Assembly: GCA_964586595.1 (NCBI GenBank)
Contig: CAZPHB010000016.1
Coordinates: forward strand, 39-64,038
Direction of reading: 5' to 3'
Length of the DNA: 64,000 nucleotides
Origin: an uncultured Flavobacteriaceae bacterium
Lineage (GTDB): Bacteria > Bacteroidota > Bacteroidia > NS11-12g > UBA955
Shown here: positions 1 through 64,000 of the stretch, piece after piece
How positions within the stretch are numbered: position 1 is the first letter of the stretch
Layout of the letters: each line of letters begins with the position of its first letter
Made by a program: the position numbers and the translations under genes
The notes under the pieces: model-generated
What the model saw: only the letters and a program-made list of their open reading frames with translations
Databases searched by the model: none
What the model was told of the DNA's origin: nothing

Positions 1-374
1 GTCTCCGAAATCGCCAACTTCTTGTAGCTGCAAAACGTTATCGGGCGGCCTAAAAGACGACAGAGTAAAAAAATGACAGACTTCAAAACATATTACAATT
101 CAAGATTTCGAGACGACATAAATCGGTTCTTCTCGACTATTCCCGATGCAAGTAAGTTTCAAGAAGACCCTTAAAATAAACAGACTTTTTCAATCCAATA
201 CGAAAGACTAACACCTATCTTTGACCATCTTGATTTTTTAAACAAGGAAGAAAAAGAGTTGTTTGCAGTAGCGCTATTTTTCACAATCTTGACTGACATG
301 GTTTGCTTCACGCACTTTAAATTACATTACAACAAATTCAGATATCTTACACGATATCCAAAGTTTATTGGCAT

Positions 375-614
375 TTGCCCAAGTGGTTGCAACTATCACT
401 ATCATCCAAGCGACATTTTTTTGCATTGAATAAGGGACGTTCAGCAACTGAAAAACAATTGGTTTTTTACGACAAGTTTATTGGAGCCATTGAAACTATG
501 AAGGAAGAAACGATTAATTTTTTTAGAGAACATTTACCCGAAGTGAACGGTGATTCTTTTTGGAAAAAATGCCAAAATGAATTTCCATATAGACCACAAA
601 CAGAAAAAACATGA
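375..614 (+). CDS. small hypothetical ORF (TTG start), 4-bp overlap with the mrr-like gene; possibly a remnant of a degraded upstream gene
   Basis: ORF track only; no recognisable motifs; AT-rich low-GC context; region 1-374 upstream has no ORF >=60 aa. Confidence 0.25.
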   Translation: MPKWLQLSLSSKRHFFALNKGRSATEKQLVFYDKFIGAIETMKEETINFFREHLPEVNGDSFWKKCQNEFPYRPQTEKT

Positions 615-1531
615 TCCCAGACTACCAATCCTTAATGCTTCCCATACTCAAGCTTGTTTCGGACGGTCAAGAACACAAATACCGAGACATGATTGAAAGT
701 TTGGCCATTAAATTTCAAGTAACAGACGAAGAAAGAAAGGAACTCTTAGCAAGTGGAAACCAGGCCATTTTTGACAACAGGGTGGGTTGGGCAAAGACTT
801 ATCTTAAAAAAGCGGGACTACTTGACGCCCCAAAACGTGCAACGTTTGTTATCACTGAGCTTGGCAGACAAACTTTGGCGAAGAATCCAGACCGGGTTGA
901 TGCAAAATACCTCAGACAGTTTCCTGCATTTTTAGAATTTCAAAACGCGTCGAGGAACAACAACGAAACAGAAGAAGACGAATCAACGGTTATTGAGGGC
1001 ATCGAACAAACGCCTGAAGAACTTTTGGACAAGGCTTACCAGCGCATCAGAAAATCATTGGCCTCTGAACTGCTGAACAAAGTTGTTGCCCTCTCCCCAG
1101 CTTTTTTCGAGCGCCTTGTAGTTGAACTCTTGGTAAAAATGGGATATGGTGGCTCGATTAAAGACGCAGGGAAGGCAATGGGGAAAAGCAGTGACGAAGG
1201 CATAGATGGCACCATCAAGGAAGACAAACTTGGGCTGGACATCATTTACATCCAAGCCAAGCGTTGGAAACCGGGAAACATCGTTGGACGGCCAGAACTT
1301 CAAAAATTCGTTGGCGCACTTGCCGGACAAGGTGCTAAAAAGGGTATTTTCATAACGACATCTAATTTCACCAAAGAAGCATTGGAATATACCCCACGAA
1401 ACGAAACGAAAATCGTCCTTATAGACGGAGAACATTTGGCTCAACTGATGATTGACTACAATCTTGGTTGCACAACACAGCAAACTTATGAACTCAAAAA
1501 AATCGACAGCGACTATTTTGGGGAAGAATAA
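611..1531 (+). CDS. mrr: Mrr-family type IV restriction endonuclease (Mrr_N winged-helix + Mrr catalytic domain)
   Basis: N-terminal 'YQSLMLPILKLVSDG...' Mrr_N-like; C-terminal 'GIDGTIKEDKLGLDIIYIQAKRWK...VGRPELQKFVGAL' matches the Mrr_cat D-(E/Q)xK core; low-GC island. Confidence 0.75.
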   Translation: MIPDYQSLMLPILKLVSDGQEHKYRDMIESLAIKFQVTDEERKELLASGNQAIFDNRVGWAKTYLKKAGLLDAPKRATFVITELGRQTLAKNPDRVDAKYLRQFPAFLEFQNASRNNNETEEDESTVIEGIEQTPEELLDKAYQRIRKSLASELLNKVVALSPAFFERLVVELLVKMGYGGSIKDAGKAMGKSSDEGIDGTIKEDKLGLDIIYIQAKRWKPGNIVGRPELQKFVGALAGQGAKKGIFITTSNFTKEALEYTPRNETKIVLIDGEHLAQLMIDYNLGCTTQQTYELKKIDSDYFGEE

Positions 1532-1814
1532 ACCATACGGATAAGCAGAAGGCCGACCCGCTAACACGGGTTTTGCGTCAGGGGGGGTGCCCCCGTTTCG
1601 TACCTCACGGGGCAAACTTGGAGCTTTGTGTCCCGAAAGCTTTCGGGATTCAGTGCTGGGTTGACAATTTTGTGTGGCGAGGTTAGACTCGCCATCGCGA
1701 GCATGCCTCGCGACTCCCAAAACCGCCCGAACGCAAAGCCCGAAAACGTTAGCAGTAATTCTTTTTAAACTGACATGTAAGTCCCCCCAACAGCACCCAT
1801 ACCAACAACAAATT

Positions 1815-2204
1815 ATGTCAAATAAAATAATCGTAACAACCGGAGATCTAAAAGAAGATTATGAAGTAATCGGTCCGGTTTACTTCTCCGTATCAAACAA
1901 AGGACTTTTTGGAAGCCAATTGGGCTCACTCATCAAAAAGTACAAAAGTGAAATTGAAGCCCTCAAGAACGAAGCATTAATGTCGCCCGAAAGGACGGAT
2001 TGGGGCGTGCTGTGGGGCGAATTCTCAGCCGGACAAAACGACTTTGACAAGGCATTCTACATAGCCGTTCAGGAGTTAAAGTCCAGAGCGGCGATTTTAC
2101 ATGCCGATGCCATTGTTTCGATGAGACAAGACATTGATCTTGACACCAATGGATTCCAGTATTTCTATCTTCAGATGTACGGAACTGCAGTGAAATTCAA
2201 ATAG
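1815..2204 (+). CDS. YbjQ/DUF74 family protein (putative heavy-metal-binding domain protein)
   Basis: Start chosen at MSNKIIVTTGD...; 'GPVYFSVSNKGLFGSQLGSL...ADAIVSMRQDIDL...MYGTAVK' is typical of the YbjQ family; the ORF track's 5' extension lies in hairpin-rich noncoding DNA. Confidence 0.65.
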   Translation: MSNKIIVTTGDLKEDYEVIGPVYFSVSNKGLFGSQLGSLIKKYKSEIEALKNEALMSPERTDWGVLWGEFSAGQNDFDKAFYIAVQELKSRAAILHADAIVSMRQDIDLDTNGFQYFYLQMYGTAVKFK

Positions 2205-2335
2205 CCTGACCGAAACAGCGCCGTTCTCTGCGGACCTCCGAAAGATGTTAAGCAATTAGGATGCTCCGAGCGCAGACTAGGGACACGCAGTATGGCAAGA
2301 TTCTCTTTCAAAAGCCACAGCAAAAGGATCGGCCT

Positions 2336-2472
2336 CCCCGCATCGCAAGCTTGCGGGGCAAGAATGGATGGGAGGCCAGGAGCGCAGCAAGAAGGCGCTA
2401 ATTATTCGCAGATTAATGAATGTACTTTTGGTATATACCGTTGCGCCTGCCCCGCAAGCTTGCGATGCGGGG
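2336..2472. repeat. 23-bp perfect inverted repeat pair (ccccgcatcgcaagcttgcgggg / ccccgcaagcttgcgatgcgggg) with 91-bp spacer; MITE/REP-like element
   Basis: Read directly; the arms are exact reverse complements; a related motif cttgcggggcaag recurs at 14941-14953. Confidence 0.7.
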
Positions 2473-2750
2473 AGGAGATCACCTATAACATTCGCCTGCT
2501 TGCAAGCGTAAGGCCTTCCAGACTTTTCAGCCTTGATTTTTTACTTACTTTTTCATCAAGGAAAAAGTAAGAGCGAAAAAGTGAGCGCTGTATTAACGTG
2601 CTTTACATAACATCCGTTTAAATCTGGACAAGTTAGGGGCGGGTGAAATGCTTTGTGGTTCGTGGTTCGGCAGGCTTCACCGAGTCTGTGCTCGGTACTT
2701 TCAGCCCGGGACTTCCTGCGGTCGCCCGGGACTTTCAGCACCATGACAGG

Positions 2751-2853
2751 CTCCCACACAGCTCATTGCTGCCACAATTCGTTGGGGGAAGGCAGCCCTT
2801 CGACGTAGCTCCCCCACAGCTCACTGCTGCCGCAATTCGGTGGGGGCAGGCAG
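2751..2853. repeat. two imperfect ~45-bp direct repeats separated by 13 bp, just upstream of the FNR-like oxidoreductase start
   Basis: ctcccacacagctcattgctgccacaattcgttgggggaaggcag vs ctcccccacagctcactgctgccgcaattcggtgggggcaggcag. Confidence 0.7.
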
Positions 2854-2896
2854 GGTGACAGATGCTTCAGCTTCCTTTTTCCCGAACTTTGCCTCC

Positions 2897-3577
2897 ATGC
2901 AAACCGCCCGTATTGCACGTATTGTGGAGCACCATGCCGCTGTGCGTTCCTTCTTCCTGGAGCCGGAAAGGCCCATTCCCTTCCAGGCCGGACAGTTTGT
3001 GGCGCTCAGCCTGCAAGACGGCGGCGTGGAACGCAGCTATTCCATTGCCAATGAACCTCATGCGCCGCTGCTGGAACTCTGCATCGCGCTGAAACCCGAG
3101 GGACTGATGAGTCCTGCCCTGTTCAACTTGCGCGAAGGCGACCGCATATTCCTCAGCGAAGCCCGGGGCAGCTTCCTGCTCCCTGCCGATTCGGTGGACG
3201 TATGTTTCATCTGCACAGGCACAGGCATCGCGCCTTTTCGCTCCATGTTGCTGCAGGCCCTGAAGCACGGCGACACACGCACATTCCACCTGATATCCGG
3301 AAACCGCACCCGCGCCGAAGCCCTGTACCACGAAGAAATGCTTACCCTGGCGCAGGAATATCCCAACCTGCATTACCATCCTGTGCTGAGCCGCGAAAGC
3401 GTTCCCGGCTTCGGCCATGGCTACGTGCATCCTGTGTACCAGCAGCTGTTTGCCGACCGCCGCGATGCACGCTTCCTGGTATGCGGCTGGACCGCCATGC
3501 TGACCGATGCACGCAGAAACCTCAAGGAAATGGGCTACAACCGCAGGCAGTATTTCTTCGAATCGTACGACGGATAA
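2897..3577 (+). CDS. ferredoxin-NADP reductase-like FAD/NAD(P)-binding oxidoreductase
   Basis: RxYS FAD motif (ERSYSIAN), GTGIAPF NAD(P)-binding motif; start at MQTARIA. Confidence 0.7.
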   Translation: MQTARIARIVEHHAAVRSFFLEPERPIPFQAGQFVALSLQDGGVERSYSIANEPHAPLLELCIALKPEGLMSPALFNLREGDRIFLSEARGSFLLPADSVDVCFICTGTGIAPFRSMLLQALKHGDTRTFHLISGNRTRAEALYHEEMLTLAQEYPNLHYHPVLSRESVPGFGHGYVHPVYQQLFADRRDARFLVCGWTAMLTDARRNLKEMGYNRRQYFFESYDG

Positions 3578-3710
3578 CGCCCGGCGCGCTTAGACACTTG
3601 GCAGGTTCAACAATTTGTGTTATTGTTGCAGCGGCCAAGTACCGTATTCCTATCGGAAACAGCCGGCTGCCTCAGGCGGCTTCATTTTATTCTTATTCTT
3701 TTCAACACAC

Positions 3711-5387
3711 ATGTTTGACAGAAAAAAACTGACGTCAATGTCAGTTGCTGATTTGCGACAAGTCGCAGCAACCGCCGGTATCCAGGGCCATGAAACCCTT
3801 CGGAAACAGGATTTAATTCAGGCCATCCTGCAAAAGCAGGAAGCAACTCCGGTTCCTGCGGAAGAACCCAAAGCCGAGCCGGAACCTCTCAACAAAGAAG
3901 CGAACAACACCAATAAATCCGCGGCACCGCGCGATCAGGGCCGCCGCAGACAACGCGTTCCCCAGAACGAAGCAGCGGAAGTTACCCCGAAACCGGAGGA
4001 AGTCAGCCCGGTAACACCGCCCATCAGTACCCTGATTACGGCTGAAGACCTGGAAGCTGCGCTTCCGGAAGTCACCGAACCACGTGTGGCGCGTAAAGAC
4101 CGCAACCGTCCGGAATTGCCCCGGAAACAATTTGTGGTAGAACGGAAGCAGCCGCCAGCCAAGGAGCCCCAGGACCAAACGGCAACACCTCCGCAACAAC
4201 AACAACAGCAGCAACAACAGCACAACGAACAGGAGCGCCGCCGCAAGGAGCACTTCAACAACCTGCTGGAACTGGAAGGCGTGGTGAGCACCCAGGGCGT
4301 TCTGGAGCTGGTTCCCGACGGGTTCGGCTTCCTGCGCTCCCCCGATTACAACTACATGGCTTCTCCGGATGATGTGTACGTACCCGGAAACGTCATCAAA
4401 AGCCTGGGGCTGAAAACCGGAGACACGGTAAAAGGCAGCATCCGTCCACCGAAAGAAGGCGAAAAGTATTTCGCCCTGGTGAAGGTGGAACAGATCAACG
4501 GGAAAACCCCGGAGGAAGTGCGCGACCGCGTAGGCTTCGAGCACCTCACGCCGCTGTTTCCTCAGGAAAAGCTGAACCTCTGCGACAAAGCCGGAAACTA
4601 CAGCAACCGCATCATCGACCTGATTTCGCCCATTGGCAAAGGGCAGCGCGGGCTCATCGTGGCCCAGCCCAAAACGGGTAAAACCTGGTTGCTGCAGGGC
4701 ATCGCGAATGCCATTGCGGCCAACCATCCCGAGGTGTATCTGATGATTTTGCTGGTAGATGAGCGTCCGGAAGAGGTAACGGACATGGCCCGCAACGTGA
4801 AGGCAGAAGTGATTGCTTCTACCTTCGACGAGCCGGCAGACAAGCATGTGAAGCTGTCCAACATGGTGCTGGAGAAAGCCAAGCGCCTGGTGGAATGCGG
4901 CCACGATGTGGTGATTTTGCTGGATTCCATCACCCGACTGGCCCGTGCGTTCAATACCGTGCAACCGGCCTCCGGCAAGATTTTATCCGGCGGTGTGGAT
5001 GCCAATGCGCTGCACAAGCCCAAGCGTTTCTTTGGCGCAGCTAGGAACATCGAAAACGGCGGTTCCCTCACCATCATCGCCACGGCATTGACCGAAACCG
5101 GCAGCAAGATGGACGAGGTGATTTTTGAAGAATTCAAAGGCACCGGCAACATGGAACTGCAACTGGACCGCAAGCTGTCGAACAAGCGTATTTTCCCGGC
5201 CATAGACATCACCGCCAGCAGCACCCGTCGCGAAGACCTGTTGTTGGACAAAGTGACGCTGCAGCGCATGTGGGTATTGCGCAACTACCTCAGCGACATG
5301 ACGCCGGAAGAAGCGATGAATACCATGCTGAAGTACATGGAAGGCACCAAGGACAACATTGAGTTCCTGGTGAGCATGAATGGGTGA
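3711..5387 (+). CDS. rho: transcription termination factor Rho with long Q/P/E-rich N-terminal insertion domain
   Basis: N-terminal '[29 protein letters not shown]' Rho_N; C-terminal P-loop 'AQPKTGKT', 'ERPEEV', RNA-binding OB 'GFGFLRS'; poly-Q stretch in the insertion. Confidence 0.9.
4194..4226 (+). repeat. (CAA/CAG)n trinucleotide microsatellite encoding poly-Q inside the rho insertion domain
   Basis: caacaacaacaacagcagcaacaacagcacaac read directly; encodes [13 protein letters not shown]. Confidence 0.85.
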
Positions 5388-5405
5388 GTTTCACCCTTCC
5401 GAAAT

Positions 5406-6947
5406 TCAATTCCCCCAATTCTCCCGATCCAGGCTTCGGTAGTGGATGGCTTCGGCCAGGTGTTCCACTTTGATGTGTTCGCTGCCGGCCAGATCCGCCA
5501 CGGTGCGGCTTACTTTTAAGATTCTATCGTAGGCACGGGCACTGAGGCTGAGCTTCTGCATGGCCGCGCGCAGCAAAGTCTGCCCCGCCATATCAATGGC
5601 GCACCATTCATGCACCTTGTTGGAAGGCAATTGCGCATTGGCATAAACGCCGGGTAATTCCGCATAGCGCTGCTGCTGCACCTCCCGGGCTCTGATCACC
5701 CGCTCGCGCACCGCTGCACTGTTTTCAGCGCTTCTGGAGCGTGTAGTAAGCGCGTCAAACCCCACCGGCGTCACTTCAATATGAATGTCAATGCGATCCA
5801 GCAACGGACCGCTGATTCTGCTCAGGTAGCGCTGTACCACGCCGGGCGCGCAAACGCAGTCTTTCTCCGGATGGTTGTAAAACCCACATGGACAGGGATT
5901 CATACTCGCCACGAGCATAAAACTGGCCGGATATTCCACCGTGAAGCGTGCGCGGGAAATGGTCACCTTGCGTTCTTCGAGCGGCTGCCGCATCACTTCC
6001 AGCACGGTGCGTTTGAATTCGGGCAGTTCATCCAGAAACAATACGCCGTGGTGCGCCAGGGAGATTTCTCCCGGCTGGGGATGGTTGCCTCCGCCCACCA
6101 GCGCCACATCCGAAATGGTATGATGCGGTGCGCGAAACGGCCGATGTGCGATGAGCGAAGCATGGGCGCCCAACTTTCCGGCCACGCTGTGGATTTTGGT
6201 GGTTTCCAGGGCTTCGTGCAGGGTGAGCGGCGGCATGATGGTGGGCAAACGCTTGGCCAGCATGGTTTTTCCCGCGCCGGGAGGCCCGATGAGGATGATG
6301 TTGTGCCCGCCCGCTGCGCTGATTTCCATGGCCCGCTTGATGTTTTCCTGACCCTGAACGTCGTTGAAATCCACATCCCATTGTTCCTGAGCCTCGGCAA
6401 ACTCCTGCCGCGGATCGGCATATACCTGTTGCAACTGCCCTTGTCCTCGGAAAAAATCAATTACTTCATTCAGATGCGCCGCGCCATACACTTCCAGTCC
6501 TTTCACCATCGCGGCTTCGCGCGCATTTTCGGCAGGCAGCAGCAAGCCTTTGAATCCCTCGCGCTGTGCCTGGATGGCAATGGGCAGGGCGCCTTTCACG
6601 GGCAAAATGCGTCCGTCCAGTCCGAGTTCGCCCATGATGATGTAGGCTGAAACTTCTTCACCGGGAAGCTGTCCGCTGGCAGCCAGCAGGCCCATGGCGA
6701 TGGTGAGGTCGTAGGCGGAACCTTCCTTGCGGATGTCGGCCGGCGCCATGTTCACCACCACCTTGCGGCGCGGCATGTTCCAGCCGTTGTGCTTCAGGGC
6801 CGTTTCGATGCGCAACTGGCTCTCTTTGATGGCGTTGTCGGGCAGGCCGGCAAGAAAATAGCCCAGCCCTTCTCCTATGTTCACTTCCACCGAAATGGTG
6901 ATGGCATCCACTCCGGAAACGGCCGAGCCAAAGGTTCTTACCAGCAT
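5406..6947 (-). CDS. yifB: YifB/ComM family Mg-chelatase-like AAA+ ATPase
   Basis: N-terminal Lon-like domain; Walker A 'GPPGAGKT'; 'magnesium chelatase' family C-terminus. Confidence 0.85.
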   Translation of the reverse strand: MLVRTFGSAVSGVDAITISVEVNIGEGLGYFLAGLPDNAIKESQLRIETALKHNGWNMPRRKVVVNMAPADIRKEGSAYDLTIAMGLLAASGQLPGEEVSAYIIMGELGLDGRILPVKGALPIAIQAQREGFKGLLLPAENAREAAMVKGLEVYGAAHLNEVIDFFRGQGQLQQVYADPRQEFAEAQEQWDVDFNDVQGQENIKRAMEISAAGGHNIILIGPPGAGKTMLAKRLPTIMPPLTLHEALETTKIHSVAGKLGAHASLIAHRPFRAPHHTISDVALVGGGNHPQPGEISLAHHGVLFLDELPEFKRTVLEVMRQPLEERKVTISRARFTVEYPASFMLVASMNPCPCGFYNHPEKDCVCAPGVVQRYLSRISGPLLDRIDIHIEVTPVGFDALTTRSRSAENSAAVRERVIRAREVQQQRYAELPGVYANAQLPSNKVHEWCAIDMAGQTLLRAAMQKLSLSARAYDRILKVSRTVADLAGSEHIKVEHLAEAIHYRSLDRENWGN

Positions 6948-7110
6948 GATGCAAGGCCAAAGGAACCGGGAAGCCTGATTGCGCAGAAGGCGGATGCAGG
7001 ATGAACAATACAGAAGGAATCAAAACACGATAAGTAAATCATAAAACAAATAGCTAAGAGTACGCTTGCGAAGATGCGCCAATTCCGGTAAAACTGCAAC
7101 CCTGAGCCGT

Positions 7111-7581
7111 TCAGTAGGGTTTTTCTCCCTTTTCGATACGCAGGCCTACATCGCTTACATGCAGCAGCTGTTCATCGCGCATGTTTTGCCTGATGCTGAA
7201 ACGGTAGCTGCCTTTTTTCAGGATGCGGTAGCGCTGTTCCAGCGGAAGTTCGAAGCTGATTAAATCACCCACGCCCTTGCCCAGCCAGCGACCGGTATTG
7301 TCGGCCAGCATCAGCGGATATTGTTTCACGCCGGAACCATCGGGCCCCTGCGTATGCAGCAAAATGTACATGTTTGCGTAGCGATAGGCCCCGGTTACGC
7401 GCATGGTCAGGATCAGACGGTATTCATAGGCCGGTTCGTCCAGGTTTGCCGTGAAGCTGAGGCTGTCGTTCCAATGCCAGCTTCTGTTGCGTACCGGTTT
7501 GGTTTCATCGAAAACCACTCCTTCCGGCAATCCACAGGAAGCCAGCAGAACCAAGGGCAAAAGGAACTTCAAGCGTTTCAC
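7111..7581 (-). CDS. small lipoprotein, GldH-like (gliding-motility lipoprotein), tentative
   Basis: Lipobox 'LLASCG'; length ~156 aa; overall resemblance to GldH recalled from Flavobacteria; not verified. Confidence 0.45.
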   Translation of the reverse strand: MKRLKFLLPLVLLASCGLPEGVVFDETKPVRNRSWHWNDSLSFTANLDEPAYEYRLILTMRVTGAYRYANMYILLHTQGPDGSGVKQYPLMLADNTGRWLGKGVGDLISFELPLEQRYRILKKGSYRFSIRQNMRDEQLLHVSDVGLRIEKGEKPY

Positions 7582-7648
7582 CCCCGCAAGTTAGCATCTG
7601 TACCTGAATAATGTGGCCGGGCGCTGCGTGTGCAGAAAGCCTGCAACC

Positions 7649-8671
7649 TTACCAGATTCCACACAGCTGAAGCAGGCGCTGTTCTTCTTCATGGGTGAAT
7701 TCGGGAAGCACATCCATCACCCAGATATTGCAGGCATCCGTATTCAATTCAAGCATGCGCATCCAGTCTTTTCGCGTGGTAAGGATGGCCTTGGCGCCTG
7801 TGGCTTTCAGGGTTTGCTGCCATTGTTGTATATCCTGTTCCGTGTAAGGCTGGTGATCCTGATATTCCAGGTGTTCCATTACCTGATATTGCTGTTCTGC
7901 CTGCCGGCGGAAGTAAGAAGCCTGACCAATGCCGGTAACCAGCACAACCGGCGCCTCAGCTTCGGGCTCCTGATTTCCCTGCACACATAGGGCCGCACTG
8001 TAGCTCAGGCTGCTGAACATTACAGGAGCCTGTGTATAGCGTGCAGCTTTCTTGTTGAGCTGCTGCCTGCGCTGCCCGTCCAGTTCGGGCGGACATTTGG
8101 TAAAGATCAGGGCCTGGGCATGTTTGGCATTGAAGCGAAACTCACGCAGCAGTCCTGCCGGAATTGGGTAATCCTTGAAAAAAGGCCTGCCGATGTCGCT
8201 CAGCAGCACATAAACGGAGGCCTTGATGCGTAAATGTTGGTAGCCATCATCCATGATGATGAGGCGACAGGCCGGAAACGCTTCCATAATCCGTTCAATG
8301 CCTTCTTTCCTGTTTTCGCACACAAATACCCGCTGATCGCTGCGGCAGATTTTGCGTATTTCCAGGGGCTCATCGCCAACCAGCACGGCGGCGTCCATTG
8401 GCTGCACCTCGCGAAACCCTTTGCTGCGGCGGCCATAGCCACGACTCAACACGGCAACCGGCACGCGGCTTCGGCCCAGCAACCATTTGATCATGGGCGT
8501 TTTCCCGGTGCCGCCGGCGCTGAGGTTTCCGATACATACCACGCGAACCGGAGGCTGATAACGTTTTCCGGGCAGCAGGTACCAGCAGCGACGCAGCCAG
8601 GCCACGGCTCCCCAAAGCCAGCCAAAGGGCAAGAGCAGCCATTGAAAAAAGCTAAAGATATTGGGTTGCAT
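7649..8671 (-). CDS. lpxK: tetraacyldisaccharide 4'-kinase
   Basis: P-loop 'VVCIGNLSAGGTGKTP', the LpxK signature. Confidence 0.8.
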   Translation of the reverse strand: MQPNIFSFFQWLLLPFGWLWGAVAWLRRCWYLLPGKRYQPPVRVVCIGNLSAGGTGKTPMIKWLLGRSRVPVAVLSRGYGRRSKGFREVQPMDAAVLVGDEPLEIRKICRSDQRVFVCENRKEGIERIMEAFPACRLIIMDDGYQHLRIKASVYVLLSDIGRPFFKDYPIPAGLLREFRFNAKHAQALIFTKCPPELDGQRRQQLNKKAARYTQAPVMFSSLSYSAALCVQGNQEPEAEAPVVLVTGIGQASYFRRQAEQQYQVMEHLEYQDHQPYTEQDIQQWQQTLKATGAKAILTTRKDWMRMLELNTDACNIWVMDVLPEFTHEEEQRLLQLCGIW

Positions 8672-8742
8672 CTGTGGGCGAAGTTTACATCCAATGATTG
8701 CTGTTGCGGACCGGTTTTCACCAAACCCAACAGCAGGTGCGT

Positions 8743-10116
8743 TTAATTCAGCACGTATTGTTGTCCCTTGCCGGGAATATGTGCCTGGGTGAAGTCTATG
8801 TCTTTTTGTAAGGCTTCCATGCAGGTGGCATCGCCATGTACCAGGAAAACCCCTTTCAGTCCGGGGTGGCGCACACCTTCCAGATAGCGCATCAGCCCTT
8901 TGTGGTCGGGGTGCGCGCTGAACACGTCGGTGCGGGCTACGCGCGCATATACTTCACGCTCGGTGCGGTTGATTTCTACGGTGCGCTGTCCGTGCAGCAA
9001 ACGGTAGCCTAAAGTCCCTTCAGCGCAATAACCTGCGATGAGGATGGTGGCGAAGGGATTCTGGATGTTGCGCCGCACGTGTTCCTGTATGCGACCGCCT
9101 TCAACCATTCCTGCGGAGGAAACGATGATTACCGGCTCATTGTAGCTGCTGATGATTTCGGTACTCAGCTCGTCTTCAATCACCTGCAAGCCCGGAAATT
9201 CAAACAAGGCCCTTCCATCTTGTGCGAAGTGTCGGGCATCTTCGTTGAGTTGCGACACATAACGCGCATATACCTGCGTACTTTTGATGGCCAGCGGACT
9301 GTCGGTGAACACCTTCAGCTTTGGAAGCCTGCCGGCGGCCTGCATGCGGTTTAAGGTATAGAGGATGCTTTGTGTGCGGCCCACGCTGAAGGCAGGAATG
9401 ACGAGTTTCCCATTGTATTTCACGCAGGTATCTTCAATGTACTGCGCGAGTTCATCCATCGGGTCGTTGAGGTTTTGGTGCAGACGGCCGCCGTAGGTGC
9501 TTTCCGAAATCAGGTAATCGAGGTCAGGCATGGGTTCCGGATCTACCACCAGTGGCGAGTTCCAGTTCCCTAAATCGCCGGTAAAGCCCACGCGGCGCAC
9601 ACCTTCGGAAGTATGGATGCTGATCACGGCGCTGGCAGCCCCCAGGATGTGTCCGGAGGGGAAAAACTCCACACTCACTTCATCGTTGATGCGCCGTACC
9701 TGCCTGTAAGGCATTTCCACACATTGTGCCATCATGTCGCGGATGTTCACCACGCTGTACAGCGGCTGTTTCTCGGGACCAAATTTCCGGCCTTTGCGTT
9801 TCTTGCCGGGTTTATGCCCGCCCTGTTGATGTTTGGCGAGCTCGGCGCGTTGGATGTTCAGGGAATCTTTCAGCAAAAACTCCGACAATTCCTTCGTTGG
9901 ACCAGTGCACAGCACCTGACCGTGAAACCCTTGGCGCACCAGGTTCGGCATATTCCCGGAATGGTCAATGTGGGCATGGGTGAGGATGACCAGATTGATG
10001 GCGGAAACATCAAAAGGAAAGCTTGCGTTTCGCGCTTCAAACTGATCGCGTTTTTCGTAGTCGAGACCACAATCTACCAGGATGTTAAATCCGGATGGCG
10101 TGGTGAGCAGGTGCAT
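8743..10116 (-). CDS. MBL-fold metallo-hydrolase with beta-CASP/RNA-specificity domain (RNase J/CPSF-like)
   Basis: 'ILTHAHIDHSGNMP' HxHxDH motif; start chosen at MHLLTTPSG; beta-CASP-like C-terminal region. Confidence 0.7.
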   Translation of the reverse strand: MHLLTTPSGFNILVDCGLDYEKRDQFEARNASFPFDVSAINLVILTHAHIDHSGNMPNLVRQGFHGQVLCTGPTKELSEFLLKDSLNIQRAELAKHQQGGHKPGKKRKGRKFGPEKQPLYSVVNIRDMMAQCVEMPYRQVRRINDEVSVEFFPSGHILGAASAVISIHTSEGVRRVGFTGDLGNWNSPLVVDPEPMPDLDYLISESTYGGRLHQNLNDPMDELAQYIEDTCVKYNGKLVIPAFSVGRTQSILYTLNRMQAAGRLPKLKVFTDSPLAIKSTQVYARYVSQLNEDARHFAQDGRALFEFPGLQVIEDELSTEIISSYNEPVIIVSSAGMVEGGRIQEHVRRNIQNPFATILIAGYCAEGTLGYRLLHGQRTVEINRTEREVYARVARTDVFSAHPDHKGLMRYLEGVRHPGLKGVFLVHGDATCMEALQKDIDFTQAHIPGKGQQYVLN

Positions 10117-10242
10117 GCTGCCCGTAACCTGTCGGGCGGCGCCCCAGCAGGTATAGCGTATTTGGTCGTGCAAAGGTTGATTCAAAAAGTGTGTATAAGC
10201 AGGGCGACGGCACTTCGCAGAAACACCGCCGCCCCGGAGCAA

Positions 10243-12780
10243 TTATGATTCGGAAATTTTTTCTTTGGGTTTCACTACCGTAAGCTTCAGCTCTTCAGCG
10301 TCTTTCTTGTGGTCGGCGCGGATTTCATCGCCTTCTTTCACCTGTCCTTTGAGGATTTCTTCGGCCAGGGGTTCTTCCAGGTATTTCTGCAACGCGCGCT
10401 GTAGGGGTCTTGCGCCAAATTCGCTGTCGAAGCCTTTTTCCGCAAGCCATTCCTTCGCGGCCTTGGTAAGTGTTACTTTATAGCCAAGGTCAACAATGCG
10501 TTTCAGCATTTTTTGCATCCGGATGTCCAGAATCTGCAATATTTCCTCTTTACCCAAAGAATTGAACACCACGATGTCATCAACCCGGTTCAGGAACTCG
10601 GGGGCGAAGAACTTCTTCAGCTGGGTTTCAATCACCTGTTTGCTCTCCTTTTCCACGTTCTGCTGCTTGTTTCCGGTGGCGAAGCCCATGCCTGTGCCAA
10701 AATCTTTGAGCTGTCGCGAACCGATGTTGGAAGTCATGATGATGACGGTATTCCGGAAATCCACCTTACGTCCCTGGCTGTCGGTGAGGCGACCTTCATC
10801 GAGCACCTGCAGCATGAGGTTGAACACATCCGGATGGGCTTTTTCCACTTCATCAAAAAGGACCACGCTGTAAGGTTTGCGGCGCACTTTTTCGGTGAGC
10901 AGACCACCTTCTTCATAACCAACATAACCGGGAGGGGCGCCAACCAGACGGCTGACTGCGAACTTCTCCATGTATTCGCTCATGTCAATCCGGATGAGGG
11001 CATCATCGGTGTCGAATAAGTACTGACTCAGCGCCTTGGCCATTTCAGTTTTACCCACGCCTGTGGGGCCAAGGAAGATGAACGAGCCGATGGGCCTATT
11101 CGGGTCTTTCAGTCCGGCGCGGGTGCGCTGAATGGTTTTGGTGAGTTTTTCAACCGCTTTGTCCTGACCAACAACCCGTTTTTTGAGGTCTGCACCCATA
11201 TTCAGCAGTCGCGTGCCTTCGCTTTGGGCGATGCGTTTCATGGGAATGCCGGTCATCATGGCCATTACAGCGGCAATGTCATCTTCACCTACGGTGAATT
11301 TCTCTGTTTTGCTTTGTTCTTCCCAACGTGCTTTAGCCTGTTCGAGTTCTTCCAGCAGTTTCTTTTCGCGGTCGCGCAGCTTGGCAGCTTCTTCATACTT
11401 CTGACTCTTCACCACACGGGTTTTCTCGTGCTTGATTTCTTCGATCTGTGTTTCGAGGGAAGCCACTTCATGCGGCACATGGATGTTGCTGATGTGCACG
11501 CGGGCGCCGGCTTCGTCGAGCACGTCGATGGCTTTATCCGGAAGGTGGCGGTCAGCCATATAGCGCACGCTCAGGTCTACACAGGCCTTCACGGCTTCCG
11601 GCGTATAGCGCACGCCGTGGTGGTCTTCGTATTTGTCTTGGATATTCTTGAGAATTTCGTAGGATTCCTCCACGGTGGCCGGTTCTACAATCACCATTTG
11701 GAAACGGCGTTCAAGGGCGCCGTCTTTTTCAATGTACTGCCGGTATTCGTCCAGCGTGGTGGCGCCAATGCACTGCACTTCGCCACGGGCCAGCGCGGGT
11801 TTGAACATGTTGCTTGCATCCAGGGAGCCGCTGGCGCCTCCGGCACCGACCAAGGTGTGGATTTCGTCAATAAACAAAATCACATCATCGGCTTTTTCCA
11901 GTTCCTGCATGATGGCTTTCATGCGTTCTTCAAACTGCCCACGGTATTTGGTACCTGCAACCAAGCTGGCCAAGTCCAGGGTAACCACGCGCTTGTTGAA
12001 GAGCACCCTGCTCACTTTGCGCTGAATGATGCGGAGCGCCAAACCTTCCACAATGGCAGTTTTGCCGACACCGGGTTCGCCAATCAGCACCGGGTTGTTC
12101 TTTTTCCGACGGCTCAGGATCTGGCAAACGCGTTCAATCTCTTTTTCACGGCCCACGATGGGGTCGAGTTTACCTTCTTCGCCCATGCGGGTCAGGTCGC
12201 GGCCGAAATTGTCGAGCACCGGGGTTTTGCTCTTGGCATTTCCTTTCCCGGATTTGCGCTGTTCGGCAATTTTCTGTTCTTCCCGGTAGAAGTCCTCCGG
12301 CGTTTCCTGATCGTCAGAGGGATGTTCCGCCTCTGGTGTTGTACCGTTCAAACCTTCTTCCACAGCAGATTTGAACGCATCATAACTCACGCCAAACTGA
12401 TTCATGATCTGCGAAGCGATGTTGTCTTCGTCGCGCAGGATGCTCAGCAGCAGGTGTTCGGTTCCGATGATGTCTGATTTGAATATCTTGGCCTCCAGGT
12501 AGGTGATTTTCAGGGCCTTTTCGGCCTGTTTTGTCAAAGGAATATTGCCCAGATTGGCGGCACGGGTTGCGGTTGGCCTGATGGTGTCTTCTACTGCCTT
12601 TTTCAGTCGCAACAGATCAATGTCGAGCACCCGCAGCGTTTGCAGGGCTTTGCCTTCCCCTTCCCTGATGATTCCCAGGAGCAGGTGTTCGGTCCCGATA
12701 TAGTCATGTCCCAGGCGAATGGCTTCCTCGCGGCTGAACTGAATGACTTCCTTAACGCGGGGGGAAAATTTGGCTTCCAT
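10243..12780 (-). CDS. clpC: Clp ATPase, ClpC-like (two AAA+ modules, Clp_N repeats, short UVR-like linker)
   Basis: Double Clp_N '[10 protein letters not shown]'; two Walker A 'GEPGVGKT' / 'GPTGVGKT'; short middle domain rather than the long ClpB coiled coil. Confidence 0.85.
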
Positions 12781-13225
12781 GTTTCTTCCTCAAAAATAGT
12801 TGATTATTCATACAGGAATTCATCTTTTGTGTCTGTTGGCGGCTGTTTAAGAAATGCATGCCATGCAAATCAAAAATTACGCAGCAGAAATGTGGATAGA
12901 AATTCCCTTTCGCCGTTGCATTGCAAATTCAGTACCATGCACAGGCCGCTGACAAAGTTGCACCCTTGCGCATGTGTTGCCGCTGTACAGGACTGAAATT
13001 TCGTATGTGATTCAAGCCCAGGATCGCCTTGTCACAAAAACAGACGTTTGGCCCGAATGTGCATAACAAATGCAGCTTTTTCAGGCATCTACGGAACCCA
13101 AATTGCGGTTTTCCACACTTTAAACACATATTCAAAACTTGTCGTGGAAAGAAGTTTCCGTGGATATTTAGGCGCATCGGGTTCGGCAACTTACCGGTAC
13201 TTTTGATGGTTCGGAACGGTTCAAC

Positions 13226-14740
13226 ATGGAGAAAGAAAAGCGAAGATTAAAACCTACACACATCAACCCAATGGAACTGGGAGGCAAATTACCGCCCCAG
13301 GCCAGAGAACTGGAAGAAGCCGTACTGGGTGCCATGATGTTGGAGAAAGAGAAGATTACTGAAGTCATTGAAATCCTTTCCGAGGACCACTTTTATGTAG
13401 ATCAGAACAAATACGTATTCAAGGCCATTCAGGAAATGTTTGGCGACGGCGAAGCCATTGATTTGCTTACCGTTACCCAAAAACTAAGAAATTCCGGAAC
13501 CTTGGAACTGGCAGGCGGCAGCTATTACCTGGCGCAGCTGACCAACAGGGTTACCAGCGGCGCACACGTGGAATACCATGCGCGGATCCTTACCCAAAAG
13601 TTCATCCAGCGCGAGCTGATCCGGGTTTCCGGAGAAATTTCCCGTGAGGCTTACGAAGATGTGACCGATGCCTTCAAGCTTTTGGATGAAAGCGAACGCG
13701 GCTTGTACGACATCAAGAATCGAAGCCTGAAGAAAGGCTTTTCTTCCATCAGCACCTTGCTGCACAAGGCCATCACCGACATCCAGAGCAAGGAGAAAAC
13801 CGAAGGTGGCCTGACCGGTATTGCCTCCGGGTTTACCAACCTGGACCGGATTACCAGCGGATTTCAGAAGAGTGACCTGATCATCGTGGCGGCACGTCCG
13901 GGCATGGGTAAAACGGCTTTTGCCCTTTCCATAGCGCGGAATGCGGCGGTGAATTTCGACAAGGCAGTGGCCATCTTCTCGCTGGAAATGCAGGATTTGC
14001 AGCTGGTGAACCGACTCATCAGCGCCGAAGCAGAAATCGCCAGCGACCGCATCCGCAGTGCCAGCCTGAACGAAGAAGAATGGCGCCGCCTGCACCAACG
14101 CACCGTGCGTTTGGACAAATCCAGGATTTACCTTGACGATACGCCACAGCTTTCCGTGTTCGACCTAAAGGCGAAATGCCGGCGCATGCACAGCCAGCAT
14201 GGGCTCGACATGATTGTGATCGACTACCTGCAGCTGATGCGTGCCGATGACAAGAACATCAACAACCGCGAACAGGAAATCAGCCATATTTCGCGTTCCC
14301 TGAAAAGCCTGGCCAAGGAACTCGACGTTCCGGTCATCGCCCTCGCACAGTTGAGTCGTGAAGTTGAAAAACGTGCGGACAAACGACCCATGCTCAGCGA
14401 CTTGCGCGAATCCGGAAGTATTGAACAGGATGCCGATTTGGTGATGTTCCTGTATCGCCAGGATTACCACGGCAATACACATGATGCAGAGGGCAACAAC
14501 ATCCAGGGCCAATGTGAAATCATCCTGGCAAAACACCGCCACGGCGAAACAGGATCTGCTCCTGCCCGCTTCGTGGGTCAGTACTCCAGGTTTGAAGATC
14601 TGGGCAGCGATACCATGAACAATGGATACGACAACAGCGGCATCATGACCTTCTCCAGCAAGATGAATGATGACGATGCAGGTGGCGGCTATACCGGCGG
14701 CTCCTTCGGCGCCATGATTGTTGAAGATCCACCATTCTAA
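13226..14740 (+). CDS. dnaB: replicative DNA helicase
   Basis: DnaB N-terminal domain; Walker A 'ARPGMGKT'; 'FSLEM' and 'IALAQLSR' motifs. Confidence 0.9.
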   Translation: MEKEKRRLKPTHINPMELGGKLPPQARELEEAVLGAMMLEKEKITEVIEILSEDHFYVDQNKYVFKAIQEMFGDGEAIDLLTVTQKLRNSGTLELAGGSYYLAQLTNRVTSGAHVEYHARILTQKFIQRELIRVSGEISREAYEDVTDAFKLLDESERGLYDIKNRSLKKGFSSISTLLHKAITDIQSKEKTEGGLTGIASGFTNLDRITSGFQKSDLIIVAARPGMGKTAFALSIARNAAVNFDKAVAIFSLEMQDLQLVNRLISAEAEIASDRIRSASLNEEEWRRLHQRTVRLDKSRIYLDDTPQLSVFDLKAKCRRMHSQHGLDMIVIDYLQLMRADDKNINNREQEISHISRSLKSLAKELDVPVIALAQLSREVEKRADKRPMLSDLRESGSIEQDADLVMFLYRQDYHGNTHDAEGNNIQGQCEIILAKHRHGETGSAPARFVGQYSRFEDLGSDTMNNGYDNSGIMTFSSKMNDDDAGGGYTGGSFGAMIVEDPPF

Positions 14741-14760
14741 CACCAAGTTTGATACAACAA

Positions 14761-14792
14761 AAAAGCCCCGGAATCCGGGGCTTTTTTGTTGT
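14761..14792 (+). terminator. Rho-independent terminator after dnaB
   Basis: aaaaagccccggaatccggggcttttttgtt: GC hairpin followed by a T-run. Confidence 0.8.
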
Positions 14793-15058
14793 GGTGTTTT
14801 CGTCAATCAATGTGCATCCTGCAGTTGCTCCAGGTTCGTTTTGTGGCCTTCGCGAAGTGCTCCCGCGTCACATGGCTGTTGTCATTTAGGGGGCAACATC
14901 CTTCGACAAGCTTCCCCGAGGCTTCCGCGCATCACCTCGCTTGCGGGGCAAGCAGCCCGGGACCCACTGCGTTCCCCCGGGACAAGCAAGGATGACAGAG
15001 GTTTCAGCAGGATGACAGAGGTTTGATCAAGATGAAAATATGCTCGTGATGTTTTTCC

Positions 15059-16558
15059 TTAAGGTGTTTTTTCCGAGGGGAGTTTCACGGCATAAATCTG
15101 TTCTTTCCCATCGGCATATTTTCCTTCAATGGTGATGCTTCCTTTCAAACCTTCGAGGGCGAGTACTGCCCCGGATGTGCTGTACACGGGCTCATTTTGA
15201 ATATGCGTGATGATGAACCCTGGCTTGATGCCGGCATCTTTGAATACGCCATCTACAGCTTCCACACGAACCCCGTTTTTGAGGTTCAGCGCTGCGCGTT
15301 CTTCGCGGGTGGAGGGCTGGAGTTTCAAACCCTTGAATTCCGCATTGTTGGCTTGTTTCGCCGCTTCTGTGGACGTTTTCCCGTCTTCGCTTTGAAGCAC
15401 TGCTTCCACTTCTTTTTCAGAACCAGTGCGCAGCACTTTAACCTTTAGCTTGTCGCCGGGGCGGTATTTGCCTACTTCGCCCTGCAGTGCAGCTGAGCTG
15501 TTCACCGCCACGCCGTTGATGGCCAGAATCACATCGCCTTGCTTGACCCCCGCCTTTTTGGCGGCGCCTCCGTCCACCACCTCTGCCACATAAACGCCAT
15601 TGAGGCTTTTCAGCTGTTCGCGGTCGGCCAGATCCTGGGTAATGTCCTGAATGGAAACACCCAACAATCCGCGTTGCACTTTGCCGAAGTTGAGCAGATC
15701 ATCCACAACTTTTTTCACCAGGTTCACCGGAATGGCAAAGCCATAACCCACATAACTGCCGGTTTCGCTGGCAATGGCTGTATTGATGCCGATCAGTTCA
15801 CCGGAGGTATTCACCAATGCTCCACCGCTGTTTCCGGGGTTGATGGCGGCGTCTGTCTGGATGAAGTTCTCGATGGCGTATTTATTTCCCTGGCTGCGGA
15901 TGAGGTCGATGTTGCGGCCCATGGCGCTCACAATGCCTGAGGTAACGGTACTGGTCAGGTTGAATGGATTACCTACGGCAACCACCCACTGGCCAACCTT
16001 AAGGGTTTCGCTGTTGCCGTACTTCAGAAACGGCAATCCGGTTTGATCGATGCGGATCAGCGCGATGTCGGTATTCGGATCGGCGCCAACCAAATCGGCC
16101 ACAAAAGTGCGTTTGTCGTTCAATACCACTTCTATTTTGCTGGCCCCATTCACCACGTGGTTGTTGGTGATGATGTACCCGTCGTCGGTAACAATTACCC
16201 CCGAACCGCTGCCGCTGCGCGGGGTATTGGGCATTTCAAAGCGGAAGTTTGGATTGTTAAAGAATCCAAAAGGATCCATTTGTGGCGGCATACCGCCTTG
16301 TGCAGATTTTGGAGCGGCACTGATGGTTTTGATATGCACCACGGCTGCGGTGGCTACTTCTGCCACAGCGGTGAAATCAAACGCCGGGGTACCGTTGATG
16401 CTGGCGAAACGTGCGGCATAAGGAGCTGCCTGCTGCCTTGCTTCAATGGAACCCAAAACGGCGCGGTTGCTGACCCAGCGATTCAGGGCCAGAGCCCCGG
16501 CGCCACCCAAAAAGGCGGCCAGAATCAGAATTCCTGTTTTCTTTAGTGTTCCGTTCAT
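15059..16558 (-). CDS. htrA: periplasmic serine endoprotease DegP/HtrA (trypsin domain + 2 PDZ)
   Basis: 'GNSGGAL' catalytic Ser motif; signal peptide; two PDZ-like C-terminal regions. Confidence 0.9.
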   Translation of the reverse strand: MNGTLKKTGILILAAFLGGAGALALNRWVSNRAVLGSIEARQQAAPYAARFASINGTPAFDFTAVAEVATAAVVHIKTISAAPKSAQGGMPPQMDPFGFFNNPNFRFEMPNTPRSGSGSGVIVTDDGYIITNNHVVNGASKIEVVLNDKRTFVADLVGADPNTDIALIRIDQTGLPFLKYGNSETLKVGQWVVAVGNPFNLTSTVTSGIVSAMGRNIDLIRSQGNKYAIENFIQTDAAINPGNSGGALVNTSGELIGINTAIASETGSYVGYGFAIPVNLVKKVVDDLLNFGKVQRGLLGVSIQDITQDLADREQLKSLNGVYVAEVVDGGAAKKAGVKQGDVILAINGVAVNSSAALQGEVGKYRPGDKLKVKVLRTGSEKEVEAVLQSEDGKTSTEAAKQANNAEFKGLKLQPSTREERAALNLKNGVRVEAVDGVFKDAGIKPGFIITHIQNEPVYSTSGAVLALEGLKGSITIEGKYADGKEQIYAVKLPSEKTP

Positions 16559-16702
16559 GGTTCAAAAGTGTTTAAGTTTCTTGTTGGCCTTTTCAATTTT
16601 TATTCCAAAGAGGTGCATGATAAACCCAAATACAGCAGACTTATTTTATTTTCGAGGCTGCCTTTTACCTCTATCGACGAAAAGGTATCAAATATCCGTG
16701 AA

Positions 16703-17269
16703 ATGTTCGGTTCGAGGACACCGGGAGACGAGGAGATTCGCTCCATGATCAGCGCAGGCAACCAGGAAGCCCTGGTGATTCTATACCGCAAACACCATCA
16801 GATGCTCCGGAAATATGTGCTGAACAATCAGGGATCACGGGAAGATGCTGAAGACTTAATCCAGGAAGTTCTGGTGGCGGCCTGGCAAAATGCGCAAAAA
16901 GCCGACTTCACCCTCAGCGCCGGTTGGGGTACTTATCTGATGGCCATCGGGCGGAACCAATGGCTGAAACAACTGCGGAAACAGTTGCGCTTCAGCGACC
17001 AGGATCCTGCAGATGCTGAAAAAATGTCAGCCAATGTCAGCACCGATCGCCTCGACCTGAAGAAAGTGGTACAAATGGTGGAACAACTGGATGAGAATTG
17101 CCGCAAGCTGCTTACGCTGTTCTATTTCGAGTCGCTCGACATGGAACAAATTGCCCTGCGGTTGGGTTATAACAATGCCGCAACCACCAAGGCGAAGAAA
17201 TACCAATGTTTTAAACGACTGGAAGAAAAAGTTAAAGCTCAATTCAACAAAGAAGATTTTTTAGGCTGA
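16703..17269 (+). CDS. ECF (sigma-70 family, group 4) RNA polymerase sigma factor
   Basis: Region 2 'DLIQEVLVAAW'; region 4 HTH 'EQIALRLGYNNAATTKAKKYQCFKRL'; divergent from htrA. Confidence 0.8.
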   Translation: MFGSRTPGDEEIRSMISAGNQEALVILYRKHHQMLRKYVLNNQGSREDAEDLIQEVLVAAWQNAQKADFTLSAGWGTYLMAIGRNQWLKQLRKQLRFSDQDPADAEKMSANVSTDRLDLKKVVQMVEQLDENCRKLLTLFYFESLDMEQIALRLGYNNAATTKAKKYQCFKRLEEKVKAQFNKEDFLG

Positions 17270-17273
17270 AGTC

Positions 17274-18269
17274 ATGACCAATCCCGTAGATCATAGTGAA
17301 TGGATAGACCGCTACCTGCGCGGGGAACTGCGGGGTGAAGAGCTGGAATTGTTTGAACGCCGGCTCAGGCAGGATGCTGCTTTTTCTCTGGAGTTCAACA
17401 CCCAAAAGCTGCTTGCCGAAGGCATCCGCCAGGCGCGCAGGGATGAATTGAAACGCTACATCGCCCAAAGAACCCGTCAACGGGTGATTACCCTTCCACG
17501 CAACCGGAGTTTCTTGATTGGCATCGCTGCATCCATTGCGCTGTTCGCCGCCGGATGGCTGGGTTGGAAGTCCGTTTTGCCTAAGGTAGAAACCTCTGTA
17601 GTTGCCTCGAACAATCCTGCACCGGGAACCAATGCGCCTGAATCCGGGATTTCGGCATTGCCTCCGCAATCCAACGCCCAGAAAGACCATACACTCAGCC
17701 GAACACAGGAAGAAGTCGTCGCAGTAGTCACACCGGATGCCAACCAGGAATTGGCGGAAGATGCGCCCACAAATTTTCAGGATGACGCCGGCGTTCCTGA
17801 ATCTGACATGCAACTTCCGGCTCCGGCCGAACCCGCTCCTGAACTTGTGGCCAGCGTTCGCTTAGCCCTCGCAGAATGGGAACAAAATGAAACCACGGCG
17901 GGCAATACGGCAGATCAGGTAAGCACCACAAAAGCGATGAAGAAGGTTCCTGAAAAGGCGCCAACTACATCGGATGAATCGTTTGCATCGGCACCTCAGA
18001 CCATCCGAAGAGACAACAGCATTCAAGCCCAATACGATTTGGTGTTCCTGAAGGTACCCGAACCCGGAATCAGCTATGAAATCAAAAGCGGAAATCAGAT
18101 CGTCATCAACAACCTCGATTATCTGAACCCCCTGTTGATCAGATATCGGTCGCGTTACTTCCTGAAAAGTGCGGGCCAATGGTATGAACTGAACATGCAA
18201 ACCAAAGGAAGGCAGCCGCTTGTGGCTTTAAAAGACAAAACCCTGTTGAATGAATTCGGCAACGAATGA
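17274..18269 (+). CDS. anti-sigma factor (single TM, N-terminal sigma-binding region)
   Basis: Immediately follows the ECF sigma; 'YLRGELRGEELELFERRL' anti-sigma N-domain; TM 'FLIGIAASIALFAAGWLGW'. Confidence 0.6.
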   Translation: MTNPVDHSEWIDRYLRGELRGEELELFERRLRQDAAFSLEFNTQKLLAEGIRQARRDELKRYIAQRTRQRVITLPRNRSFLIGIAASIALFAAGWLGWKSVLPKVETSVVASNNPAPGTNAPESGISALPPQSNAQKDHTLSRTQEEVVAVVTPDANQELAEDAPTNFQDDAGVPESDMQLPAPAEPAPELVASVRLALAEWEQNETTAGNTADQVSTTKAMKKVPEKAPTTSDESFASAPQTIRRDNSIQAQYDLVFLKVPEPGISYEIKSGNQIVINNLDYLNPLLIRYRSRYFLKSAGQWYELNMQTKGRQPLVALKDKTLLNEFGNE

Positions 18270-19042
18270 AATTCTATAAATACCACGGCGCAGGCAATGA
18301 TTTCATCCTGCTGGACAACCGCGACGGCAGCATTGCCCCGCTTCCCGTTCAGGACTGGTGCAACCGTCATACCGGCATCGGCGCAGATGGGCTGATGTTG
18401 CTGGAACAAGACACTGCTTTGGACTTCCGGATGGTTTATTACAACAGCGACGGCAAACTGAGCACGCTTTGTGGCAATGGTGCCCGCTGCATCACGCGTT
18501 TCGCTGCCGACCTGGGCCTGATCAAAGGACAAACAGCACGGTTCACGGCGGCAGATGGTCCGCACGAAGCACGACTACTTCCTGACGGAAACATCGCGCT
18601 GCAGATGAACGACGTGCGCCATGTGGAACAACAGGGCGAAGACCTGATCCTGCACACGGGTTCTCCACATTACCTCATCTTCACCGACCGCGACCCCAAC
18701 GCCTACGACTTGCTTACGCTGGCACATCGGGTGCGTTATTCAGAGGCTTATGCCGAAGCAGGCATCAACGTAAACCTGGTAGAACAGCGCAGCCCCGATA
18801 CCCTGTTCATGCGCACTTATGAGCGCGGCGTGGAAAACGAAACCCTGAGCTGCGGCACAGGAGTTACTGCGGCTGCTTTAGGCACCCATGCCCGGAATAA
18901 AGGCAATGAAGGACATCATGAAGTGCATGTTCATACCCCGGGCGGCATCCTGCACGTGGCCTTCGATTTTCAACAGGAAATGTACCGCAACATTGTGCTC
19001 ACCGGCCCTGCAGTAAAGGTTTTTGAAGGATTCATTTCATAG
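18266..19042 (+). CDS. dapF: diaminopimelate epimerase
   Basis: Two catalytic-Cys motifs 'CGNGARC' and 'SCGTG'; ATGA overlap with the upstream gene. Confidence 0.85.
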   Translation: MKFYKYHGAGNDFILLDNRDGSIAPLPVQDWCNRHTGIGADGLMLLEQDTALDFRMVYYNSDGKLSTLCGNGARCITRFAADLGLIKGQTARFTAADGPHEARLLPDGNIALQMNDVRHVEQQGEDLILHTGSPHYLIFTDRDPNAYDLLTLAHRVRYSEAYAEAGINVNLVEQRSPDTLFMRTYERGVENETLSCGTGVTAAALGTHARNKGNEGHHEVHVHTPGGILHVAFDFQQEMYRNIVLTGPAVKVFEGFIS

Positions 19043-19532
19043 CAGGCAGCGCCTGTTCCAGCATTTCCAGGATGCGAAACACCGCAGGACATATACTGCT
19101 GTTGGTCACCGCCAGATCGAGCTTCTGTACCATTTTCCGGTGCTGCGTATGCGGAAATTCCCGGCAGGCTTTCGGACGGTATTCATAAACGCCGCAATAG
19201 CGGTCGGCGCCTAAAAAGGGACAAGGTGTTTGTTTTAAGGCATAGATGCCGTCGGTATCTAAAAACAGGTATTGCTCGATAAAAGCGCCCGGTTTCATGC
19301 GCAAATGGGCGGCCAGCCGTTCAATGTCCTTGTCGAAAAACATCGGGCTTGTGGTGCTGCAACAGTTGGCGCATTGCAGGCAATCCATCGTTTGAAACGT
19401 TTCTTCATGCGCTTCCTCAAACCATTCGTCCACCCGATTTGGCGGGCGTTTTTTGATGGCTTTCACGGTTTTACGGAAGGCTTCGCGCTTTTTGCGCGCC
19501 ATTTCCTGCAATCCGTCGGCAGGATGACTCAC
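19032..19532 (-). CDS. YkgJ/UPF0153 family cysteine-cluster (putative Zn/Fe-binding) protein
   Basis: 'CLQCANCC' and 'CPFL...YC' cysteine cluster. Confidence 0.6.
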   Translation of the reverse strand: MSHPADGLQEMARKKREAFRKTVKAIKKRPPNRVDEWFEEAHEETFQTMDCLQCANCCSTTSPMFFDKDIERLAAHLRMKPGAFIEQYLFLDTDGIYALKQTPCPFLGADRYCGVYEYRPKACREFPHTQHRKMVQKLDLAVTNSSICPAVFRILEMLEQALPAMK

Positions 19533-20482
19533 GGGTTGAAATGCGATGAGGTGAGCGATTTGAGAAAGGCCACCAGGTCTGCCTGTTCCTGTGCGCTGAG
19601 GTTCAGGTTTGCCTTGATGAGCGGATCGCGGTTGATGGCACCGGGAACCTGGACATCCGGTTGGTTGTAATAGGCCACTACCGATTCAAGTGTGGGAAAT
19701 GCACCGTTGTGCATGTAGGGTGCGGTGAGCGTGAGGTTGCGCAATCCGGGCACGCGAAAACTGCCCAAATCTTCAGGCTTTCCGCTGATCCGGATGCGTC
19801 CGCTGTCATTCCAGTTCTTTCCGTTGAACAAGCCAATGTTGCGGTATTCATCCACCGTAAAATCGGGAGAAAAGTGACAATCGAAGCAGCCGGCCTTGCC
19901 AATGAACAGTTCACGGCCCCGTTGCGCGGCGGGGCTCAGCGCATTGCTGTCGCCGAACATGAATCGATCGAACGGCGCATCGTACCATTCCAGACTGCGT
20001 TCATAGGCGGCGATGGCTTTGGAGAGCAGCGCGGCTGAAGGGCTGGAGCGATAAATGTTTCGGAAGGCCGCTTTGTACACCGGATCCTGACGCAGGCGGG
20101 ATTCCACTTCGGCAGCAGTCATGCCCATTTCCACCGGATGCGTGACCGGATGCATCACCTGAGCCTCCAGGTTTTCGGCCCTGCCATCCCAGAACAGCAA
20201 GGTACGTGAAGACGCAGCAACCAATCCGGGCGTATTGCGCTGCGTGAAGCCGCCGTTGAAGCCTTTGGACAATGGCAGGGTATCTGAAAAGGCGCGGTTC
20301 GGAATATGACAGCCGGCGCAGCTCAGGCTTCTGTTCTTGCTCAGGATGGGGTCGAAGAAGAGCTTCCTTCCCAAGTCCACCTCGTTTTGCGGAATATCCT
20401 GATTGGACGCGAACAAGAATACCGATGCCAACCAAAGGCCCGGCACTGCCAGAAATAATCGTATGTGGACCCGGGTCCTCAA
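19529..20482 (-). CDS. ccp: di-heme cytochrome c peroxidase
   Basis: Two CxxCH heme motifs (CAGCH, CFDCH); signal peptide. Confidence 0.85.
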   Translation of the reverse strand: MRTRVHIRLFLAVPGLWLASVFLFASNQDIPQNEVDLGRKLFFDPILSKNRSLSCAGCHIPNRAFSDTLPLSKGFNGGFTQRNTPGLVAASSRTLLFWDGRAENLEAQVMHPVTHPVEMGMTAAEVESRLRQDPVYKAAFRNIYRSSPSAALLSKAIAAYERSLEWYDAPFDRFMFGDSNALSPAAQRGRELFIGKAGCFDCHFSPDFTVDEYRNIGLFNGKNWNDSGRIRISGKPEDLGSFRVPGLRNLTLTAPYMHNGAFPTLESVVAYYNQPDVQVPGAINRDPLIKANLNLSAQEQADLVAFLKSLTSSHFNP

Positions 20483-20683
20483 GTGGTTGCGAAATTACAA
20501 AACCTTCCTCCAGGAAACTTAAATTCAGGCATGGCAAAGAACGATGGCCTGACTTTACCCTGGGCTGCTGTTGCGCTGTTTTAGAACTGATTTACAGATG
20601 CCAAACCGACTAATTTATGCTGAAACAAACCGGATGGGCGCAAACCTATACAGGCAGAAAAATGCCAACTCCTTCAACATCCT

Positions 20684-21394
20684 TCAGCTGCCGCGGTCGT
20701 ATTTCCGCAGCAACTTCACAAACACTTCAAGGTCTTTCGGGTAAGGCGCCGTTGCTTCAACTTCGGTGCCATCGAGGGCTTTGAAGCGGATGGTATGGGC
20801 ATGCAGGGCGAAACGTTTGATGAGTGGCGAGTCTTCGCCATGAACATGTCTTTTGATGGAAGAAAGCAGATGTTCGCGGCCGCCATAGCGGGTATCGCAG
20901 GCAATGCGTGCATTTTGTGAGGCCAGATGTACCCTGATTTGGTGCATACGTCCGGTTTTCGGGCGGGCTTCCATGAGCGTGAAATGACGAAACAATTCCA
21001 AAGCAGAAAATACCGTCAGTGCCGGCTTTCCGCGTTTCTTGTCGATGCGGATGTGTTCGGCATCATCGGTATTGATGGGCAGATCGACCACAAAATCCTG
21101 TACCGGCAGTTGCCCTTCTACCACGCAGTGGTAAATTTTTGTTACGGTGCGTTGTTCAAACTGCAGCGCGAGGTTTCTGTAGGCTTCCGGATTGAGGGCG
21201 ATGACCATGGCACCTGAAGTTTCGCGATCCAGCCGATGACACAGCTGGGCATCCGGATATGCGACACGGGCCGCCTCCAGCACGCTGGGCACGCCACTGT
21301 CCTGCCGCTCATGCAGTGATGCCACATTGGGTGGCTTGTTGATCACCAGGTAATCGGCGTCTTCGCGGATGATCCACTCGCGGAACCTGTTCAT
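20684..21394 (-). CDS. RluA-family pseudouridine synthase
   Basis: 'HRLDRETSG' catalytic Asp motif; start chosen at MNRFREW, which gives an ATGN overlap with the upstream exonuclease gene. Confidence 0.8.
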   Translation of the reverse strand: MNRFREWIIREDADYLVINKPPNVASLHERQDSGVPSVLEAARVAYPDAQLCHRLDRETSGAMVIALNPEAYRNLALQFEQRTVTKIYHCVVEGQLPVQDFVVDLPINTDDAEHIRIDKKRGKPALTVFSALELFRHFTLMEARPKTGRMHQIRVHLASQNARIACDTRYGGREHLLSSIKRHVHGEDSPLIKRFALHAHTIRFKALDGTEVEATAPYPKDLEVFVKLLRKYDRGS

Positions 21395-22167
21395 GCCTGA
21401 TCGCTGCGCAGACTGAGTCGAATTCGGGTGAGCACCTGTTTGGTTTGCAGAGAGAACTCTCCGTTCATCATCCATTCATAGTATGAAGGCTCGTCGCGCA
21501 TCACCTGTTTCACCTTCTTGCCTTTATGCTTGCCGAAGTTGAAATACACCTCGCCATCGTTGCCGTAAACCATGCGTCCGGCAAGATCTGCACGGTCGTC
21601 CTGACCGCTGATTTTCTGGAGGTGTTCAACGGTTGGTTCCAGTTGCGGATAGCGGCTCAGCTGGGCGCATAGAATTTCCCAAGTTGCCTCGGTATCGGCG
21701 GCGGCACTGTGGGCATCTTTCAATTCTTTATTGCAATAAAATCGGTATGCCGCGCTGAGGTCACGCGGTTCCATGGCATGAAAAATGCGCATGGCATCGA
21801 CAAACTTCCGTTTTTCATATTCGAGGGAAATGCCACAACGCAGAAACTCTTCCACCAACATGGGAAAGTCGAAGCGGTTGCTGTTGAAGCCGGCAAAATC
21901 ACAATCGGCGAACCATTGATGGATTTCTCCTGCTTTATCCTTGAAGAAAGGCGCCTCACGCACATCGTCGTCGCTGATGCCGTGAATGGCGGTTGATTCA
22001 GGCGGAATGGGAACCCCGGGATTAAAACGATAATAGCGGCGTTCTTCTGTTTGGTCCGGCATTACACGAATCATAAACATATCGATGATGCGGTCGCGAC
22101 TGAAGTTCACACCGGTGGTTTCCAGGTCAAAAATTACCAGGGGCCTTTGTAGTTTTAAGTGTATCAT
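21391..22167 (-). CDS. DEDD-family 3'-5' exonuclease (DnaQ-like)
   Basis: 'VIFDLETTG' Exo I motif; 'HSAAADT' Exo III motif. Confidence 0.8.
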
Positions 22168-22865
22168 AGCTGTTCATTCAAACCGTCCAACAGGTCGGGA
22201 CGTAGTTTTTGTGTTCTTTCATGGCTTTGTTCCATGCGCCAGGCGGCAATTTTTGCGTGGTCGCCGCTGAGCAGCACTTCCGGAACCTGCAAACCTGCAA
22301 AAAGTTCCGGGCGTGTATATACGGGAGGTGCGAGCAACTGATCCTGGAAGGTGTCAGAAAGTGCCGACTCTTCATTGCCCAATACGCCGGGCAGGAGGCG
22401 CACCACGGCATCAATCACGATGGCGGCTGCCAATTCGCCACCTGTAAGCACATAATCGCCCACGGAGATTTCTTTGGTAACATACAGGTCGCGGATGCGT
22501 TGATCGATGCCTTTGTAGTGGCCGCATAACAGGAGCAGGTTACCTGCCAGCGACAGGCGATTGGCAGCAGCCTGATTCAGGGTTTGGCCATCGGGCGTAA
22601 GGTAAATCACTTCATCGTAGCTGCGCTCCGATTTCAGTTGTTCGATGCAACGGCTGATGGGTTCGGCCATGAGTACCATACCGGCGCCTCCTCCAAAAGG
22701 GTAATCATCAATTTGACGGTACTTTCCGATGCCGAAATCATGCAGATTATGAACGACAATTTCTGCCAGTCCTTTATCCTGCGCGCGCTTCACGATGGAA
22801 TGATTCAATACCCCGTCAAGGATTCCGGGGACCGCCGAAATGACATCTATGCGCATGTGATTCAA
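22164..22865 (-). CDS. trmD: tRNA (guanine37-N1)-methyltransferase
   Basis: '[14 protein letters not shown]' SPOUT motif. Confidence 0.9.
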
Positions 22866-23365
22866 ATATCGAGAAAACCTTCAGGGAGTTGCACCATAAC
22901 TTTTTGCTCCCTGATGTTCTGCGATCTTACCAGTCCTTTGGGAATAAGTATTTCGCCCTGTTCCGCCCATACTACGAGCATGATTTGACCGGGAAAAGCT
23001 TCTACACGTGTGATGGCACCAATGAATCCGAGGGTTTCATCATACACCTTGCAGCCAACAAGGCTGATTTTGGATGGCTGTTGAACTTCCCCGCCCGGAA
23101 CGAGGATTTCACGATCTTCAAGGGCGCGGGCGGTTGCTTCGGAGGCAACGTGGTCCAGCCGCAACAGGCCGGAGTGTGCATCCCAGTATTCAACGAAAAA
23201 AGGAACCCCTTTTCCGTCATAGTTGACAAAAAGGAATTCCTTTTCTTGAATGGCTTCAGGGATTGATTCAGGGAGCAGTTGAACCCGCAAGGTTCCATCG
23301 AACCCATGCTTCCGTGCGATCCTGCCTATTTTTACCAGGCGGGGAATAACGCCGGGGTGCATCAC
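22862..23365 (-). CDS. rimM: ribosome maturation factor RimM
   Basis: RimM N-terminal '[15 protein letters not shown]' and PRC barrel; rpsP-rimM-trmD synteny. Confidence 0.85.
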
Positions 23366-23374
23366 TCCATGAAT

Positions 23375-23950
23375 TTATTCTGCAGCAGCTTCGGGGCTGT
23401 CGGCAGCAGTTTCGGGATTGTCGGCAGCAATTTCTTCGGTGGCCGGAATTTCTTCGGCTTCCGTTGCTTCTTCGCTCACCATTTCATTGGCAACGAGCAA
23501 TTTGGCTGCTACTTTCTCCGCGATTTGCTGACGCTTGACAGCTTCCTGCTTCATCAGGCCGGATTTGAGATCAGCTTTGGCAGAAGCAAGCTTGTTGCGC
23601 TTGGCTTCTACTTTGTTGGTCTTCTCTTCCAGCCATTTGCTGAATTTCTCGTCTGCCTGTTCCTGACTGATGGCGCCTTTGTTTACGCCTGTTTGCAGGT
23701 GGTGCTTGTACATAGCTCCTTTGTACGAGAGGATGGCACGGGCGGTATCCGTAGGTTGTGCACCTTTGAATAACCATTCCACTGCCTTGTCCAGGTTCAG
23801 GTCAATTGTTGCAGGGTTCGTTACAGGGTTGTACGATCCCAATTTAGAAATGAACCGGCCGTCTCTCGGAGCACGTGAATCCGCCACCACAATGTGGAAG
23901 AAGGCGCGCTTCTTCCTGCCGTGTCTTTGTAATCTGATCTTTACTGACAT
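23375..23950 (-). CDS. rpsP: 30S ribosomal protein S16 with long A/E/K-rich C-terminal extension
   Basis: 'MSVKIRLQRHGRKKRAFFHIVVADSRAPRDGRFI' S16 core; ~100-aa low-complexity tail. Confidence 0.9.
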   Translation of the reverse strand: MSVKIRLQRHGRKKRAFFHIVVADSRAPRDGRFISKLGSYNPVTNPATIDLNLDKAVEWLFKGAQPTDTARAILSYKGAMYKHHLQTGVNKGAISQEQADEKFSKWLEEKTNKVEAKRNKLASAKADLKSGLMKQEAVKRQQIAEKVAAKLLVANEMVSEEATEAEEIPATEEIAADNPETAADSPEAAAE

Positions 23951-24121
23951 TTAGTTTGGGTCTTTAAAGTCCCGGGGTCTCCATTTCCGGGGGTGCAAAT
24001 ATAGAGGAATTTTATGATGTATGCTCAGATCCCAAGAGAATGGATGTATCCTTGACTGCCCGGGCATTGGGCAGCTTGAATAAAATCGCACTCCATTCAC
24101 AAAACCCGAACAAGCAAATAT

Positions 24122-24505
24122 TTACAATGCGGCGGCGAGGTACGCGGAAAACTCCTGCTTCAGATCGGCAAAGATCTTCGCAAAGGTTTCCATGCGGTCG
24201 CGCAAACCGGCGTGATCCTGCGTGCGGCGGTGATCGGTTGCGATGTTGTTGGCTTTGGCTTCTTCAACAATGCGGTGTTCATCTTCGCGGATGTCGTGGA
24301 TCAACTCATCGATTACCTCCTGATGGCGGATGAACTGATTCTGAAAATGTTCCGCTTTTGAAGTGATTTCCAACTTGGTGTTGGCACGGAGCAATTCTGA
24401 CAACCTGTTCTCATAGGTTCTGATTTCATCGGATGCGAAGTTGAGCGTTTCCTGCCAGGCTTTGTGCTCGGCGTGCAGCTCGTGGATGTACTTGGTGTCG
24501 TTCAT
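24122..24505 (-). CDS. hypothetical His/Glu-rich all-helical protein (127 aa)
   Basis: ORF track; many HxxxE/H-containing heptads; no confident family assignment. Confidence 0.4.
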   Translation of the reverse strand: MNDTKYIHELHAEHKAWQETLNFASDEIRTYENRLSELLRANTKLEITSKAEHFQNQFIRHQEVIDELIHDIREDEHRIVEEAKANNIATDHRRTQDHAGLRDRMETFAKIFADLKQEFSAYLAAAL

Positions 24506-24524
24506 ATAATGTTTCTTTTGATGA

Positions 24525-25340
24525 TTAGTGAATGATTAAGAGTGGAATTTCAGTAGTTGTTGCCAAGGTTTTAGCCACACTTTTATGCAGCAGACGCTCG
24601 GACCATTCCCGATGCCGGGCTTGAACCACAAGCAGCGCTGCCTTTCTGCTTTTGGCTGCTTCCTGCAGTTCACGGGCCACACTTTCTCCGTTTACCTCCA
24701 AAAGTTCCAGGTTGAGGTTTCTGTTCACGTATTGCTGAAGCAATTTTTTGGGAAAAGACGACTCGGGCTTGTCACTGTTGCGCACATGGATGAATACTAT
24801 TTGAGGATGATCTGCAGCTGCGAACGCCAGCAACGACTCGGAAAGTGTTTCCTCCGAACCGCTGTAATCGGTGCCAAAGGCAAGCACATTCCAAGATGTC
24901 CACGAGGCCGATTCAGGCACCACCAACAAAGGCACAGAAAGGTGATTCACCATCAGTTCTGTATGGGTACCGGACAGGCGATCGAACCAGTTTTGGACCC
25001 CATGGGTACCCATCACCACCAAATCTGCCTGATGGTTTTGCACCTGATCATTCAAGGAACCGGATAAATCCCCTACAAGCACTGAAGTTTCCACCTTCAC
25101 GCCGTAATCGGCGCGGATGCTTCTTGCCATTGCCTCCAGGTCGGCACTGCTGGCAGCCATTTGTTCCCGCGAAGCGTCAAGGGTATAATAGGCTGGAACA
25201 TACGGATCCGGTATGGCGGCATTTACCGCATGCATCAGGTGCAGCGCACCGCCGTGCAGCGACATCATTTTAGCGGCATATTGCACCGCACGCGTTGACG
25301 CTTGAGAAAAATCAACCGGAATCAGAATGCACTTGAACAT
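24525..25340 (-). CDS. tandem universal stress protein (two UspA domains)
   Basis: 'ILIPVDFSQAS' start of the first Usp domain; 'VMGTHG' ATP-binding-like motif; second domain 'VVPES'. Confidence 0.75.
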   Translation of the reverse strand: MFKCILIPVDFSQASTRAVQYAAKMMSLHGGALHLMHAVNAAIPDPYVPAYYTLDASREQMAASSADLEAMARSIRADYGVKVETSVLVGDLSGSLNDQVQNHQADLVVMGTHGVQNWFDRLSGTHTELMVNHLSVPLLVVPESASWTSWNVLAFGTDYSGSEETLSESLLAFAAADHPQIVFIHVRNSDKPESSFPKKLLQQYVNRNLNLELLEVNGESVARELQEAAKSRKAALLVVQARHREWSERLLHKSVAKTLATTTEIPLLIIH

Positions 25341-25397
25341 CAGGCACAAAGTACCCGCTGCTGCTTAAATCCGGTGGTGAGCAATATCAAAGAAACT

Positions 25398-25411
25398 GTT
25401 GAGTGATGTCA
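25398..25411. promoter_or_regulatory. candidate FNR/Crp-type box TTGAG-N4-GTCAA ~55 bp upstream of the usp start
   Basis: ttgagtgatgtcaa read directly; resembles the TTGAT-N4-ATCAA FNR consensus (two inner mismatches); position fits a class II site. Confidence 0.3.
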
Positions 25412-26113
25412 ATGTGCGGGGCGGCAACAAGATGGTTTCTGCGATGCTGTTTCAAAGGCCGGGCTGATTCCGGGAATACCGAGGCCGGCGCCCTTCAGAA
25501 TAAAAAACACTGCTATCACCGCGAGGGGAATGGTTTTCCACCATTTGCTGCGCAGGTATTGCTTCAACGGTTTTGGCGCCAGTCGATTCCAGGATGCCGC
25601 AAACATCAGCACGGGCGCATTGGCCAAACCAAACAAAGCCATAAACAACAATCCATGCTGCCAGGAAGCGGTGGCCATAGCTCCGGCGGCGGCGGCATAA
25701 ACCAAACCGCAGGGCAGCAAGCCATTGAAAAACCCCAACAAAAGCATCCCGGCGGCACTTCCCGCCCTGATGCCGGCAAAGCGGCTCACCGAAGCAAAAA
25801 CGCGGGCGAAGGCCGTTCCGGAGACGGCTTTTGCAGAAAACAGCAAACTTGCCAGGATGACGAGACCGGCAAACATCATCAGCCAACGCTGCACAAGCAC
25901 CATAGATGCGAGCTGACCCACAGCCCCCATGAGCACTCCGATGAACATGTATCCTGCGATCCTTCCGCTGTGGTGCAACAGCATTTGCCGAAACAGGCTG
26001 TTCCATCCGGCATGCGCCGCGCCAATACCTGCCATCAGCGGACCGCACATTCCCAGGCAGTGCATGCTGCCCGCCAGGCCTGTGGCCAGCGCAGCAAAGT
26101 AAAAACTGTTCAT
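25409..26113 (-). CDS. TauE/SafE-DsbD_2-like membrane protein associated with cbb3 assembly clusters
   Basis: Polytopic membrane protein with 'SMHCLGMCGP' motif; directly downstream of ccoH with a 4-bp overlap. Confidence 0.55.
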   Translation of the reverse strand: MNSFYFAALATGLAGSMHCLGMCGPLMAGIGAAHAGWNSLFRQMLLHHSGRIAGYMFIGVLMGAVGQLASMVLVQRWLMMFAGLVILASLLFSAKAVSGTAFARVFASVSRFAGIRAGSAAGMLLLGFFNGLLPCGLVYAAAAGAMATASWQHGLLFMALFGLANAPVLMFAASWNRLAPKPLKQYLRSKWWKTIPLAVIAVFFILKGAGLGIPGISPAFETASQKPSCCRPAH

Positions 26114-26544
26114 GGTATCAGGATTTCCTGTTCGTGGAGGTATGGCTTACCGGCTGAATACCATTCGCACTGGAATTTCCAGAGCCCGTGCTGTCGGCCT
26201 TCCCAAGACACAAATTGGGTATCCTGAGCGGCATTCAGACGCAACGCGAAATCTTTCTTCAGGTTGCTGGGACGAAGTACCCGAAGATTTCCTGAATCGG
26301 GCAGGTTGGCAACCCTGAACACCAGACGCACCATTCGCTGTGCCGGATCCCAGCGCAGCTCAACACCTTTACCGGGTGCGGCGGCGTGGCTCAGGCGTTG
26401 CAGCTTTTCGTCGTACTTATTTCCCTGCTCGTAATACGAAGACTCTTCCAAACCGTCGCCGTGGCGCACCATCATGGAAATGAGCAAGCCAATAAACCCC
26501 ATAAAGAGCAGCATGGCGATGATGATTCCTTTCCCCCAATTCAT
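26110..26544 (-). CDS. ccoH: cbb3 oxidase assembly protein CcoH/FixH-like
   Basis: Single N-terminal TM + periplasmic domain, ~144 aa, position between ccoG and the TauE-like gene. Confidence 0.6.
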   Translation of the reverse strand: MNWGKGIIIAMLLFMGFIGLLISMMVRHGDGLEESSYYEQGNKYDEKLQRLSHAAAPGKGVELRWDPAQRMVRLVFRVANLPDSGNLRVLRPSNLKKDFALRLNAAQDTQFVSWEGRQHGLWKFQCEWYSAGKPYLHEQEILIP

Positions 26545-26553
26545 GGCTTTTCG

Positions 26554-27954
26554 TCAATCAAAAACAGGACCGTTAAAGAACAGTTTCACCCTGTTCATTT
26601 CTTTATTTTCTGCGGAAACCAAGACCTGAAAGGGCATGGTGTTTTCTTTAATATCGGATTGTTTCATGTGCACAATAACAGGAAGCGACAGGTGCTCACC
26701 TCCTTTAATATCGATGTGATCGCTCAGCAGCTGAATGCGCGCAGGAATTCCATCCAGCGATACCTGAACCTTCATGTTGTGGAAGGTTTTATTCGTGAGT
26801 TTCAGCAAGAAAAAGTTGGCCACCGTACCATCTTGCTGACGCACAAACGTGGTTCCTGGCGTTCTCAGCACGGAGGCCTGCAAATCCTTACGCAGCGCCA
26901 AAAGTGTGGCAAAAACACCAAACAGCACCACGAAAAATGCGGTGTAGGCTTTCATTCTTGAGGAATAGGTAAACCCGTTGCGGGCAACAATTTGGTTTTC
27001 GCTGGCATAACGAATCAAACCTGGCGGCTTGTTGATTTTGTGCATCACGCTGTCGCAGGCATCCATGCAGGCGGTGCAGGCCACACATTCCAGCTGTGTG
27101 CCGTTGCGGATGTCAATACCGGCTGGGCAAACTTCCACACACAGTCCGCAATCAACACAGTCGCCCTTCCCTGCTGCCGTTTGGCCTTTAACCAGGTGGC
27201 CCCGCGGTTCTCCGCGTTGATGGTCGTAGGCAACCACCACGGAATGCTGGTCCAGCAGTACGCCCTGCAAACGACCGTACGGACAAATCATGATGCACAC
27301 CAATTCACGAAGCTTGGCAAACACCAGGTAGAACACTGTGGTAAACACCAGAATGCTTACAAAGCCGCCCGTATGCAGGGCAATGGGTTCGGTGATGATG
27401 TTCAGCAGGGCATCTGAACCAATCAGGTAGGCAAGGAAGGTATTGGCAATCAGGAAGGAAATAAGCCAGAACAAGGTATGCTTGGCGGTTTTCTTCCAAA
27501 TTTTTCGAAGGTTCAGCGGACCTTCATCCAGCTTTTTTTGTGCCGCGGCATTGCCTTCAATCCAGTTTTCGACGCGGCGAAACACCATTTCCATGAACAC
27601 GGTTTGTGGACAAACCCAGCCGCAGAACAGTCTGCCAAAGATGCTGGTAAACAGCATGATGAATACAATGAACGAGAGTAGTCCGAGGGCCAGCAGGTAA
27701 AAATCCTGCGGAAAAAATGGGATACCGGCAATAATGAACTTCCGTTCCAGTACGTTGAACAGGAACAGCGGATGTCCGTTCCAACGGAGCCAGGGACCTA
27801 TGAACAGCAACAGCAGCAAGGCCGCGCTGAACCATGACCTGTACCGGTAAAAGCGCCCTGCGATAATCTTGGGGTATATCCAGGTTCTTTTACCGGTACG
27901 CTGGTTTACGTTGCTCAGGTGTTCCCTGAAATCTGAAGTGTCTTTTTTGGCCAT
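26554..27954 (-). CDS. ccoG: cbb3 oxidase accessory 4Fe-4S protein CcoG/FixG
   Basis: Ferredoxin motifs 'CVDCGLCVEVCP' and 'CVACTACMDAC'; 5 TM N-terminal half. Confidence 0.85.
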   Translation of the reverse strand: MAKKDTSDFREHLSNVNQRTGKRTWIYPKIIAGRFYRYRSWFSAALLLLLFIGPWLRWNGHPLFLFNVLERKFIIAGIPFFPQDFYLLALGLLSFIVFIMLFTSIFGRLFCGWVCPQTVFMEMVFRRVENWIEGNAAAQKKLDEGPLNLRKIWKKTAKHTLFWLISFLIANTFLAYLIGSDALLNIITEPIALHTGGFVSILVFTTVFYLVFAKLRELVCIMICPYGRLQGVLLDQHSVVVAYDHQRGEPRGHLVKGQTAAGKGDCVDCGLCVEVCPAGIDIRNGTQLECVACTACMDACDSVMHKINKPPGLIRYASENQIVARNGFTYSSRMKAYTAFFVVLFGVFATLLALRKDLQASVLRTPGTTFVRQQDGTVANFFLLKLTNKTFHNMKVQVSLDGIPARIQLLSDHIDIKGGEHLSLPVIVHMKQSDIKENTMPFQVLVSAENKEMNRVKLFFNGPVFD

Positions 27955-27966
27955 TGTCGGCGCCTG

Positions 27967-29133
27967 TTATGGGCGCAGGATGTTGGTTATTGCAGCGGTT
28001 ACGGTGGTATCGTTTGCGGCGGCAGGGATGTATTTTTCACCTTGTGGCGCCTTTGGATTCGGAGGGTTGCTTCCCTGCAGGCTCAACACGTAAGATGAAA
28101 TAAGTTGAATTTGCGAAGGCTTCAGCACTCCTTCAAACTTTTGCATGCCGTTGGGCGTACCGTGACGGATGGTTTTGAAGAGGTTTTTCACATCGCCTCC
28201 GTAAATCCAGTATTCATCGGTAAGGTTTGGCCCAACCAGTCCTTCTGCATTCTTGCCGTGACAAACGGCGCAGTTCTTAGCATACACGGCAGCCATTGCA
28301 TCGAGCTTCGACTTGTCGGTAATGAGCGTTACGTTGGTTTCGTCCACTTTTTCAGCGGCACTGGCCAGCATCGCCTGTTCTTTTGCCTCGGCAGCCTTCA
28401 TCTCCACGGCATACTCCTGTTCCTGGCGCAGGCCCTGATCGGTCCATTGGTAGCGCACCATGTACACCACACCGAATAGAATGCTCGAATAAAACAGGTA
28501 CATAAACCACGGTGGAGGCGGATTATCCAATTCTCGGATGCCGTCGAAATCGTGGTTCAGGTCCACTTCCTTATCGGTTGCTGAAGACCTGATTTGCAAG
28601 AGCCTGGTCCAGAATCCTTCCGTTGCAGCTTCAGGAGCAGCTTCTTTGCCCAATACCAATTGTGCGCCTTTGCTCAGACCGTTTACGGCGTTGTACATAA
28701 ACACCGCACCCAGGCCAATCGCCATACTGCACACTTTAATGCCCCACCAGATCCAGGCGGTACGCACTTTTGATTTCAGCACTTCTTCCCCGCCGGCCCA
28801 GAACACCATCATCAGCACGGCAATGGCAGCCACAAGCACAACGGTGAGGTACAAGCGCAATACCTTCATGCGTAAGGCAGGAAACTGTGCTTCCCAGAAA
28901 GCACTTTGTTCACCCTGTCGCCTGAAGGCCGTGTACACCTGAACCCTGTTCAGTAAATCAACCGACAGGAACAAAGCAAAGATGGCGATGGCGAAAAACA
29001 ACAGCCACCAGTTAGAGATACTTGCCCCTGAAGGGTTGAGCTTTTCGAGGAAACCGGGCACCACCATGGCACCGAGTCCTCCCAGCAGCAATATCCCAAT
29101 AAGGGGAAACATGATATTCAGAATGCGTTTCAT
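27967..29133 (-). CDS. ccoP: cbb3-type cytochrome c oxidase subunit CcoP-like (membrane-anchored c-type cytochrome; one CxxCH visible)
   Basis: 'CAVCHGKNAEG...M' heme c motif; N-terminal membrane domain; position after ccoNO-ccoQ. Confidence 0.7.
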   Translation of the reverse strand: MKRILNIMFPLIGILLLGGLGAMVVPGFLEKLNPSGASISNWWLLFFAIAIFALFLSVDLLNRVQVYTAFRRQGEQSAFWEAQFPALRMKVLRLYLTVVLVAAIAVLMMVFWAGGEEVLKSKVRTAWIWWGIKVCSMAIGLGAVFMYNAVNGLSKGAQLVLGKEAAPEAATEGFWTRLLQIRSSATDKEVDLNHDFDGIRELDNPPPPWFMYLFYSSILFGVVYMVRYQWTDQGLRQEQEYAVEMKAAEAKEQAMLASAAEKVDETNVTLITDKSKLDAMAAVYAKNCAVCHGKNAEGLVGPNLTDEYWIYGGDVKNLFKTIRHGTPNGMQKFEGVLKPSQIQLISSYVLSLQGSNPPNPKAPQGEKYIPAAANDTTVTAAITNILRP

Positions 29134-29140
29134 AGCTTTT

Positions 29141-29326
29141 TCAAAGATTTAGGTCCATTTCATTTGGTTCATCAGCAAGCGGCGTCATGCGCATGTGCTC
29201 GGCATGGCTGCGGCTCATCCTGACCAGATAGATACACACCGCAGTAAAAAACAGCAGGAAAATCATCAGGGAGAGCACCAGCCATACGTCCACGCCTTCC
29301 AGTCTGCCAATCATTTTGTTCATCAT
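29141..29326 (-). CDS. ccoQ: small membrane protein, CcoQ-like
   Basis: 61 aa, one TM, located between ccoNO and ccoP. Confidence 0.45.
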   Translation of the reverse strand: MMNKMIGRLEGVDVWLVLSLMIFLLFFTAVCIYLVRMSRSHAEHMRMTPLADEPNEMDLNL

Positions 29327-29340
29327 AGCGAATTGCGTAA

Positions 29341-31494
29341 TTACTGTTGGGCCGACACTGTGGTTTCCGCAGGTTTAAGGTCACGGCCCAACTTGTGCAG
29401 GTAGGCGATCAGGGCCAGCATCTCGCTGTTGGGCTTCACTTTGTAGCCATCTTTTTTCAGCGTGCTTGCTATTTCTTCAGCCTGCCTGTTCAAATCTGCA
29501 GCTGCTTCTTTTTCATAGCCCGGTGCATAGGGAACACCCAGGGTGCGCATGGCGCTGATTTTCTGCTCCAGCAGGGAAAGATCCAACGCTTGTTCTGCCA
29601 GCCATGGATACGCCGGCATGATGGAACCCGGAGAAGTTACCCGTGGGTTCATCATGTGGGCATAGTGCCAGGCAGCGCCGCGATTCACCTTTCCGCCGGG
29701 CTCACCACCGCGCACCAAATCCGGACCGGTACGCTTACTGCCCCACAGGAATGGATGATCATATACGTATTCGCCGGCTTTGCTGTACTCACCGTAACGT
29801 TTGGTTTCACTGCGGAAGGGCCGGACCAGTTGGCTGTGACAGTTGTTGCAGCCTTCACGGATGTAGATGTCGCGTCCTTCCAGTTCCAGTGGCGCATAGG
29901 GCTTGATGCTGGCAATGGTTTTCACCTGTTCTTTCACAAAAATCATGGGTACCAGCTGCACCATACCGCCCATTGAAACAAGGATTAATGAAAACACGAG
30001 CATGGTCATGGGGCGAGATTCAATCCACTTGTGCCAGTATGCGGGTTTGCCGTGATTTTCCACAGCTTCAGCAGCTTTCAGCGGATAGGCTTCTGCGGGC
30101 TCATTGGCCAGGAAGCTGCCCTGTTTTACTGTTTTCACGATGTTATACACCATCACAAACACGCCGCTGAGGTACAACAAACCACCGAAAGAGCGGAGCA
30201 CATAAAGGAACTTGATGCGTTCCACGGTTTCAAGGAAGTTGTATTTCAGGTTGCCATCAGCATCAAATTCTTTCCACATGAAGCCTTGAGAAAAGCCGCT
30301 GAAATACATGGGGACTGCATAGAACAAAATTCCGAGGGTGGCTATCCAGAAGTGCATGTTTGCCAGCCTGTTGGAGTACAATTTGGTTTGCCACATCCGG
30401 GGAATGATCCAGTAGAGCATGGCGAAGGTGAGGAAACCATTCCAGCCCAATCCGCCAACGTGTACGTGCGCAACTACCCAATCTGTGAAGTGCGCTATGG
30501 CATTCACATTTTTCAGGGAAAGCAATGGACCTTCAAAGGTGGCCATACCATAAGCCACGAGTCCCACCACCATAAACTTGAGCAGGGCGTCTTCACGCAC
30601 TTTATCCCAGGCTCCGCGCAAGGTGAGCAAACCATTCAACATGCCACCCCATGACGGAGCAATCAACATGATGCTGAACACCACACCCAGCGTTTGTGCC
30701 CAATCGGGCAATGAGCTGTACAACAGGTGATGCGGGCCGGCCCAGATATAAATGAAGATGAGCGACCAGAAGTGGATGATGGATAACTTATAGGAATACA
30801 CCGGCCTGTTGGCCATTTTGGGCATGAAGTAATACATCAGTCCAAGGAAAGGCGTGGTCAGGAAGAACGCCACGGCATTGTGCCCGTACCACCATTGGAC
30901 CAGGGCATCCTGCACGCCGGCATAAACACTGTAGCTCTTCAGAAAACTTACAGGCAGCTCGAAAGAGTTCACGATGTGCAGCATGGCTACCGTTACCCAA
31001 GTTGCGATGTAAAACCAAATGCCTACATAGATGTGTTGCTCACGGCGCTTCAGGATGGTTCCAAACATGTTCATACCAAACACCACCCATATCAGCGTGA
31101 TGGCGATATCTATAGGCCATTCCAATTCAGCATATTCTTTTGACGTATTGTATCCTAAAGGTAGGGTTAAAGCCGCCGCAACGATGATGAGCTGCCAGCC
31201 CCAGAAATGCACCCTGCTGAGCACATCGCTGAACATCCGTGCCTTCAGCAAACGCTGGAGGGAATAATAAACACCGGTAAAGATGGCATTGCCAACAAAG
31301 GCGAAAATAACCGCATTGGTATGCAGCGGGCGCAAACGCCCAAAAGTGTGCCAGGAGGCGAAGTTGAGTTCCGGCAAGAACAATTGCATCGACACAATCA
31401 ATCCAACCAGCATGCCCACCGCACCCCACAATAGGGTTGCCCAGGCAAATGCCCGCACAATCCGGTTGTCGTAAAAGAAGCTTTCTTTATTCAT
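29341..31494 (-). CDS. ccoNO: cbb3-type cytochrome c oxidase fused subunits I+II (CcoN-CcoO fusion)
   Basis: 12-TM heme-copper oxidase core with His ligands (HVHVGG, WAGPHH) followed by a C-terminal CcoO-like domain with 'CNNCHSQ' heme c motif. Confidence 0.9.
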   Translation of the reverse strand: MNKESFFYDNRIVRAFAWATLLWGAVGMLVGLIVSMQLFLPELNFASWHTFGRLRPLHTNAVIFAFVGNAIFTGVYYSLQRLLKARMFSDVLSRVHFWGWQLIIVAAALTLPLGYNTSKEYAELEWPIDIAITLIWVVFGMNMFGTILKRREQHIYVGIWFYIATWVTVAMLHIVNSFELPVSFLKSYSVYAGVQDALVQWWYGHNAVAFFLTTPFLGLMYYFMPKMANRPVYSYKLSIIHFWSLIFIYIWAGPHHLLYSSLPDWAQTLGVVFSIMLIAPSWGGMLNGLLTLRGAWDKVREDALLKFMVVGLVAYGMATFEGPLLSLKNVNAIAHFTDWVVAHVHVGGLGWNGFLTFAMLYWIIPRMWQTKLYSNRLANMHFWIATLGILFYAVPMYFSGFSQGFMWKEFDADGNLKYNFLETVERIKFLYVLRSFGGLLYLSGVFVMVYNIVKTVKQGSFLANEPAEAYPLKAAEAVENHGKPAYWHKWIESRPMTMLVFSLILVSMGGMVQLVPMIFVKEQVKTIASIKPYAPLELEGRDIYIREGCNNCHSQLVRPFRSETKRYGEYSKAGEYVYDHPFLWGSKRTGPDLVRGGEPGGKVNRGAAWHYAHMMNPRVTSPGSIMPAYPWLAEQALDLSLLEQKISAMRTLGVPYAPGYEKEAAADLNRQAEEIASTLKKDGYKVKPNSEMLALIAYLHKLGRDLKPAETTVSAQQ

Positions 31495-31702
31495 GGGTAG
31501 TATCTTGAGTTTTGGGTTTTATAGAAGTCATTTCATTGGTTTGTTGGGTCATTGGTTCCTGAGGCATGTCGTCAAACAGCACCCGCATGCCCGGAGTCAC
31601 GAGGTCTTCATGCTGCCCTGATTTCACCCACCAGAAGAACACGGCAAGGAAAACCAAGCCTAAGGAAAGGCTGCACAGAATCAGCAGTGGCAGGATGTTC
31701 AT
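31487..31702 (-). CDS. ccoS: cbb3 oxidase maturation protein CcoS/FixS
   Basis: Start at MNILPLLILCSLSLGLVFLAVFFWWVKSGQHEDL, the typical CcoS; 4-bp overlap with the ccoI stop. Confidence 0.7.
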   Translation of the reverse strand: MNILPLLILCSLSLGLVFLAVFFWWVKSGQHEDLVTPGMRVLFDDMPQEPMTQQTNEMTSIKPKTQDTTHE

Positions 31703-34095
31703 ATCAAACCCTCCCTTGCTGCAAAACGACGGGTGCGCCAAACAGCGAAAAGCGCTACAGAGATGCTGCTTACGGGCATCAATACTGCGGCAATCAGCGG
31801 CGACAACTGAGCGGTGGCCGCGAAATAGAGGCCAAAGGCATTGTAGCCCAGGCTCAGGTAGAAACTTTCCCTGCCTGCCCGGGCTGTATTTCGCGCAAAG
31901 CGCATAAAGACATTTAGTTTTTCAAGCGCATCATGCAACAAAATGCCTGATGAAGCCGGAGTGAACTGTGTCATGTCCTGGGCGAGCACGATTCCGGCAT
32001 GGCCGGCTTTGAGCGCACCGGCATCGTTGAGTCCGTCGCCCAGCATCATTACTGTGGCACCGCGTGATTCCAACTCTTGCAGGGCTGCAACCTTCATCGA
32101 AGGATCCTGCCGAAACTGCATTTGTTGAAACACCCCGGGGATTTGTGCTTCGATATAAGCTGCATCTTTTTGGCTGTCGCCGGAAAGCAAACGCATGGTG
32201 TAACGTTCATGCAGTTGCTGCAACATCCGGGCTACGCCGTTCCTGAGTCGGTGGTGGGTGATGAAGGTGGCTACAGGTTTTCCGTCTAAAGTGATGTAGG
32301 TTTCCGCGCCATCATGGAGGTGTTCACCCGGATTGCTGCCGTTTGGCAATGCCCAGCTTTCCCTTCCGATGCGCAGTTCATGGCCGCCGTACTGCATGCG
32401 CAGTCCGCGTCCGCTTTGTTCTTCATAGAAATCAGGTTTAAGCGTGGCAACTCCGGCACAGGCTTCGGCGAGCACGCGGTTTACCGGATGCGTTGACGCT
32501 GTGGCAGCAGTAAAAATGAGGCTTTTGAGTGCTGCATCTGGCACCGCGCTGGTCCATTCCAGTTCCGCCTCTTTAGGATCGGTAAGGGTTCCGGTTTTGT
32601 CAAAAACCAAATGATCTATACCGGACAGCGTTTCCACCACTTCCGGGTTGCGCAGGTAAAACCCGTTTTTCCCCAGGATGCGGGTTGCGTTGCTGTAGGC
32701 AAAGGGCGTTGCGATGACCAGCGCACACGGACAGGCCACCATGAGCACGGCGGTGGCTGCAAACAAGGCTTTGCCGAGATCTACGGGCCACCAGGTCAGA
32801 AATGCGCCTGCCGCCAGCGCCAAAGTTCCCAGGGTGAACCAAATGCTCACCCGTTGGGCGAAGCGTCCGATGCGGGAAACCGGCCGACCATTCTGGCTGG
32901 CATTGCTCCACATCTGCTGCAGCCTGCTTTCGGTAAATGGGCGAACCACTTCCAGTTCCAGCATCCCCTGAACACTGCGGCCGCCGGCAAACAGCAGTTC
33001 ACCTGCCACTTTATACACCGGTGCAGATTCACCGGTTACGTAGCTGTAGTCTATCAATGCGCTGTGCGACATCAGGATGCCATCGCCGGGAATGATTGTT
33101 CCGTTGCGCACCTGAACCCTGTCGCCGGGAACCAGGTCAAACACGCGCACCGCCTGCGTTTTCCCATCCTTCACCACCAGTGCCGACAAAGGAAAGAATC
33201 GCTCTGCGCTGCGGTCGAAGCGGATGGCTTCCCAGGTTCGTTCCTGCAACCAGGTTCCAATCAACAGAAAGAAGACCAGGCCGCTCAGGCTGTCGAAATA
33301 CCCCGGACCTATACCTGTGGCCACTTCATAGATGCTTCGCAACCAAAGCGCAGTTAATCCGATGACCAAAGGCACATCTACCGAAAGTTCCCTGGCTTTA
33401 AGTGCCCGGGCACTTTTGGTGAAATAATGACCTGCAGCGAAGAACAAAACGGGAATAGACAATCCAACATTCAACCAGGAGAACAATTTCTGGAAGCTTG
33501 CCTCTGAAAGTCCCAGGTATTCCGGGAAGCTGAACAACATGATGTTGCCAAAGGCGAAGCCTGCAACGGCCAGTTTCAGGATGGTTTTTCCCTCATCTTT
33601 GCGGGTATTGGTCTGGGCATCGGGCACAAGCGCAGGTGTATATCCGAGGCTGTCCAGGAGCCTGACCACAGCAGGAAATCCAGTGCGCTCCGGATTAAAC
33701 GCCACATCGAGTTTTTTCTTTACAAAATCAACACGCGCACTGTACACACCCTCAAGTACGGATGGCAACTTTTCGAGCAGCCAGACACAACTGGCGCAGT
33801 GCATCTGTGGAATTTCGAACGTGCACTGTTGCCTTTGGGCATCGCGATAGGTAGTGAATTCAGATGCGAGCACCATCAATTCATCATCCGAGGGCAGGCT
33901 GATCTGACCTTTCTTTATGCCCGGGTTTGCATCAAACTGATAATACGCACAGAGGTTGTTGTCTTTAAGGATGTGATAAACGGTTTCACAACCCCTGCAG
34001 CAAAACTGAAGTCCATTGTCAGAAATGGGGTAGCCGGATGCCTCTGAACCACAATGATGGCAGGCATGTGCTACGGCTGTTGACTCCTTCTTCAT
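31699..34095 (-). CDS. ccoI: copper-translocating P1B-type ATPase CcoI/FixI
   Basis: N-terminal metal-binding Cys pairs; 'CPC' transmembrane motif; 'DKTGTLT' phosphorylation site; 'GDGLNDAGAL' hinge. Confidence 0.9.
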   Translation of the reverse strand: MKKESTAVAHACHHCGSEASGYPISDNGLQFCCRGCETVYHILKDNNLCAYYQFDANPGIKKGQISLPSDDELMVLASEFTTYRDAQRQQCTFEIPQMHCASCVWLLEKLPSVLEGVYSARVDFVKKKLDVAFNPERTGFPAVVRLLDSLGYTPALVPDAQTNTRKDEGKTILKLAVAGFAFGNIMLFSFPEYLGLSEASFQKLFSWLNVGLSIPVLFFAAGHYFTKSARALKARELSVDVPLVIGLTALWLRSIYEVATGIGPGYFDSLSGLVFFLLIGTWLQERTWEAIRFDRSAERFFPLSALVVKDGKTQAVRVFDLVPGDRVQVRNGTIIPGDGILMSHSALIDYSYVTGESAPVYKVAGELLFAGGRSVQGMLELEVVRPFTESRLQQMWSNASQNGRPVSRIGRFAQRVSIWFTLGTLALAAGAFLTWWPVDLGKALFAATAVLMVACPCALVIATPFAYSNATRILGKNGFYLRNPEVVETLSGIDHLVFDKTGTLTDPKEAELEWTSAVPDAALKSLIFTAATASTHPVNRVLAEACAGVATLKPDFYEEQSGRGLRMQYGGHELRIGRESWALPNGSNPGEHLHDGAETYITLDGKPVATFITHHRLRNGVARMLQQLHERYTMRLLSGDSQKDAAYIEAQIPGVFQQMQFRQDPSMKVAALQELESRGATVMMLGDGLNDAGALKAGHAGIVLAQDMTQFTPASSGILLHDALEKLNVFMRFARNTARAGRESFYLSLGYNAFGLYFAATAQLSPLIAAVLMPVSSISVALFAVWRTRRFAAREGLI

Positions 34096-34148
34096 CCCTG
34101 CTTCAAAATTGAAGGGATGCTCAGGATTACATCCTGACCTGAGTCAAT

Positions 34149-34850
34149 TCACTGCCTGATATCGGGCAGCAGGTGTGTGATCACCAAAGGAGCTGCTTCC
34201 AGCATTTCCCGGAGCACTTTTTCCAGTGAAGAGGCGCGGGCGCCGTTGAACTTCCAGCACAACAATCCAAAGTCGGCCTGCTTTTCTGCAGCGGCCTGAA
34301 AGATGAAGCTCGGGAACATTCTTTTCAGGGCAGATTCTTCATTTTTGAAATCAAAAGGCGGTTGATTATTCCGCACTTCGATGCGCGCATATTCCAGCAG
34401 TTTTTTGCCTTTGAACAGTTCCAGAGGGCAGCGCCAGGACAGCAACCACAAATTTGGATTTCCCTTGAGGCCACGTTCGCGGAGCCATTGAAGCGGCGTA
34501 TCCACTTCGGTATTGTGTAAAAGCAGCACCACACGCCCCAGCGCATTGGGCATTTTTTGCAGTTCGATTGGCTTGTTCCACAAACCTTTATCTACTTCAA
34601 TGTTCATGGAAGGATACCGGGCCTGCAACAATGTGCGTGCCCGGCATACTTCCTGTTGCAGGCTTTGCCTGAATACATCCTGCAGGTCAAGCATTACGGC
34701 TTGTCCGGTGGATGACAGCTGTGAAAAACTCGTAATTACCAGGGTACTGATGCGGTTGCCAAGAGCCTCAAAAATGGGCTCCACCAATTCGGTTTTATTG
34801 ATAATATCAATTGGCAGTATTGCAATCATCCCCCTAAACGATTCAAACAC
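34149..34850 (-). CDS. hypothetical protein (233 aa), part of the cco/hsp20 minus-strand array
   Basis: ORF track; no recognisable motif; 53-bp gap to ccoI and 24-bp gap to hsp20. Confidence 0.4.
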   Translation of the reverse strand: MFESFRGMIAILPIDIINKTELVEPIFEALGNRISTLVITSFSQLSSTGQAVMLDLQDVFRQSLQQEVCRARTLLQARYPSMNIEVDKGLWNKPIELQKMPNALGRVVLLLHNTEVDTPLQWLRERGLKGNPNLWLLSWRCPLELFKGKKLLEYARIEVRNNQPPFDFKNEESALKRMFPSFIFQAAAEKQADFGLLCWKFNGARASSLEKVLREMLEAAPLVITHLLPDIRQ

Positions 34851-34874
34851 CGGCTGCCCGGGCTGAATCTTCTG

Positions 34875-35309
34875 TTATTCTATCGGTATCTGTTTCTTTT
34901 TTTCTGTTTCAGCCAATTGCTTGTTCCTGTTCAGTTCCAAGGTAAGAACACCTTCCTTGTAGTGCGCATGGATTTGCCCTTCCAGGACGTCTTCGGGCAA
35001 TGAAAATGAACGGCTGAACATCTGGTAGCTGAATTCGCTGCGCGTAAGACGTTCGTTGTCTTTACCGTTTTGTTGTGACTTCTTTTCACCGCGGATGGTA
35101 AGTTGGCCGTTTTTCAGGCTCACTTCGATTTCATTTTTCTGAAACCCGGGCACCGCTGCTTCCAGGATGTAGTGGTCGGGTGTTTCGCGCACGTTCACGG
35201 CGGGAACATCTCCGTTGCTTTTGAAAAACCTGGGTAATTCAATAAATGGGGTTGCGAACAAATCATCGACCCAATTGTCCAAAATGCTGCTTCTTCTTGC
35301 TAATGACAT
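34875..35309 (-). CDS. Hsp20/alpha-crystallin family small heat-shock protein
   Basis: ACD 'AVNVRETPDHYILEAAVPGFQKNEIEVSLKNGQLTIRGE' and 'IHAHYKEGVLTLEL' with the I-x-I tail. Confidence 0.85.
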   Translation of the reverse strand: MSLARRSSILDNWVDDLFATPFIELPRFFKSNGDVPAVNVRETPDHYILEAAVPGFQKNEIEVSLKNGQLTIRGEKKSQQNGKDNERLTRSEFSYQMFSRSFSLPEDVLEGQIHAHYKEGVLTLELNRNKQLAETEKKKQIPIE

Positions 35310-35377
35310 AAACGTAAAATATTAAACGATTGATGCAGGCAAAGTTCAAGCGGCAGCCTCAGGAAACACATGACGCC

Positions 35378-35391
35378 AGTCACCCAAGTGA
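35378..35391. promoter_or_regulatory. perfect palindrome GTCAC-N4-GTGAC upstream of hsp20 (candidate operator)
   Basis: gtcacccaagtgac read directly, ~70-85 bp upstream of the hsp20 start. Confidence 0.25.
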
Positions 35392-35441
35392 CTGATAAAG
35401 GTCAAAAATGCGTCACGGATGATACATGACTCAGGTGGGGC

Positions 35442-36467
35442 TTACCACTTCAGGGCCTTGAGTTTCTCAGGGAACAACAGTTTGATGTGCGAACCACTGA
35501 TTTCCAGGATCCCATCGGCTTTAAAGCCGCTGAGCACCCTGATGGCAGACTCTGTGCTCGTACCGGCCATACTTGCAAGCAGTTCCCGGGAAACAGCCAC
35601 GCCGTAGCGGCTGTCGCTGTCGCTGACTGTTTCAAACAACTTCACCAAAGCTTCGGCAACCCGTTTGCGCACGGTATCATAAGCGAGCTTGAGCAGTTCC
35701 TTTTCCTTGGAGGCGATGTTGTTGCTGAGCAGTTTCACGAAATAAACCATGGTAGCGGTATCGCCGGTGATGTAGCGGAGGAAGTCATCGGACTGATACA
35801 GTTCAATCTCACAATCTTCCAAAGCTTCAGCACTTTCTTCACGCGGGTTTCCACCCATGCTGCTTACATATCCAAAGAATCCGCCGGAGCCAACAAGGTC
35901 GGTGGTATATTCTTTTCCATCCTGATTGTAGCAATACAGGCGCACCGTTCCTTTCAGCAGTTTGTACACATAAATGCTTGGATCGCCTTCGTGGTACACG
36001 GTGTCTTTGCGGGAATAATGGCGTTGATGTGTTTGGATTTCGCGGTTTGCAGCGGCCTGAACATTTGCCTGGCCCAACAAACGCTCTTTCAGGGCATCAG
36101 ATTTTTTCAGGCGATTTTCGAGGGTGCGCAGCAAATCCGTTTCTTCAAATGGCTTGGTGATGTAATCATCAGCGCCTAAACTCATTCCGAAGCGCACATC
36201 CGTTTTTTCTGTTTTGGCCGTAAGAAACACAAATGGAATGCCTGCAGTTTCCGGCCTTTGGCTCAGGATGTGCAGCACACCGTAGCCGTCGAGGCCGGGC
36301 ATCATGATGTCGCAGATGATCAGATCCGGGCGTTCGTTCAAACTCAGATCCACACCTTTCCTGCCATCTTCAGCCACCACCACCTCATAACCTGCCAGTT
36401 CAAGGATTTCAGCGGTGTTCTCTCGAACATCCACGTTGTCTTCAATGACCAGAATTTTCTTCTTCAT
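35442..36467 (-). CDS. hybrid response regulator: N-terminal receiver (REC) fused to Crp/Fnr-type cNMP-binding + HTH domain
   Basis: REC 'ILVIEDN...DLIICDIMMPGLDGY...LTAKTE'; beta-roll 'GDPSIYVYKLLKGTVRL'; HTH_Crp 'SRELLASMAGTSTESAIRVLSGFKADGIL'. Confidence 0.8.
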   Translation of the reverse strand: MKKKILVIEDNVDVRENTAEILELAGYEVVVAEDGRKGVDLSLNERPDLIICDIMMPGLDGYGVLHILSQRPETAGIPFVFLTAKTEKTDVRFGMSLGADDYITKPFEETDLLRTLENRLKKSDALKERLLGQANVQAAANREIQTHQRHYSRKDTVYHEGDPSIYVYKLLKGTVRLYCYNQDGKEYTTDLVGSGGFFGYVSSMGGNPREESAEALEDCEIELYQSDDFLRYITGDTATMVYFVKLLSNNIASKEKELLKLAYDTVRKRVAEALVKLFETVSDSDSRYGVAVSRELLASMAGTSTESAIRVLSGFKADGILEISGSHIKLLFPEKLKALKW

Positions 36468-38094
36468 CCGCGCTCAAAGGTATAAAAACTTCGAATGTTG
36501 TTCCGGTTTCGGGACTGCTGTTGCAGCTGATCTGGCCACCCATCAGTTCCAGGTACTGTTTTACGATGTGCAGTCCCAGGCCGGTTCCATCAATATTGGT
36601 CACATTCCGGGCCCTGAAAAACCGGGAAAAAAGGTTCTTCCGATCCTCCTCCGGAATGCCCATACCATTGTCGCGAACCCGCACCCTGAGCACGTTTTCT
36701 TCATGAACGGCCTCCAAAATCACCACCCCTTTCCCGGCTTCTGAATATTTAATGCCGTTGCTCAATAAGTTCAACAATACATTCCGGAATAAATCCGGAT
36801 CAAGCGTCAGGGTCAACGCTTCCGGATACTGTTTCAGCAATTGTTGTCCGGGCTTCAGGTTGAGTTCCGCATCTTCACACATTTCATCGAGCAGGGCAGA
36901 CACATTGGAAGGAACCGGCTTGTTCCGGATCAGTCCTTCTTCCAGCTTGCCCAATGACAGAAAATCGTTGAGCAATTGGTTCAGGTGTGTGATGTTCTTG
37001 CGAATTTTATGCACGTGGTCCAGCACTTTTCCTGTATTGCCTTGTTCGTTGTATCGGCGGATGAGGTCGGCTGAACTGTTGATGGTGCTCAGGGGTGTTC
37101 TGAATTCATGTGAGGCCATGCTCACAAAACGTGTTTTCAATTCACCCAGTTCCTTCTCTTTGTGCAGCGCTTTGAGCATGTCCTGCTCCGCTTGCTTGAG
37201 GTGTGTAATATTGGTTTCGATCATCAGGATGCTTTGCACCAGGTTGCGTTCCTTAATGGGCACGGCATCAATCAGAAAACAATGATCGGAGAATTCAATT
37301 TCAAAGGAACGAGGGTCGCCCTGCAGCACCTTGTTGAGGTGTTTTTCTGCCAGCTCGCGCAATTCCGGACGAAGGCGTTTCAGGTAGTTGGTACCAATGA
37401 GGAACCTCGGATCAATTCCTAAATCACTCAGGCCCTTTCCCTCTACAAAGACATAATTAAAATCGGCATCCAGGATGGTAATGGTTCCATTGGGATAATT
37501 GCGCGCAATGGTGGTGTACACCTTCTGGCTTTGCAGCAGTTGTTCTTCCGCCTTCCGGCGCAATTCCAAAGTACTTTTCAATTCTTCGGTGCGCGTTTCT
37601 ACTTCTTCGTGCAAACGTATATGGTAATGCTCTTTCAGCTCGCGCGACTGCACTTCTTCGGTCAGGTCATGAATGATGCCCACATAAAAATGCTGTCCGT
37701 GTTCTACAAAGTGGCTCACCGCCAGGCGCAGCGGGAACAGGCTGCCATCCTTGCGTTTTCCTACCACTTCCCTGCCAACACCTATAATCTTTCGCTCACC
37801 GGTTTCTTCGTAATTCCTGATGTACTGATTGTGCCTGGAATGATCCGGTTCAGGCATCAGAACATGAACATTCATTCCATGTAAGGCACCGCTTTCGTAA
37901 CCAAACATGTTCAGTGTTGCCTGGTTGCATTCTACAATCAAGCCTCTGGAATTGATCACGATGATGGCGTCAACGAGGGTGTGAAAAATCGCATTTAAAC
38001 TGAGTTCCGCCGAGGGAACCGAACTGTGCGGAGTCTCTGCTTGCATCTCCTCTTCCTTCCTCCTTTTGGTCAACGAAGATACTTGTTTCAGCAC
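36442..38094 (-). CDS. sensor histidine kinase with FixL-type heme-binding PAS domain (PAS-PAS-HisKA-HATPase)
   Basis: First PAS 'NVHVLMPEPDHSRHNQYIRNYEETGERKIIGVGREVVGKRKDGSLFPLRLAVS...FYVGIIHDLTE' closely parallels the rhizobial FixL heme pocket (LMPEPDRSRH...IIGIGR.V.GKRRDG..FP..L); H-box 'MASHEFRTPL'; 26-nt overlap with the RR gene. Confidence 0.75.
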   Translation of the reverse strand: MLKQVSSLTKRRKEEEMQAETPHSSVPSAELSLNAIFHTLVDAIIVINSRGLIVECNQATLNMFGYESGALHGMNVHVLMPEPDHSRHNQYIRNYEETGERKIIGVGREVVGKRKDGSLFPLRLAVSHFVEHGQHFYVGIIHDLTEEVQSRELKEHYHIRLHEEVETRTEELKSTLELRRKAEEQLLQSQKVYTTIARNYPNGTITILDADFNYVFVEGKGLSDLGIDPRFLIGTNYLKRLRPELRELAEKHLNKVLQGDPRSFEIEFSDHCFLIDAVPIKERNLVQSILMIETNITHLKQAEQDMLKALHKEKELGELKTRFVSMASHEFRTPLSTINSSADLIRRYNEQGNTGKVLDHVHKIRKNITHLNQLLNDFLSLGKLEEGLIRNKPVPSNVSALLDEMCEDAELNLKPGQQLLKQYPEALTLTLDPDLFRNVLLNLLSNGIKYSEAGKGVVILEAVHEENVLRVRVRDNGMGIPEEDRKNLFSRFFRARNVTNIDGTGLGLHIVKQYLELMGGQISCNSSPETGTTFEVFIPLSADEEENSGH

Positions 38095-38190
38095 AAAAAC
38101 TGATATTCGTCATATTGCCCGGTTGTTCCTGACGTTTTTCTGACAGGAATAAAAACGGATCAGGAAGGCGTTATTTGCAGCCTCATAGAA

Positions 38191-41085
38191 ATGCGCCGAA
38201 TTGGGTTCTTGTTGTTGCTGCTCGGGCTGCTTCCAAAGAAGGTGGAGGCCCAGCATTTACGTACCCATCATGAATATTGGGCAGATTCGGTATTGCGCAC
38301 ACTTTCGCTTCGCGAGATGGCTGCGCAGATGATGATGGTGGCCGCCTGGAGCAATAAAGACGAAGCGCATACGGCACAAATTGAAGAATTGATTCACCGC
38401 GAGCGCATTGGAGGACTGATTTTTTTCCAGGGCACTGCCGAAAAACAAGTTTGGCTTACCAACTATTACCAGCAAATCAGCAAAACGCCCATGCTCATCG
38501 GCATTGACGGGGAATGGGGTCTGGCCATGCGGCTCAAGGATTTAGAACGCTATCCATATGCCATGACCCTTGGTGCGGCAGGCAGTGAAGGGCTTGCATT
38601 CCGCACCGGCGCAGCCATGGGGCGCGAATGCCGGCGTATTGGCGTGCATATCAACTTCGCGCCGGTGGTAGATGTCAATACCAACCCTTCGAATCCCATC
38701 ATTGGATTTCGGAGTTTTGGCGAACGCGCCACAGAGGTGCAAAGGCTGGCCAATGCATTCATACGCGGCATGCAAAGCGAGGGCGTGATGGCCTGCGCCA
38801 AACACTTCCCCGGACACGGTGATACCGAAACGGATTCACACCAGGACCTGCCTTTTCTGGGGTTCGACAGAAAGCGACTGGACAGCCTGGAACTGGCGCC
38901 TTTCCGCGCCGCCATAGCGCAGGATGTGGCTTCCATCATGGTTGGTCATCTGGAAGTACCTGCGCTGGACAGCACGCCGAACCTCCCTGCCAGCCTTTCA
39001 TCCAAAGTAGTCCGGGAACTGCTGCGCGGGGAGCTTGGATTTGAAGGACTGATCATCACCGACGCCCTGAACATGAAAGGGGTTAAACGCTTTTTCCCTC
39101 CGGGATATGCCGAATATGAAGCCTTTATGGCGGGAAACGACATCCTGCTGTTTCCGGAAAATGTTCCCTTGGCATTGGATCTGATCACAGCGGCTGTGGA
39201 CAGCGGTTTGGTGGACAGCTCCGAGGTGGCAGCCCGCGCCTTTCGCATCCTGTGTGCAAAAAGCAGGCAAGGCCTGAATGATTACAAGCCGGCAATCACC
39301 AGCCATCTGGACCTTTCCTTCTCCTTCAACAACAAAGGACAGTTTCTGGAGGAAGCCGCCAATAAAGGCATCACGCTGGTTTCTGACTATGACAAGCTGA
39401 TTCCCCTGAATGCCAACCATCCGTTCCGCATGGCGAGCCTTGCCGTGGGCAAATCAGATTATTACCGCTTTCAGGATGAGCTGAACCGCTACCACAAAAC
39501 CGACCGTTTTCTGGCAGACCGCAATGATGGTTACGGCAGTTTCAAAGCGCTGGAAGACACCTTGGCCTCCTACGACCTGGTGGTGCTTTCACTACATGAC
39601 GCCGGTTTATGGGGGAAAAAGGCTGTTCAGGTGCCGCAGGCCCTGCTGCAAACCATCCATAACCTGAATGAGCGCACACGTTTGATGGTGGTGAACTTCG
39701 GCAACCTGTATCAGCTGGGGCAAATGCCCAACATCAACAACGCCATTTCCGCTTTTGAAGACCATCCGGCCTTTCATGTACATACTGCTGCTGCGCTGTT
39801 TGGGATAGAACCTTTCGCAGGCAGGCTTCCGGCTGGCGTAAGTGCAGCCTGGCATGCCGGCACGGGTATTTCAACCGCCAAAATGCTGCATCCAAAAATC
39901 CCGGCCGCCGGCCCCATGGACTGCAAACCCGACAGCCTCATTCTGCGCAAAATTGATGCGATGTTGCAGCGCATCACCAGCTCAGGAGCGGCTCCGGGCG
40001 GACAGCTGCTGGTGGTACAAAAAGGCCGAAAAGTGCTGGAACGCAACTTCGGCAGTTTTGATTATTCAGGACAACGCCCGGTGAGTGCCGATGACCTGTA
40101 CGATGTTGCGTCCATCACCAAAACAGCTGCGACAACCCTGGCGTTCATGAAGCTGTACGAAGCAGGGAAACTACATCTGAGCGACCGCCTCGAACAATTC
40201 CTTCCGGAGTTTGACAGCAGCAACAAAAGCGGCATCACCATGGAACAGCTGTTGCTGCATGAAGCCGGACTTCAGGCGTGGATTCCTTTTTATCAGGATT
40301 TGTTGGCGCATCCTGAATACTTGCTTGACCGCAGCCATGCAGGTTGTGGCTGTTTGCAGGTTGCAGAAGGCGTGCACATGGACTCTACGTACCTGCGGTT
40401 CATCCACAAACGCATATTGGAATCGCCGGTGCAGGAACGCGGTCGATACGTGTACAGCGATTTGGGCATGATGCTGTTGCAGCGCGTCATCGAAAGCGTC
40501 AGCGGGGAACGGCTGAATGAGTATGTTCACCGACACTTCTATGCACCGATGGGACTGCAGCGCATCAGCTTTCTTCCGCTGGAGAAATACGACCGAAACA
40601 TGATTGCGCCAAGCACCGACGACCAAACCTTCAGAAAGCAGGTGTTGCGTGGATTTGTGCACGACCCTGCTGCAGCCATGCTGGGCGGCGTGAGCGGGCA
40701 TGCAGGGTTGTTTTCCAATGCCTCCGACCTTGCGGCGGTTTATGTGATGCTGCTGAATGGAGGCTATTACAATGGAATCCGTTTCCTCAAACCGGAAACC
40801 ATTGCACGCTTCACCAAAAAACAGCACAACACATCACGCCGCGGACTGGGCTTCGACAAACCGGAAACGAATCCGCGACTGGCCAGCCCCGCCAGCAGTT
40901 ATTGTGCTCCGGAAACCTTTGGACATACGGGTTTTACCGGAACTGCTGTTTGGGCCGACCCAAAAGAACAATTGATTTTTGTGTTCCTGAGCAACCGTGT
41001 GTACCCGGATGAAGGCAACAACAGCCTGGCCAAGAACAACTTCCGCACGGAGCTGCAGCGTTTGGTGTACGAAGCGTTGAATTAA
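38191..41085 (+). CDS. fusion protein: GH3 beta-N-acetylhexosaminidase (NagZ-like) + class C beta-lactamase-like/AmpH-like serine hydrolase; secreted
   Basis: Signal peptide; GH3 'KHFPGHGDTETDSH'; C-terminal 'ASITKTAATTL' SxxK and beta-lactamase fold motifs. Confidence 0.85.
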   Translation: MRRIGFLLLLLGLLPKKVEAQHLRTHHEYWADSVLRTLSLREMAAQMMMVAAWSNKDEAHTAQIEELIHRERIGGLIFFQGTAEKQVWLTNYYQQISKTPMLIGIDGEWGLAMRLKDLERYPYAMTLGAAGSEGLAFRTGAAMGRECRRIGVHINFAPVVDVNTNPSNPIIGFRSFGERATEVQRLANAFIRGMQSEGVMACAKHFPGHGDTETDSHQDLPFLGFDRKRLDSLELAPFRAAIAQDVASIMVGHLEVPALDSTPNLPASLSSKVVRELLRGELGFEGLIITDALNMKGVKRFFPPGYAEYEAFMAGNDILLFPENVPLALDLITAAVDSGLVDSSEVAARAFRILCAKSRQGLNDYKPAITSHLDLSFSFNNKGQFLEEAANKGITLVSDYDKLIPLNANHPFRMASLAVGKSDYYRFQDELNRYHKTDRFLADRNDGYGSFKALEDTLASYDLVVLSLHDAGLWGKKAVQVPQALLQTIHNLNERTRLMVVNFGNLYQLGQMPNINNAISAFEDHPAFHVHTAAALFGIEPFAGRLPAGVSAAWHAGTGISTAKMLHPKIPAAGPMDCKPDSLILRKIDAMLQRITSSGAAPGGQLLVVQKGRKVLERNFGSFDYSGQRPVSADDLYDVASITKTAATTLAFMKLYEAGKLHLSDRLEQFLPEFDSSNKSGITMEQLLLHEAGLQAWIPFYQDLLAHPEYLLDRSHAGCGCLQVAEGVHMDSTYLRFIHKRILESPVQERGRYVYSDLGMMLLQRVIESVSGERLNEYVHRHFYAPMGLQRISFLPLEKYDRNMIAPSTDDQTFRKQVLRGFVHDPAAAMLGGVSGHAGLFSNASDLAAVYVMLLNGGYYNGIRFLKPETIARFTKKQHNTSRRGLGFDKPETNPRLASPASSYCAPETFGHTGFTGTAVWADPKEQLIFVFLSNRVYPDEGNNSLAKNNFRTELQRLVYEALN

Positions 41086-41118
41086 CGTGTACTGCCCGGG
41101 GCTGCCTATTTTTGCCGC

Positions 41119-41967
41119 ATGAAAGTTGAAGCGGCATCCTTGTCTGTTCAAAAGTTGCACCAGCTGTTGCTGGGCGCCATTGGTCCACGACCTATTTGTT
41201 TTGCCAGCACCGTAGATGCCGAAGGCCGGCGCAACCTGGCTCCCTTCAGCTTCTTCAATGTATTCAGTGCCAATCCGCCCATCGTGGTGTTCAGTCCTGC
41301 CCGCAGCGGACGCGACGGCAGCAACAAGCATACTTACGAGAATGTGCTTGAAGTTCCCGAGGTGGTCATCAACGTAGTGAACTATGCCATGGTGCATCAA
41401 ACCAGCCTGGCCAGTTCACCCTTTGCCAAGGGCGTTGATGAATTCGAAAAAACAGGCTTCACACCTTTGGCCTCCGAACAGGTAAGGCCCTGGAGGGTTG
41501 CAGAAAGTCCGGTGCAGATGGAATGCGATGTACTGGAAGTACGACCTTTAGGCGATGGCGGAGGCAGCGGGAATCTGGTGATTTGCCAGGTGAAACTGAT
41601 CCACGTGAACGACGAAATTCTGGATGCCGATGGCCGCATCGACCAGACCAAAATCGATTTGGTGGCACGTATGGGCGGCGACTGGTACTGCCGCGCACAT
41701 GGCGATGCGCTGTTCAGCATTGCAAAACCACTCACAACGGTAGGGCTGGGTGTTGATGCGCTGCCGGAGCACATCCGCTTAAGCCACAGACTTACGGGCA
41801 ACCACCTGGGCATGTTGGGCAATCAGGAAACCTGGCCGGGCGAAGAAGAGATACAGGCAGCGCTCAGCACGTTTGGAGCGCATCCAAGCGCTGAAGATGT
41901 GGCCATGCGCCTGCTCGACCAGGGCGAAGCCCGCGCAGCACTATGCGTGTTGCTGGGAAGTGTTTGA
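41119..41967 (+). CDS. flavin reductase-like domain protein
   Basis: 'RPICFASTVDAEGRRNLAPFSFFNVFSANPPIVVFS' flavin reductase-like FMN-binding fold. Confidence 0.65.
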   Translation: MKVEAASLSVQKLHQLLLGAIGPRPICFASTVDAEGRRNLAPFSFFNVFSANPPIVVFSPARSGRDGSNKHTYENVLEVPEVVINVVNYAMVHQTSLASSPFAKGVDEFEKTGFTPLASEQVRPWRVAESPVQMECDVLEVRPLGDGGGSGNLVICQVKLIHVNDEILDADGRIDQTKIDLVARMGGDWYCRAHGDALFSIAKPLTTVGLGVDALPEHIRLSHRLTGNHLGMLGNQETWPGEEEIQAALSTFGAHPSAEDVAMRLLDQGEARAALCVLLGSV

Positions 41968-42054
41968 TTCGGGCTGGAATTCCGTGCGGTTGGTACAAGC
42001 TGTGCAAATCTGACCCCGCAGGAACAATGGCTATACGGCATGTGCTTGTTCCGT

Positions 42055-45042
42055 TCAGCGGATCAGCTGAATGGTCCCATTTCCGCGTTCGGTTGGGCCA
42101 TCCTTTCTTTTGCGCGTGAACAGATAATAGTAAACGCCCTCCGGCAGCTCAGCACCAGTATTGTCCACGCGCCCATTCCAGCAATCTTCCGGAGCAGTTG
42201 CATGGAAAACAAGCAAACCCCATCGGTTGTAGATGTATAAATCCAGCTCATCGCAGGAACTGCTGATGCCTGCCAAACGGTAGCAATCATTCACCAGGTC
42301 GCCGTTTGGTGTGAATACATTCGGCACTTCCAGAATCCCGGTGGAATCGGTGAGCACAGCCACGGGGAATATTGCCGAATCCGGACAGCGCCCGGCGGAA
42401 TTAGTCGTCTTCAAACGCACAATCCAATTACCCTTTGTGTAAGCGTGTTTCACCTCAAAGCCGCTGGCCGAAGCTCCATCACCAAAAAACCATACGGGAT
42501 TGGCCACATTGGTGCCATTCACCTTAAAGTTTACCGTTTGGCTGCAGGGCTGGATGTCATAAACCGGTTCCACCTGCGCACCATCTTCCAGTATTAACTG
42601 GTACACGGCGCTGTCGTTGACGTTGCAGCTGAAACTGTCCAGCACCCTAAGCACAATTCTGAACGTTCCGCCCTTGCTGTATTGATGCACGGGATCTCGC
42701 TGGTTCGAGGTGGTTCCATCGCCAAAATCCCACAGGAAGCTGCGGGCATTTCGGCTTTTGTTGGTGAACCGGACGGTAAGCGGCGCACACCCTGTCTTTG
42801 GCTGCAGGTCGAAATCGGCCTCTACAGCATAGGTAATGTTGAAATCAATTTTGAAGCTGGCATTGCTGCATCGGTAGCTCAAATTCTTGGGGAATACCAC
42901 ACCGGGCGTTATCGGAAAATCGTTGAGGCCGGGTGGTTCAGGTGGACAGCTGGCGCACACGCTCTGGTAGATGACGCCGGATTTATCAAAGCGACTGGTT
43001 CCACCGTCCACATGGTCTTCACTTTCATCTCCGCCGAAGAAGGTTGCATATTGAAGTGCTTTGGCATCACGACCCAATACATACAGGTAAAAGTCGCTGC
43101 CGTCTGTGGTGGATTGCAGCGCATTGCTGCTCACCTCCAGCCTGTCCGTGGTGCTGGACGTATTCGGTGGAATATTGCTTCCCCAGGCACTTACATAGAT
43201 GTTGTAGCAATTGTCCACCATGAACGCCGAGGGACAGAGCTGCGCGATGCGTGCCAAGCTGCCGTAGGTGGTTACAAATTCCAACGAGTCGAGGTTATGG
43301 GTAAAACGCGCCACAAACTGACCGGTTTGGTCGTTGCCGTAGGTTCCGGGCGTGCGGGTAATTACACCGGTGGTTTGGCCCATGGCGTAAAGCTTGTCGT
43401 CCACATCAAAATCGATGAAGTACACCTGGTCATAATCGGCGGTTCCATAGAAACTGGTTTTCAGGAAATCACCTGTTTCTCTGTTCAGGTGGGCGATCCA
43501 TCCATCGGCAGAACCACCTGCATAGGTCATCTGCAGACCTGAATCCACCATGGCCAGGCTGCGGTTGGTTGTTCCACCGGCCACCCAAAGACCGCCGGAG
43601 CGGTCCAGTTTTACGCTGTACGCCGCTTCGCTGCCTGCTGTTCCGTAGAACGTACTCCAGCGCAGCTGATTCAAAGTACTGTCGAACGAGAACATATAGG
43701 CATCCAGCCCGCCGGCATGCGTGGTTTGAAAAGCTCCCGGAGTTGTAGTGGCATTGCTGCTTTGGGTGCAGGTAGCCACATACACGTTGTTGGAATCATC
43801 GGTGATGATGTCACCGCGGAAATCATCGGCATAGTTGTGGCGCAGCGCACCGGTCACCAAGCCATCGCGGTTGCTTCCGCCCATAAATGTTCCCGCAAGC
43901 AATGTATTCCCCTGCGCATTGAGGCGCATCACAACAATGTCAAATGCGCCATTGAAGGAAGTATCGTATCCTTTTTTTCCGGGGAAATTGTTGCTGGCGG
44001 TAGTTCCCAGCATCCAGAGGTTGTTGCTGCGGTCCACCACCAGGCTGTGCGGATATTCATCGTTCCAGCCACCAATGTATGTGGCATAGCGCAACTGCTT
44101 CCCGTCGCTGCTGTATTTACTGATGCTGATATCTGCCGGCAAATTGGCAGGGGTGACACCTATTCCTCCGCCATAAACTGTCTGATAAGCGCCGGCAGTG
44201 ACGGGGTATTCCCCTTCCGAATTGTCCACAATACCACCTGCGTACAGACTTCCTTCTTCATCATAGGTTGCGGTAAATCCGAAGTTATCGCCTACAGAAC
44301 CGCTGTAGGTGCTGAACACCAGCGTTGGATCGATGACCAGCGGGAGGCTGCGGTCGTAATTCCCTAATATGAATGAAACCGTTTGTCCATTGGTCTGAAA
44401 CCTGGCCGTTACCGGAACGGTATCCTGTTGCCGCACCTGCCAAGCCAGTGGGGCGGTTTCAATCCAGTCGCCCAGGCTGTTGCGTATGCGCAGCGAACCT
44501 TGTTCGTCGAGCCACATGCCTTCCTGACCCTCGTAACGCATTTGAATACGGTTTGGGTCGGCACCCGGTGCAAGCAGCCAGGTGCTGCGCGGAAAACCGG
44601 AAGGTGCATCAAACTCCAGGTCAATTCCCGGGTAAACGTTGTTCCAACGAATGCGGGCCGCCGCGTGCAGATCTGTTTTCCAGTGCGAAGGGTCATTCCC
44701 CAGAAAATAATTATAGCCCGCAGGACCCTCTTCAAGGGCTATAGGCTGCACCGGTGTGCAGTTTAAAAACGTAACGCGCAAGGCATGGCGGCGCACCACA
44801 AAAGTGGAATCAAAACGTTTCAGTCGGTGGAAATGGTTCCAGGCGGCATGGTGGTCATCGCGGTGTAACAGGTTTAGGGTCCAACCGTTGGTACGGGCAA
44901 AGAACCCTCCGCCATTGATTCCGGCATGAAAAGCATAATCACCCGACCATTGACCTTTATTGGGCATGAATACGCCCTGCGCCTTGAGCATCGCAAAAAG
45001 GCTCAAACACAAAAGAGAAAGCAGCAAGCGCCTGCGCATCAA
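42055..45042 (-). CDS. large secreted protein with SBBP beta-propeller repeats, PKD domain and T9SS type-B (gliding-motility-associated) C-terminal domain
   Basis: Signal peptide [22 protein letters not shown]; PKD '[11 protein letters not shown]'; C-terminus '[18 protein letters not shown]...[13 protein letters not shown]...GVYYYLF'. Confidence 0.75.
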
Positions 45043-45126
45043 TGTACGAATTTAGCCAAATATACCAATCACCGCGGTGCAAGCCGCAAGAGCCCTGCTG
45101 CAGACAGTATATTTGCGGGAATTTCC

Positions 45127-46632
45127 ATGGAACTGAATGAACAACAACTGCTGCGCAGACAATCGCTGGGCAGGCTTCGTGAATTAGGCATTGACCCGTT
45201 TCCGGCAGAAGGTTTTGATGTGAACTGCACGGCAGCGCACATACACGCCAACTACACACCGGGAAAATCCGGCTTTGAAGCCGTGGCACTGGCCGGAAGA
45301 CTGATGACCCGCAGAATCATGGGCAAGGCTTCATTCGCCGATTTGCAGGATGCCACCGGCAGGGTGCAGCTGTACATCAACCGCGATGAGCTTTGTCCGG
45401 GGGAAGATAAAACGTTCTACAACGAGGTATTCAAAAAGCTGTTGGACATTGGCGACATCATCGGCGTGCTGGGGCATGTTTTCACCACACAAACAGGTGA
45501 AACGTCGGTGCACGTGCACAGCCTGCGCCTGTTGAGCAAATGCCTGAATCCGCTCCCTTTGCCCAAGGAAAAAGACGGCGTGGTTTTCGACGCATTTACA
45601 GATCCGGAAGCCCGACATCGCATGCGTTATGTGGATCTGGTGGTGAATCCGGGCATCAGGGAAACCTTCATCAAGCGCAGCCGCATCATCCAAAGCCTGC
45701 GCGATTTATTCAACAGCAAAGGTTACCTGGAAGTGGAAACGCCCATCCTGCAACCCGTTCATGGCGGAGCTGCAGCCCGTCCTTTTGCCACGCACCACAA
45801 CGCCCTCGACATCCCTTTGTACCTGCGCATTGCCAATGAATTGTACCTGAAACGCTTGATTGTGGGCGGCTTTGACGGCGTTTATGAATTTGCCAAGAAC
45901 TTCAGGAATGAAGGCATTGACCGCACGCACAATCCGGAGTTTACCGGACTTGAAATCTATGTAGCCTACAAAGACTACCACTGGATGATGGATTTTACGG
46001 AAGAGATGCTTGAGAAAGCCGCCATCGACGTGAATGGCAGCAGCACGGTAAGCTGCGGGGTGCATGAAATCTCTTTTCAGCGGCCCTTCCGCCGCATAAC
46101 GATGCACGATGCCATTCTGGAATATGCAGGCGTGGACATCAGCGGCATGGATGAAGCTGCACTGCGCGACACCGCAAAAAAACTGGGTGTGGAAGTGGAT
46201 CCGAAAATGGGTGCCGGCAAAATCATCGACGAACTGTTCAGCGAAAAAGTAGAGAAGAATCTGATTCAGCCGACCTTCATCCTGGACTATCCCCTTGAAC
46301 TGAGCCCACTTACCAAAAAACACCGGGAGAAAAACGGTTTGGTAGAGCGCTTTGAGCTATACGTCAACGGCAAGGAACTGGCCAATGCCTATACCGAGCT
46401 GAACGACCCCATGGATCAGTTTGAACGTTTTGAAGAACAGCTGAAGTTGGCGGCCCGTGGCGATGAGGAAGCCATGGCCATGGATCACGATTTCCTGAGG
46501 GCACTCGAATACGGCATGCCTCCAACCGCCGGACTTGGCATTGGCATCGATCGTCTTGCCATGTTGCTTACCAATCAGCAGAGCATTCAGGAAGTATTGT
46601 TCTTCCCTCAAATGCGCCCGGAACACGGTTGA
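45127..46632 (+). CDS. lysS: lysine-tRNA ligase (class II)
   Basis: Start chosen at [14 protein letters not shown]; anticodon-binding OB; class II motifs 'FRNEGID' and 'GLGIGIDRL'. Confidence 0.9.
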
Positions 46633-46657
46633 TATACACCTGCGTAATTGCCTATAA

Positions 46658-46695
46658 AAAAAGCCGCTCCATGATTATGGAGCGGCTTTTTTGTG
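46658..46695. terminator. bidirectional Rho-independent terminator between lysS (+) and the PPIase gene (-)
   Basis: aaaaaagccgctccatgattatggagcggcttttttg: A-run, hairpin, T-run. Confidence 0.8.
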
Positions 46696-46709
46696 CAGCG
46701 CTTCTTGGC

Positions 46710-48842
46710 TTAGAAGAACTTATAGCGGTAATCCTTAATGCCCGCAAGTTTGCGCATGGCATCGGTAATCTTACCTTCAATTTGTTGCGAGGAGTTTTGC
46801 ATGTCCAACATGATGCGGCGACTTTCGAGGCCGGTTTTCGGGGCTTCCACATTGTTCACCTTATCAATCATGATGACGCTTACGCCGTTCGCGCCAATGA
46901 TGGGCTGACTCATCACTTTTTCCTTCAAACCGAAGATCGCGCCTATGATGCGCATATCTGCACCTACAAATGGCAATGAACCGTTGGAGAAATTTTGGTT
47001 TTCGATTGGCTGGGCAATGGTTTGCAGCTTGATGGCCAATTCTTCCATGGTTTTCACACCTTTCATGGCTGCTTCCATCTTTTCTTTCAGCTTTTCACCT
47101 TTCTTTTCATTGCGGACCAGAGGTTCGATGCGTTCGCGAATGTCCTTCACACGGGCGTAACCTTCCTTCTTGAGTGTAGTGAGGCGCACCACAATTTGGC
47201 GGCTGCCGCTGTTGAATACCGGAGAAATGGCACCTTCTTCTGTTTCCGCATCAAAAGCCCAACGAATCACATCAGAGGCTGATTCTGCTCCGGGAATCCC
47301 GCGATCTCCGGGTTTCAGGTCTTTGGCCACACGCGGATTCAGGTTCTGCTTTTCTATTTGTTTCTCGAACGATTTAGGATCAGACTCATTGAGCGCTGAG
47401 CGGAATTGGTTGCTGATGTTCGATACGCTGTCGATGGTGTGGCTTCCGGGGGTAATGTCCTGTTTGGTGGAAGCGAACTTATACACCAGGTTGTTCGGCG
47501 CAGACAATGCCTTGATGACGTGCAAAGCGCCATTCATTCCACGTACCAGGGTGATTGCTCCGGCGCTGAGTGAAGCAGCAGCTTTTTCAAACGCAGGACC
47601 ATATTGCGTGGCAATTTCGCCCGAGGACCTCCAACCCAGATTACCGCCATTGGAAGAAGTAGCATAATCTGTGCTGTTGTTGGCGGCGAGTTTGGCAAAA
47701 TCTTCGCCGGCGCGGGCTTTGCCCAATACTTCAGCAGCCAACCTTTGCGCGGCAGCAGAATCCGGAATATTCGCTGCATTTGGCGACAAGGTAATCTGTG
47801 CCACATTGTACCGCGTCATGGAATCGGCTTTTTGATCCACCTTCACATACACGTAGAACGCGCCATCTGCGTACATCGGGCCAACCACTTCGCCTATTGG
47901 CGCAGCAATGGCCATGTTTTCCACAGCAGCAGGAAGTGATCCGGGTGGAACCCAACGGTTTTCCACGCGGCTGTCGTTGGTATCGGGTTTGTTCGAACGG
48001 AAGTTGTCGGCAACGGTGAGCGCTGCGCGCAGGTTTTCAGCGGTATCGGCACGGGTAGGGTTGATGTCCCAAACCACGTAATCCAGATCGCGAGATTCCT
48101 CCTGTTTGTATTCCTCCTTGTGTTCACGCAGGTAGGCTTCCAAATCTTCGTCCGTAATCTTAATGTCCTTATCGGCAATGGAATTCAGATTCAGCGAAAC
48201 CACCTTTCCATTCACCGTTCTGTTGCTGTTGATGTAATCTTGCTTCAGGTATGCTTTGGAATAGTAGTTACACTTGCTGATGTAGTTCAGGTAGCGTTCG
48301 CGCAGCACCTCTGTTTCGATTTGCTTCTTCAGGTTGTTTACGAACTCCTGAGCCAAGGGTGAACTTTGGTATTGGTTGTTGAGGAAATCGCGAACGGTTT
48401 TGGGAGAAAAAACGCCTTTTTCGTCTGTGAAGTATTGCTTCACGAGCTGGTGCGGATTTTTTCCGAGCAGGAGTTCCACCCATTCGTCTTCGCCAATGGT
48501 GAAGCCTGCGCGACGGTATTCTTCCTCCGTTACGTATTTTTCCACGAGTTGACCCCATGTTACACCGCGGATGTATTCGCGGATTTGATCATTCAACTCC
48601 TTTTGACCGGTGTTTTGAAGGTAGTTTTTCTCATTGGTTTCGTTCAACTGGTTGAACTCTTCAATGTTGACTTTCACGCCGTTCATCACGGCCACGGAGT
48701 TGTCGGCGGGACCGGAGTTGCCGCCTGTACTGGTTAATAGGTCGCTTACAACAAACAGAATAAGGGCTGCGATCACAACGATCACCACCCATCCGGAATT
48801 GCGCAGCTTGGTAATTACAGCCATATCGCTAAAGGTGCGCAA
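46710..48842 (-). CDS. periplasmic peptidyl-prolyl cis-trans isomerase, SurA/PpiD-like (710 aa)
   Basis: N-terminal TM/signal; SurA_N-like region; parvulin-type PPIase segments. Confidence 0.75.
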   Translation of the reverse strand: MRTFSDMAVITKLRNSGWVVIVVIAALILFVVSDLLTSTGGNSGPADNSVAVMNGVKVNIEEFNQLNETNEKNYLQNTGQKELNDQIREYIRGVTWGQLVEKYVTEEEYRRAGFTIGEDEWVELLLGKNPHQLVKQYFTDEKGVFSPKTVRDFLNNQYQSSPLAQEFVNNLKKQIETEVLRERYLNYISKCNYYSKAYLKQDYINSNRTVNGKVVSLNLNSIADKDIKITDEDLEAYLREHKEEYKQEESRDLDYVVWDINPTRADTAENLRAALTVADNFRSNKPDTNDSRVENRWVPPGSLPAAVENMAIAAPIGEVVGPMYADGAFYVYVKVDQKADSMTRYNVAQITLSPNAANIPDSAAAQRLAAEVLGKARAGEDFAKLAANNSTDYATSSNGGNLGWRSSGEIATQYGPAFEKAAASLSAGAITLVRGMNGALHVIKALSAPNNLVYKFASTKQDITPGSHTIDSVSNISNQFRSALNESDPKSFEKQIEKQNLNPRVAKDLKPGDRGIPGAESASDVIRWAFDAETEEGAISPVFNSGSRQIVVRLTTLKKEGYARVKDIRERIEPLVRNEKKGEKLKEKMEAAMKGVKTMEELAIKLQTIAQPIENQNFSNGSLPFVGADMRIIGAIFGLKEKVMSQPIIGANGVSVIMIDKVNNVEAPKTGLESRRIMLDMQNSSQQIEGKITDAMRKLAGIKDYRYKFF

Positions 48843-48886
48843 AATAAGGCCGAGTGCAACAAAAATGCAAAGATTGATTCAAGGCA

Positions 48887-50452
48887 TTAATCCAGATAAA
48901 AACGCGTGCTCACTTTTCCGAGGTTTGATTCCATCACTGCTTCGTACAAACCGCTGCGAAAACGGCTTCTGGGCAGCTTTACATCACCTTCTGCCGCAAA
49001 GGGTTTGTTGAATCCCTGGGAATACACCAGTTCATTCATGCGGTACAAACGGAGTGAAAAAGTTTTCACGCCGGGGTAAGCATAATGAATGTAGAAGTGC
49101 TCGCTCCGCTTTTCCATATACACATCGAGGTAAGGCTGGGGTATATACGCTTCCCGGGCAGAGAGGTCTTTGCTGCGAAAATTCCTTGTTTCAACGGTGG
49201 CCACGCGTTCACGAAGCACCGTATAGGCGGTGGCTATTTGCTTTCCGGAGGCTGCTACGGAGATGTAATCTCCGAAGAACACGTCTTTTCCGGCAGGAGG
49301 TGTAGCAACATCGGTTACCCTGACCTGACGTAACTTTTTACCTTTTTTCAGCGCTGCCAGATACACATCCATGAAGATGTTCTCTGTTGAATGCCTGCGG
49401 TCGTAGAACAACACATAAACCTTACCGTTGCGAGGGTCAGCGCTGAGATGCGGCATATATTGGTCGGTGCCGCTGTACCCGTCGTTGTTCAGGCGCCCCA
49501 ACGGACCCCAATCCTGACCGCCGTTCTTTGAGTAGCGGTAAAACACATCGCAATCACTGGTAAGTTCGTTATTTTTTTCCCTGAAAATCAGTCGGTCACT
49601 CCAAACGATATACATACCTCCATGTGCATCTGCTGTGATGAACGGCATGCCATTGGCGCGCATCACACCAGAGAAATCCTGTTTCCATCCATCGTGCTGA
49701 ATGGCAATAAGTTGATCTGTTCCCCAGGTTTTGCCACCGTCGGTGCTTTTATCGAGGTAAATTTTATTTCGCGCAGCCCAGCATAAATACACCACTCCTT
49801 CGCGGTTTACCGCTATGGTTGCACCTTCTACGGTGCTGTCGCCGTCGGCACAATCGCCCAAGTCATCAGAAACCACCACGGGCTGCGAAAAAGTATCGCC
49901 CTGATTGTCGCTGTACGCGAAACGGATTCGGGAAGAATCGCGCGGGTCGGCACTTCCATAGCGGTCAAATTCCGTCCAGGAAAGGTACAGACGCCCGCGA
50001 TACGGACTGCCTGCGCGTTCATCCAAAGCCATCCAGGGCTTATCCTGCACCTTCCCGGCCTGAAATCCAACACCGGTGCCGGAGGTGAAAGTTTTTCCGG
50101 AATCGTCGGAGCGCTGCACCACGATGCGGTCAAACCATTCAGGCCAGGAAAGCTTTGAATTTCTGGCAAGGTGGCAGAGGTAAAAACTGCCTGAGGCGGC
50201 AGACAGCAATACCGGATCACCGTAAAAGCCAAAATCAGATTTCACTTCGCGCTTTTCCCAGGTAATTCCGCCATCTTCACTTCGATACACCTGATTTACG
50301 TTGGTTCCGATAAGGCGCAGGTTCGGATTGCTGCGATGCAGGGCCAGGCTGGGCTCATTGGATGATTCAGGTGGTGCAGTAAGCAAAACCTGCGCCTGTA
50401 ACTGGTGCAGGCAGCAACTTACAGCGCAAAGGAACAGGTGGCCGAAACGCAT
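48887..50452 (-). CDS. BNR/Asp-box repeat glycosyl hydrolase (sialidase-like)
   Basis: Multiple Asp-boxes: 'SEDGGITW', 'SDDSGKTF', 'STDGGKTW', 'SKNGGQDW'; signal peptide. Confidence 0.7.
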   Translation of the reverse strand: MRFGHLFLCAVSCCLHQLQAQVLLTAPPESSNEPSLALHRSNPNLRLIGTNVNQVYRSEDGGITWEKREVKSDFGFYGDPVLLSAASGSFYLCHLARNSKLSWPEWFDRIVVQRSDDSGKTFTSGTGVGFQAGKVQDKPWMALDERAGSPYRGRLYLSWTEFDRYGSADPRDSSRIRFAYSDNQGDTFSQPVVVSDDLGDCADGDSTVEGATIAVNREGVVYLCWAARNKIYLDKSTDGGKTWGTDQLIAIQHDGWKQDFSGVMRANGMPFITADAHGGMYIVWSDRLIFREKNNELTSDCDVFYRYSKNGGQDWGPLGRLNNDGYSGTDQYMPHLSADPRNGKVYVLFYDRRHSTENIFMDVYLAALKKGKKLRQVRVTDVATPPAGKDVFFGDYISVAASGKQIATAYTVLRERVATVETRNFRSKDLSAREAYIPQPYLDVYMEKRSEHFYIHYAYPGVKTFSLRLYRMNELVYSQGFNKPFAAEGDVKLPRSRFRSGLYEAVMESNLGKVSTRFYLD

Positions 50453-50461
50453 GCCTTTGGT

Positions 50462-51427
50462 TTATTCATGCTCCGGAATGCCTGCTTTTTGCGCACCCAG
50501 CCAACGCTCGGCATCCAAGGCAGCCATGCATCCGCTGCCTGCTGCAGTAACCGCCTGGCGATAGGTTTTATCTTGAGCATCGCCACAACAGAACACCCCG
50601 GCTACGTTGGTATAGGAACTTCCCGGCTTGGTTTGAATATAACCTTGCTCATCCATGTCCAGGAAATTTTTGAAGATGCCTGTATTGGGTGTATGGCCAA
50701 TGGCCACGAAGAAGCCTTTCACCGGAAGTTCGCGCATTTCACCGGTCTGACTGTTTTTCACCCGAACGGCTTCCACCATTTTATCACCCAGCACTTCGTC
50801 GGTTTCGGAATTGAACAACACTTCAATGTTTGGGGTTTGCAGTACCCTTTGCTGCATGGCTTTGCTGGCGCGGAAATGATCCTTGCGCACAATCATGTAC
50901 ACCTTGGTGCATATTTTGGCCAGGTAACTGGCTTCTTCACAGGCGGTATCGCCGGCGCCCACGATGGCCACATCCTGACCGCGGTAAAAGAATCCGTCAC
51001 AAACGGCGCAGGCACTCACACCGCTGCCGTTCAGTCGCTGTTCGCTGGGCAATCCAAGCCACTTGGCACTGGCGCCGGTGGCGATGATGACGGTTTCTGC
51101 AATAATTTCTTTGCTGTCGTCAACCACCACTTTATGAGGCGCACCCTTGCTGAAGTCAACCGCGGTAACCATTCCATAGCGAATGTCTGTACCCAATCGT
51201 TCTGCCTGCTTCTTGAACAATTCCATCATTTCGGGACCCATCACACCCTCCGGAAATCCGGGATAATTTTCTACATCGGTGGTGATGGTGAGTTGCCCGC
51301 CGGGCTGCAATCCTTCATATAACACAGGCTTCATGTCCGCCCTTGCCGCGTAAATAGCCGCGGTATATCCTGCCGGTCCTGATCCAATAATCAGGCATTC
51401 CACTTTTTCTGCTGCAGTATTGCTCAT
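50462..51427 (-). CDS. trxB: thioredoxin-disulfide reductase
   Basis: 'GSGPAGYTAAIYAAR' FAD site; redox 'CAVCDG'; 'GAGDTACEEA' NADPH site. Confidence 0.9.
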   Translation of the reverse strand: MSNTAAEKVECLIIGSGPAGYTAAIYAARADMKPVLYEGLQPGGQLTITTDVENYPGFPEGVMGPEMMELFKKQAERLGTDIRYGMVTAVDFSKGAPHKVVVDDSKEIIAETVIIATGASAKWLGLPSEQRLNGSGVSACAVCDGFFYRGQDVAIVGAGDTACEEASYLAKICTKVYMIVRKDHFRASKAMQQRVLQTPNIEVLFNSETDEVLGDKMVEAVRVKNSQTGEMRELPVKGFFVAIGHTPNTGIFKNFLDMDEQGYIQTKPGSSYTNVAGVFCCGDAQDKTYRQAVTAAGSGCMAALDAERWLGAQKAGIPEHE

Positions 51428-51477
51428 GTGGCAAAATTAGTTGTTTCACCATGCGCAACTTCGCACCTGAGTCACAT

Positions 51478-51514
51478 AAAAAAAGAACCGCCCGAAGGCG
51501 GTCTTTTTTTGTTT
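51478..51514. terminator. bidirectional Rho-independent terminator downstream of the 51541..52398 gene
   Basis: aaaaaaagaaccgcccgaaggcggtctttttttgtttt. Confidence 0.75.
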
Positions 51515-51540
51515 TCTTGATTGTGGCGAAAGATGAATCT

Positions 51541-52398
51541 TCAGTCGCAATCATTGCTGAAATGGAACAGATAGATTCCGTCCACGGTATCGTCGCTGCT
51601 GCCTATGTCCTTGCGCACGATCTGACAACGCAGGGATTTGATTTTTACACCCGCAGGCAATGTGGGGAAAAATACCTGAGGCCTGAGCTGAAAGGTAAAC
51701 AAGCCGGATGACTTTTCTTTCATGGCCAACTGAGGATTATTCCCTGTTTGCAGGATGGAAGCAATTTGGTAGGTAAGCCCGTCTGTACCCAAGCCCTGCG
51801 CAAAAACATACAGGTCCTTCACTCCTTTCATGGACGCTTTTTCTTCCATGTTGTTGTTGTAAATCAAGGTGAATACGTCGTTGCTGCTGGTAGGCACGGT
51901 ATCCATTTTCAAGGTTTGCGGAAAGCTGGATACTTTGAGTGCTTCGGTTTTTGGACGCTCAACTTTGATGCTGAGGTCTTCGGTTTTGTCTTCGTTGCAG
52001 CCTCCGCCACCGGCGCCGGTTCCGTCTTTTTTCTTCACCAGCAACATGAAGCCTTTGTCGTAGATTTCACCTGCGGTGACGCCGTAGAATTTCGTAGGAA
52101 CCATGCGGTAATACCACACATCATTTCCGGCGGGGGTCATCTTCAACTCCTCGTTGCTGCTGCCCCATTGTCCGTTGAAGGTGGGATCGGAAGCGGCCCG
52201 GTCCTTGGGCGACCAGGTCCAGATATACAATGGTTCCGCGCTGCCTATCAGTCGCTGGCAATCGCACTTCTTGATATCTACCCAAATGGTGATGGAATCG
52301 TCCGGATTGATGGGATCCGGGGTAATCCAGGCTTTTTGGGCTGAGGCCGCGAAGCTGCCAAAGGCAAATAAGGCGGCACTGAGTATAATCCTGTTCAT
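51541..52398 (-). CDS. secreted hypothetical protein, PUL-associated (possible SusE/F-like surface protein)
   Basis: Signal peptide MNRIILSAALFAFGSFAASAQ; directly downstream of SusC/SusD and a lipoprotein. Confidence 0.45.
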   Translation of the reverse strand: MNRIILSAALFAFGSFAASAQKAWITPDPINPDDSITIWVDIKKCDCQRLIGSAEPLYIWTWSPKDRAASDPTFNGQWGSSNEELKMTPAGNDVWYYRMVPTKFYGVTAGEIYDKGFMLLVKKKDGTGAGGGGCNEDKTEDLSIKVERPKTEALKVSSFPQTLKMDTVPTSSNDVFTLIYNNNMEEKASMKGVKDLYVFAQGLGTDGLTYQIASILQTGNNPQLAMKEKSSGLFTFQLRPQVFFPTLPAGVKIKSLRCQIVRKDIGSSDDTVDGIYLFHFSNDCD

Positions 52399-52403
52399 GT
52401 TGC

Positions 52404-52898
52404 TTAAGATTTACGGGTGAACCAAAGGTGATAGCTGGTGGTGCGTTTGCCCTTGCAGCGCTTGTCGAGTTTCAACACCAAATTGGCATCCTGCGGGCGC
52501 ACGGGGCGCAGCAGCTTCATGCTGAGTTCCTCAGCGCTGGCTTCGTCAAAAATTACGCTTGAGGGATATTGCACATCGTCGAACTTCCAACTGCCGCTGG
52601 CCTTGGGAAACAGGTTGTACGAGGTTCCTGCATCCAGCGTGTAGGTGAAGTCTGCCGATTTGATGTCCAGGGTCATGGGATTGCTGCCCAGAAACACATC
52701 GCTCACCTCCAGCAAGGTATCGCTTTCTACGAAGGCCAGGGTTTTGGTCACATCAATCTGGTCCACACGGGTAAGTACCCAGTTGGCGTTGATGCCTTCC
52801 AGCTTGCTGGCCGGCTCCCCGATTTTCTTGATTTCTTTCTTGCAGGCTGTCAGTCCAAAGAACAACAGCGTCATGCATATAAAGGTAAACTTTTTCAT
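52404..52898 (-). CDS. small lipoprotein, PUL-associated
   Basis: Lipobox 'LTAC'; 164 aa; immediately downstream of susD. Confidence 0.5.
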   Translation of the reverse strand: MKKFTFICMTLLFFGLTACKKEIKKIGEPASKLEGINANWVLTRVDQIDVTKTLAFVESDTLLEVSDVFLGSNPMTLDIKSADFTYTLDAGTSYNLFPKASGSWKFDDVQYPSSVIFDEASAEELSMKLLRPVRPQDANLVLKLDKRCKGKRTTSYHLWFTRKS

Positions 52899-52913
52899 AT
52901 CCTGGTAAGTTTA

Positions 52914-54302
52914 TTAATCGCAGCCTCCGGTTGGGTTTAAGGGGAAGATGCTGGTTTGGTCGGAAATTGGGAATTGAAGGATGAAGCCCTTGCAATCCCA
53001 GGCGTGCCCACGCACGATGATGTTCTGTTTCTCTACGGCTGCCAAACGTTTCAAATCGTGGATGCGGTCGCCTTCAAACATCAGTTCCATGCGGCGCTGG
53101 TAGCGGGCTGCTTCGATGATTTGGGTAGCGGTGGAGCCGGCAGCAAGGATGCGGTTGTTGTTTTTGTAGGCGCGTCCGATGATGGCGTTCATGTCGGCGA
53201 TGGCGGTGCTCAGGTCTGTTCCGGTTTGGGCCAGGGCTTCAGCCCTGATCAGGTGGAGGCGCGTGAGGTGCAGCACGGGCACATCAAACAAGGGAGCGTT
53301 GTACAAATTGGTTTTAACCAATTCGTTCGCCTGACCCTTGTTCAGGGTTTCATAGTACGCCAAACGTTTATCGGCAGTATCGGTGTTTACGGTACTGAAA
53401 AACTGCCTGGATACCTGACACAGCGGCAATCCGGGTGAGTAGTTGTCGCGGAAGCCGCCGCCCCGGTTGTCGTTAATCCCTGTGCTCACTACCGAGAAGA
53501 TGGCCTCGGTAGCGCCTTTCGGAGTGAAGCGGTTCAGGGTATCAGAGAAGGTGTAACGTGCGCTGTTGATGACTGCAGAAGCCTGCGCAGCGGCATCGCC
53601 GTATTCACCCTGCTGGAAATACACTTCTGCCAACAAGGCCTGCGCCGCATATTTCGTCGCATAGTTTCCATTGCTTTCCGGAAGCAGGGTCGCAGCGTCC
53701 TTCAGGTCGCTGATGATCGACGCATAAGCCGCAGCCACGCTGCTGCGCGCCAAAGGTGTGCGGTCTGCCTTCAAAGCCAACCCGATGCCCGGATGGCTGT
53801 TGTCCGCCGAATAGCCCCAGGGATGCGCAAACAAACGCACCGCCGTGAAATGACACATCGCGCGGATGAATTTGGCTTCGCCTTCCATCCGGTTGCGGTC
53901 TGCTTCATTCAAATCAGCCGCCAGCGGAAAGCGCTCCATCACGAAGTTGGCGCGGAAAATGGCGCGGTACAGATTGCCATACAGCGATCCAATGGTGGTA
54001 TTGAAGAACAGGGTATTGTGGTTGAATACCTCGCGGTAGTCGTTGTTGTTCGGCAGGCTCAGGTTGTCGGCCATAAATTCCGAAATCACCTGCGCAAAAC
54101 CGCCGTAGGTATTGGCCACTTCATTGTAGCTGCCATTGAGCAGTTTCTGAAGGTCAGCACTGGTCTTTACGGCATCTTCCACCAAGAGTTCATTCTCCGG
54201 ACGGGTATCAATCATCTTATCGCAGCCGGCTGCAAAAACGCCCAGTGCAAATACAGCCAGAGCGGCGGTGAGGGTGCGGTTCTTGAAAATCGTGTAGTTC
54301 AT
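52914..54302 (-). CDS. susD: RagB/SusD family nutrient-uptake outer membrane lipoprotein
   Basis: Lipobox 'FAAGC'; TPR-like SusD fold; paired with the upstream SusC. Confidence 0.85.
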   Translation of the reverse strand: MNYTIFKNRTLTAALAVFALGVFAAGCDKMIDTRPENELLVEDAVKTSADLQKLLNGSYNEVANTYGGFAQVISEFMADNLSLPNNNDYREVFNHNTLFFNTTIGSLYGNLYRAIFRANFVMERFPLAADLNEADRNRMEGEAKFIRAMCHFTAVRLFAHPWGYSADNSHPGIGLALKADRTPLARSSVAAAYASIISDLKDAATLLPESNGNYATKYAAQALLAEVYFQQGEYGDAAAQASAVINSARYTFSDTLNRFTPKGATEAIFSVVSTGINDNRGGGFRDNYSPGLPLCQVSRQFFSTVNTDTADKRLAYYETLNKGQANELVKTNLYNAPLFDVPVLHLTRLHLIRAEALAQTGTDLSTAIADMNAIIGRAYKNNNRILAAGSTATQIIEAARYQRRMELMFEGDRIHDLKRLAAVEKQNIIVRGHAWDCKGFILQFPISDQTSIFPLNPTGGCD

Positions 54303-54313
54303 CGTTCGCTGCT

Positions 54314-57300
54314 TTAGAAGTTTACAGATAATGAGATGCTGTAGGATTTCTCCTGTGGCGCGGTGAGGTAGGTAATGCTGCCGCTCATGTTTCGGTCTGT
54401 GGGACTTTCAAAATCGCGGGCAATTTCAGGATCCAGGCCGGTATAATTGGTCCAGGTGAGCAGGTTTGTGGCAATGAAGGCAATGCGTGCCCCATCGAGG
54501 TTGTATTTCTTCGCTACGGAAGAAGGAAGCCTGTAGCCCACAGACAAGGAGCGCAAACGTACATAAGAACCGTCTTCCAGCCACTGCGTGGTATTGATCC
54601 AGGGCGTGGTGGAACCATAAGTGAAGGTGTTCAGGGTGCGGCGTGGATACCTCGCATCATCACCGGGCTTCTGCCAACGGTCGAATACGCGGGGATCGCT
54701 GTTCCAGTCGGTTTGCACACCCAACTGACGCTTGGCAGAAGATTCGTAGATGTCGCCGCCAATGCTGTAGTAAATATTCGCGGTCAGATCCCAGTTCTTA
54801 TAGCTGAAGCTGTTGTTCAATGAACCTATGGCTTCGGGAAGTACATCGCCCACAGGAACGCGGTTGGCCGGATCCCAACTCTTGGTTTCCTTGCCTTCTT
54901 TGTCCAGATATACCGGAAGTCCGGTGGCTTGATCAATATGGGAGAAGCGGACCAGGAAGTTCGTTCCCACGGGATAGCCAACCACCACACGCGTGTCGTT
55001 GGTTCCGCCGGAAACCGCATCTTCGCTGTACACGCCGATGCTGGTGATCTCGTTGTAGTTGCGGGCAATGTTGAAATCGGTGTTCCACTGGAAATTCTTC
55101 CGTTGGATGTTCTTGCTTTTCAGTACAAACTCCACGCCCCTGTTGATGATGCCGCCCACGTTGTCGTACATGCTGTAAAAGCCGGTGGTGCGGGGCACGG
55201 TAACATCCAGGATGACGTCTTTCGTGGCTTTGTCGTAATAAGTCAGTTCGAAGCTGATGCGGTTCTTGAACAAACTGCCTTCCAGCGTCGCATCGAAGTT
55301 GCGGGTGCTTTCCCAGCGCAGGTTCTGGTTCTCCAGACGCGCGGGTGCCAGCATCGGCTGACCATTGTACTGCGGCAGGTTGCCGGATGGGGTGATGGTT
55401 CCCCAACGGGCATAGTTGTCGAAGGAAGCATTGCCGGATTTTCCGATGCCTACCTTCACCTTCAGGAAGCTGATCCAGTCGTGGCGCTTGATGAATTCCT
55501 CATCGCTCAGGATATAACCCACCGCAGCGGCGGGGAAGAATCCGTAGCGGTTGTTGCGTCCGAAGCGGGAAGACCCGTCCACGCGCCCTGTTAATTGCAC
55601 GTTGAACTTGTTCTTGAACTTGTAGTTCGCCCTTCCGAAGTAACTCAAAAAGGCCCACTCGTAAGGCGTTCTGCCGAAGGCGCGCAAAGCGGTATCAGGA
55701 ATCGCTACCTTGTCTGTAGGACCGGTGGCATCCAGGTTTTCTACCGATTTGCTGGTGGTACGGGATTGCTGGTATTCATGACCAAGCATCACATTCACAC
55801 CGTGATCGGGTGTAATCTTCTTGTTCCAGTTGGCCGTGAGGTAATAGTTCATGTTGGAGGTCCAGATGGGGAACCACTTGGCTACGCCATTCTGCACATA
55901 ATTGGGACTGTAATAGCGAATGAGCTCCTGGGGTTCGTACAGAAATTCGCCGTAATCCATATAGTCATAGCTGGCGCTGCCGTTCAGGGTGATGTCGTCA
56001 GTCACCTCATAATTCAGGTTCAGGTTGTTGATGCTGCGCATTTCAATGCTGCGCCAGTCTTTCAGGTCGCGGATGGTACCAAGTCCAACCGGCGTTCTGT
56101 AGCCAATGCCATTGCTGTTCAGCAATGGTTCTTCGGGGAAGATGGGCAGCATGGTGCTCATAGCAGAACCCAGACCACCGGCCCAGGCCGCGTCCACCCT
56201 GCGGTTGATGCCTCGGCTCAGCGAATTGCTCAGGCTGATGTTCAGGCCTTTCAGCGGTTTGTAATCGGTATTCACCCTGCCGCTGAGGCGCTGATAATTG
56301 TTGCCGGCAAGGAATGATTCGTTATTGTCATAAGTAACAATGCTCTTCATGCCGAACCATTTATTGGTGTAACCGGCGGTGATGTTGTAGTTCTGTTTGT
56401 ATCCGGTCTGAATCACATCATCCACCCAGTTGGTATTGTATTTCTGGGCTTCCTGCCAGGTCATGTTCACGTTGATGAGCCCCAGATCCGGCGTTCCGGT
56501 GCGGCCATCGTTTTCCCAGGCTTCCTGGTACATCTGGAGAAATTCAGGACCATTCAGCATGCGAGGGGTTTTCGTTGGCTGGGAAATGCCGAATCGGGTC
56601 GAAACATCGAACTTCAAACCCTTCTTGCGGGCGCGCTTGGTGGTAATCAGGATTACCCCATTGGCGCCGCGTGAGCCGTAAATACTGGTGGCGGCGGCAT
56701 CCTTCAGAATTTCCACCGATTCAATATCATCGGGGTTGATGGTAGCCAGTGGGTTGTTGTTGAAGCCGGAGCCGAAGTTGCTGCCGTTGGAACGGTTCAG
56801 GAAATAATCCTGCGACACCGGAATTCCGTCAATCACGTACAAGGGGTCACCGGCGGCTGAAATGGACGCCACCCCGCGTATGCGGATCAGCGAAGCCGAA
56901 CCGGCCATACCGCTTCCCACCACTACCTGCACGCCGGGCGCCTTGCCTTGCAGGGCCGCCTCAAAACTGGGCGCCGGAATTTCAGCAATTTCCTTACCTG
57001 AAACCCGGGCAATCGAACCGGTAAGATCTCGTCGGTTCTGACGGCCATAGCCAATGATGACAATGGGATCTGCGCCTACGGATTTGGCAACGAGTTGCTT
57101 ATCCAGCACAAGGCTCTGCCCATCGCTCAGGTTGATGATTTCTTCGGAAGCTTCCAGTTGTTCGGAAGAAAAAACCACGGTATAAGTTCCTGCGGCAAGA
57201 CCCTGAATCAGGTAAGTACCGCTTTCGTTGGTCGCCGCCGACTTGTTCGCACCTTTCAGGCGCACAGTAACACCTGACAGGGCTTCACCTTTGTCGCCGG

Positions 57301-57406
57301 TCACTTTACCTGCCAGCGACGCCGTCTGAGCCCACAGATTGGCACCTCCAAAGAATAGCAGCAATCCGGGCAGCAAGCCTTGCAATCGTATCGTTCGAAG
57401 CATCAT
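54314..57406 (-). CDS. susC: SusC/RagA family TonB-linked outer membrane protein
   Basis: 1030 aa; carboxypeptidase-regulatory-like N-domain; TonB-box plug; C-terminal beta-barrel ending in F. Confidence 0.9.
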   Translation of the reverse strand: MMLRTIRLQGLLPGLLLFFGGANLWAQTASLAGKVTGDKGEALSGVTVRLKGANKSAATNESGTYLIQGLAAGTYTVVFSSEQLEASEEIINLSDGQSLVLDKQLVAKSVGADPIVIIGYGRQNRRDLTGSIARVSGKEIAEIPAPSFEAALQGKAPGVQVVVGSGMAGSASLIRIRGVASISAAGDPLYVIDGIPVSQDYFLNRSNGSNFGSGFNNNPLATINPDDIESVEILKDAAATSIYGSRGANGVILITTKRARKKGLKFDVSTRFGISQPTKTPRMLNGPEFLQMYQEAWENDGRTGTPDLGLINVNMTWQEAQKYNTNWVDDVIQTGYKQNYNITAGYTNKWFGMKSIVTYDNNESFLAGNNYQRLSGRVNTDYKPLKGLNISLSNSLSRGINRRVDAAWAGGLGSAMSTMLPIFPEEPLLNSNGIGYRTPVGLGTIRDLKDWRSIEMRSINNLNLNYEVTDDITLNGSASYDYMDYGEFLYEPQELIRYYSPNYVQNGVAKWFPIWTSNMNYYLTANWNKKITPDHGVNVMLGHEYQQSRTTSKSVENLDATGPTDKVAIPDTALRAFGRTPYEWAFLSYFGRANYKFKNKFNVQLTGRVDGSSRFGRNNRYGFFPAAAVGYILSDEEFIKRHDWISFLKVKVGIGKSGNASFDNYARWGTITPSGNLPQYNGQPMLAPARLENQNLRWESTRNFDATLEGSLFKNRISFELTYYDKATKDVILDVTVPRTTGFYSMYDNVGGIINRGVEFVLKSKNIQRKNFQWNTDFNIARNYNEITSIGVYSEDAVSGGTNDTRVVVGYPVGTNFLVRFSHIDQATGLPVYLDKEGKETKSWDPANRVPVGDVLPEAIGSLNNSFSYKNWDLTANIYYSIGGDIYESSAKRQLGVQTDWNSDPRVFDRWQKPGDDARYPRRTLNTFTYGSTTPWINTTQWLEDGSYVRLRSLSVGYRLPSSVAKKYNLDGARIAFIATNLLTWTNYTGLDPEIARDFESPTDRNMSGSITYLTAPQEKSYSISLSVNF

Positions 57407-57585
57407 TTCTTTCGATTAAGGCCGTAAAAATAGTAAAAAATCAAATAAGTGTCTATTTAACACTAAGTATTGATGAATTTGCCTGAGAAACCGTAAATCA
57501 TCAGCTTAAATACCTTGACAAATCAGGCTCCCCGCATCTGTTGCTATCATCCTGAACCACAAAGAATACAAACGATGTTCGCGCT

Positions 57586-59778
57586 TTATAGCAAATGAAA
57601 CACCCCTTTGAACAGGTCGGTGATGCTGCACACGCTCTTCCCGCGGATCACATAGATGTACACGCCTTTGGGCGCAGGACGGCCTTGATACGTGCCATCC
57701 CAGAATGTTTTCTTATCGGTAGTGGAAAACACCATTTCGCCCCAGCGGTTGTAGATCTCGCAGCGGTAGGATTCCAGTTCCTCCAAACCCGTAATCTGAA
57801 AGGTTTCATTCAGCGCATCTCCGTTGGGACTGAACGCATTCGGAATCAGCAGCGTATAACCCGGTATTTCCTCGCGCACCCGAAACTGCCAGGTGCTGTC
57901 GTAACATCTGTTTTTCAAGTTTACCCAGTAGTTACCGGGCGTATCCACCTCCAGTATGCGGCCGCGGGCGCCTGTGCTCCACAAAACCTGAGTGGCCGGC
58001 GGTGGATTTACCGTGATAAATGTGCTGTTGCGGTTCTTGCAGATCACATACATCTCGTCCACCGGGCGCTGCGGCTCCGGAAGGTAATTCACTGTAAATG
58101 TATCCTCCCACACTTTGCAGGCAAATACCAGTTGGCGGCGGTATATGCCCGACGCTTTCACCTCAAGACTGTCGCCGCTGCCCAGCAGGCGGCCATCGCG
58201 ATACCAGTTGGAGCGCAACTGCCCGTAGAAAGCATTGCCGCCAACCACATACCTTGCACCCGTGCACAACAGTGTATCCGGCAGCCGTGCAGGCGTTTGT
58301 ATGGCCACCGCACGGAAGGATGCAGTGGAACTGTCTAGCAGATTGCAGCTCCAGCGGTAGTAAACCGTGGTCTTGTAGGTACCTGTATCAATTGGTGTGA
58401 ACTGCAGCGAATCGCCGGCGGTTTCATACAACACCCGGCCATCCGGACCGGTAATCTTGCAGCGCAGGCGGATGAAATCCCGGTAATAATCCGCTTTTAT
58501 TAAATGCGCAATACCCACACAGGCCGTTTTGCCCTGCAACACCCGAACCCCGGGGTTGTAGTAGGCGCCGAAAGGGATGTAGTATTGATGAGTAAAATAT
58601 GGGTTGTAAGCATCAAATGAATCTATGGGGAAACCATTATAAGCACTTTGATCAATACTATCCCAGGGAATATAAAACGATTCAGGTTCATAACCGCAGG
58701 CCAATCCTTCCCGATCCGGGTAGGGAATGATGTCCGGATATTTCCTGGTGGTGATGCCCACTAACAATTGACCGGTGGGTAGTAAGTGAATGAAGGGGCT
58801 ACCGACCGAACCTTTTTGATACCCTCTGATGGCGATGGTTTGTGCCTTGATGCTGTCTTTATGCAACACCGTAATATCGGCCTGGTACAGCGTATCCCGA
58901 TGTATGTAATACAACTTCCGTCCATTCAGCGAATAACTCAGCGTGCCACTGATCGGACTGGGAAGCAGCATCAGGGACTCCGGGTCAATCCGCATTTTCT
59001 CCCGATCAAAGCGATGCACGCCAAAACCACGAACATCTCCGCTTAGTATGCAATGACTTAAATCAGGCGAAAACGCGTAGATCTTTGCACGACCGGGTGT
59101 AGTAGGTGAACCTTTCAAAGACTGCATCACCCGCCGTACACATTTGCCATTCACAACCTCTGCCATCTCCGTAAAGTAAACCTCAGGAAATCCGGCTCTT
59201 TTATTCGAGCCGCCGCCATATAGAAATATCTTTGAACAATCAGGAGTGTATATAACATTATCTACATAATTGAATAAGTTATAATTATAAAACAGCATAG
59301 TGGTATCATAAAATCGGGAAGAATCATCATTGAAATTCATCAGATAAGGAAAAGAATAGGGGTATTTTTTTGTATAATATAAATTATCATAATAACGCAA
59401 AATACTTGAACGATGATAATCGGGCATCTGCAGCATGAAAGTGTACCACAAATTACATTTTTCATAATTGGGGAAGGCGCTGTCGGCCTGCAGGTAGCGG
59501 TTTACGATGCGTTCCCCGCATTGTTTGCCGTTCAGTTTTACCCCCAGATAAAAATCACCCGCAGAGTCGGTTAAATAAGACATGCATTGGTTAAACGATG
59601 TATTAAATTGGGTAGGCTTGTAAAATCTTGGCGGATACTGTTTAAAATCCATGACATACCCGCGATCGCCAATGGACCAGATATTGTGGTTCCTGAGCTG
59701 CGCCTGCAAAATATCCGGACTCATGGCCCCCAGCAGGGCCATGAGTCCGAATAACATGCGTTTCAATGGGGGAATCAT
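57586..59778 (-). CDS. secreted protein with T9SS type-B (gliding-motility-associated) C-terminal domain, paralog copy 1
   Basis: Start chosen at M11 (ATG 59776-59778; signal peptide MIPPLKRMLFGLMALLGAMSPDILQAQ) overlapping the upstream stop as TAATG; C-terminus 'LLIPNAFSPNGDALNETFQITG...YRCEIYNRWGEMVF...KGVYIYVIRG'. Confidence 0.7.
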   Translation of the reverse strand: MIPPLKRMLFGLMALLGAMSPDILQAQLRNHNIWSIGDRGYVMDFKQYPPRFYKPTQFNTSFNQCMSYLTDSAGDFYLGVKLNGKQCGERIVNRYLQADSAFPNYEKCNLWYTFMLQMPDYHRSSILRYYDNLYYTKKYPYSFPYLMNFNDDSSRFYDTTMLFYNYNLFNYVDNVIYTPDCSKIFLYGGGSNKRAGFPEVYFTEMAEVVNGKCVRRVMQSLKGSPTTPGRAKIYAFSPDLSHCILSGDVRGFGVHRFDREKMRIDPESLMLLPSPISGTLSYSLNGRKLYYIHRDTLYQADITVLHKDSIKAQTIAIRGYQKGSVGSPFIHLLPTGQLLVGITTRKYPDIIPYPDREGLACGYEPESFYIPWDSIDQSAYNGFPIDSFDAYNPYFTHQYYIPFGAYYNPGVRVLQGKTACVGIAHLIKADYYRDFIRLRCKITGPDGRVLYETAGDSLQFTPIDTGTYKTTVYYRWSCNLLDSSTASFRAVAIQTPARLPDTLLCTGARYVVGGNAFYGQLRSNWYRDGRLLGSGDSLEVKASGIYRRQLVFACKVWEDTFTVNYLPEPQRPVDEMYVICKNRNSTFITVNPPPATQVLWSTGARGRILEVDTPGNYWVNLKNRCYDSTWQFRVREEIPGYTLLIPNAFSPNGDALNETFQITGLEELESYRCEIYNRWGEMVFSTTDKKTFWDGTYQGRPAPKGVYIYVIRGKSVCSITDLFKGVFHLL

Positions 59779-61361
59779 TATTGCAACATGAGGCGGTTTA
59801 CATACCATGTATGGCCGGAGTTCACTTTCACCATATAAGAGCCCGCAGGAAGGCCGGGCAGGCTTATTTCACTGCCGGAAACCAGCTTTGGGTTTTCCAT
59901 CACCAAACGTCCGTTGAGGTCATAAACCAACAGCCTGCCGGTTTCGCCGGGCGACCAGCTCAGTTGGACCTTGCCCGAAGCCGGGTTGGGCGTGATGTGC
60001 AGTCGGCCCATAGGGTTTATTTCCCGTTTTTCTGCTGTTAGCGGGGCGGGTCCGGCAGGGTATTCATCGCAGTCTGAACTGCTGATGTTCCGGAAGCGTG
60101 CTGCGCTGATGGTGATGGTTTTGTAAGTGCTCCAGCCGCAGATATTACGCGTGCGCACCTTCACCGTAACGTCGCTGTTGGGATTCAATGCCCATGCCGA
60201 ACCAAAATCGCAAAAATCCGTGCCGATGGTCTGACCACTCAGGGTATAAGTACCGCTGCCATTGTCAAAACTCCATTCCCATTCCTCTATCGTTGGGTCG
60301 TCGTTCGTGGTCCAGAACAACACATTCCGACGGCAAACACAGAGATCACCCAACTCACCATCCCAGCTAATTTGAGGCATGTCCGGAACGCCCGCCGGAA
60401 TTTTAATGCGGTGCATCAGGATTTGTTCTCCGCAAGGAGAGGATGCTTTCAGGTCGATGTCCACAAAACCGAAATTCCCAGCATTAGCTGCCACGGTAAA
60501 AGTATAACAACGACCATTCTCAATTGCATTAGTAACAGTAGGAAGAGAAACGCTATCAGTACTACCCACCTGATAATCCCATTGATAATTGGTACAAGGC
60601 AGCGAATCTACGCACAGGGTAACCGTACCCGTGGAGCAGATTACATTCGGCCAAACGCCCGTTTTGGTGAGTTGCGGCATGCGGGTAATGGTCACCGAAC
60701 CGGTGTTTCCCGCAAGGGTTTTGTCGCAGCCTTTAGGCCATACGGTGACCTGTACCTTTGCCCCATTTTGACCATTGGCCGGCGTTACGAGCACAGAAGG
60801 ACTTCCCTGTCCTGAATTCAGTGTCCAGCCACCGGGTAGAGTCCATTCGTAGTTATAGTCACCACCACCACTTCCGGCTGAAAAAAAGTATGAGTTGTTA
60901 TCGCAACAGGGAATGTAATCTGGGCCTACAATGTTTACCACTTCCGGAGGACATTTGGGTGTTACCCAAATGGTTTTTGTGGCAAGGAATGTTTTTGAAG
61001 ACACACAAATCCGAGAAATTACATTTCCGGCAGTATCCGTGGTTTCTACCAACTGATACGTCACACAATAGGCATCGCAACGAAGGAAATTCCCACCTGC
61101 CGGACAATCCCATTTAACCACAGCACCTGTTGCACTTTGTGATTGAATCAAACCTCCTCCGCAAGACCATTCATATTGCGTTTCCGGGTTGTAGGTGACG
61201 CCGTTGGCTGTGCACGATTGCCCGGAACAATTGGCGCCAGTTAAACTCATGGTGTAGGAATAATTTACACCTTTACATGGATTAGTCTCGCCGCTCAGCG
61301 ACAGGGTTTGAGCCGATAGCCCCCCCCCGCAAGAACCAGACCAAGAATGCAGCCTTTCCAA
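59778..61361 (-). CDS. Cys/Trp-rich secreted protein with T9SS type-A (Por) C-terminal sorting domain; start ambiguous around a poly-G tract (may extend to ATG ~61403)
   Basis: C-terminus 'LHITPNPASGKVQLSW...LLVYDLNGRLVMEN...LPAGSYMVKVN'; the ORF track starts at TTG 61361 with no signal peptide, but an ATG ~40 nt upstream encodes MNIKFNFSLLRPSFWKGCILGLVLAGG in the adjacent frame. Confidence 0.7.
   Translation of the reverse strand: MERLHSWSGSCGGGLSAQTLSLSGETNPCKGVNYSYTMSLTGANCSGQSCTANGVTYNPETQYEWSCGGGLIQSQSATGAVVKWDCPAGGNFLRCDAYCVTYQLVETTDTAGNVISRICVSSKTFLATKTIWVTPKCPPEVVNIVGPDYIPCCDNNSYFFSAGSGGGDYNYEWTLPGGWTLNSGQGSPSVLVTPANGQNGAKVQVTVWPKGCDKTLAGNTGSVTITRMPQLTKTGVWPNVICSTGTVTLCVDSLPCTNYQWDYQVGSTDSVSLPTVTNAIENGRCYTFTVAANAGNFGFVDIDLKASSPCGEQILMHRIKIPAGVPDMPQISWDGELGDLCVCRRNVLFWTTNDDPTIEEWEWSFDNGSGTYTLSGQTIGTDFCDFGSAWALNPNSDVTVKVRTRNICGWSTYKTITISAARFRNISSSDCDEYPAGPAPLTAEKREINPMGRLHITPNPASGKVQLSWSPGETGRLLVYDLNGRLVMENPKLVSGSEISLPGLPAGSYMVKVNSGHTWYVNRLMLQ
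61320..61329 (-). repeat. homopolymeric poly-G (coding strand) / poly-C (+ strand) tract of 9-10 nt at the signal-peptide/body junction
   Basis: Read directly: 'gatagc' then 'ccccccccc' then 'gcaag'; exact length uncertain by +/-1 against the ORF-track frame. Confidence 0.8.
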
Positions 61362-61757
61362 AATGATGGCCGCAATAACGAAAAATTAAATTTTATGTTC
61401 ATGATATGTATATATTAGCATTGGCAAGATATTTTTTTTAATTCATAATTCCAAATGTAAGCACCTTTAGAAATCAAGGCCGTAATTATTTTTCCAGGCG
61501 CATTTTGCTGATTCAGATGGCCTTCGATCGGTTATGTTATTGATTTTCAATTAGTTAAATTCTTTTTGAAGCATTTCAGCAATAACCCGCTTCATGAGTT
61601 AGGTCAAAGATTCTTCCAGCAAAACAATCCTCAGCCCGGCACTTCCGTGCTGCCGTCGGCGTGTTTGGCGAAGCGGATTCGCAAAACCTACGATGACCAT
61701 GAAACAGCTAATACTCTGTTTTTGGCTGTGTAAAAGCGCTGAATACTTATGTCTTGC
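61362..61757. promoter_or_regulatory. AT-rich 396-bp intergenic region between cassette units (terminator of unit 2 / promoter and leader of the type-A-CTD gene)
   Basis: Markedly AT-rich compared with the flanks; the only sizeable noncoding gap in the tandem array. Confidence 0.5.
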
Positions 61758-63950
61758 TTATAGCAGGTGAAACACCCCCTTGAACAGTTTCACCTGCGTG
61801 CAGATGCTTTTGCCCCTTATCAGGTATATGTACACGCCTTTCGGTGCGGGTTTACCATTGATGGTGCCATCCCAGAATGTTTTCTTATCGGTAGTGGAAA
61901 ACACCATTTCGCCCCAGCGGTTGTAGATCTCGCAGCGGTAGGATTCCAGTTCCTCCAAACCCGTAATCTGAAAGGTTTCATTCAGCGCATCTCCGTTGGG
62001 ACTGAACGCATTCGGAATCAGCAGCGTATAACCCGGTATTTCCTCGCGCACCCGAAACTGCCAGGTGCTGTCGTAACATCTGTTTTTCAAGTTTACCCAG
62101 TAGTTACCGGGCGTATCCACCTCCAGTATGCGGCCACGTGCGCCGGTATTCCATGACACCGCAGTGGCCGGCGGTGGATTTACCGTGATAAATGTGCTGT
62201 TGCGGTCTTTGCAGATGACATACATCTCATCCACCGGCCGGGCAGGTTCCGGAATCACCTTCACCTCAAAAGTGTCTTCCATGGCCGTACAGCCAAAGTC
62301 TAAGCGACGGCGATACATACCCGCCTCACCAACCCTCAGGGTATCGCCCTGCTGCACATAGCGGTTGTTGTGGTACCAAGAGGTACTGCGTTGACCATAG
62401 CTACTGTCGCTGCGCAACAGGAATTGCTGGCCGTAACACAACACCGTATCCGGCAGCGGCGGCGGTGTGCGTATGGCTTGCACCCGGAAGTTGCTGTGCG
62501 CGCTGTCCAGCAGGTTGCAGCTCCAGCGGTAATAAAGTGTGGTGCGGTAGGTGCCGGTATCGGCAGGTGTAAAGCGGAAGGAATCCGCGTAGGACACATA
62601 TACCACTTTACCCGAAGGGTCACTCACCTTCCATTCCATACGAATAAAATCGCGGTAGTAATCGGCCTTCACCGCGTGCGGTACCCCGGCACAGGCCGTG
62701 CGCCCTTGAACCACCTGAACACCAGGGTTGTAGTAGGCGCCGAAAGGGATGTAGTCCTCATCAGGGAAATATGGGTCGTAAATATCAAATGAATCTATGG
62801 GGAAACCATTGTAAGCACTTTGATCAATACTATCCCAGGGAATGTAAAACGATTCAGGTTCATAACCGCAGGCCGCTCCTTCCCGATCCGGGTAGGGAAT
62901 AATGTCCGGATATTTCCTGGTAGTGATGCCCACCAACAATTGACCGGTGGGCAGTAAATGGATGAAGGGGCTGCCGACCGAACCTTTTTGATACCCTCTG
63001 ATGGCGATGGTTCTGGCCTTGATGCTGTCTTTATGTAGCACCGTAACATCGGCCTGGTACAGCGTATCCCGATGTATGTAATACAACTTCCGTCCATTCA
63101 GCGAATAACTCAGCGTGCCACTGATCGGACTGGGAAGCAGCATCAGGGACTCCGGGTCAATCAGCATTTTCTCCCGATCAAAGCGATGTATGCCAAAACC
63201 ACGCGCATCTCCGCCTAATATGCAATGACTTAAATCTGGAGAAAATGCGTAGATCTTTGCACGACCGGGTGTAGAAGGTGAACCTTTTAAAGACTGTATC
63301 ACCCGCCGTACACATTTGCCATTCACAACCTCTGCCATCTCCGTAAAATAAACCTCAGGAAATCCGGCTTTTTTATTGGAGCCGCCGCCATATAGAAATA
63401 CCCTTGAACAATCAGGGGTGTATATCACATTTCTAACAATATTACTAAAATTATAATTTGAAAAAATTATGGAAGTATCGGTGAAACGGGAAGTATCCGC
63501 AGACAAATTTAGAAGATAATGAAATCCATCAGGATAACGTTTGGTATAATAATAATGGCTGTAATAGCGCAATATACTTGAACGATGATGATCTGGCATC
63601 TGTAGCATGAAGGTGGACCACCAACCGCAATCTTCATATTTGGGGAAGGCGCTGTCGGCCTGCAGGTAGCGGTTTACGATGCGTTCCCCGCATTGTCTGC
63701 CGTTCAGTTTTACACCCAGATAAAAATCACCCGCAGAGTCGGTTAAATAAGACATGTATCGGCTAAAAGAGGAATTATATTCGGTAGGCTTGTAAAACGT
63801 TGGCGGATACTGTTTGAAATCCACAACATACCCGCGATTGCCAATGGACCAGATATTGTGGTTCCTGAGCTGCGCCTGCAAAATATCCGGACCCATGGCC
63901 CCCAAGAGGGCCATGAGTCCGAATACTATGCGTTTCAAGGGGTGAGCCAT
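61758..63950 (-). CDS. secreted protein with T9SS type-B C-terminal domain, paralog copy 2
   Basis: Start at M11 (ATG 63948-63950, signal peptide MAHPLKRIVFGLMALLGAMGPDILQAQ), again a TAATG overlap with the upstream gene; C-terminus identical in type to copy 1. Confidence 0.7.
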   Translation of the reverse strand: MAHPLKRIVFGLMALLGAMGPDILQAQLRNHNIWSIGNRGYVVDFKQYPPTFYKPTEYNSSFSRYMSYLTDSAGDFYLGVKLNGRQCGERIVNRYLQADSAFPKYEDCGWWSTFMLQMPDHHRSSILRYYSHYYYTKRYPDGFHYLLNLSADTSRFTDTSIIFSNYNFSNIVRNVIYTPDCSRVFLYGGGSNKKAGFPEVYFTEMAEVVNGKCVRRVIQSLKGSPSTPGRAKIYAFSPDLSHCILGGDARGFGIHRFDREKMLIDPESLMLLPSPISGTLSYSLNGRKLYYIHRDTLYQADVTVLHKDSIKARTIAIRGYQKGSVGSPFIHLLPTGQLLVGITTRKYPDIIPYPDREGAACGYEPESFYIPWDSIDQSAYNGFPIDSFDIYDPYFPDEDYIPFGAYYNPGVQVVQGRTACAGVPHAVKADYYRDFIRMEWKVSDPSGKVVYVSYADSFRFTPADTGTYRTTLYYRWSCNLLDSAHSNFRVQAIRTPPPLPDTVLCYGQQFLLRSDSSYGQRSTSWYHNNRYVQQGDTLRVGEAGMYRRRLDFGCTAMEDTFEVKVIPEPARPVDEMYVICKDRNSTFITVNPPPATAVSWNTGARGRILEVDTPGNYWVNLKNRCYDSTWQFRVREEIPGYTLLIPNAFSPNGDALNETFQITGLEELESYRCEIYNRWGEMVFSTTDKKTFWDGTINGKPAPKGVYIYLIRGKSICTQVKLFKGVFHLL

Positions 63951-64000
63951 TACTGTAACATGAGGCGGTTTACATACCATGTATGGCCGGAGTTCACTTT
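63950..64000 (-). CDS. 3' end (last ~16 codons) of a third gene, homologous to the type-A-CTD gene at 59778..61361, truncated by the window edge
   Basis: The reverse complement of 63950-64000 encodes ...KVNSGHTWYVNRLMLQ*, identical to the C-terminus of the 59778..61361 product. Confidence 0.5.
   Translation of the reverse strand, partial: KVNSGHTWYVNRLMLQ

What the first reader, a model, noticed from the sequence alone, without database searches (positions are those of the whole stretch)
57586..64000. Tandemly duplicated two-gene T9SS cargo cassette (type-A CTD gene coupled to type-B CTD gene)
A 4172-bp unit is repeated head-to-tail at least twice; a third copy begins at the window edge. Each unit has a ~527-aa Cys/Trp-rich protein with a Por-type (type A) C-terminal sorting domain. 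Its stop overlaps, as TAATG, the start of a ~730-aa protein with a gliding-motility (type B) CTD. Long stretches are 100% identical between units, implying recent duplication or gene conversion. Neither protein has a recognisable catalytic domain. Type-B CTD cargo normally sits next to a dedicated porP/sprF-like gene, which is absent here. The consistent pairing with a type-A protein may therefore represent an undescribed cargo/partner arrangement.
Basis: partly seen in the sequence, partly recalled or inferred. Interest (0 to 1): 0.75.

Follow-up and report, generated by a model that had tools for sequence, protein, structure and literature searches.

The report
Duplicated, recombining T9SS surface-protein operon
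An uncultured Bacteroidota genome carries tandem, recombining copies of a two-gene operon for non-enzymatic secreted surface proteins, and a variable run of G's in the first gene's signal-peptide region may switch it on and off.

Summary
On the minus strand, a gene for a type-A-CTD protein (A) ends in TAATG, which starts a 730-aa type-B-CTD protein (B). The unit recurs at a 4172-bp period, and both CTD calls pass curated HMM cut-offs. The window holds only 1.54 units: two B genes, one A gene and the last 51 nt of a second A. There is no third copy. The B copies are 82.7% identical and mosaic, so the duplication is not recent.

A is a string of Ig/PKD-like domains. B is a divergent beta-propeller-like domain, Ig-like repeats and the CTD. 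Both look like adhesin-type surface proteins under purifying selection.

The "novel cargo/partner" reading is weak:
- Orphan type-B substrates served by an unlinked PorP/SprF shuttle are already described.
- Only about 8% of 80 diverse type-B loci had a porP/sprF neighbour.
- A is reduced to a stub in two relatives whose B stays intact.

The more interesting feature was missed. A G9 tract in A's signal-peptide region puts the start codon out of frame. The tract sits at the same position in homologous loci with lengths 6, 8 or 9. It differs (G8 vs G9) between alleles with identical mature proteins. This suggests a phase-variation switch, but it is unproven.

The parts
57586..59778 (-). Gene B1, 730 aa. 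It has a signal peptide (MIPPLKRMLFGLMALLGAMSPDILQA|Q), a divergent beta-propeller-like N-domain (about aa 30-420), Ig-like repeats (about aa 430-640) and a type-B T9SS CTD (aa 645-730).
   Evidence: ORF. TIGR04131 scores 60 bits and PF13585 scores 73.8 bits. The N-domain is linked to a widespread unannotated N-terminal domain of type-B cargo. dN/dS against relatives is 0.20-0.29.
59776..59780 (-). TAATG junction. The A1 stop (TAA, 59780-59778) shares one base with the B1 start (ATG, 59778-59776).
   Evidence: The same junction is seen in L001, L002, L005, L007 and both L089 units.
59778..61402 (-). Gene A1. The ATG at 61402-61400 encodes a signal peptide (MNIKFNFSLLRPSFWKGCILGLVLAGG...). The mature part (LSAQTLSL... 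to the stop at 59778) is in another frame. It consists of 4-5 Ig/PKD-like beta-sandwich domains plus a type-A T9SS CTD.
   Evidence: TIGR04183 scores 41.9 bits, with PF18962 and PF19408 matches. The AF2 model has pLDDT 75.8, above 85 for residues 10-310. Foldseek hits are Ig-domain strings. dN/dS is 0.12-0.34.
61320..61328 (-). Poly-G tract (G9 on the coding strand, C9 on the + strand) at the end of A1's signal-peptide coding region. A length of 7 or 10 would join the signal peptide to the mature protein. At G9 the ATG frame stops after 35 codons.
   Evidence: It is the longest G/C run in the window. G/C runs of 6 or more number 4, against 28.7 +/- 5.3 in shuffles. Homologous loci carry G6, G8, G9 or G6TG at the same site. 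Alleles with identical mature proteins carry G8 (P0033) or G9 (P0202).
61452..61459 (-). TACATTTG, a match to the Bacteroidota -7 promoter motif TAnnTTTG, about 50 nt upstream of the A1 ATG. It is the likely promoter of the A1-B1 operon.
   Evidence: Many of the 19 window matches sit just upstream of gene starts (for example 12791, 13198, 36475, 41107, 45057, 51432). No such motif lies directly upstream of B1 or B2. Promoter function is inferred.
61631..61675 (-). Remnant of the 3' end of a Pirin-family gene (RFAKHADGSTEVPG*) in the spacer between B2 and A1. It is a footprint showing that unit A1-B1 was copied from a Pirin-adjacent site.
   Evidence: L002, L005, L089 and L092 all have an intact Pirin gene directly upstream of the cassette.
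61758..63950 (-). Gene B2, 730 aa (identical to database protein P0003). It is a chimera. Codons 1-420 and 601-720 resemble B1 (89-95% nt). Codons 421-600 resemble a second allele type (92-94% to L089b, L005 and L007, but only 61-64% to B1).
   Evidence: TIGR04131 scores 62.9 bits.
63950..64000 (-). Last 51 nt of a second A gene (A2), including its TAATG junction with B2. It is cut by the window edge.
   Evidence: 90-100% identical to the A1 3' end.

Best explanation
The region holds at least two tandem copies of a two-gene operon (promoter, A, TAATG, B). The operon belongs to a small multi-copy family in a deep-branching, uncultured Bacteroidia lineage.

Both products are non-enzymatic cell-surface proteins exported by the type IX secretion system. 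A is a string of Cys/Trp-rich Ig/PKD-like domains with a type-A CTD. By analogy with characterised type-A cargo, it would pass through PorV and be attached to the surface. B is a beta-propeller-like head on Ig-like stalk domains with a type-B CTD. It has no linked porP/sprF gene, so it is an "orphan" type-B substrate. It most likely uses a PorP/SprF-like shuttle encoded elsewhere, as the three F. johnsoniae orphans do.

The copies diversify by exchanging whole blocks between old, diverged alleles (segmental gene conversion), not by local positive selection.

Expression of A is probably gated by a hypermutable poly-G tract in its signal-peptide region. B may be gated too, through the overlapping stop/start. 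Slippage to G7 or G10 restores the signal peptide (ON). The G6, G8 and G9 lengths seen in assemblies are OFF.

Shown here: the gene anatomy, the CTDs, the folds (A well, B partly), the mosaicism, purifying selection, conservation of the tract position and its length polymorphism. Inferred: surface/adhesin function, the unlinked shuttle, phase switching and translational coupling.
For: **Anatomy and CTDs.**

**The tandem array is real.**
- The two copies differ at 17% of positions.
- A complete two-unit array (Pirin | A-B | A-B | acetyl-CoA synthetase) sits inside a 111.7-kb contig, L089.

**Domain architecture.**
- A is an Ig-domain string.
- B's N-domain matches a widespread propeller-like N-terminal domain of type-B cargo. 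The profile search gave full-length matches to P0069, P0080, P0094 and others.
- That family weakly matches 6-phosphogluconolactonase, WD40 and TolB propellers.
- hhalign of B1 against the family gives probability 81%.

**Mosaic recombination.**. Synonymous divergence is 0.16-0.2 in some blocks and 1.3-2.5 in others, with dN/dS of 0.14-0.45 everywhere.

**Orphan type-B precedent.** PMC12618676. A third orphan type-B gene and gldH lie in the same window.

**Poly-G switch.**
- The tract is at the same codon position in WIN (G9), L089b (G9), L007 (G8), L005/L006 (G6) and L002/L092 (G6TG).
- P0033 (G8) and P0202 (G9) have 515 of 515 identical mature residues.
- The signal peptide is conserved only in the ATG frame.
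- Frame-disrupted A genes keep ORFs of more than 510 codons and dN/dS of 0.12-0.34.
- A tract-free paralogue, L089a, is intact at 546 aa.
- G/C runs are otherwise seven-fold depleted.

**Operon.** A TAnnTTTG motif lies upstream of A only.
Against: - No ON-length (G7 or G10) tract allele was seen among about 14 informative sequences. Given roughly 6 independent states, this is only mildly unexpected by chance (about 0.09). It leaves real switching undemonstrated.
- The same OFF length recurs in several assemblies (G8 at least 4 times, G9 at least 4 times). Switching therefore cannot be very fast at the consensus level.
- The L002/L092 allele has an interrupted tract plus a second 1-nt deletion and an early stop. 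Some A copies are plainly dead.
- A is deleted to stubs in L001 and L005.
- The B model is poor (pLDDT 50.8, below 50 for residues 1-176). The propeller assignment rests on sequence profiles only.
- No signal-peptide predictor, read data, expression data or genome-wide porP search was available.
- By base composition alone, one G9 in 64 kb is not improbable (0.48 expected).
Confidence: 0.6

Rival explanations
1. The type-A protein A is a dedicated partner of B, for example a surface anchor or chaperone that replaces the missing PorP/SprF-like protein. The pair would then be a new cargo/partner system.
For: A-to-B adjacency with an overlapping stop/start occurs in every locus of the family. A distant B homologue, P0008 in L091, is also directly preceded by a type-A-CTD gene with a 20-nt gap. 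No porP/sprF gene lies in the window or in L001, L089 or L092.
Against: - A is a 40-aa stub in L001 and a 140-aa remnant in L005, yet B there is intact with dN/dS of 0.24 and 0.09.
- A is out of frame with its signal peptide in every tract-bearing allele.
- The L091 upstream protein shares only the CTD with A. The other distant homologue, L090, has no adjacent type-A gene.
- Type-A neighbours occur next to 6-9% of unrelated type-B genes anyway.
- A folds as soluble Ig domains, not a membrane barrel.
- Orphan type-B substrates already have a known solution.
Confidence: 0.1
2. A is simply a decaying gene. The poly-G length differences, internal deletions and extra indels are ordinary pseudogenisation. 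Only B, plus the short 3' piece of A that carries B's translation start context, is functional.
For: All tract-bearing alleles are OFF. There are large deletions in L001, L005/L006 and probably L003/L004. L002 and L092 have a second frameshift and a stop. The last approximately 80 nt of A are always retained, and the last approximately 50 nt visible in both window copies are 90-100% identical.
Against: - Pairs of OFF alleles show dN/dS of 0.24 (WIN vs L002, dS 0.23), 0.34 (L089b vs L007, dS 0.17) and 0.12 (WIN vs L089b). Neutral decay would give about 1.
- More than 510 codons carry no stop.
- A proper signal peptide is preserved in the ATG frame despite about 50% nucleotide divergence between allele types.
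- The tract-free copy L089a is fully intact.
Confidence: 0.18
3. A is expressed from the "OFF" templates without DNA change, by transcriptional slippage of RNA polymerase on the G run or by ribosomal frameshifting. This would give constitutive low-level expression rather than heritable on/off switching.
For: The same OFF lengths recur across independent assemblies and ON lengths are never seen, yet the gene body is under purifying selection. From my own knowledge, slippage at homopolymer runs of about 9 nt is established for some bacterial genes.
Against: G8 needs -1 or +2, whereas G9 and G6 need +1. No single directional frameshift rescues all alleles. Length differences between identical alleles show that the DNA tract itself mutates. 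The known productive slippage sites I am aware of are mostly A/T runs (own knowledge, not tested here).
Confidence: 0.12
4. The tandem arrangement in this window is an assembly artefact, for example a chimeric MAG contig joining two separate cassette sites through shared repeat sequence.
For: The source contig (64,925 nt according to the database entry for P0003) ends inside or just beyond the cassette. Several related contigs also break inside it (L092 ends in B, L002-L008 are 3-6 kb). The B2-A1 spacer carries a Pirin-gene remnant typical of the other genomic site. The near-identical relative L001 has a single B at this site.
Against: - The copies are 17% divergent, so this is not a collapsed or duplicated read pile.
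- The Pirin remnant is only 45 nt, not a whole Pirin gene, as expected of an old duplication junction rather than a mis-join.
- An independent long contig, L089, shows the same two-unit tandem architecture flanked by unique genes.
Confidence: 0.07

Closest known systems
Orphan type-B CTD substrates of Flavobacterium johnsoniae (Fjoh_1123, Fjoh_1720, Fjoh_4934) served by the unlinked PorP/SprF-like shuttle Fjoh_1677 (PMC12618676)
   Same: B has a type-B CTD above the curated threshold. It looks like a non-enzymatic putative adhesin. No porP/sprF-like gene is adjacent.
   Different: The shuttle has not been identified here. B's N-terminal domain is a divergent propeller-like module. The gene is fused by a stop/start overlap to a type-A cargo gene and is multi-copy and mosaic.
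SprB/SprF and Fjoh_3952/Fjoh_3951 cognate type-B substrate/shuttle pairs (PMC9143113, PMC12618676)
   Same: Both involve T9SS type-B cargo that is probably retained on the cell surface.
   Different: The defining genetic linkage, a porP/sprF-like gene directly downstream, is absent. The downstream neighbours are a SusC-like gene (after B1) or the next cassette (after B2).
Simple-sequence-repeat contingency loci, such as poly-G tracts in the reading frames of Neisseria hmbR, hpuAB and lgt genes and of Campylobacter surface-structure genes (PMC3786947, PMC2192423, PMC6321876)
   Same: There is a G homopolymer of 6-9 nt in the 5' coding region of a surface-protein gene. Frame depends on tract length. 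Length differs between otherwise identical alleles. The locus is multi-copy and recombining.
   Different: The organism is an environmental, uncultured Bacteroidota and the gene is a T9SS cargo gene. No ON allele or within-population heterogeneity has been observed yet. My three literature searches found no report of SSR switching of T9SS cargo.
Large CHU_C / "gliding motility-associated C-terminal domain" adhesin-like proteins with PKD and Ig_7 repeats (Cytophaga, Flavobacteriia, Chitinophagia)
   Same: The C-terminal half of B (Ig-like repeats plus CHU_C) matches 160,566 representatives of this class. A subset shares the roughly 380-aa N-terminal propeller-like domain.
   Different: B is short (730 aa, against 1,100-7,000 aa). 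Its N-domain is highly diverged with insertions, at about 17-25% identity.

Membership tests
T9SS type-A CTD cargo (TIGR04183 / PF18962 Por_Secre_tail) | C-terminal sorting domain scoring above the curated threshold | tested here: met
   A1 residues 456-526 score 41.9 bits against TIGR04183 (cut-off 23) and 36.8 bits against PF18962 (cut-off 27).
T9SS type-A CTD cargo (TIGR04183 / PF18962 Por_Secre_tail) | N-terminal Sec signal peptide in frame with the mature protein | tested here: not met
   The signal-peptide-like N-terminus (ATG 61402) is out of frame at G9. The in-frame TTG start gives MERLHSWSGSCGGG, with no hydrophobic core. It would be met at G7 or G10, and it is met in paralogue L089a. 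This was judged by eye; no signal-peptide predictor was available.
T9SS type-B CTD cargo (TIGR04131 / PF13585 CHU_C) | C-terminal sorting domain scoring above the curated threshold | tested here: met
   B1 scores 60.0 bits and B2 scores 62.9 bits against TIGR04131 (cut-off 35). They score 73.8 and 73.1 bits against PF13585 (cut-off 27).
T9SS type-B CTD cargo (TIGR04131 / PF13585 CHU_C) | N-terminal Sec signal peptide | tested here: inconclusive
   MIPPLKRMLFGLMALLGAMSPDILQA|Q has the n/h/c-region layout of a signal peptide by inspection. No predictor was available.
Cognate type-B substrate / PorP-SprF shuttle gene pair | A porP/sprF-like gene (PF11751) adjacent to the type-B cargo gene, usually directly downstream | tested here: not met
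   No PF11751 match was found in about 45 window ORFs or in the called genes of L001, L089 and L092. SusC lies downstream of B1 and the next cassette lies downstream of B2.
Organism with a T9SS / gliding apparatus | Core gld/por/spr genes present in the genome | tested here: inconclusive
   Only GldH (7111-7581, PF14109 at 107 bits) lies in the window. The rest of the genome was not available.
SSR (homopolymer) phase-variable contingency locus | Homopolymeric tract in the 5' coding region whose length sets the reading frame | tested here: met
   The G9 tract at 61320-61328 lies between the signal peptide and the mature protein. Only lengths equal to 1 mod 3 are in frame.
SSR (homopolymer) phase-variable contingency locus | Tract length polymorphic between otherwise identical or near-identical alleles | tested here: met
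   P0033 (G8) and P0202 (G9) have 515 of 515 identical mature residues. P0203 (G9) is 99.0% identical to P0033. Tract lengths for these were inferred from the upstream reading frame of the database proteins.
SSR (homopolymer) phase-variable contingency locus | Both ON and OFF lengths occur | tested here: not met
   Only G6, G8, G9 and G6TG (all OFF) were seen in about 14 informative sequences. No database homologue of about 545 aa starts with the MNI/MNV signal peptide.
SSR (homopolymer) phase-variable contingency locus | Length heterogeneity within one population, with a reversible expression switch | not testable with these tools
   This needs read-level data or culture work.
Tandem gene duplication with segmental gene conversion | Head-to-tail repeat with a constant period, and blocks whose nearest relative changes along the gene | tested here: met
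   The period is 4172 bp. For B2, codons 421-600 are 92-94% identical to L089b, L005 and L007 but 61-64% to B1. Codons 181-420 are 92-98% identical to B1 and L002 but about 51-64% to L089b. A 272-nt perfect run is also present.
Translationally coupled gene pair | Overlapping stop and start codons conserved across homologues | tested here: met
   TAATG is present in the window twice and in L001, L002, L005, L007, L089 (twice) and L092. Functional coupling was not testable.

The most novel reading that the evidence does not exclude
The poly-G tract is a true contingency switch. It stochastically turns a T9SS surface-protein operon on and off in a free-living, uncultured Bacteroidota. Through the overlapping stop/start it may control both the type-A and the type-B cargo. 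Block exchange between tandem and dispersed paralogues adds antigenic or adhesive variation. This would be a Neisseria-style variable surface system built on T9SS cargo, perhaps driven by phage or grazer pressure.
Probability: 0.3. Interest if true: 0.7.

Novelty: new variant of a known kind. Interest (0 to 1): 0.45.

Why it matters
T9SS cargo genes often cluster and duplicate, and type-B substrates without a neighbouring porP/sprF gene are already known.

The new points are these:
- A type-A and a type-B cargo gene are locked together by a conserved stop/start overlap.
- The unit spreads to several genomic sites and reshuffles blocks between old alleles.
- A variable-length G tract sits exactly at the junction of signal peptide and mature protein.

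If the tract is a real switch, it would extend simple-sequence-repeat phase variation to T9SS surface proteins of environmental Bacteroidota. That mechanism is so far described mainly in host-adapted pathogens, and phase variation in Bacteroidota is known chiefly through invertible promoters. It would also give a simple sequence signature for finding such loci in metagenomes.

There is a practical warning as well. Gene callers annotate A from internal starts (449-538 aa, with no signal peptide), so this kind of cargo is systematically mis-annotated.

Tried and rejected
- **Source contig.** Exact-protein look-ups for B2 (731-aa version), P0003 and P0193 were not on record. I could not read past position 64000 to count units.
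- **Genome-contig scan.** The scan with the B alignment was dominated by the generic type-B CTD motif and returned no close relative or source genome. I reused its 80 loci as a base-rate sample instead.
- **Tandem Repeats Finder.** It finds nothing because the period exceeds its 500-nt limit.
- **B structure.** The AF2 model from a 10-sequence alignment was too poor (pLDDT 50.8) to justify a fold search.
- **Second divergent cassette.** I considered whether 46710-50452 (710 aa plus 521 aa on the same strand) was one. It is not. These are a SurA-like PPIase and a BNR-repeat protein.
- **L091 and L090 upstream proteins.** I tested whether they are A homologues. L091 shares only the CTD, and L090 shows no meaningful similarity (hhalign probability 7%).
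- **Intrinsic terminators and sigma-70 promoters.** Counts did not exceed the shuffles.
- **Positive selection.** I rejected it as the cause of the variable blocks, since dN/dS is 0.14-0.22 there with saturated dS.
- **Literature.** Three searches found no paper linking T9SS cargo to homopolymer phase variation. The library is incomplete, so this is weak evidence of novelty.

Full report
**1. What is in the sequence**

All genes of the finding lie on the minus strand. Reading 5' to 3' on that strand, the features are:
- the last 51 nt of a gene A2 (64000-63950);
- gene B2 (63950-61758, 730 aa);
- a 355-nt spacer;
- gene A1 (61402-59778);
- gene B1 (59778-57586, 730 aa);
- after 180 nt, a SusC-like and SusD-like gene pair (57406-52914).

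At both A/B junctions the TAA stop of A shares its last A with the ATG of B, giving TAATG. Direct-repeat search gives a constant offset of 4172 bp. The window therefore holds 1.54 units, not "at least two plus the start of a third".

Ungapped identity between the copies is 82.7% over 2243 nt. The pattern is strongly mosaic:
- one perfect 272-nt run (57692-57963);
- seven perfect runs of 42-115 nt;
- two blocks at 45-70% identity.

Similarity ends at the B stop codon.

**2. CTD assignments and domain content**

The CTD assignments hold.
- A matches TIGR04183 at 41.9 bits (cut-off 23) and PF18962.
- B1 and B2 match TIGR04131 at 60.0 and 62.9 bits (cut-off 35) and PF13585 at about 73 bits.
- Neither protein matches a catalytic family. 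A also has a PKD_6 match.

An AlphaFold model of mature A has mean pLDDT 75.8, above 85 for residues 10-310. It is a chain of beta-sandwich domains. Its best PDB matches are Ig-domain strings such as titin, contactins, S-layer proteins and the base of the Aureispira grappling-hook protein.

The model of B was poor (pLDDT 50.8), so B's architecture rests on sequence evidence.
- A profile of the B family searched against 1.84 billion representatives gave 160,566 hits to its C-terminal half (Ig-like repeats plus CTD).
- About 20 of the top 150 hits also matched positions of about 10-630. These carry a conserved, Pfam-unannotated N-terminal domain of about 380 aa in larger type-B cargo proteins.
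- That domain family weakly matches 6-phosphogluconolactonase-like, WD40 and TolB propellers in the PDB, with E-values from 2e-6 to 1e-4.
- B1 aligns to it with hhalign probability 81%.

B is therefore most likely a signal peptide, a divergent propeller-like head, Ig-like stalk domains and a type-B CTD. Both proteins look like adhesin-type surface proteins, not enzymes.

**3. The family and its genomic behaviour**

Both families are tiny. B has five close clusters and three distant ones, and A has six clusters. The window's DnaB is no more than about 63% identical to any taxonomically named sequence. The host is therefore a poorly sampled, uncultured Bacteroidia lineage.

In every related locus recovered, the A stop overlaps or directly precedes the B start.

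The key locus is L089, a 111.7-kb metagenome contig. It has a complete two-unit tandem array, ordered Pirin | A (546 aa) - B (738 aa) | A - B (740 aa) | acetyl-CoA synthetase. The tandem architecture is therefore real and not peculiar to this assembly.

The cassette occupies at least two genomic sites.
- At the Pirin|ACS site, L089 has two units, L002 and L005 have one, and L092 ends inside its first B.
- At the DUF5777|SusC site, the window has at least two units, and the 95%-identical relative L001 has one.

The window's B2-A1 spacer contains a 45-nt remnant of the Pirin gene's 3' end (61675-61631). This shows that unit A1-B1 came from the Pirin site.

Contigs often break inside the cassette. 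The source contig ends within about 925 nt of the window. Copy number in this genome therefore remains open.

**4. Mosaicism and selection**

I made a codon alignment of eight B genes. In it, B2 is 89-98% identical to B1 and L002 over most of codons 1-420 (69% in the divergent block at codons 121-180), and 93-94% identical to B1 over codons 601-720. Over codons 421-600 it is 92-94% identical to L089b, L005 and L007 but only 61-64% identical to B1.

Synonymous divergence between B1 and B2 is 0.16-0.20 in the shared blocks and 1.3-2.5 in the others. dN/dS is 0.14-0.45 throughout.

The variation is therefore block exchange between old alleles, with very recent conversion patches. A 272-nt perfect run has a probability of about 7e-5 at 94% identity. 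It is neither a recent duplication nor local positive selection.

All B pairs give dN/dS of 0.09-0.29 and all A pairs give 0.12-0.34. Both genes are functional.

**5. The porP/sprF argument**

No PF11751 match exists in about 45 window ORFs or in the gene lists of L001, L089 and L092. The absence is real, but it is not unusual.
- In F. johnsoniae, 9 of 12 type-B substrates have an adjacent sprF-like gene. The three orphans share the unlinked shuttle Fjoh_1677 (PMC12618676).
- In my survey of 80 diverse type-B loci, the immediate neighbour was PorP_SprF in 2 of 66 upstream and 4 of 76 downstream cases. It was a type-A CTD protein in 4 of 66 and 7 of 76 cases. This survey used crude ORF calls and a biased sample.
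- The window has a third orphan type-B gene (42055-45042) and gldH.
- A is reduced to a 40-aa in-frame stub in L001 and a 140-aa remnant in L005, while B there stays intact under purifying selection.

These results argue against A being B's obligatory partner.

**6.

The 527-aa A ORF begins at a TTG and has no signal peptide. An ATG at 61402 encodes a good one (MNIKFNFSLLRPSFWKGCILGLVLAGG...). It is out of frame with the mature protein because of a G9 run (61320-61328). Only G7 or G10 would be in frame.

The tract occupies the same position in homologous loci, with different lengths:

| Locus | Tract |
|---|---|
| L089b | G9 |
| L007 | G8 |
| L005/L006 | G6 |
| L002/L092 | G6TG plus a second indel |

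The paralogue L089a lacks the tract and is intact.

Database proteins P0033 and P0202 have 515 of 515 identical mature residues. Their upstream frames imply G8 and G9 respectively. The tract therefore mutates while the rest of the allele does not.

The signal peptide is conserved only in the ATG frame. G/C runs of 6 or more are seven-fold depleted in the window, at 4 against 28.7 +/- 5.3 in shuffles.

Together with purifying selection on the "frame-shifted" gene bodies, this fits a simple-sequence-repeat contingency locus.

There are caveats.
- No ON-length allele was seen.
- The same OFF lengths recur across assemblies.
- Some alleles are clearly dead.

Rival readings are pseudogene decay and expression by transcriptional slippage.

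A TAnnTTTG promoter motif lies about 50 nt upstream of A1, and none lies in front of B. This is consistent with a single operon in which the switch could also affect B through the overlapping stop/start. That last step is inferred.

**7. Verdict**

The anatomy, the period and the CTDs are right. The copy number and the claim of a recent duplication are overstated.

The "undescribed cargo/partner arrangement" is not supported. B is best seen as an orphan type-B substrate.

The locus is a lineage-specific, multi-copy, recombining operon for two T9SS surface proteins. Its genuinely interesting, and unproven, aspect is a probable poly-G phase switch in the first gene. I found no description of such a switch for T9SS cargo in three literature searches.

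I rate it a new variant of a known kind, with moderate interest.

Noticed in passing
window 42055-45042 (-): A third type-B CTD cargo gene (995 aa: DUF7948, SBBP beta-propeller repeat, PKD, CHU_C). It also has no porP/sprF neighbour. Its flanks are a flavin reductase and a class-II aminoacyl-tRNA synthetase.
   Followed up: partly
window 7111-7581 (-): A GldH lipoprotein gene (PF14109, 107 bits). It shows that the organism carries gliding/T9SS-associated machinery.
   Followed up: no
L001 1190-1312 (homologous to window 61402-61367 joined to 59859-59778): In a 95%-identical relative, gene A is reduced to a 40-codon ORF (MNIQLITLLLRPNKPGLPAGSYMVKVNSGHTWYVNRLMLQ*). It keeps the original ATG, is in frame, and still ends in the TAATG that starts B. 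This may preserve translational coupling, or the in-frame state may be chance (1 in 3).
   Followed up: partly
L001 3-854 (+), upstream of the cassette at the SusC site: A DUF5777 "membrane bound beta barrel" gene lies directly upstream of the stub-A/B unit. By synteny it probably lies just beyond the window edge. As far as I recall from Pfam, not checked here, PorP/SprF is also an outer-membrane beta-barrel family. A shuttle-like role is conceivable, but the Pirin-site cassettes (L089, L092) have no such neighbour.
   Followed up: no
L090 8795-14115 and L091 1027-3686: Both distant B homologues (P0006, P0008) sit next to a TPR-HisKA_3 histidine kinase and a LuxR/GerE-type response regulator. 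This is a possible regulatory link for that branch of the family. It is absent from the window's cassettes.
   Followed up: no
window 51541-57406 (-): A polysaccharide-utilisation-type cluster lies directly downstream of B1: a SusC-like TonB receptor (1030 aa), a SusD-like protein (462 aa), a 164-aa protein with no family match and a DUF4961 protein. Further downstream, beyond trxB (50462-51427), is a BNR-repeat (sialidase-like) protein (48887-50452). The arrangement is conserved in L001.
   Followed up: partly
window 1-2000: This is a low-GC segment (42%, against 50-57% elsewhere). It carries an Mrr-type restriction endonuclease gene (611-1531) and the window's only other G run of 7 or more (1581-1587). 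It may be horizontally acquired.
   Followed up: no
window, 19 sites (e.g. 12791, 13198, 36475, 41107, 45057, 51432, 61452): The Bacteroidota -7 promoter motif TAnnTTTG is rarer than chance overall (19 matches against 31 expected). Most matches sit a few to about 50 nt upstream of gene starts, so the motif is a useful promoter marker in this genome.
   Followed up: partly
window 59778-61361 and database proteins P0029, P0185-P0194: Public annotations of gene A start at internal Met, TTG or GTG codons (449-538 aa) and so lack the signal peptide. Frame disruption at the poly-G tract causes systematic mis-annotation of this cargo family.
   Followed up: yes
window 38191-41085 (+): A 964-aa fusion of a GH3 (NagZ-like) glycosidase domain and a serine beta-lactamase/transpeptidase-like domain.
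   Followed up: no

What the first reader, a model, noticed from the sequence alone, without database searches (positions are those of the whole stretch)
57586..63950. Mosaic divergence between the two type-B CTD paralogs: identical flanks, hypervariable internal patches
The two ~730-aa paralogs are near-identical over residues ~190-370 and ~560-740, including the CTD. They diverge to roughly 50% identity in residues ~370-560 (e.g. ...FTHQYYIPFGAYYNPGVRVLQGKTACVGIAHLIK... vs ...FPDEDYIPFGAYYNPGVQVVQGRTACAGVPHAVK...). A second divergent patch lies near residues 120-190, and the extreme C-terminal ~30 nt also differ. Conserved scaffolds interrupted by variable cassettes are typical of surface proteins under diversifying selection (antigenic or phage-receptor variation). 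Segmental gene conversion between tandem copies would explain it.
Basis: seen in the sequence. Interest (0 to 1): 0.6.

Follow-up and report, generated by a model that had tools for sequence, protein, structure and literature searches.

The report
Recombination mosaic in paired surface-protein genes
Two neighbouring genes for secreted cell-surface proteins of an uncultured freshwater Bacteroidota bacterium differ in sharp blocks because stretches were swapped between two old gene types, not because those stretches mutate fast; this is a known kind of evolution seen here in an undescribed protein family.

Summary
The blockwise pattern is real, with corrected boundaries, and far beyond chance. 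It is not hypervariability. In the divergent patches synonymous sites are saturated (pS 0.64-0.75), against dS 0-0.19 in the similar blocks. dN/dS is below 1 wherever it can be estimated (0.16-0.76). With ten relatives from other assemblies, the main patch (ORF aa 420-615, Ig-like modules R1, R2 and half of R3) falls into two discrete old types. Type alpha includes copy A; type beta includes copy B.

Copy B is a recombinant:
- Its N-terminal 400 aa group with the alpha-scaffold clade. The first ~235 aa are 99-100% identical to an independent contig (L048) that carries an alpha patch.
- Its patch and last ~105 nt are 96-99% identical to genes (L046, L047) whose N-terminal halves are only ~50-65% identical to B.
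- A 272-nt CTD core is identical to copy A.

Segment trees conflict with 91-100% bootstrap support. The phenomenon is a known kind. The protein family, its overlapping type-A-CTD partner gene, and a length-variable poly-G tract in that partner are undescribed.

The parts
57586..59778 (-). Copy A: 730-aa T9SS type-B-CTD protein, alpha type throughout. Signal peptide, N-terminal beta-rich domain with no Pfam match, three Ig-like modules R1-R3, then the CTD.
   Evidence: ORF. CHU_C and TIGR04131 hits at aa 654-739. No Pfam hit for aa 1-410 or 420-650. AF2 model and Ig-array fold hits. 98-100% identical to L001.
61758..63950 (-). Copy B: 730-aa paralog, a recombinant. Alpha-clade scaffold, beta patch, A-identical CTD core, beta tail.
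59251..59424 (-). Patch V1 in copy A (ORF aa 129-186), the multi-allelic region. The counterpart in B is 63423..63596.
   Evidence: 68% nt identity between A and B, pS 0.64, dN/dS 0.20. Six types among 12 genes. Low-confidence part of the model.
63423..63596 (-). Patch V1 in copy B. 100% identical to L048 and 57-68% identical to all other family members.
57964..58549 (-). Patch V2 in copy A, alpha type (Ig-like modules R1, R2 and half of R3).
   Evidence: 59% nt identity to B. 87-95% identical to L001, L002, L048 and L043a.
62136..62739 (-). Patch V2 in copy B, beta type. 96-99% identical to L046 and L047. Contains a ~37-nt A-like micro-tract at 62166..62202.
   Evidence: Breakpoints at 62742/62739, 62207/62202, 62166/62162 and 62136/62121. 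Chi2 424. Bootstrap 100% and 98%. dS 0.07-0.10 to L047 and L046.
57692..57963 (-). 272-nt tract in A that is 100% identical to B at 61864..62135. Covers the second half of R3 and the CTD core. A recent conversion tract.
   Evidence: longest run. Also 100% identical in L001 and 99-100% in L048.
61864..62135 (-). The same 272-nt identical tract in B.
61758..61863 (-). C-terminal tail of B, beta-tail type. One difference from L046 over ~105 nt. The counterpart in A (57586..57691) is alpha-tail type.
   Evidence: crossover between 61878 and 61863, in the FWDG motif. Bootstrap 100% for B+L046+L047.
59778..61402 (-). Partner gene: PKD_6 domain plus a type-A CTD. Its stop overlaps the start of copy A (TAATG). 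The signal-peptide ATG at ~61400-61402 is out of frame with the mature ORF (59778..61361) as assembled.
   Evidence: Pfam and NCBIfam hits. TAATG overlap conserved in all loci. Mature part dN/dS 0.13-0.34 and mosaic. Frames.
61320..61328 (-). G9 homopolymer in the partner's signal-peptide coding region. G10 would restore the frame.
   Evidence: Relatives carry G8, G8, G9, G9 and G11. N-termini of called proteins imply G8 and G9 in several contigs each.
63950..64000 (-). 3' end of a second partner gene upstream of B, cut by the window end. Its last 16 codons are identical to A's partner.
59712..59753 (-). Conserved 17-18-bp hairpin or palindrome about 27 nt after the start codon of copy A. The same element in B lies at 63884..63925.

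Best explanation
A and B belong to a very small family of T9SS type-B-CTD surface proteins. Each is encoded directly behind, and overlapping by TAATG with, a type-A-CTD partner gene. The two-gene module exists in two old types, alpha and beta, about 40% diverged at the nucleotide level with saturated synonymous sites.

Copy A is alpha throughout. Copy B is a patchwork made by homologous recombination:
- Window 63950 to 62742: alpha-clade scaffold.
- 62739 to 62136: beta-type Ig-like modules R1, R2 and half of R3.
- 62135 to 61864: CTD core identical to copy A, a recent A/B conversion tract. A second A-like micro-tract of ~37 nt lies inside the beta region.
- Last ~105 nt: beta tail.

Crossovers lie in short motifs shared by both types (FGAYYNP, EVDTPG, FWDG).

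Shown: the blockwise dS, the segment-tree conflict, sequences resembling each piece's source, and the nucleotide breakpoints.

Inferred:
- Exchanges happen both between paralogs within a genome (modules occur at two nearby loci in related genomes, with one or two copies seen at a locus) and between lineages.
- The CTD core is repeatedly homogenised.
- Keeping one alpha and one beta patch per tandem pair reflects functional differentiation.
For: - Segment dS: 0-0.19 in similar blocks; pS 0.64-0.75 in patches; dN/dS below 1.
- Type matrix of 12 genes: the patch is strictly dimorphic. Both tandem pairs (window B+A; L043a+L043b) hold one alpha and one beta copy.
- Nearest relatives of B by segment: L048 99-100% for aa 1-235; L002/L048 96-99% for aa 236-400; L046/L047 96-99% in the patch; A 100% in the CTD core; L046 ~99% in the tail.
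- Bootstrap support 91-100% for conflicting clades; homoplasy test p <= 0.002. Triplet chi2 424 against 23.
- Exchange between lineages: gene A vs L001 has dS 0-0.03, while SusC has 0.23 and TrxR 0.70. B's patch vs L047 has dS 0.07, although L047's DUF5777 is only 82% identical to L001's.
- CTD homogenised within a genome three times with different boundaries: B/A, L046, and L043a/b (dS 0.11 against more than 2 elsewhere).
- Partner genes show the same alpha/beta split and are mosaic.
Against: - The exact combination seen in B occurs in only one contig. No second assembly carries it (the cluster has one member).
- A beta-type donor is not present in the window, so within-genome conversion for the patch is inferred, not shown.
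- The direction of events cannot be decided: either an alpha gene imported beta pieces, or a beta gene was largely overwritten by alpha sequence.
- All sequences come from metagenome assemblies.
- The claim that selection maintains one alpha and one beta patch per pair rests on two pairs only.
Confidence: 0.85

Rival explanations
1. Diversifying (positive) selection on point mutations in exposed patches of an otherwise uniformly aged duplicate pair.
For: The patches are sharply bounded. V1 is multi-allelic, with six types among 12 genes. The proteins are surface cargo.
Against: Synonymous sites are saturated in the patches but not in the scaffold. dN/dS is 0.13-0.28 in the patches for nearly all pairs (0.36 for the low-count A-L001 comparison). 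The V2 patch has two discrete types, each conserved across distant genes. Near-identical copies of B's patch sit in genes with ~50-65% identical scaffolds.
Confidence: 0.03
2. Copy B is an assembly chimera that joins reads of two co-occurring strains or paralogs at shared k-mers.
For: The source is a metagenome assembly. B's exact combination is seen in one contig only. The contig apparently ends ~0.9 kb beyond the window, inside the repeated partner gene (contig length 64925).
Against: The 5' crossover lies in only ~20-25 nt shared by the two types, and there is a ~37-nt A-like micro-tract flanked by beta sites. Both are shorter than typical final assembly k-mers, so reads carrying these junctions should exist. 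L048 independently confirms B's first ~400 aa. L046 independently shows the same kind of 3' half: beta patch, alpha-like CTD core, beta tail. Mosaics are seen in several independent assemblies, for example L002 = L003 = L004.
Confidence: 0.05
3. A programmed variation system: silent-cassette antigenic variation, a shufflon or invertible segment, or a diversity-generating retroelement acting on the patches.
For: Modules are tandemly arranged, copy number varies between genomes, and there is a hypermutable-looking poly-G tract in the partner gene.
Against: No partial or silent copies of the patch occur in the 64-kb window. No inverted repeats bracket the patches. The substitution spectrum is balanced with no adenine bias. 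Both copies are full-length genes under purifying selection.
Confidence: 0.05
4. No recombination: an old duplicate pair with strongly uneven substitution rates along the gene.
For: Domain-specific constraint is common, and the CTD is the most conserved part family-wide.
Against: Rate differences cannot produce a 272-nt run of complete identity next to saturated synonymous sites. They also cannot produce conflicting segment trees with 91-100% support.
Confidence: 0.02

Closest known systems
Interlocus gene conversion between diverged paralogous surface-antigen genes giving allelic dimorphism (Plasmodium falciparum DBLMSP/DBLMSP2; PMC10919680)
   Same: One domain has exactly two deeply diverged types. 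One type is shared across paralogs. Non-allelic conversion is the mechanism, and the rest of the gene is much less diverged.
   Different: This case is bacterial and concerns T9SS cargo. The types are also shared across distant lineages, which implies horizontal exchange. No host immune system is involved, because the organism is free-living in fresh water.
Mosaic divergence in tandem paralogues through interlocus gene conversion (HMA4 model, bioRxiv 10.1101/2025.10.29.685298), and 'islands of divergence' persisting under conversion (PMC3728101)
   Same: Tandem copies are homogenised in blocks, with sharply bounded islands that escape conversion.
   Different: Here the islands are not only escaped ancestral sequence. 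B's island is 96-99% identical to genes in other lineages.
Domain rearrangement and allelic exchange in T9SS-secreted surface proteins of Porphyromonas gingivalis (Kgp, HagA and others; PMC5266723)
   Same: Bacteroidota surface cargo is diversified by exchange of discrete domain variants that do not follow the strain phylogeny.
   Different: Those are type-A CTD proteins of a host-associated pathogen, from unrelated families. Here a type-B CTD protein and a type-A partner vary as one module.
T9SS type-B CTD cargo such as SprB and PG1035, anchored through PorP/SprF-like shuttle proteins (PMC9143113, PMC12618676)
   Same: C-terminal type-B sorting domain (TIGR04131/PF13585), Ig-like repeat modules ahead of it, and a Sec-type N-terminus.
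   Different: No PorP/SprF-like gene is linked to this module. Instead a type-A-CTD, PKD_6 gene overlaps the start codon. The N-terminal 410 aa match no described family.

Membership tests
T9SS type-B CTD cargo (TIGR04131 / PF13585 CHU_C) | C-terminal type-B sorting domain scoring above the curated cut-off | tested here: met
   PF13585 at 73-74 bits (cut-off 27). TIGR04131 at 60-63 bits (cut-off 35). Both copies, aa 654-739.
T9SS type-B CTD cargo (TIGR04131 / PF13585 CHU_C) | N-terminal Sec signal peptide | tested here: inconclusive
   By inspection, the sequence shows a basic n-region and a hydrophobic core (MIPPLKRMLFGLMALLGAMSPDILQAQ). No signal-peptide predictor was available.
T9SS type-B CTD cargo (TIGR04131 / PF13585 CHU_C) | Linked cognate PorP/SprF-like shuttle gene (frequent but not obligatory; orphans are known, PMC12618676) | tested here: not met
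   No PorP/SprF-like gene lies next to the module here or in L043, L044 or L047. None was found among the ten other window ORFs scanned with Pfam between 31.7 and 52.9 kb.
T9SS type-B CTD cargo (TIGR04131 / PF13585 CHU_C) | T9SS machinery in the same genome, and actual secretion | not testable with these tools
   Only a 64-kb window is available. A type-A CTD gene and a further type-B CTD gene (42055..45042) are present in the window.
Gene-conversion / recombination mosaic of paralogs | Blockwise heterogeneity of synonymous divergence | tested here: met
   dS is 0 to 0.19 in similar blocks; pS is 0.55-0.75 in the three patches. Shuffle tests.
Gene-conversion / recombination mosaic of paralogs | Statistically supported conflict between segment phylogenies | tested here: met
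   Bootstrap 91-100% for incompatible clades. Chi2 424 against a permutation maximum of 23. Homoplasy test p <= 0.002.
Gene-conversion / recombination mosaic of paralogs | Donor located in the same genome (conversion in the strict sense) | tested here: inconclusive
   Copy A is a within-genome source for the 272-nt tract. No beta donor lies in the window. Related genomes carry modules at a second locus after Pirin.
Simple-sequence-repeat contingency (phase-variable) locus, for the partner gene | Homopolymer in the 5' coding region whose length sets the reading frame | tested here: met
   G9 at 61320-61328 separates the signal-peptide frame from the mature frame.
Simple-sequence-repeat contingency (phase-variable) locus, for the partner gene | Tract length differs between close relatives | tested here: met
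   G8, G8, G9, G9, G9 and G11 were observed. L044 (G11) and L045 (G9) encode the identical type-B protein. Called N-termini imply G8 and G9 in at least 4 contigs each.
Simple-sequence-repeat contingency (phase-variable) locus, for the partner gene | Both in-frame (ON) and out-of-frame (OFF) lengths occur | tested here: not met
   G10, the in-frame length in all lineages, was never observed. Yet the mature ORF is under purifying selection, with dN/dS 0.13-0.34.
Diversity-generating retroelement target | Adenine-specific substitutions between template and variable repeat, with a reverse transcriptase nearby | tested here: not met
   The substitution spectrum is balanced. The differences trace to homologous genes elsewhere.
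Invertible segment / shufflon | Inverted repeats bracketing the variable segment | tested here: not met
   No such inverted repeats in 57000-64000.

The most novel reading that the evidence does not exclude
The two-gene module is a contingency locus of free-living freshwater Bacteroidota. Under this reading, expression is switched by slippage of the poly-G tract in the partner's signal-peptide region, with polar effects on the overlapping type-B gene. The displayed Ig-like modules and the CTD tail are re-assorted between two old types that balancing selection (for example from phages or grazers) keeps in the population and, as one alpha plus one beta, within tandem pairs. The CTD core is repeatedly homogenised to stay compatible with the host's own T9SS shuttle.
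Probability: 0.2. Interest if true: 0.65.

Novelty: new member of a known kind. Interest (0 to 1): 0.4.

Why it matters
**Method.** It shows how to tell a recombination mosaic from fast-evolving patches. Per-segment synonymous divergence and a handful of relatives are enough, and they reverse the selection story here.

**Biology.**
- It defines an undescribed, very rare T9SS cargo family. Only two 50%-identity clusters and one N-terminal fragment among 1.84 billion representatives match outside the C-terminal ~330 aa.
- The family is organised as a type-A/type-B two-gene module.
- It has two old cassette types that move between lineages whose housekeeping genes are 68-82% identical.
- CTD cores are homogenised again and again within a genome. 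That bears on how type-B sorting signals stay matched to their shuttle proteins, which recent work has left open (PMC12618676).
- If the poly-G tract is a real switch, it would be a simple-repeat contingency locus in environmental Bacteroidota. From general knowledge rather than a result here, phase variation in this phylum is mostly reported as DNA inversion.

Tried and rejected
- The first AlphaFold model, from a 6-sequence alignment, was unusable (pLDDT 32). A 53-sequence alignment gave pLDDT 70.8, but aa 20-175, which include V1, and aa 371-411 stay below 50.
- The metagenome scan keyed on CTD motifs and returned only distant CTD matches, with no new family members. The genome scan found only L001 and L002 again.
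- Look-up of B's own protein (P0003) found no record. P0198's contig had no DNA available.
- Pfam found nothing for aa 1-410 or for the Ig-like modules, even at E <= 10.
- The sigma-70 promoter and terminator scans gave no more sites than shuffles, and the consensus is not suited to Bacteroidota.
- The identity profiles of the two tandem pairs (A/B and L043a/b) do not correlate overall (Spearman 0.22, p = 0.31). Only the divergent patch and the homogenised CTD are shared features.
- DGR, shufflon and silent-cassette models were considered and rejected.


Full report
**1. The observation**

The window holds two 740-codon ORFs on the minus strand: A at 57586..59808 and B at 61758..63980. Between them lies a 527-codon ORF (59778..61361) with a PKD_6 domain and a type-A T9SS sorting domain. 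Both A and B end in a type-B sorting domain; PF13585 and TIGR04131 both score above their cut-offs.

A and B align without a gap, at 82.5% nt and 79.8% aa identity. Identity is strongly blockwise, in ORF (740) numbering:
- aa 1-128: ~90% nt.
- aa 129-186: 68%.
- aa 187-395: 94%.
- aa 421-575: 59%.
- aa 576-618: 84%.
- A 272-nt run of complete identity (ORF nt 1846-2117).
- aa 695-740: 74%.

In 2000 codon-position-preserving shuffles the longest identical run never exceeded 73 nt. The variance of differences per 60 nt never exceeded 17, against 89 observed. The main patch is shifted to aa ~420-615, and the C-terminal difference is ~105-140 nt rather than ~30.

**2. The patches are old, not fast-evolving**

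Nei-Gojobori estimates give dS of 0-0.19 in the similar blocks. The three patches have pS of 0.64, 0.75 and 0.55. dN/dS is 0.16-0.45 in the estimable segments and 0.76 in the short leader/signal-peptide segment (aa 1-37). Third codon positions drop to 30-50% identity in the main patch.

Positive selection on point mutations raises dN, not dS. These segments therefore differ in age. The substitution spectrum is balanced, so a diversity-generating retroelement is excluded.

**3. Relatives**

- Only five 90%-identity clusters of close relatives exist among 5.8 billion proteins.
- A profile search of 1.84 billion representatives found one other full-length cluster (P0008) and one fragment. The other listed hits match only the C-terminal part (profile positions ~400-730, mostly ~500-730), that is, repeated Ig-like modules plus the CTD.
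- Cluster members and their contigs gave DNA for ten further genes.
- The named records are a river MAG and a Lake Mendota MAG of Bacteroidota. The other contigs are unnamed metagenome assemblies.

**4. The type matrix**

A 12-gene codon alignment was cut into ten segments. In 730-aa numbering, which is ORF numbering minus 10, the main patch (aa 410-566, extending to ~606) has exactly two types:
- alpha: A, L001, L002, L048, L043a.
- beta: B, L005, L007, L043b, L044, L046, L047.

The two types are 54-67% identical to each other and 84-99% identical within a type. Within beta, the patch is the most conserved part of the gene: L005 vs L007 has dS 0.10, against 0.56-0.84 in the N-terminal scaffold. 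All within-type dN/dS values are 0.13-0.36.

L043 carries an independent tandem pair in a different organism, and it also holds one alpha and one beta copy. In that pair only the CTD (aa ~625-730) is homogenised, at 93-99% with dS 0.11. Everything else has dS above 2.

The first patch (aa 119-176) is multi-allelic, with six types. The tail has three types.

**5. Anatomy of copy B**

Nearest relatives by segment:

| B segment (730-aa numbering) | Nearest relative | Identity |
|---|---|---|
| aa 1-235 | L048, an independent assembly that carries an alpha patch | 99-100% |
| aa 236-400 | L002 / L048 | 96-99% |
| Patch | L046 / L047 (scaffolds only 47-66% identical to B) | 96-99% |
| 272-nt CTD core | A and L001 | 100% |
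| Last ~105 nt | L046 | one difference |

Crossover intervals in window coordinates are 62742/62739, 62207/62202, 62166/62162, 62136/62121 and 61878/61863. Each lies in a short motif shared by both types (FGAYYNP, EVDTPG, FWDG). They enclose a ~37-nt A-like micro-tract inside beta sequence, which is typical of heteroduplex repair.

Statistical support:
- Triplet chi2 is 424 against a permutation maximum of 23; 183 of 201 informative sites in aa 421-616 follow L005.
- Bootstrap puts B in the alpha-scaffold clade in S1 and S2b (91-92%; 100% with L043a). It puts B in beta for the patch (100%), and with L046/L047 in the patch (98%) and tail (100%).
- A homoplasy test gives p <= 0.002.

The simplest reading is that B's 3' half is beta-derived and was overwritten twice by A-like tracts. 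Its 5' half belongs to the alpha-scaffold clade. The order and direction of these events cannot be decided.

**6. Exchange between lineages**

- The organisms are distant. TrxR dS is 0.70 between the window and L001 and about 1.9 between the window and L043. L047's DUF5777 is 82% identical to L001's.
- Yet gene A vs L001 has dS 0-0.03, with identity falling from 99-100% in the gene to 83-90% a few kb away.
- B's patch vs L047 has dS 0.07. A's patch vs L043a has dS 0.31.
- So modules or cassettes have moved between lineages.
- Modules sit at two nearby loci, after Pirin and after DUF5777, with one or two copies seen at a locus. That provides within-genome partners for conversion.
- The CTD core was homogenised independently, with different boundaries, in B/A, in L046 and in L043a/b.

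**7. What the protein is**

With a 53-sequence alignment the AlphaFold model reaches pLDDT 75-97 for aa 410-730. It shows three all-beta modules (R1 411-491, R2 502-565, R3 576-636) and the CTD. The recurring C..W..G-x-Y..C signature is visible in the alignment. Foldseek returns tandem Ig arrays, including the T9SS-secreted GhpA; TM-scores are low, so this is fold-class evidence only. The N-terminal 410 aa are beta-rich and match no Pfam family.

[quoted passage not shown] The idea that repeated CTD-core homogenisation keeps paralogs matched to one shuttle is my inference. The neutral alternative is that the conserved CTD simply seeds recombination.

**8. The partner gene**

- Its stop overlaps the type-B start (CAATAATG) in every locus.
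- It shows the same alpha/beta split and is itself mosaic.
- It is deleted in L001, truncated in L005 and frameshifted in L002/L049.
- Its signal-peptide region contains a G9 tract at 61320-61328, the only G/C run of 8 or more bases in the window.
- Tract lengths are G8, G8, G9, G9, G9 and G11 in six loci, and they differ between two contigs that encode the identical type-B protein.
- G10 would be in frame in all lineages. It would give a signal peptide of the same length as the tract-less homologue in L043a. It was never seen.
- The mature region nevertheless has dN/dS of 0.13-0.34.

Possible explanations are phase variation with OFF predominant, transcriptional slippage, or homopolymer error. 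This remains open.

**9. Verdict**

The finding is a real recombination mosaic between two old types of a two-gene T9SS surface module. Comparable phenomena are described for P. falciparum DBLMSP1/2 (PMC10919680), for tandem paralogues (bioRxiv 10.1101/2025.10.29.685298) and for P. gingivalis surface proteins (PMC5266723). I rate it a new member of a known kind, in an undescribed family.

Noticed in passing
window 61320-61328 (minus-strand G9), partner gene 59778..61402: A poly-G tract splits the partner's signal peptide (ATG ~61402, MNIKFNFSLLRPSFWKGCILGLVLAGGG) from the mature ORF. G10 would be in frame. Relatives carry G8, G9 or G11 but never G10, yet the mature part has dN/dS of 0.13-0.34. 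Candidate phase-variable or slippage site, or homopolymer error.
   Followed up: partly
window 59712-59753 and 63884-63925; also L002, L005, L007, L043, L046, L047, L048: A 17-18-bp GC-rich palindrome or hairpin lies ~27 nt after the type-B start codon, inside the signal-peptide codons (FGLMALLGAMSP). It is nearly invariant at the nucleotide level in all 10 sequences, while the flanking codons vary. Most variants are G-U-compatible one-sided changes; a few cells, three of them in L043a, break a pair. There are no compensatory double changes.
   Followed up: partly
L001:1161-1333 versus window 59860-61366: The closest relative genome has lost the whole partner gene through a ~1.5-kb deletion, keeping its upstream region and last ~50 nt. 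The partner is also truncated in L005 and multiply frameshifted in L002/L049, while the type-B gene stays intact in every case.
   Followed up: partly
window 47566-59859 versus L001: Identity to L001 forms a gradient: 99-100% in gene A, ~95% in SusC, and 83-90% at the thioredoxin reductase and BNR genes. One ~600-nt stretch at 49075-49661 is only 63-65% identical. This suggests a recent recombination import centred on the type-B gene.
   Followed up: partly
window 51541-57406: Directly downstream of copy A, on the same strand, lie a SusC-like TonB-dependent receptor (54314..57406), a SusD-like protein (52914..54302), a 164-aa protein with a hydrophobic N-terminus and no Pfam match, and a DUF4961 protein. 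This looks like a PUL-type cluster without an obvious glycoside hydrolase. Co-transcription with the module was not tested.
   Followed up: no
window 42055-45042 (minus strand): A third type-B CTD protein (995 aa; DUF7948, PKD, CHU_C), unrelated to A and B apart from the CTD (31% identity).
   Followed up: no
window 38191-41085 (plus strand): A single 964-aa ORF combining a GH3 N-terminal domain with a beta-lactamase-family domain.
   Followed up: no
L043:4089-12223, L044:8721-12208, L047:4640-8340, L049:10001-12400: Module copy number and location vary between genomes. There are two tandem modules after Pirin in L043, one in L044 and L049, and one after DUF5777 in L047. L044 and L047 also carry a short Por_Secre_tail ORF on the opposite strand next to the module.
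   Followed up: partly
window 1-2000: GC content is 0.42, against 0.49-0.57 in the rest of the window.
   Followed up: no

What the first reader, a model, noticed from the sequence alone, without database searches (positions are those of the whole stretch)
61318..61403. Poly-G tract placed between a signal-peptide start and the type-A-CTD gene body: candidate phase-variation switch
Just 5' of the ORF-track start (TTG at 61361, no signal peptide), an ATG at ~61401-61403 encodes a textbook signal peptide MNIKFNFSLLRPSFWKGCILGLVLAGG. It runs straight into a 9-10 nt G homopolymer (C-run on the + strand at 61320-61329), and the body follows (...LSAQTLSLSGETNPCKG...). By my reading of the printed sequence the tract is 10 nt, which puts the ATG and signal peptide in frame with the body. 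The ORF track's frame (MERLHSWSGSCGGG...) corresponds to a 9-nt tract with the signal peptide out of frame. I cannot count the run reliably. Either way, a +/-1 slip in this tract toggles between a secretable full-length protein and a signal-less or truncated product. This is the classic slipped-strand mispairing ON/OFF mechanism, here on a T9SS surface cargo that heads a two-gene operon, so the switch would control the downstream type-B gene too.
Basis: partly seen in the sequence, partly recalled or inferred. Interest (0 to 1): 0.8.

Follow-up and report, generated by a model that had tools for sequence, protein, structure and literature searches.

The report
Frame-shifting poly-G tract in secretion-cargo gene
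A run of nine G's inside the signal-peptide codons of a Bacteroidota surface-protein gene puts the gene out of frame here, and the run changes length between close relatives, so it is most likely an ordinary slipped-strand ON/OFF switch caught in the OFF state, though no ON copy was found anywhere.

Summary
The tract is real, but it is 9 nt long (C9 on the + strand, 61320-61328), not 10. In this sequence the ATG at 61402-61400 and its signal peptide are therefore out of frame with the gene body, and that frame stops at the TGA at 61297-61295. One extra G, or two fewer, gives a complete 541- or 540-aa protein with a PKD-like domain and a T9SS type-A sorting domain. Its stop overlaps (TAATG) the start of a type-B cargo gene.

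Nine related DNA alleles from other metagenomes and MAGs carry the tract at the same place with different lengths or interruptions: G9, G8, AG7, G6TG, G7TG and G6. One relative is identical to the window over 600 nt of flank and differs only inside the tract. A 41%-identical homolog has a separate G11 tract earlier in its signal peptide, and that one is in frame. A paralogous cassette without the tract is always intact. GGG is the rarest Gly codon here, and the gene body is under purifying selection (dN/dS 0.13-0.34).

This fits a slipped-strand contingency locus. Against it, none of about 24 relatives is in the ON frame, and some carry second lesions or large deletions. Read-level heterogeneity could not be checked. 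This is a textbook mechanism in a new host and cargo class.

The parts
61320..61328 (-). Poly-G tract of 9 nt (C9 on the + strand). In the ON reading it would encode the Gly run of the signal-peptide c-region (A-G-G-G-L-S-A|Q).
   Evidence: A homologous tract of different length sits at the same place in L001, L002, L003, L004, L006, L011, L012, L013, L015 and L016.
61329..61402 (-). ATG (61402-61400) and leader encoding MNIKFNFSLLRPSFWKGCILGLVLA. This is the signal-peptide n- and h-regions, out of frame with the body at 9 G.
   Evidence: The hydrophobic core GCILGLVLA scores KD 2.62. The leader is homologous to the in-frame signal peptide of the tract-less paralog P0002 (FIGIFISGAGLSAQ).
61295..61297 (-). 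TGA that ends the ATG-initiated frame after 35 codons when the tract is 9 G.
59778..61319 (-). Body of the A gene (513 codons plus stop), containing a PKD_6 domain and a T9SS type-A C-terminal sorting domain. The first canonical start in this frame is the TTG at 61361, which gives no signal peptide.
   Evidence: Pfam PF19408 and PF18962; TIGR04183; dN/dS 0.13-0.34 against homologs.
59776..59780 (-). TAATG, where the A stop codon overlaps the B start codon by one base (translational coupling signature).
   Evidence: The same 1-nt overlap appears in the gene calls of L001, L004 (both cassettes), L006, L012 and L013 and at the upstream cassette (63948-63952).
57586..59778 (-). B gene: a 730-aa T9SS type-B (CHU_C / TIGR04131) cargo with its own signal peptide MIPPLKRMLFGLMALLGAMSPDILQA|Q.
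61758..63950 (-). B gene of the upstream paralogous cassette (80% identical to the downstream B). Its A gene ends at 63950-63952 and lies beyond the window.

Best explanation
The tract is a hypermutable homopolymer (a contingency locus) in the signal-peptide codons of a T9SS type-A cargo gene. Slipped-strand mispairing during replication changes its length.

At 10 G (or 7 G) the ATG at 61402 reads through a Sec signal peptide into the 541-aa cargo, with a predicted cleavage at LSA|Q. The cargo can then be exported, recognised by the T9SS through its C-terminal domain, and displayed on the cell surface.

At 9 G (this window) or 8 G, ribosomes stop after 35-39 codons. No secretable protein is made.

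The stop of A overlaps the ATG of the type-B cargo gene (TAATG). OFF states should therefore also lower B expression, through loss of translational coupling and possibly through polarity.

Shown:
- tract length and frame;
- restoration of the full ORF by one length change;
- length polymorphism among relatives;
- purifying selection on the body;
- the A/B overlap.

Inferred:
- the slippage mechanism and its reversibility;
- the predominance of OFF cells in nature;
- the effect on B;
- the selective agent (phage, grazers or surface attachment).
For: 1. The frame logic was verified by translation. At 9 G the gene is OFF, and at 10 G it gives a 541-aa protein aligning end to end with the intact paralog P0002.

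2. The same site varies in length among relatives.
- Window: GC+G9.
- L001: GCA+G7.
- L012: GC+G6TG.
- L003 and L011: GC+G6TG.
- L006: GC+G7TG.
- L013: G8.
- L002: G8.
- L004 second cassette: G9.
- L015 and L016: G6.

3. L012 and the window are identical over 300 nt upstream and 300 nt downstream. They differ only inside the tract.

4. Within one 90%-identity protein cluster, both 8-G (530-aa) and 9-G (538/527-aa) N-termini occur.

5. The tract persists in lineages whose synonymous sites are saturated (dS about 1.8). GGG is the rarest Gly codon here (11.9%), and none of 9 other Gly-Gly-Gly tripeptides in the window's long ORFs is encoded by nine G's.

6. A 41%-identical homolog (L007-L010) has a separate G11 tract in the n-region of its signal peptide, and it is in frame.

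7. The tract-less paralog (SGAG encoded as tccggcgctgga) starts with the full signal peptide in every cluster member whose N-terminus is present.

8. Body dN/dS is 0.13-0.34. A single tract change restores 540-544-aa ORFs in six loci.

9. T9SS type-A and type-B sorting domains are confirmed, as is the TAATG overlap.

10. The rest of the window consists of long uninterrupted ORFs, so the assembly is not riddled with indel errors.
Against: - No ON allele of this tract was seen. All 9 DNA alleles and about 24 informative N-termini in the clusters are out of frame with the ATG. None of 10 conceptual ON proteins exists among 15 billion sequences.
- Several relatives show decay. The tract is interrupted by G-to-T in L003, L006, L011 and L012. 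L003, L006 and L011 also carry a second 1-nt deletion that tract changes cannot rescue.
- The A gene is largely deleted in L014, L015 and L016.
- No read-level data were available, so heterogeneity within a population and reversibility are untested.
- The leader shows no codon-level purifying selection in the ATG frame: 10 nonsynonymous and 0 synonymous differences between the window and L013. Signal peptides do tolerate this.
- A 9-G run is not by itself beyond chance.
Confidence: 0.55

Rival explanations
1. This is non-adaptive gene loss. The poly-G run is simply a mutational hot spot at which a dispensable cargo gene has been knocked out, and the A gene is on its way to becoming a pseudogene in this and related lineages. 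No reversible regulation is involved.
For: - No relative is in frame at the tract.
- Second lesions occur in L003, L006 and L011: a 1-nt deletion that creates stops in every rescue frame.
- The tract is interrupted by G-to-T in four loci.
- L014 has lost almost the whole A gene, and L015 and L016 have lost most of it, while B stays intact.
Against: - Body dN/dS is 0.13-0.34, including between pairs that are both OFF, at dS 0.13-0.23 for the cluster-1 pairs.
- ORFs of 490-516 codons remain open in every locus read. One tract change restores the full ORF in six loci.
- The OFF state is shared by lineages with saturated synonymous divergence. If it were ancient, the body would be littered with stops.
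- The run is kept despite GGG being the rarest Gly codon.
- An independent in-frame G11 tract exists in a distant homolog.
Confidence: 0.2
2. This is an assembly or sequencing miscount. The organism truly has 10 G and an in-frame gene, and the 9 G is a homopolymer error in the source assembly.
For: - Homopolymers of 9-10 nt are error-prone on several platforms.
- The source appears to be a 64,925-bp NCBI contig. Its sequencing technology is unknown, and it could not be retrieved.
Against: - Independent assemblies all give out-of-frame lengths at this site. They come from JGI, ENA (a contig named k141_..., coverage about 20x), NCBI MAGs and Logan.
- Those lengths fall in two different wrong frames.
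- The rest of the window has long intact ORFs with no sign of indel noise.
Confidence: 0.1
3. Expression occurs despite the DNA frame. RNA polymerase slippage or ribosomal frameshifting on the G run yields a fraction of in-frame product from any tract length. The gene would then be constitutively expressed at a low level, and the DNA never needs to be in frame.
For: - It would explain why all alleles are out of frame while the body stays under purifying selection.
- G GGG GGG formally fits an X XXY YYZ slippery heptamer (read directly from the sequence).
Against: - There is no stimulatory RNA structure downstream of the tract (z = -0.17).
- Alleles of 10 and 11 nt between the flanks need shifts in opposite directions, which no fixed programmed signal would serve.
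- From general knowledge, not tested here: known productive transcriptional slippage in bacteria mostly uses A/T runs.
Confidence: 0.08

Closest known systems
Poly-G/C homopolymer phase variation of surface and receptor genes in Neisseria, Campylobacter and Helicobacter. Examples: meningococcal hmbR/hpuAB (PMC3786947), gonococcal lgt and pgtA (PMC2192423, PMC2193922), and the Campylobacter phasome (PMC6321876, PMC8355987).
   Same: - A G/C run of 8-11 nt sits inside the 5' part of an ORF for a surface-exposed product.
- Changes of +1 or -1 shift the frame.
- Tract length differs among close relatives.
- Interrupted tracts in some relatives are read here as locked OFF, an interpretation not tested.
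   Different: - The host is an uncultured freshwater Bacteroidota rather than a host-adapted pathogen.
- The cargo is exported by the type IX secretion system.
- No ON allele and no within-population heterogeneity have been shown here.
- My literature searches found no paper linking T9SS cargo or Flavobacteria-type organisms to homopolymer switching.
Neisseria opa genes, which have CTCTT pentamer repeats in the signal-peptide-coding region (from general knowledge, not checked here).
   Same: - The repeat lies within the signal-peptide codons. In-frame length changes therefore only lengthen the leader, and out-of-frame changes abolish the exported protein.
- Most copies are OFF at any one time.
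   Different: - The repeat here is a homopolymer rather than a pentamer.
- There is one tract-bearing cassette plus one tract-less paralog, rather than a family of about 11 switching copies.
Listeria monocytogenes inlA 5' poly(A) tract, and the general 5' enrichment of homopolymers in prokaryotic genes (Orsi et al. 2010, PMC2831843).
   Same: A homopolymer at the 5' end of a surface-protein gene is regularly found frameshifted in natural strains, giving a very short product. It is proposed there as reversible inactivation.
   Different: That case is poly(A) rather than poly(G), in a Gram-positive host, and its switching frequency was measured experimentally. That paper found 5' enrichment for A/T tracts.
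Invertible-promoter and shufflon-type phase variation, described for Bacteroides (from general knowledge; see also PMC9881135 on programmed inversions).
   Same: Stochastic ON/OFF control of surface structures in the same phylum.
   Different: The mechanism is entirely different. I saw no invertase or inverted repeats in what I read of this locus, but I did not search for them.

Membership tests
Simple-sequence-repeat (homopolymer) phase-variable / contingency locus | Homopolymer of about 7 nt or more inside the 5' coding region or promoter | tested here: met
   G9 at 61320-61328, 72 nt after the ATG.
Simple-sequence-repeat (homopolymer) phase-variable / contingency locus | A +1 or -1 change of tract length switches between a full-length and a truncated product | tested here: met
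   9 G gives a 35-aa peptide, 8 G gives a 39-aa peptide, and 10 G or 7 G gives 541 or 540 aa.
Simple-sequence-repeat (homopolymer) phase-variable / contingency locus | Tract length polymorphism among closely related genomes, with conserved flanks | tested here: met
   Alleles G9, AG7, G6TG, G7TG, G8 and G6. L012 differs from the window only inside the tract over 600 nt.
Simple-sequence-repeat (homopolymer) phase-variable / contingency locus | Both ON and OFF alleles occur in natural populations | tested here: not met
   None of 9 DNA alleles or about 24 N-termini is ON, and none of 10 conceptual ON proteins is in the collection. Only the differently placed G11 tract of L007-L010 is ON.
Simple-sequence-repeat (homopolymer) phase-variable / contingency locus | High-frequency, reversible length change within a clonal population | not testable with these tools
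   This needs raw reads, amplicon sequencing or a reporter assay.
Simple-sequence-repeat (homopolymer) phase-variable / contingency locus | The tract is maintained against codon usage and drift | tested here: met
   GGG makes up 11.9% of Gly codons, and none of 9 other GGG tripeptides uses nine G's. The tract is retained across lineages with dS about 1.8.
T9SS type-A cargo protein | C-terminal type-A sorting domain (TIGR04183 / PF18962) | tested here: met
   TIGR04183 scores 41.8 bits (cut-off 23) at residues 470-540. PF18962 scores 36.8 bits.
T9SS type-A cargo protein | N-terminal Sec signal peptide in frame with the mature protein | tested here: not met
   It is present only in the conceptual 10-G or 7-G reading. 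As sequenced, it is out of frame. Signal-peptide quality was judged by charge, hydrophobicity and the LSA|Q site. SignalP was not available.
Programmed -1 ribosomal frameshift site | Slippery heptamer plus a downstream stimulatory structure, with the same shift conserved in homologs | tested here: not met
   The heptamer is formally present. The downstream fold is no better than shuffles (z = -0.17), and homologs need different shifts.
Pseudogene | Relaxed selection (dN/dS near 1) and multiple disabling lesions | tested here: not met
   The window has a single lesion, at the tract, and dN/dS is 0.13-0.34. The criterion is met in some relatives: L003, L006 and L011 (second frameshift) and L014, L015 and L016 (deletions).

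The most novel reading that the evidence does not exclude
The tract-bearing A-B cassette may be a bet-hedging module of free-living freshwater Bacteroidota. One poly-G tract in the signal peptide would gate two T9SS cargoes at once: type A directly, and type B through TAATG coupling. The complete absence of in-frame alleles in about 24 environmental assemblies, combined with clear purifying selection on the body, would then mean one of two things. Either ON cells are a persistently rare subpopulation held down by phage or grazer pressure, or the protein is made from out-of-frame DNA by polymerase or ribosome slippage on the G run.
Probability: 0.2. Interest if true: 0.6.

Novelty: new member of a known kind. 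Interest (0 to 1): 0.4.

Why it matters
Homopolymer phase variation is well established in host-adapted pathogens. My literature searches found no report of it for type IX secretion cargo, or for Flavobacteria-type organisms. Phase variation in Bacteroides is generally described as working through DNA inversions (my own knowledge).

If this site really switches, it would show that uncultured lake bacteria diversify their T9SS-displayed surface by slipped-strand mutation. It would also give a simple marker, the tract length, that could be followed in existing long metagenomic time series.

For annotation, it explains why gene callers give this family truncated, signal-less N-termini (starts at MSLTGAN..., LRPF... 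or a TTG).

Tried and rejected
1. Scans of genome contigs and metagenome contigs with the family alignment gave one useful locus (L003) and one irrelevant locus (L005). A second word-indexed search with the alignment returned the same six clusters.

2. The look-up of the window's own 490-aa product (P0017), intended to recover the source contig and the 5' end of the upstream cassette, was not on record. The P0004 contig had no retrievable DNA.

3. dN/dS of the 24-codon leader in all three frames was uninformative and did not favour the ATG frame.

4. The idea that alternative frames supply their own signal peptides was mostly rejected.
- The window's TTG frame has no hydrophobic core (0.54).
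- The ATG2 frame of L004-A2 is poor (1.13).
- The 8-G TTG frame of L002 (MRPFALLAQILRGGLSAQ, 1.91) is borderline and cannot be excluded for that lineage.

5. A frameshift-stimulating RNA structure downstream of the tract was not supported.

6. The sigma-70 promoter and terminator scan gave fewer hits than shuffles. It does not cover promoter types other than sigma-70, and by my own knowledge Bacteroidota promoters differ from that consensus.

7. A PDB sequence search of the A body gave only weak matches (best 5jvk_A, E = 0.003, over residues 436-504) and no functional lead.

8. Exact look-up of 10 conceptual ON proteins found none.

9. The all-against-all representative search showed that full-length relatives are few: P0006, P0054, P0177, P0197 and the 240-aa P0168. 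P0054, P0168, P0177 and P0197 have ordinary leaders without Gly runs. All other hits are PKD-like repeat giants.
Full report
**1. What is in the sequence**

On the minus strand, an ATG at 61402-61400 opens a frame that encodes MNIKFNFSLLRPSFWKGCILGLVLAGG. This frame runs into a G homopolymer at 61328-61320.
- The run is 9 nt, not 10. It is the only G/C run of 8 nt or more in the 64-kb window.
- With 9 G, the ATG frame continues as ...GGGYRLKPCR and stops at the TGA at 61297-61295.
- The long ORF (59778-61361) is in another frame. Its first canonical start is a TTG, and the resulting N-terminus (MERLHSWSGSCGGG...) has no hydrophobic core.
- Adding one G gives a 541-aa ORF, and removing two gives a 540-aa ORF. 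In that reading the leader ends ...LVLAGGGLSA|Q.
As sequenced, the gene is in an OFF configuration.
- A 9-G run alone is not statistically remarkable. Dinucleotide shuffles give a mean of 0.69 per window, and 37 of 100 shuffles contain at least one.

**2. What the genes are**

- The conceptual 541-aa protein has a PKD-like domain (PF19408). It also has a T9SS type-A sorting domain (PF18962; TIGR04183 at 41.8 bits against a cut-off of 23).
- Its TAA overlaps the ATG of the next gene (TAATG, 59780-59776).
- That next gene encodes a 730-aa protein with its own signal peptide and a type-B sorting domain (PF13585 / TIGR04131).
- A second B gene, 80% identical, lies upstream at 61758-63950. It is preceded by the 3' end of another A gene with the same TAATG junction, and the rest of that A gene lies beyond the window.
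- The locus is therefore two tandem A-B cassettes. The finding concerns the downstream one.

**3. Comparative evidence at the tract**

The family is small: six clusters at 90% identity and only a handful of full-length relatives at the 50% level.

I read the DNA of every retrievable relative. The sequence between the conserved flanks (...GGTTCTT / ...AAATTTT on one side, CTATC(G/A)GC on the other) is as follows.

| Locus | Sequence between flanks | Note |
|---|---|---|
| Window | GC+G9 | |
| L001 | GCA+G7 | 91% protein identity |
| L012 | GC+G6TG | |
| L003, L011 | GC+G6TG | also a 1-nt deletion 53 nt downstream; L003 is a Lake Mendota Bacteroidia MAG |
| L006 | GC+G7TG | same downstream deletion |
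| L013 | GC+G8 | |
| L002 | GC+G8 | 63% identity |
| L004, second cassette | GC+G9 | |
| L015, L016 | GC+G6 | |

- Every one of these is out of frame with the upstream ATG, and they fall in two different wrong frames.
- L012 and the window are identical over 300 nt on each side and differ only within the tract.
- Within one 90%-identity cluster, both 8-G (530-aa) and 9-G (538/527-aa) N-termini occur.
- In 129 kb of window plus loci, all G/C runs of 7 nt or more except one lie at this site.

**4. Evidence that the tract is kept rather than accidental**

- GGG is the rarest glycine codon in the window's long ORFs (11.9%). None of nine other Gly-Gly-Gly tripeptides is encoded by nine G's.
- Lineages that share the tract are saturated at synonymous sites (dS about 1.8), yet both retain an uninterrupted run.
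- The paralogous first cassette of L004 encodes the equivalent residues as tccggcgctgga (SGAG). Every member of its cluster whose N-terminus is present starts with the complete signal peptide MKIQYKNSS.NLLLRKFVFIGIFISGAGLSAQ. Its similarity to the ATG-frame leaders (for example ...VCFIGSNFAGG) identifies the ATG frame as the true ancestral frame.
- A 41%-identical homolog (L007-L010) has a separate G11 tract in the n-region of its signal peptide (SQGGGV), and it is in frame.
- More distant relatives have ordinary leaders.

**5. Is the gene alive?**

- dN/dS across the body is 0.13-0.34. This includes pairs that are both OFF (window against L001, L012 and L003, at dS about 0.22).
- In six loci, one tract-length change restores a 540-544-aa ORF.
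- The window is otherwise made of long intact ORFs, so pervasive indel error is unlikely.

**6. What does not fit a simple switch**

- No ON allele was found. About 24 informative N-termini in the clusters all begin at downstream or alternative starts (MSLTGAN..., VLSAQ..., LRPF..., MSVFK...).
- None of ten conceptual ON proteins is present among 15 billion sequences.
- At least five independent length changes can be inferred, and none landed in the ON frame.
- Some lineages show real decay. The tract is interrupted by G-to-T in four loci. L003, L006 and L011 carry a second frameshift that no tract change can rescue.
- In L014 (B gene 98% identical), the A gene is reduced by an in-frame deletion to a 40-codon ORF. 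That ORF still starts at the same ATG and still ends in TAATG.
- L015 and L016 keep only a 140-aa remnant of A.

**7. Interpretation**

The best-supported reading is a slipped-strand contingency locus currently OFF (confidence about 0.55).
- The tract sits in the c-region of the signal peptide, where in-frame changes of 3 nt would only add or remove a glycine.
- Out-of-frame lengths abolish export, and with it T9SS display.
- From general knowledge, Bacteroidota signal peptidase I substrates frequently have Gln at +1 (the 'Q-rule'). The LSA|Q site, and the ILQA|Q site of B, agree with this.
- Loss of translation through A should reduce B expression, through the TAATG coupling and possibly through polarity. 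This step is inferred.
- The in-frame mini-ORF of L014, which preserves both the ATG and the TAATG junction, is consistent with the coupling idea but could be coincidence.

The rivals, in order of confidence:
- Non-adaptive inactivation at a mutational hot spot, as part of ongoing loss of the A gene (0.2).
- A homopolymer miscount in the source assembly (0.1).
- Expression from out-of-frame DNA by transcriptional or ribosomal slippage (0.08). There is no downstream stimulatory structure (z = -0.17), and different alleles would need opposite shifts.

**8. Comparison with what is known**

- The mechanism is the classical one of poly-G/C tracts in Neisseria, Campylobacter and Helicobacter surface genes (PMC3786947, PMC2192423, PMC2193922, PMC6321876, PMC8355987).
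- It also matches 5' homopolymers generally (PMC2831843).
- Its position in the signal peptide recalls the Neisseria opa repeats (general knowledge).
- Searches combining T9SS, Bacteroidetes or Flavobacterium with phase variation, homopolymer or slipped-strand terms found no report of such a switch on T9SS cargo.
- I therefore rate it a new member of a known kind. It meets four of six defining features. The feature 'ON and OFF alleles both observed' was tested and not met, and 'reversible high-frequency switching' could not be tested.

**9. Verdict**

- Interest is moderate (0.4).
- The decisive test is read-level tract-length profiling in the source and related metagenomes, followed by a reporter assay.

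Noticed in passing
L014 1190-1312 (NCBI MAG GCA_039796915.1, contig JBDKIU010000030.1): In a relative whose B gene is 98% identical, the A gene is almost entirely removed by an in-frame deletion. The same ATG plus 14 leader codons is fused to the last 26 codons of A, giving a 40-codon ORF that still ends in the TAATG overlap with B. The context is DUF5777, mini-A, B, SusC, SusD, and the B-SusC-SusD part matches window 52914-59808.
   Followed up: partly
L015 2784-3344 and L016 (61% B homolog; GCA_964554395.1 and Logan SRR14454018): The A gene has a shortened G6 tract and a large internal deletion that leaves a 140-aa remnant carrying only the sorting domain. B is intact with the same 1-nt overlap.
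   Followed up: partly
window 61432-61439 (T8 on +, A8 on the gene strand): A second homopolymer lies about 30 nt upstream of the ATG, between a TTTG and a TAtcTTGc. These resemble the Bacteroidota -33 and -7 promoter elements (a resemblance from memory). The run is interrupted (ATAAAAAA) in L003 and L011. Its length could affect promoter spacing.
   Followed up: no
window 60440-60590 approx. (A protein residues ~275-320) against L001/P0001 and L004 first cassette/P0002: There is a hypervariable segment of the A protein. In this stretch P0001, the window's closest relative, matches the tract-less paralog P0002 rather than the window. This suggests mosaicism or gene conversion between the two cassettes.
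   Followed up: no
L002 698-800 and L004 10280-10380: In the 63%-identical lineage, all three frames upstream of the tract have a start codon and stay open up to the tract (ATG1; ATG2 17 nt later; a TTG). The 8-G TTG frame gives MRPFALLAQILRGGLSAQ, which is moderately hydrophobic. More than one tract length might therefore yield an exportable product in that lineage.
   Followed up: partly
window 52914-57406: A SusC-like TonB-dependent receptor (1030 aa) and a SusD-like gene (462 aa) lie immediately downstream of the B gene on the same strand. They are followed by a DUF4961 gene, so the cassette abuts a polysaccharide-utilisation-type locus.
   Followed up: no
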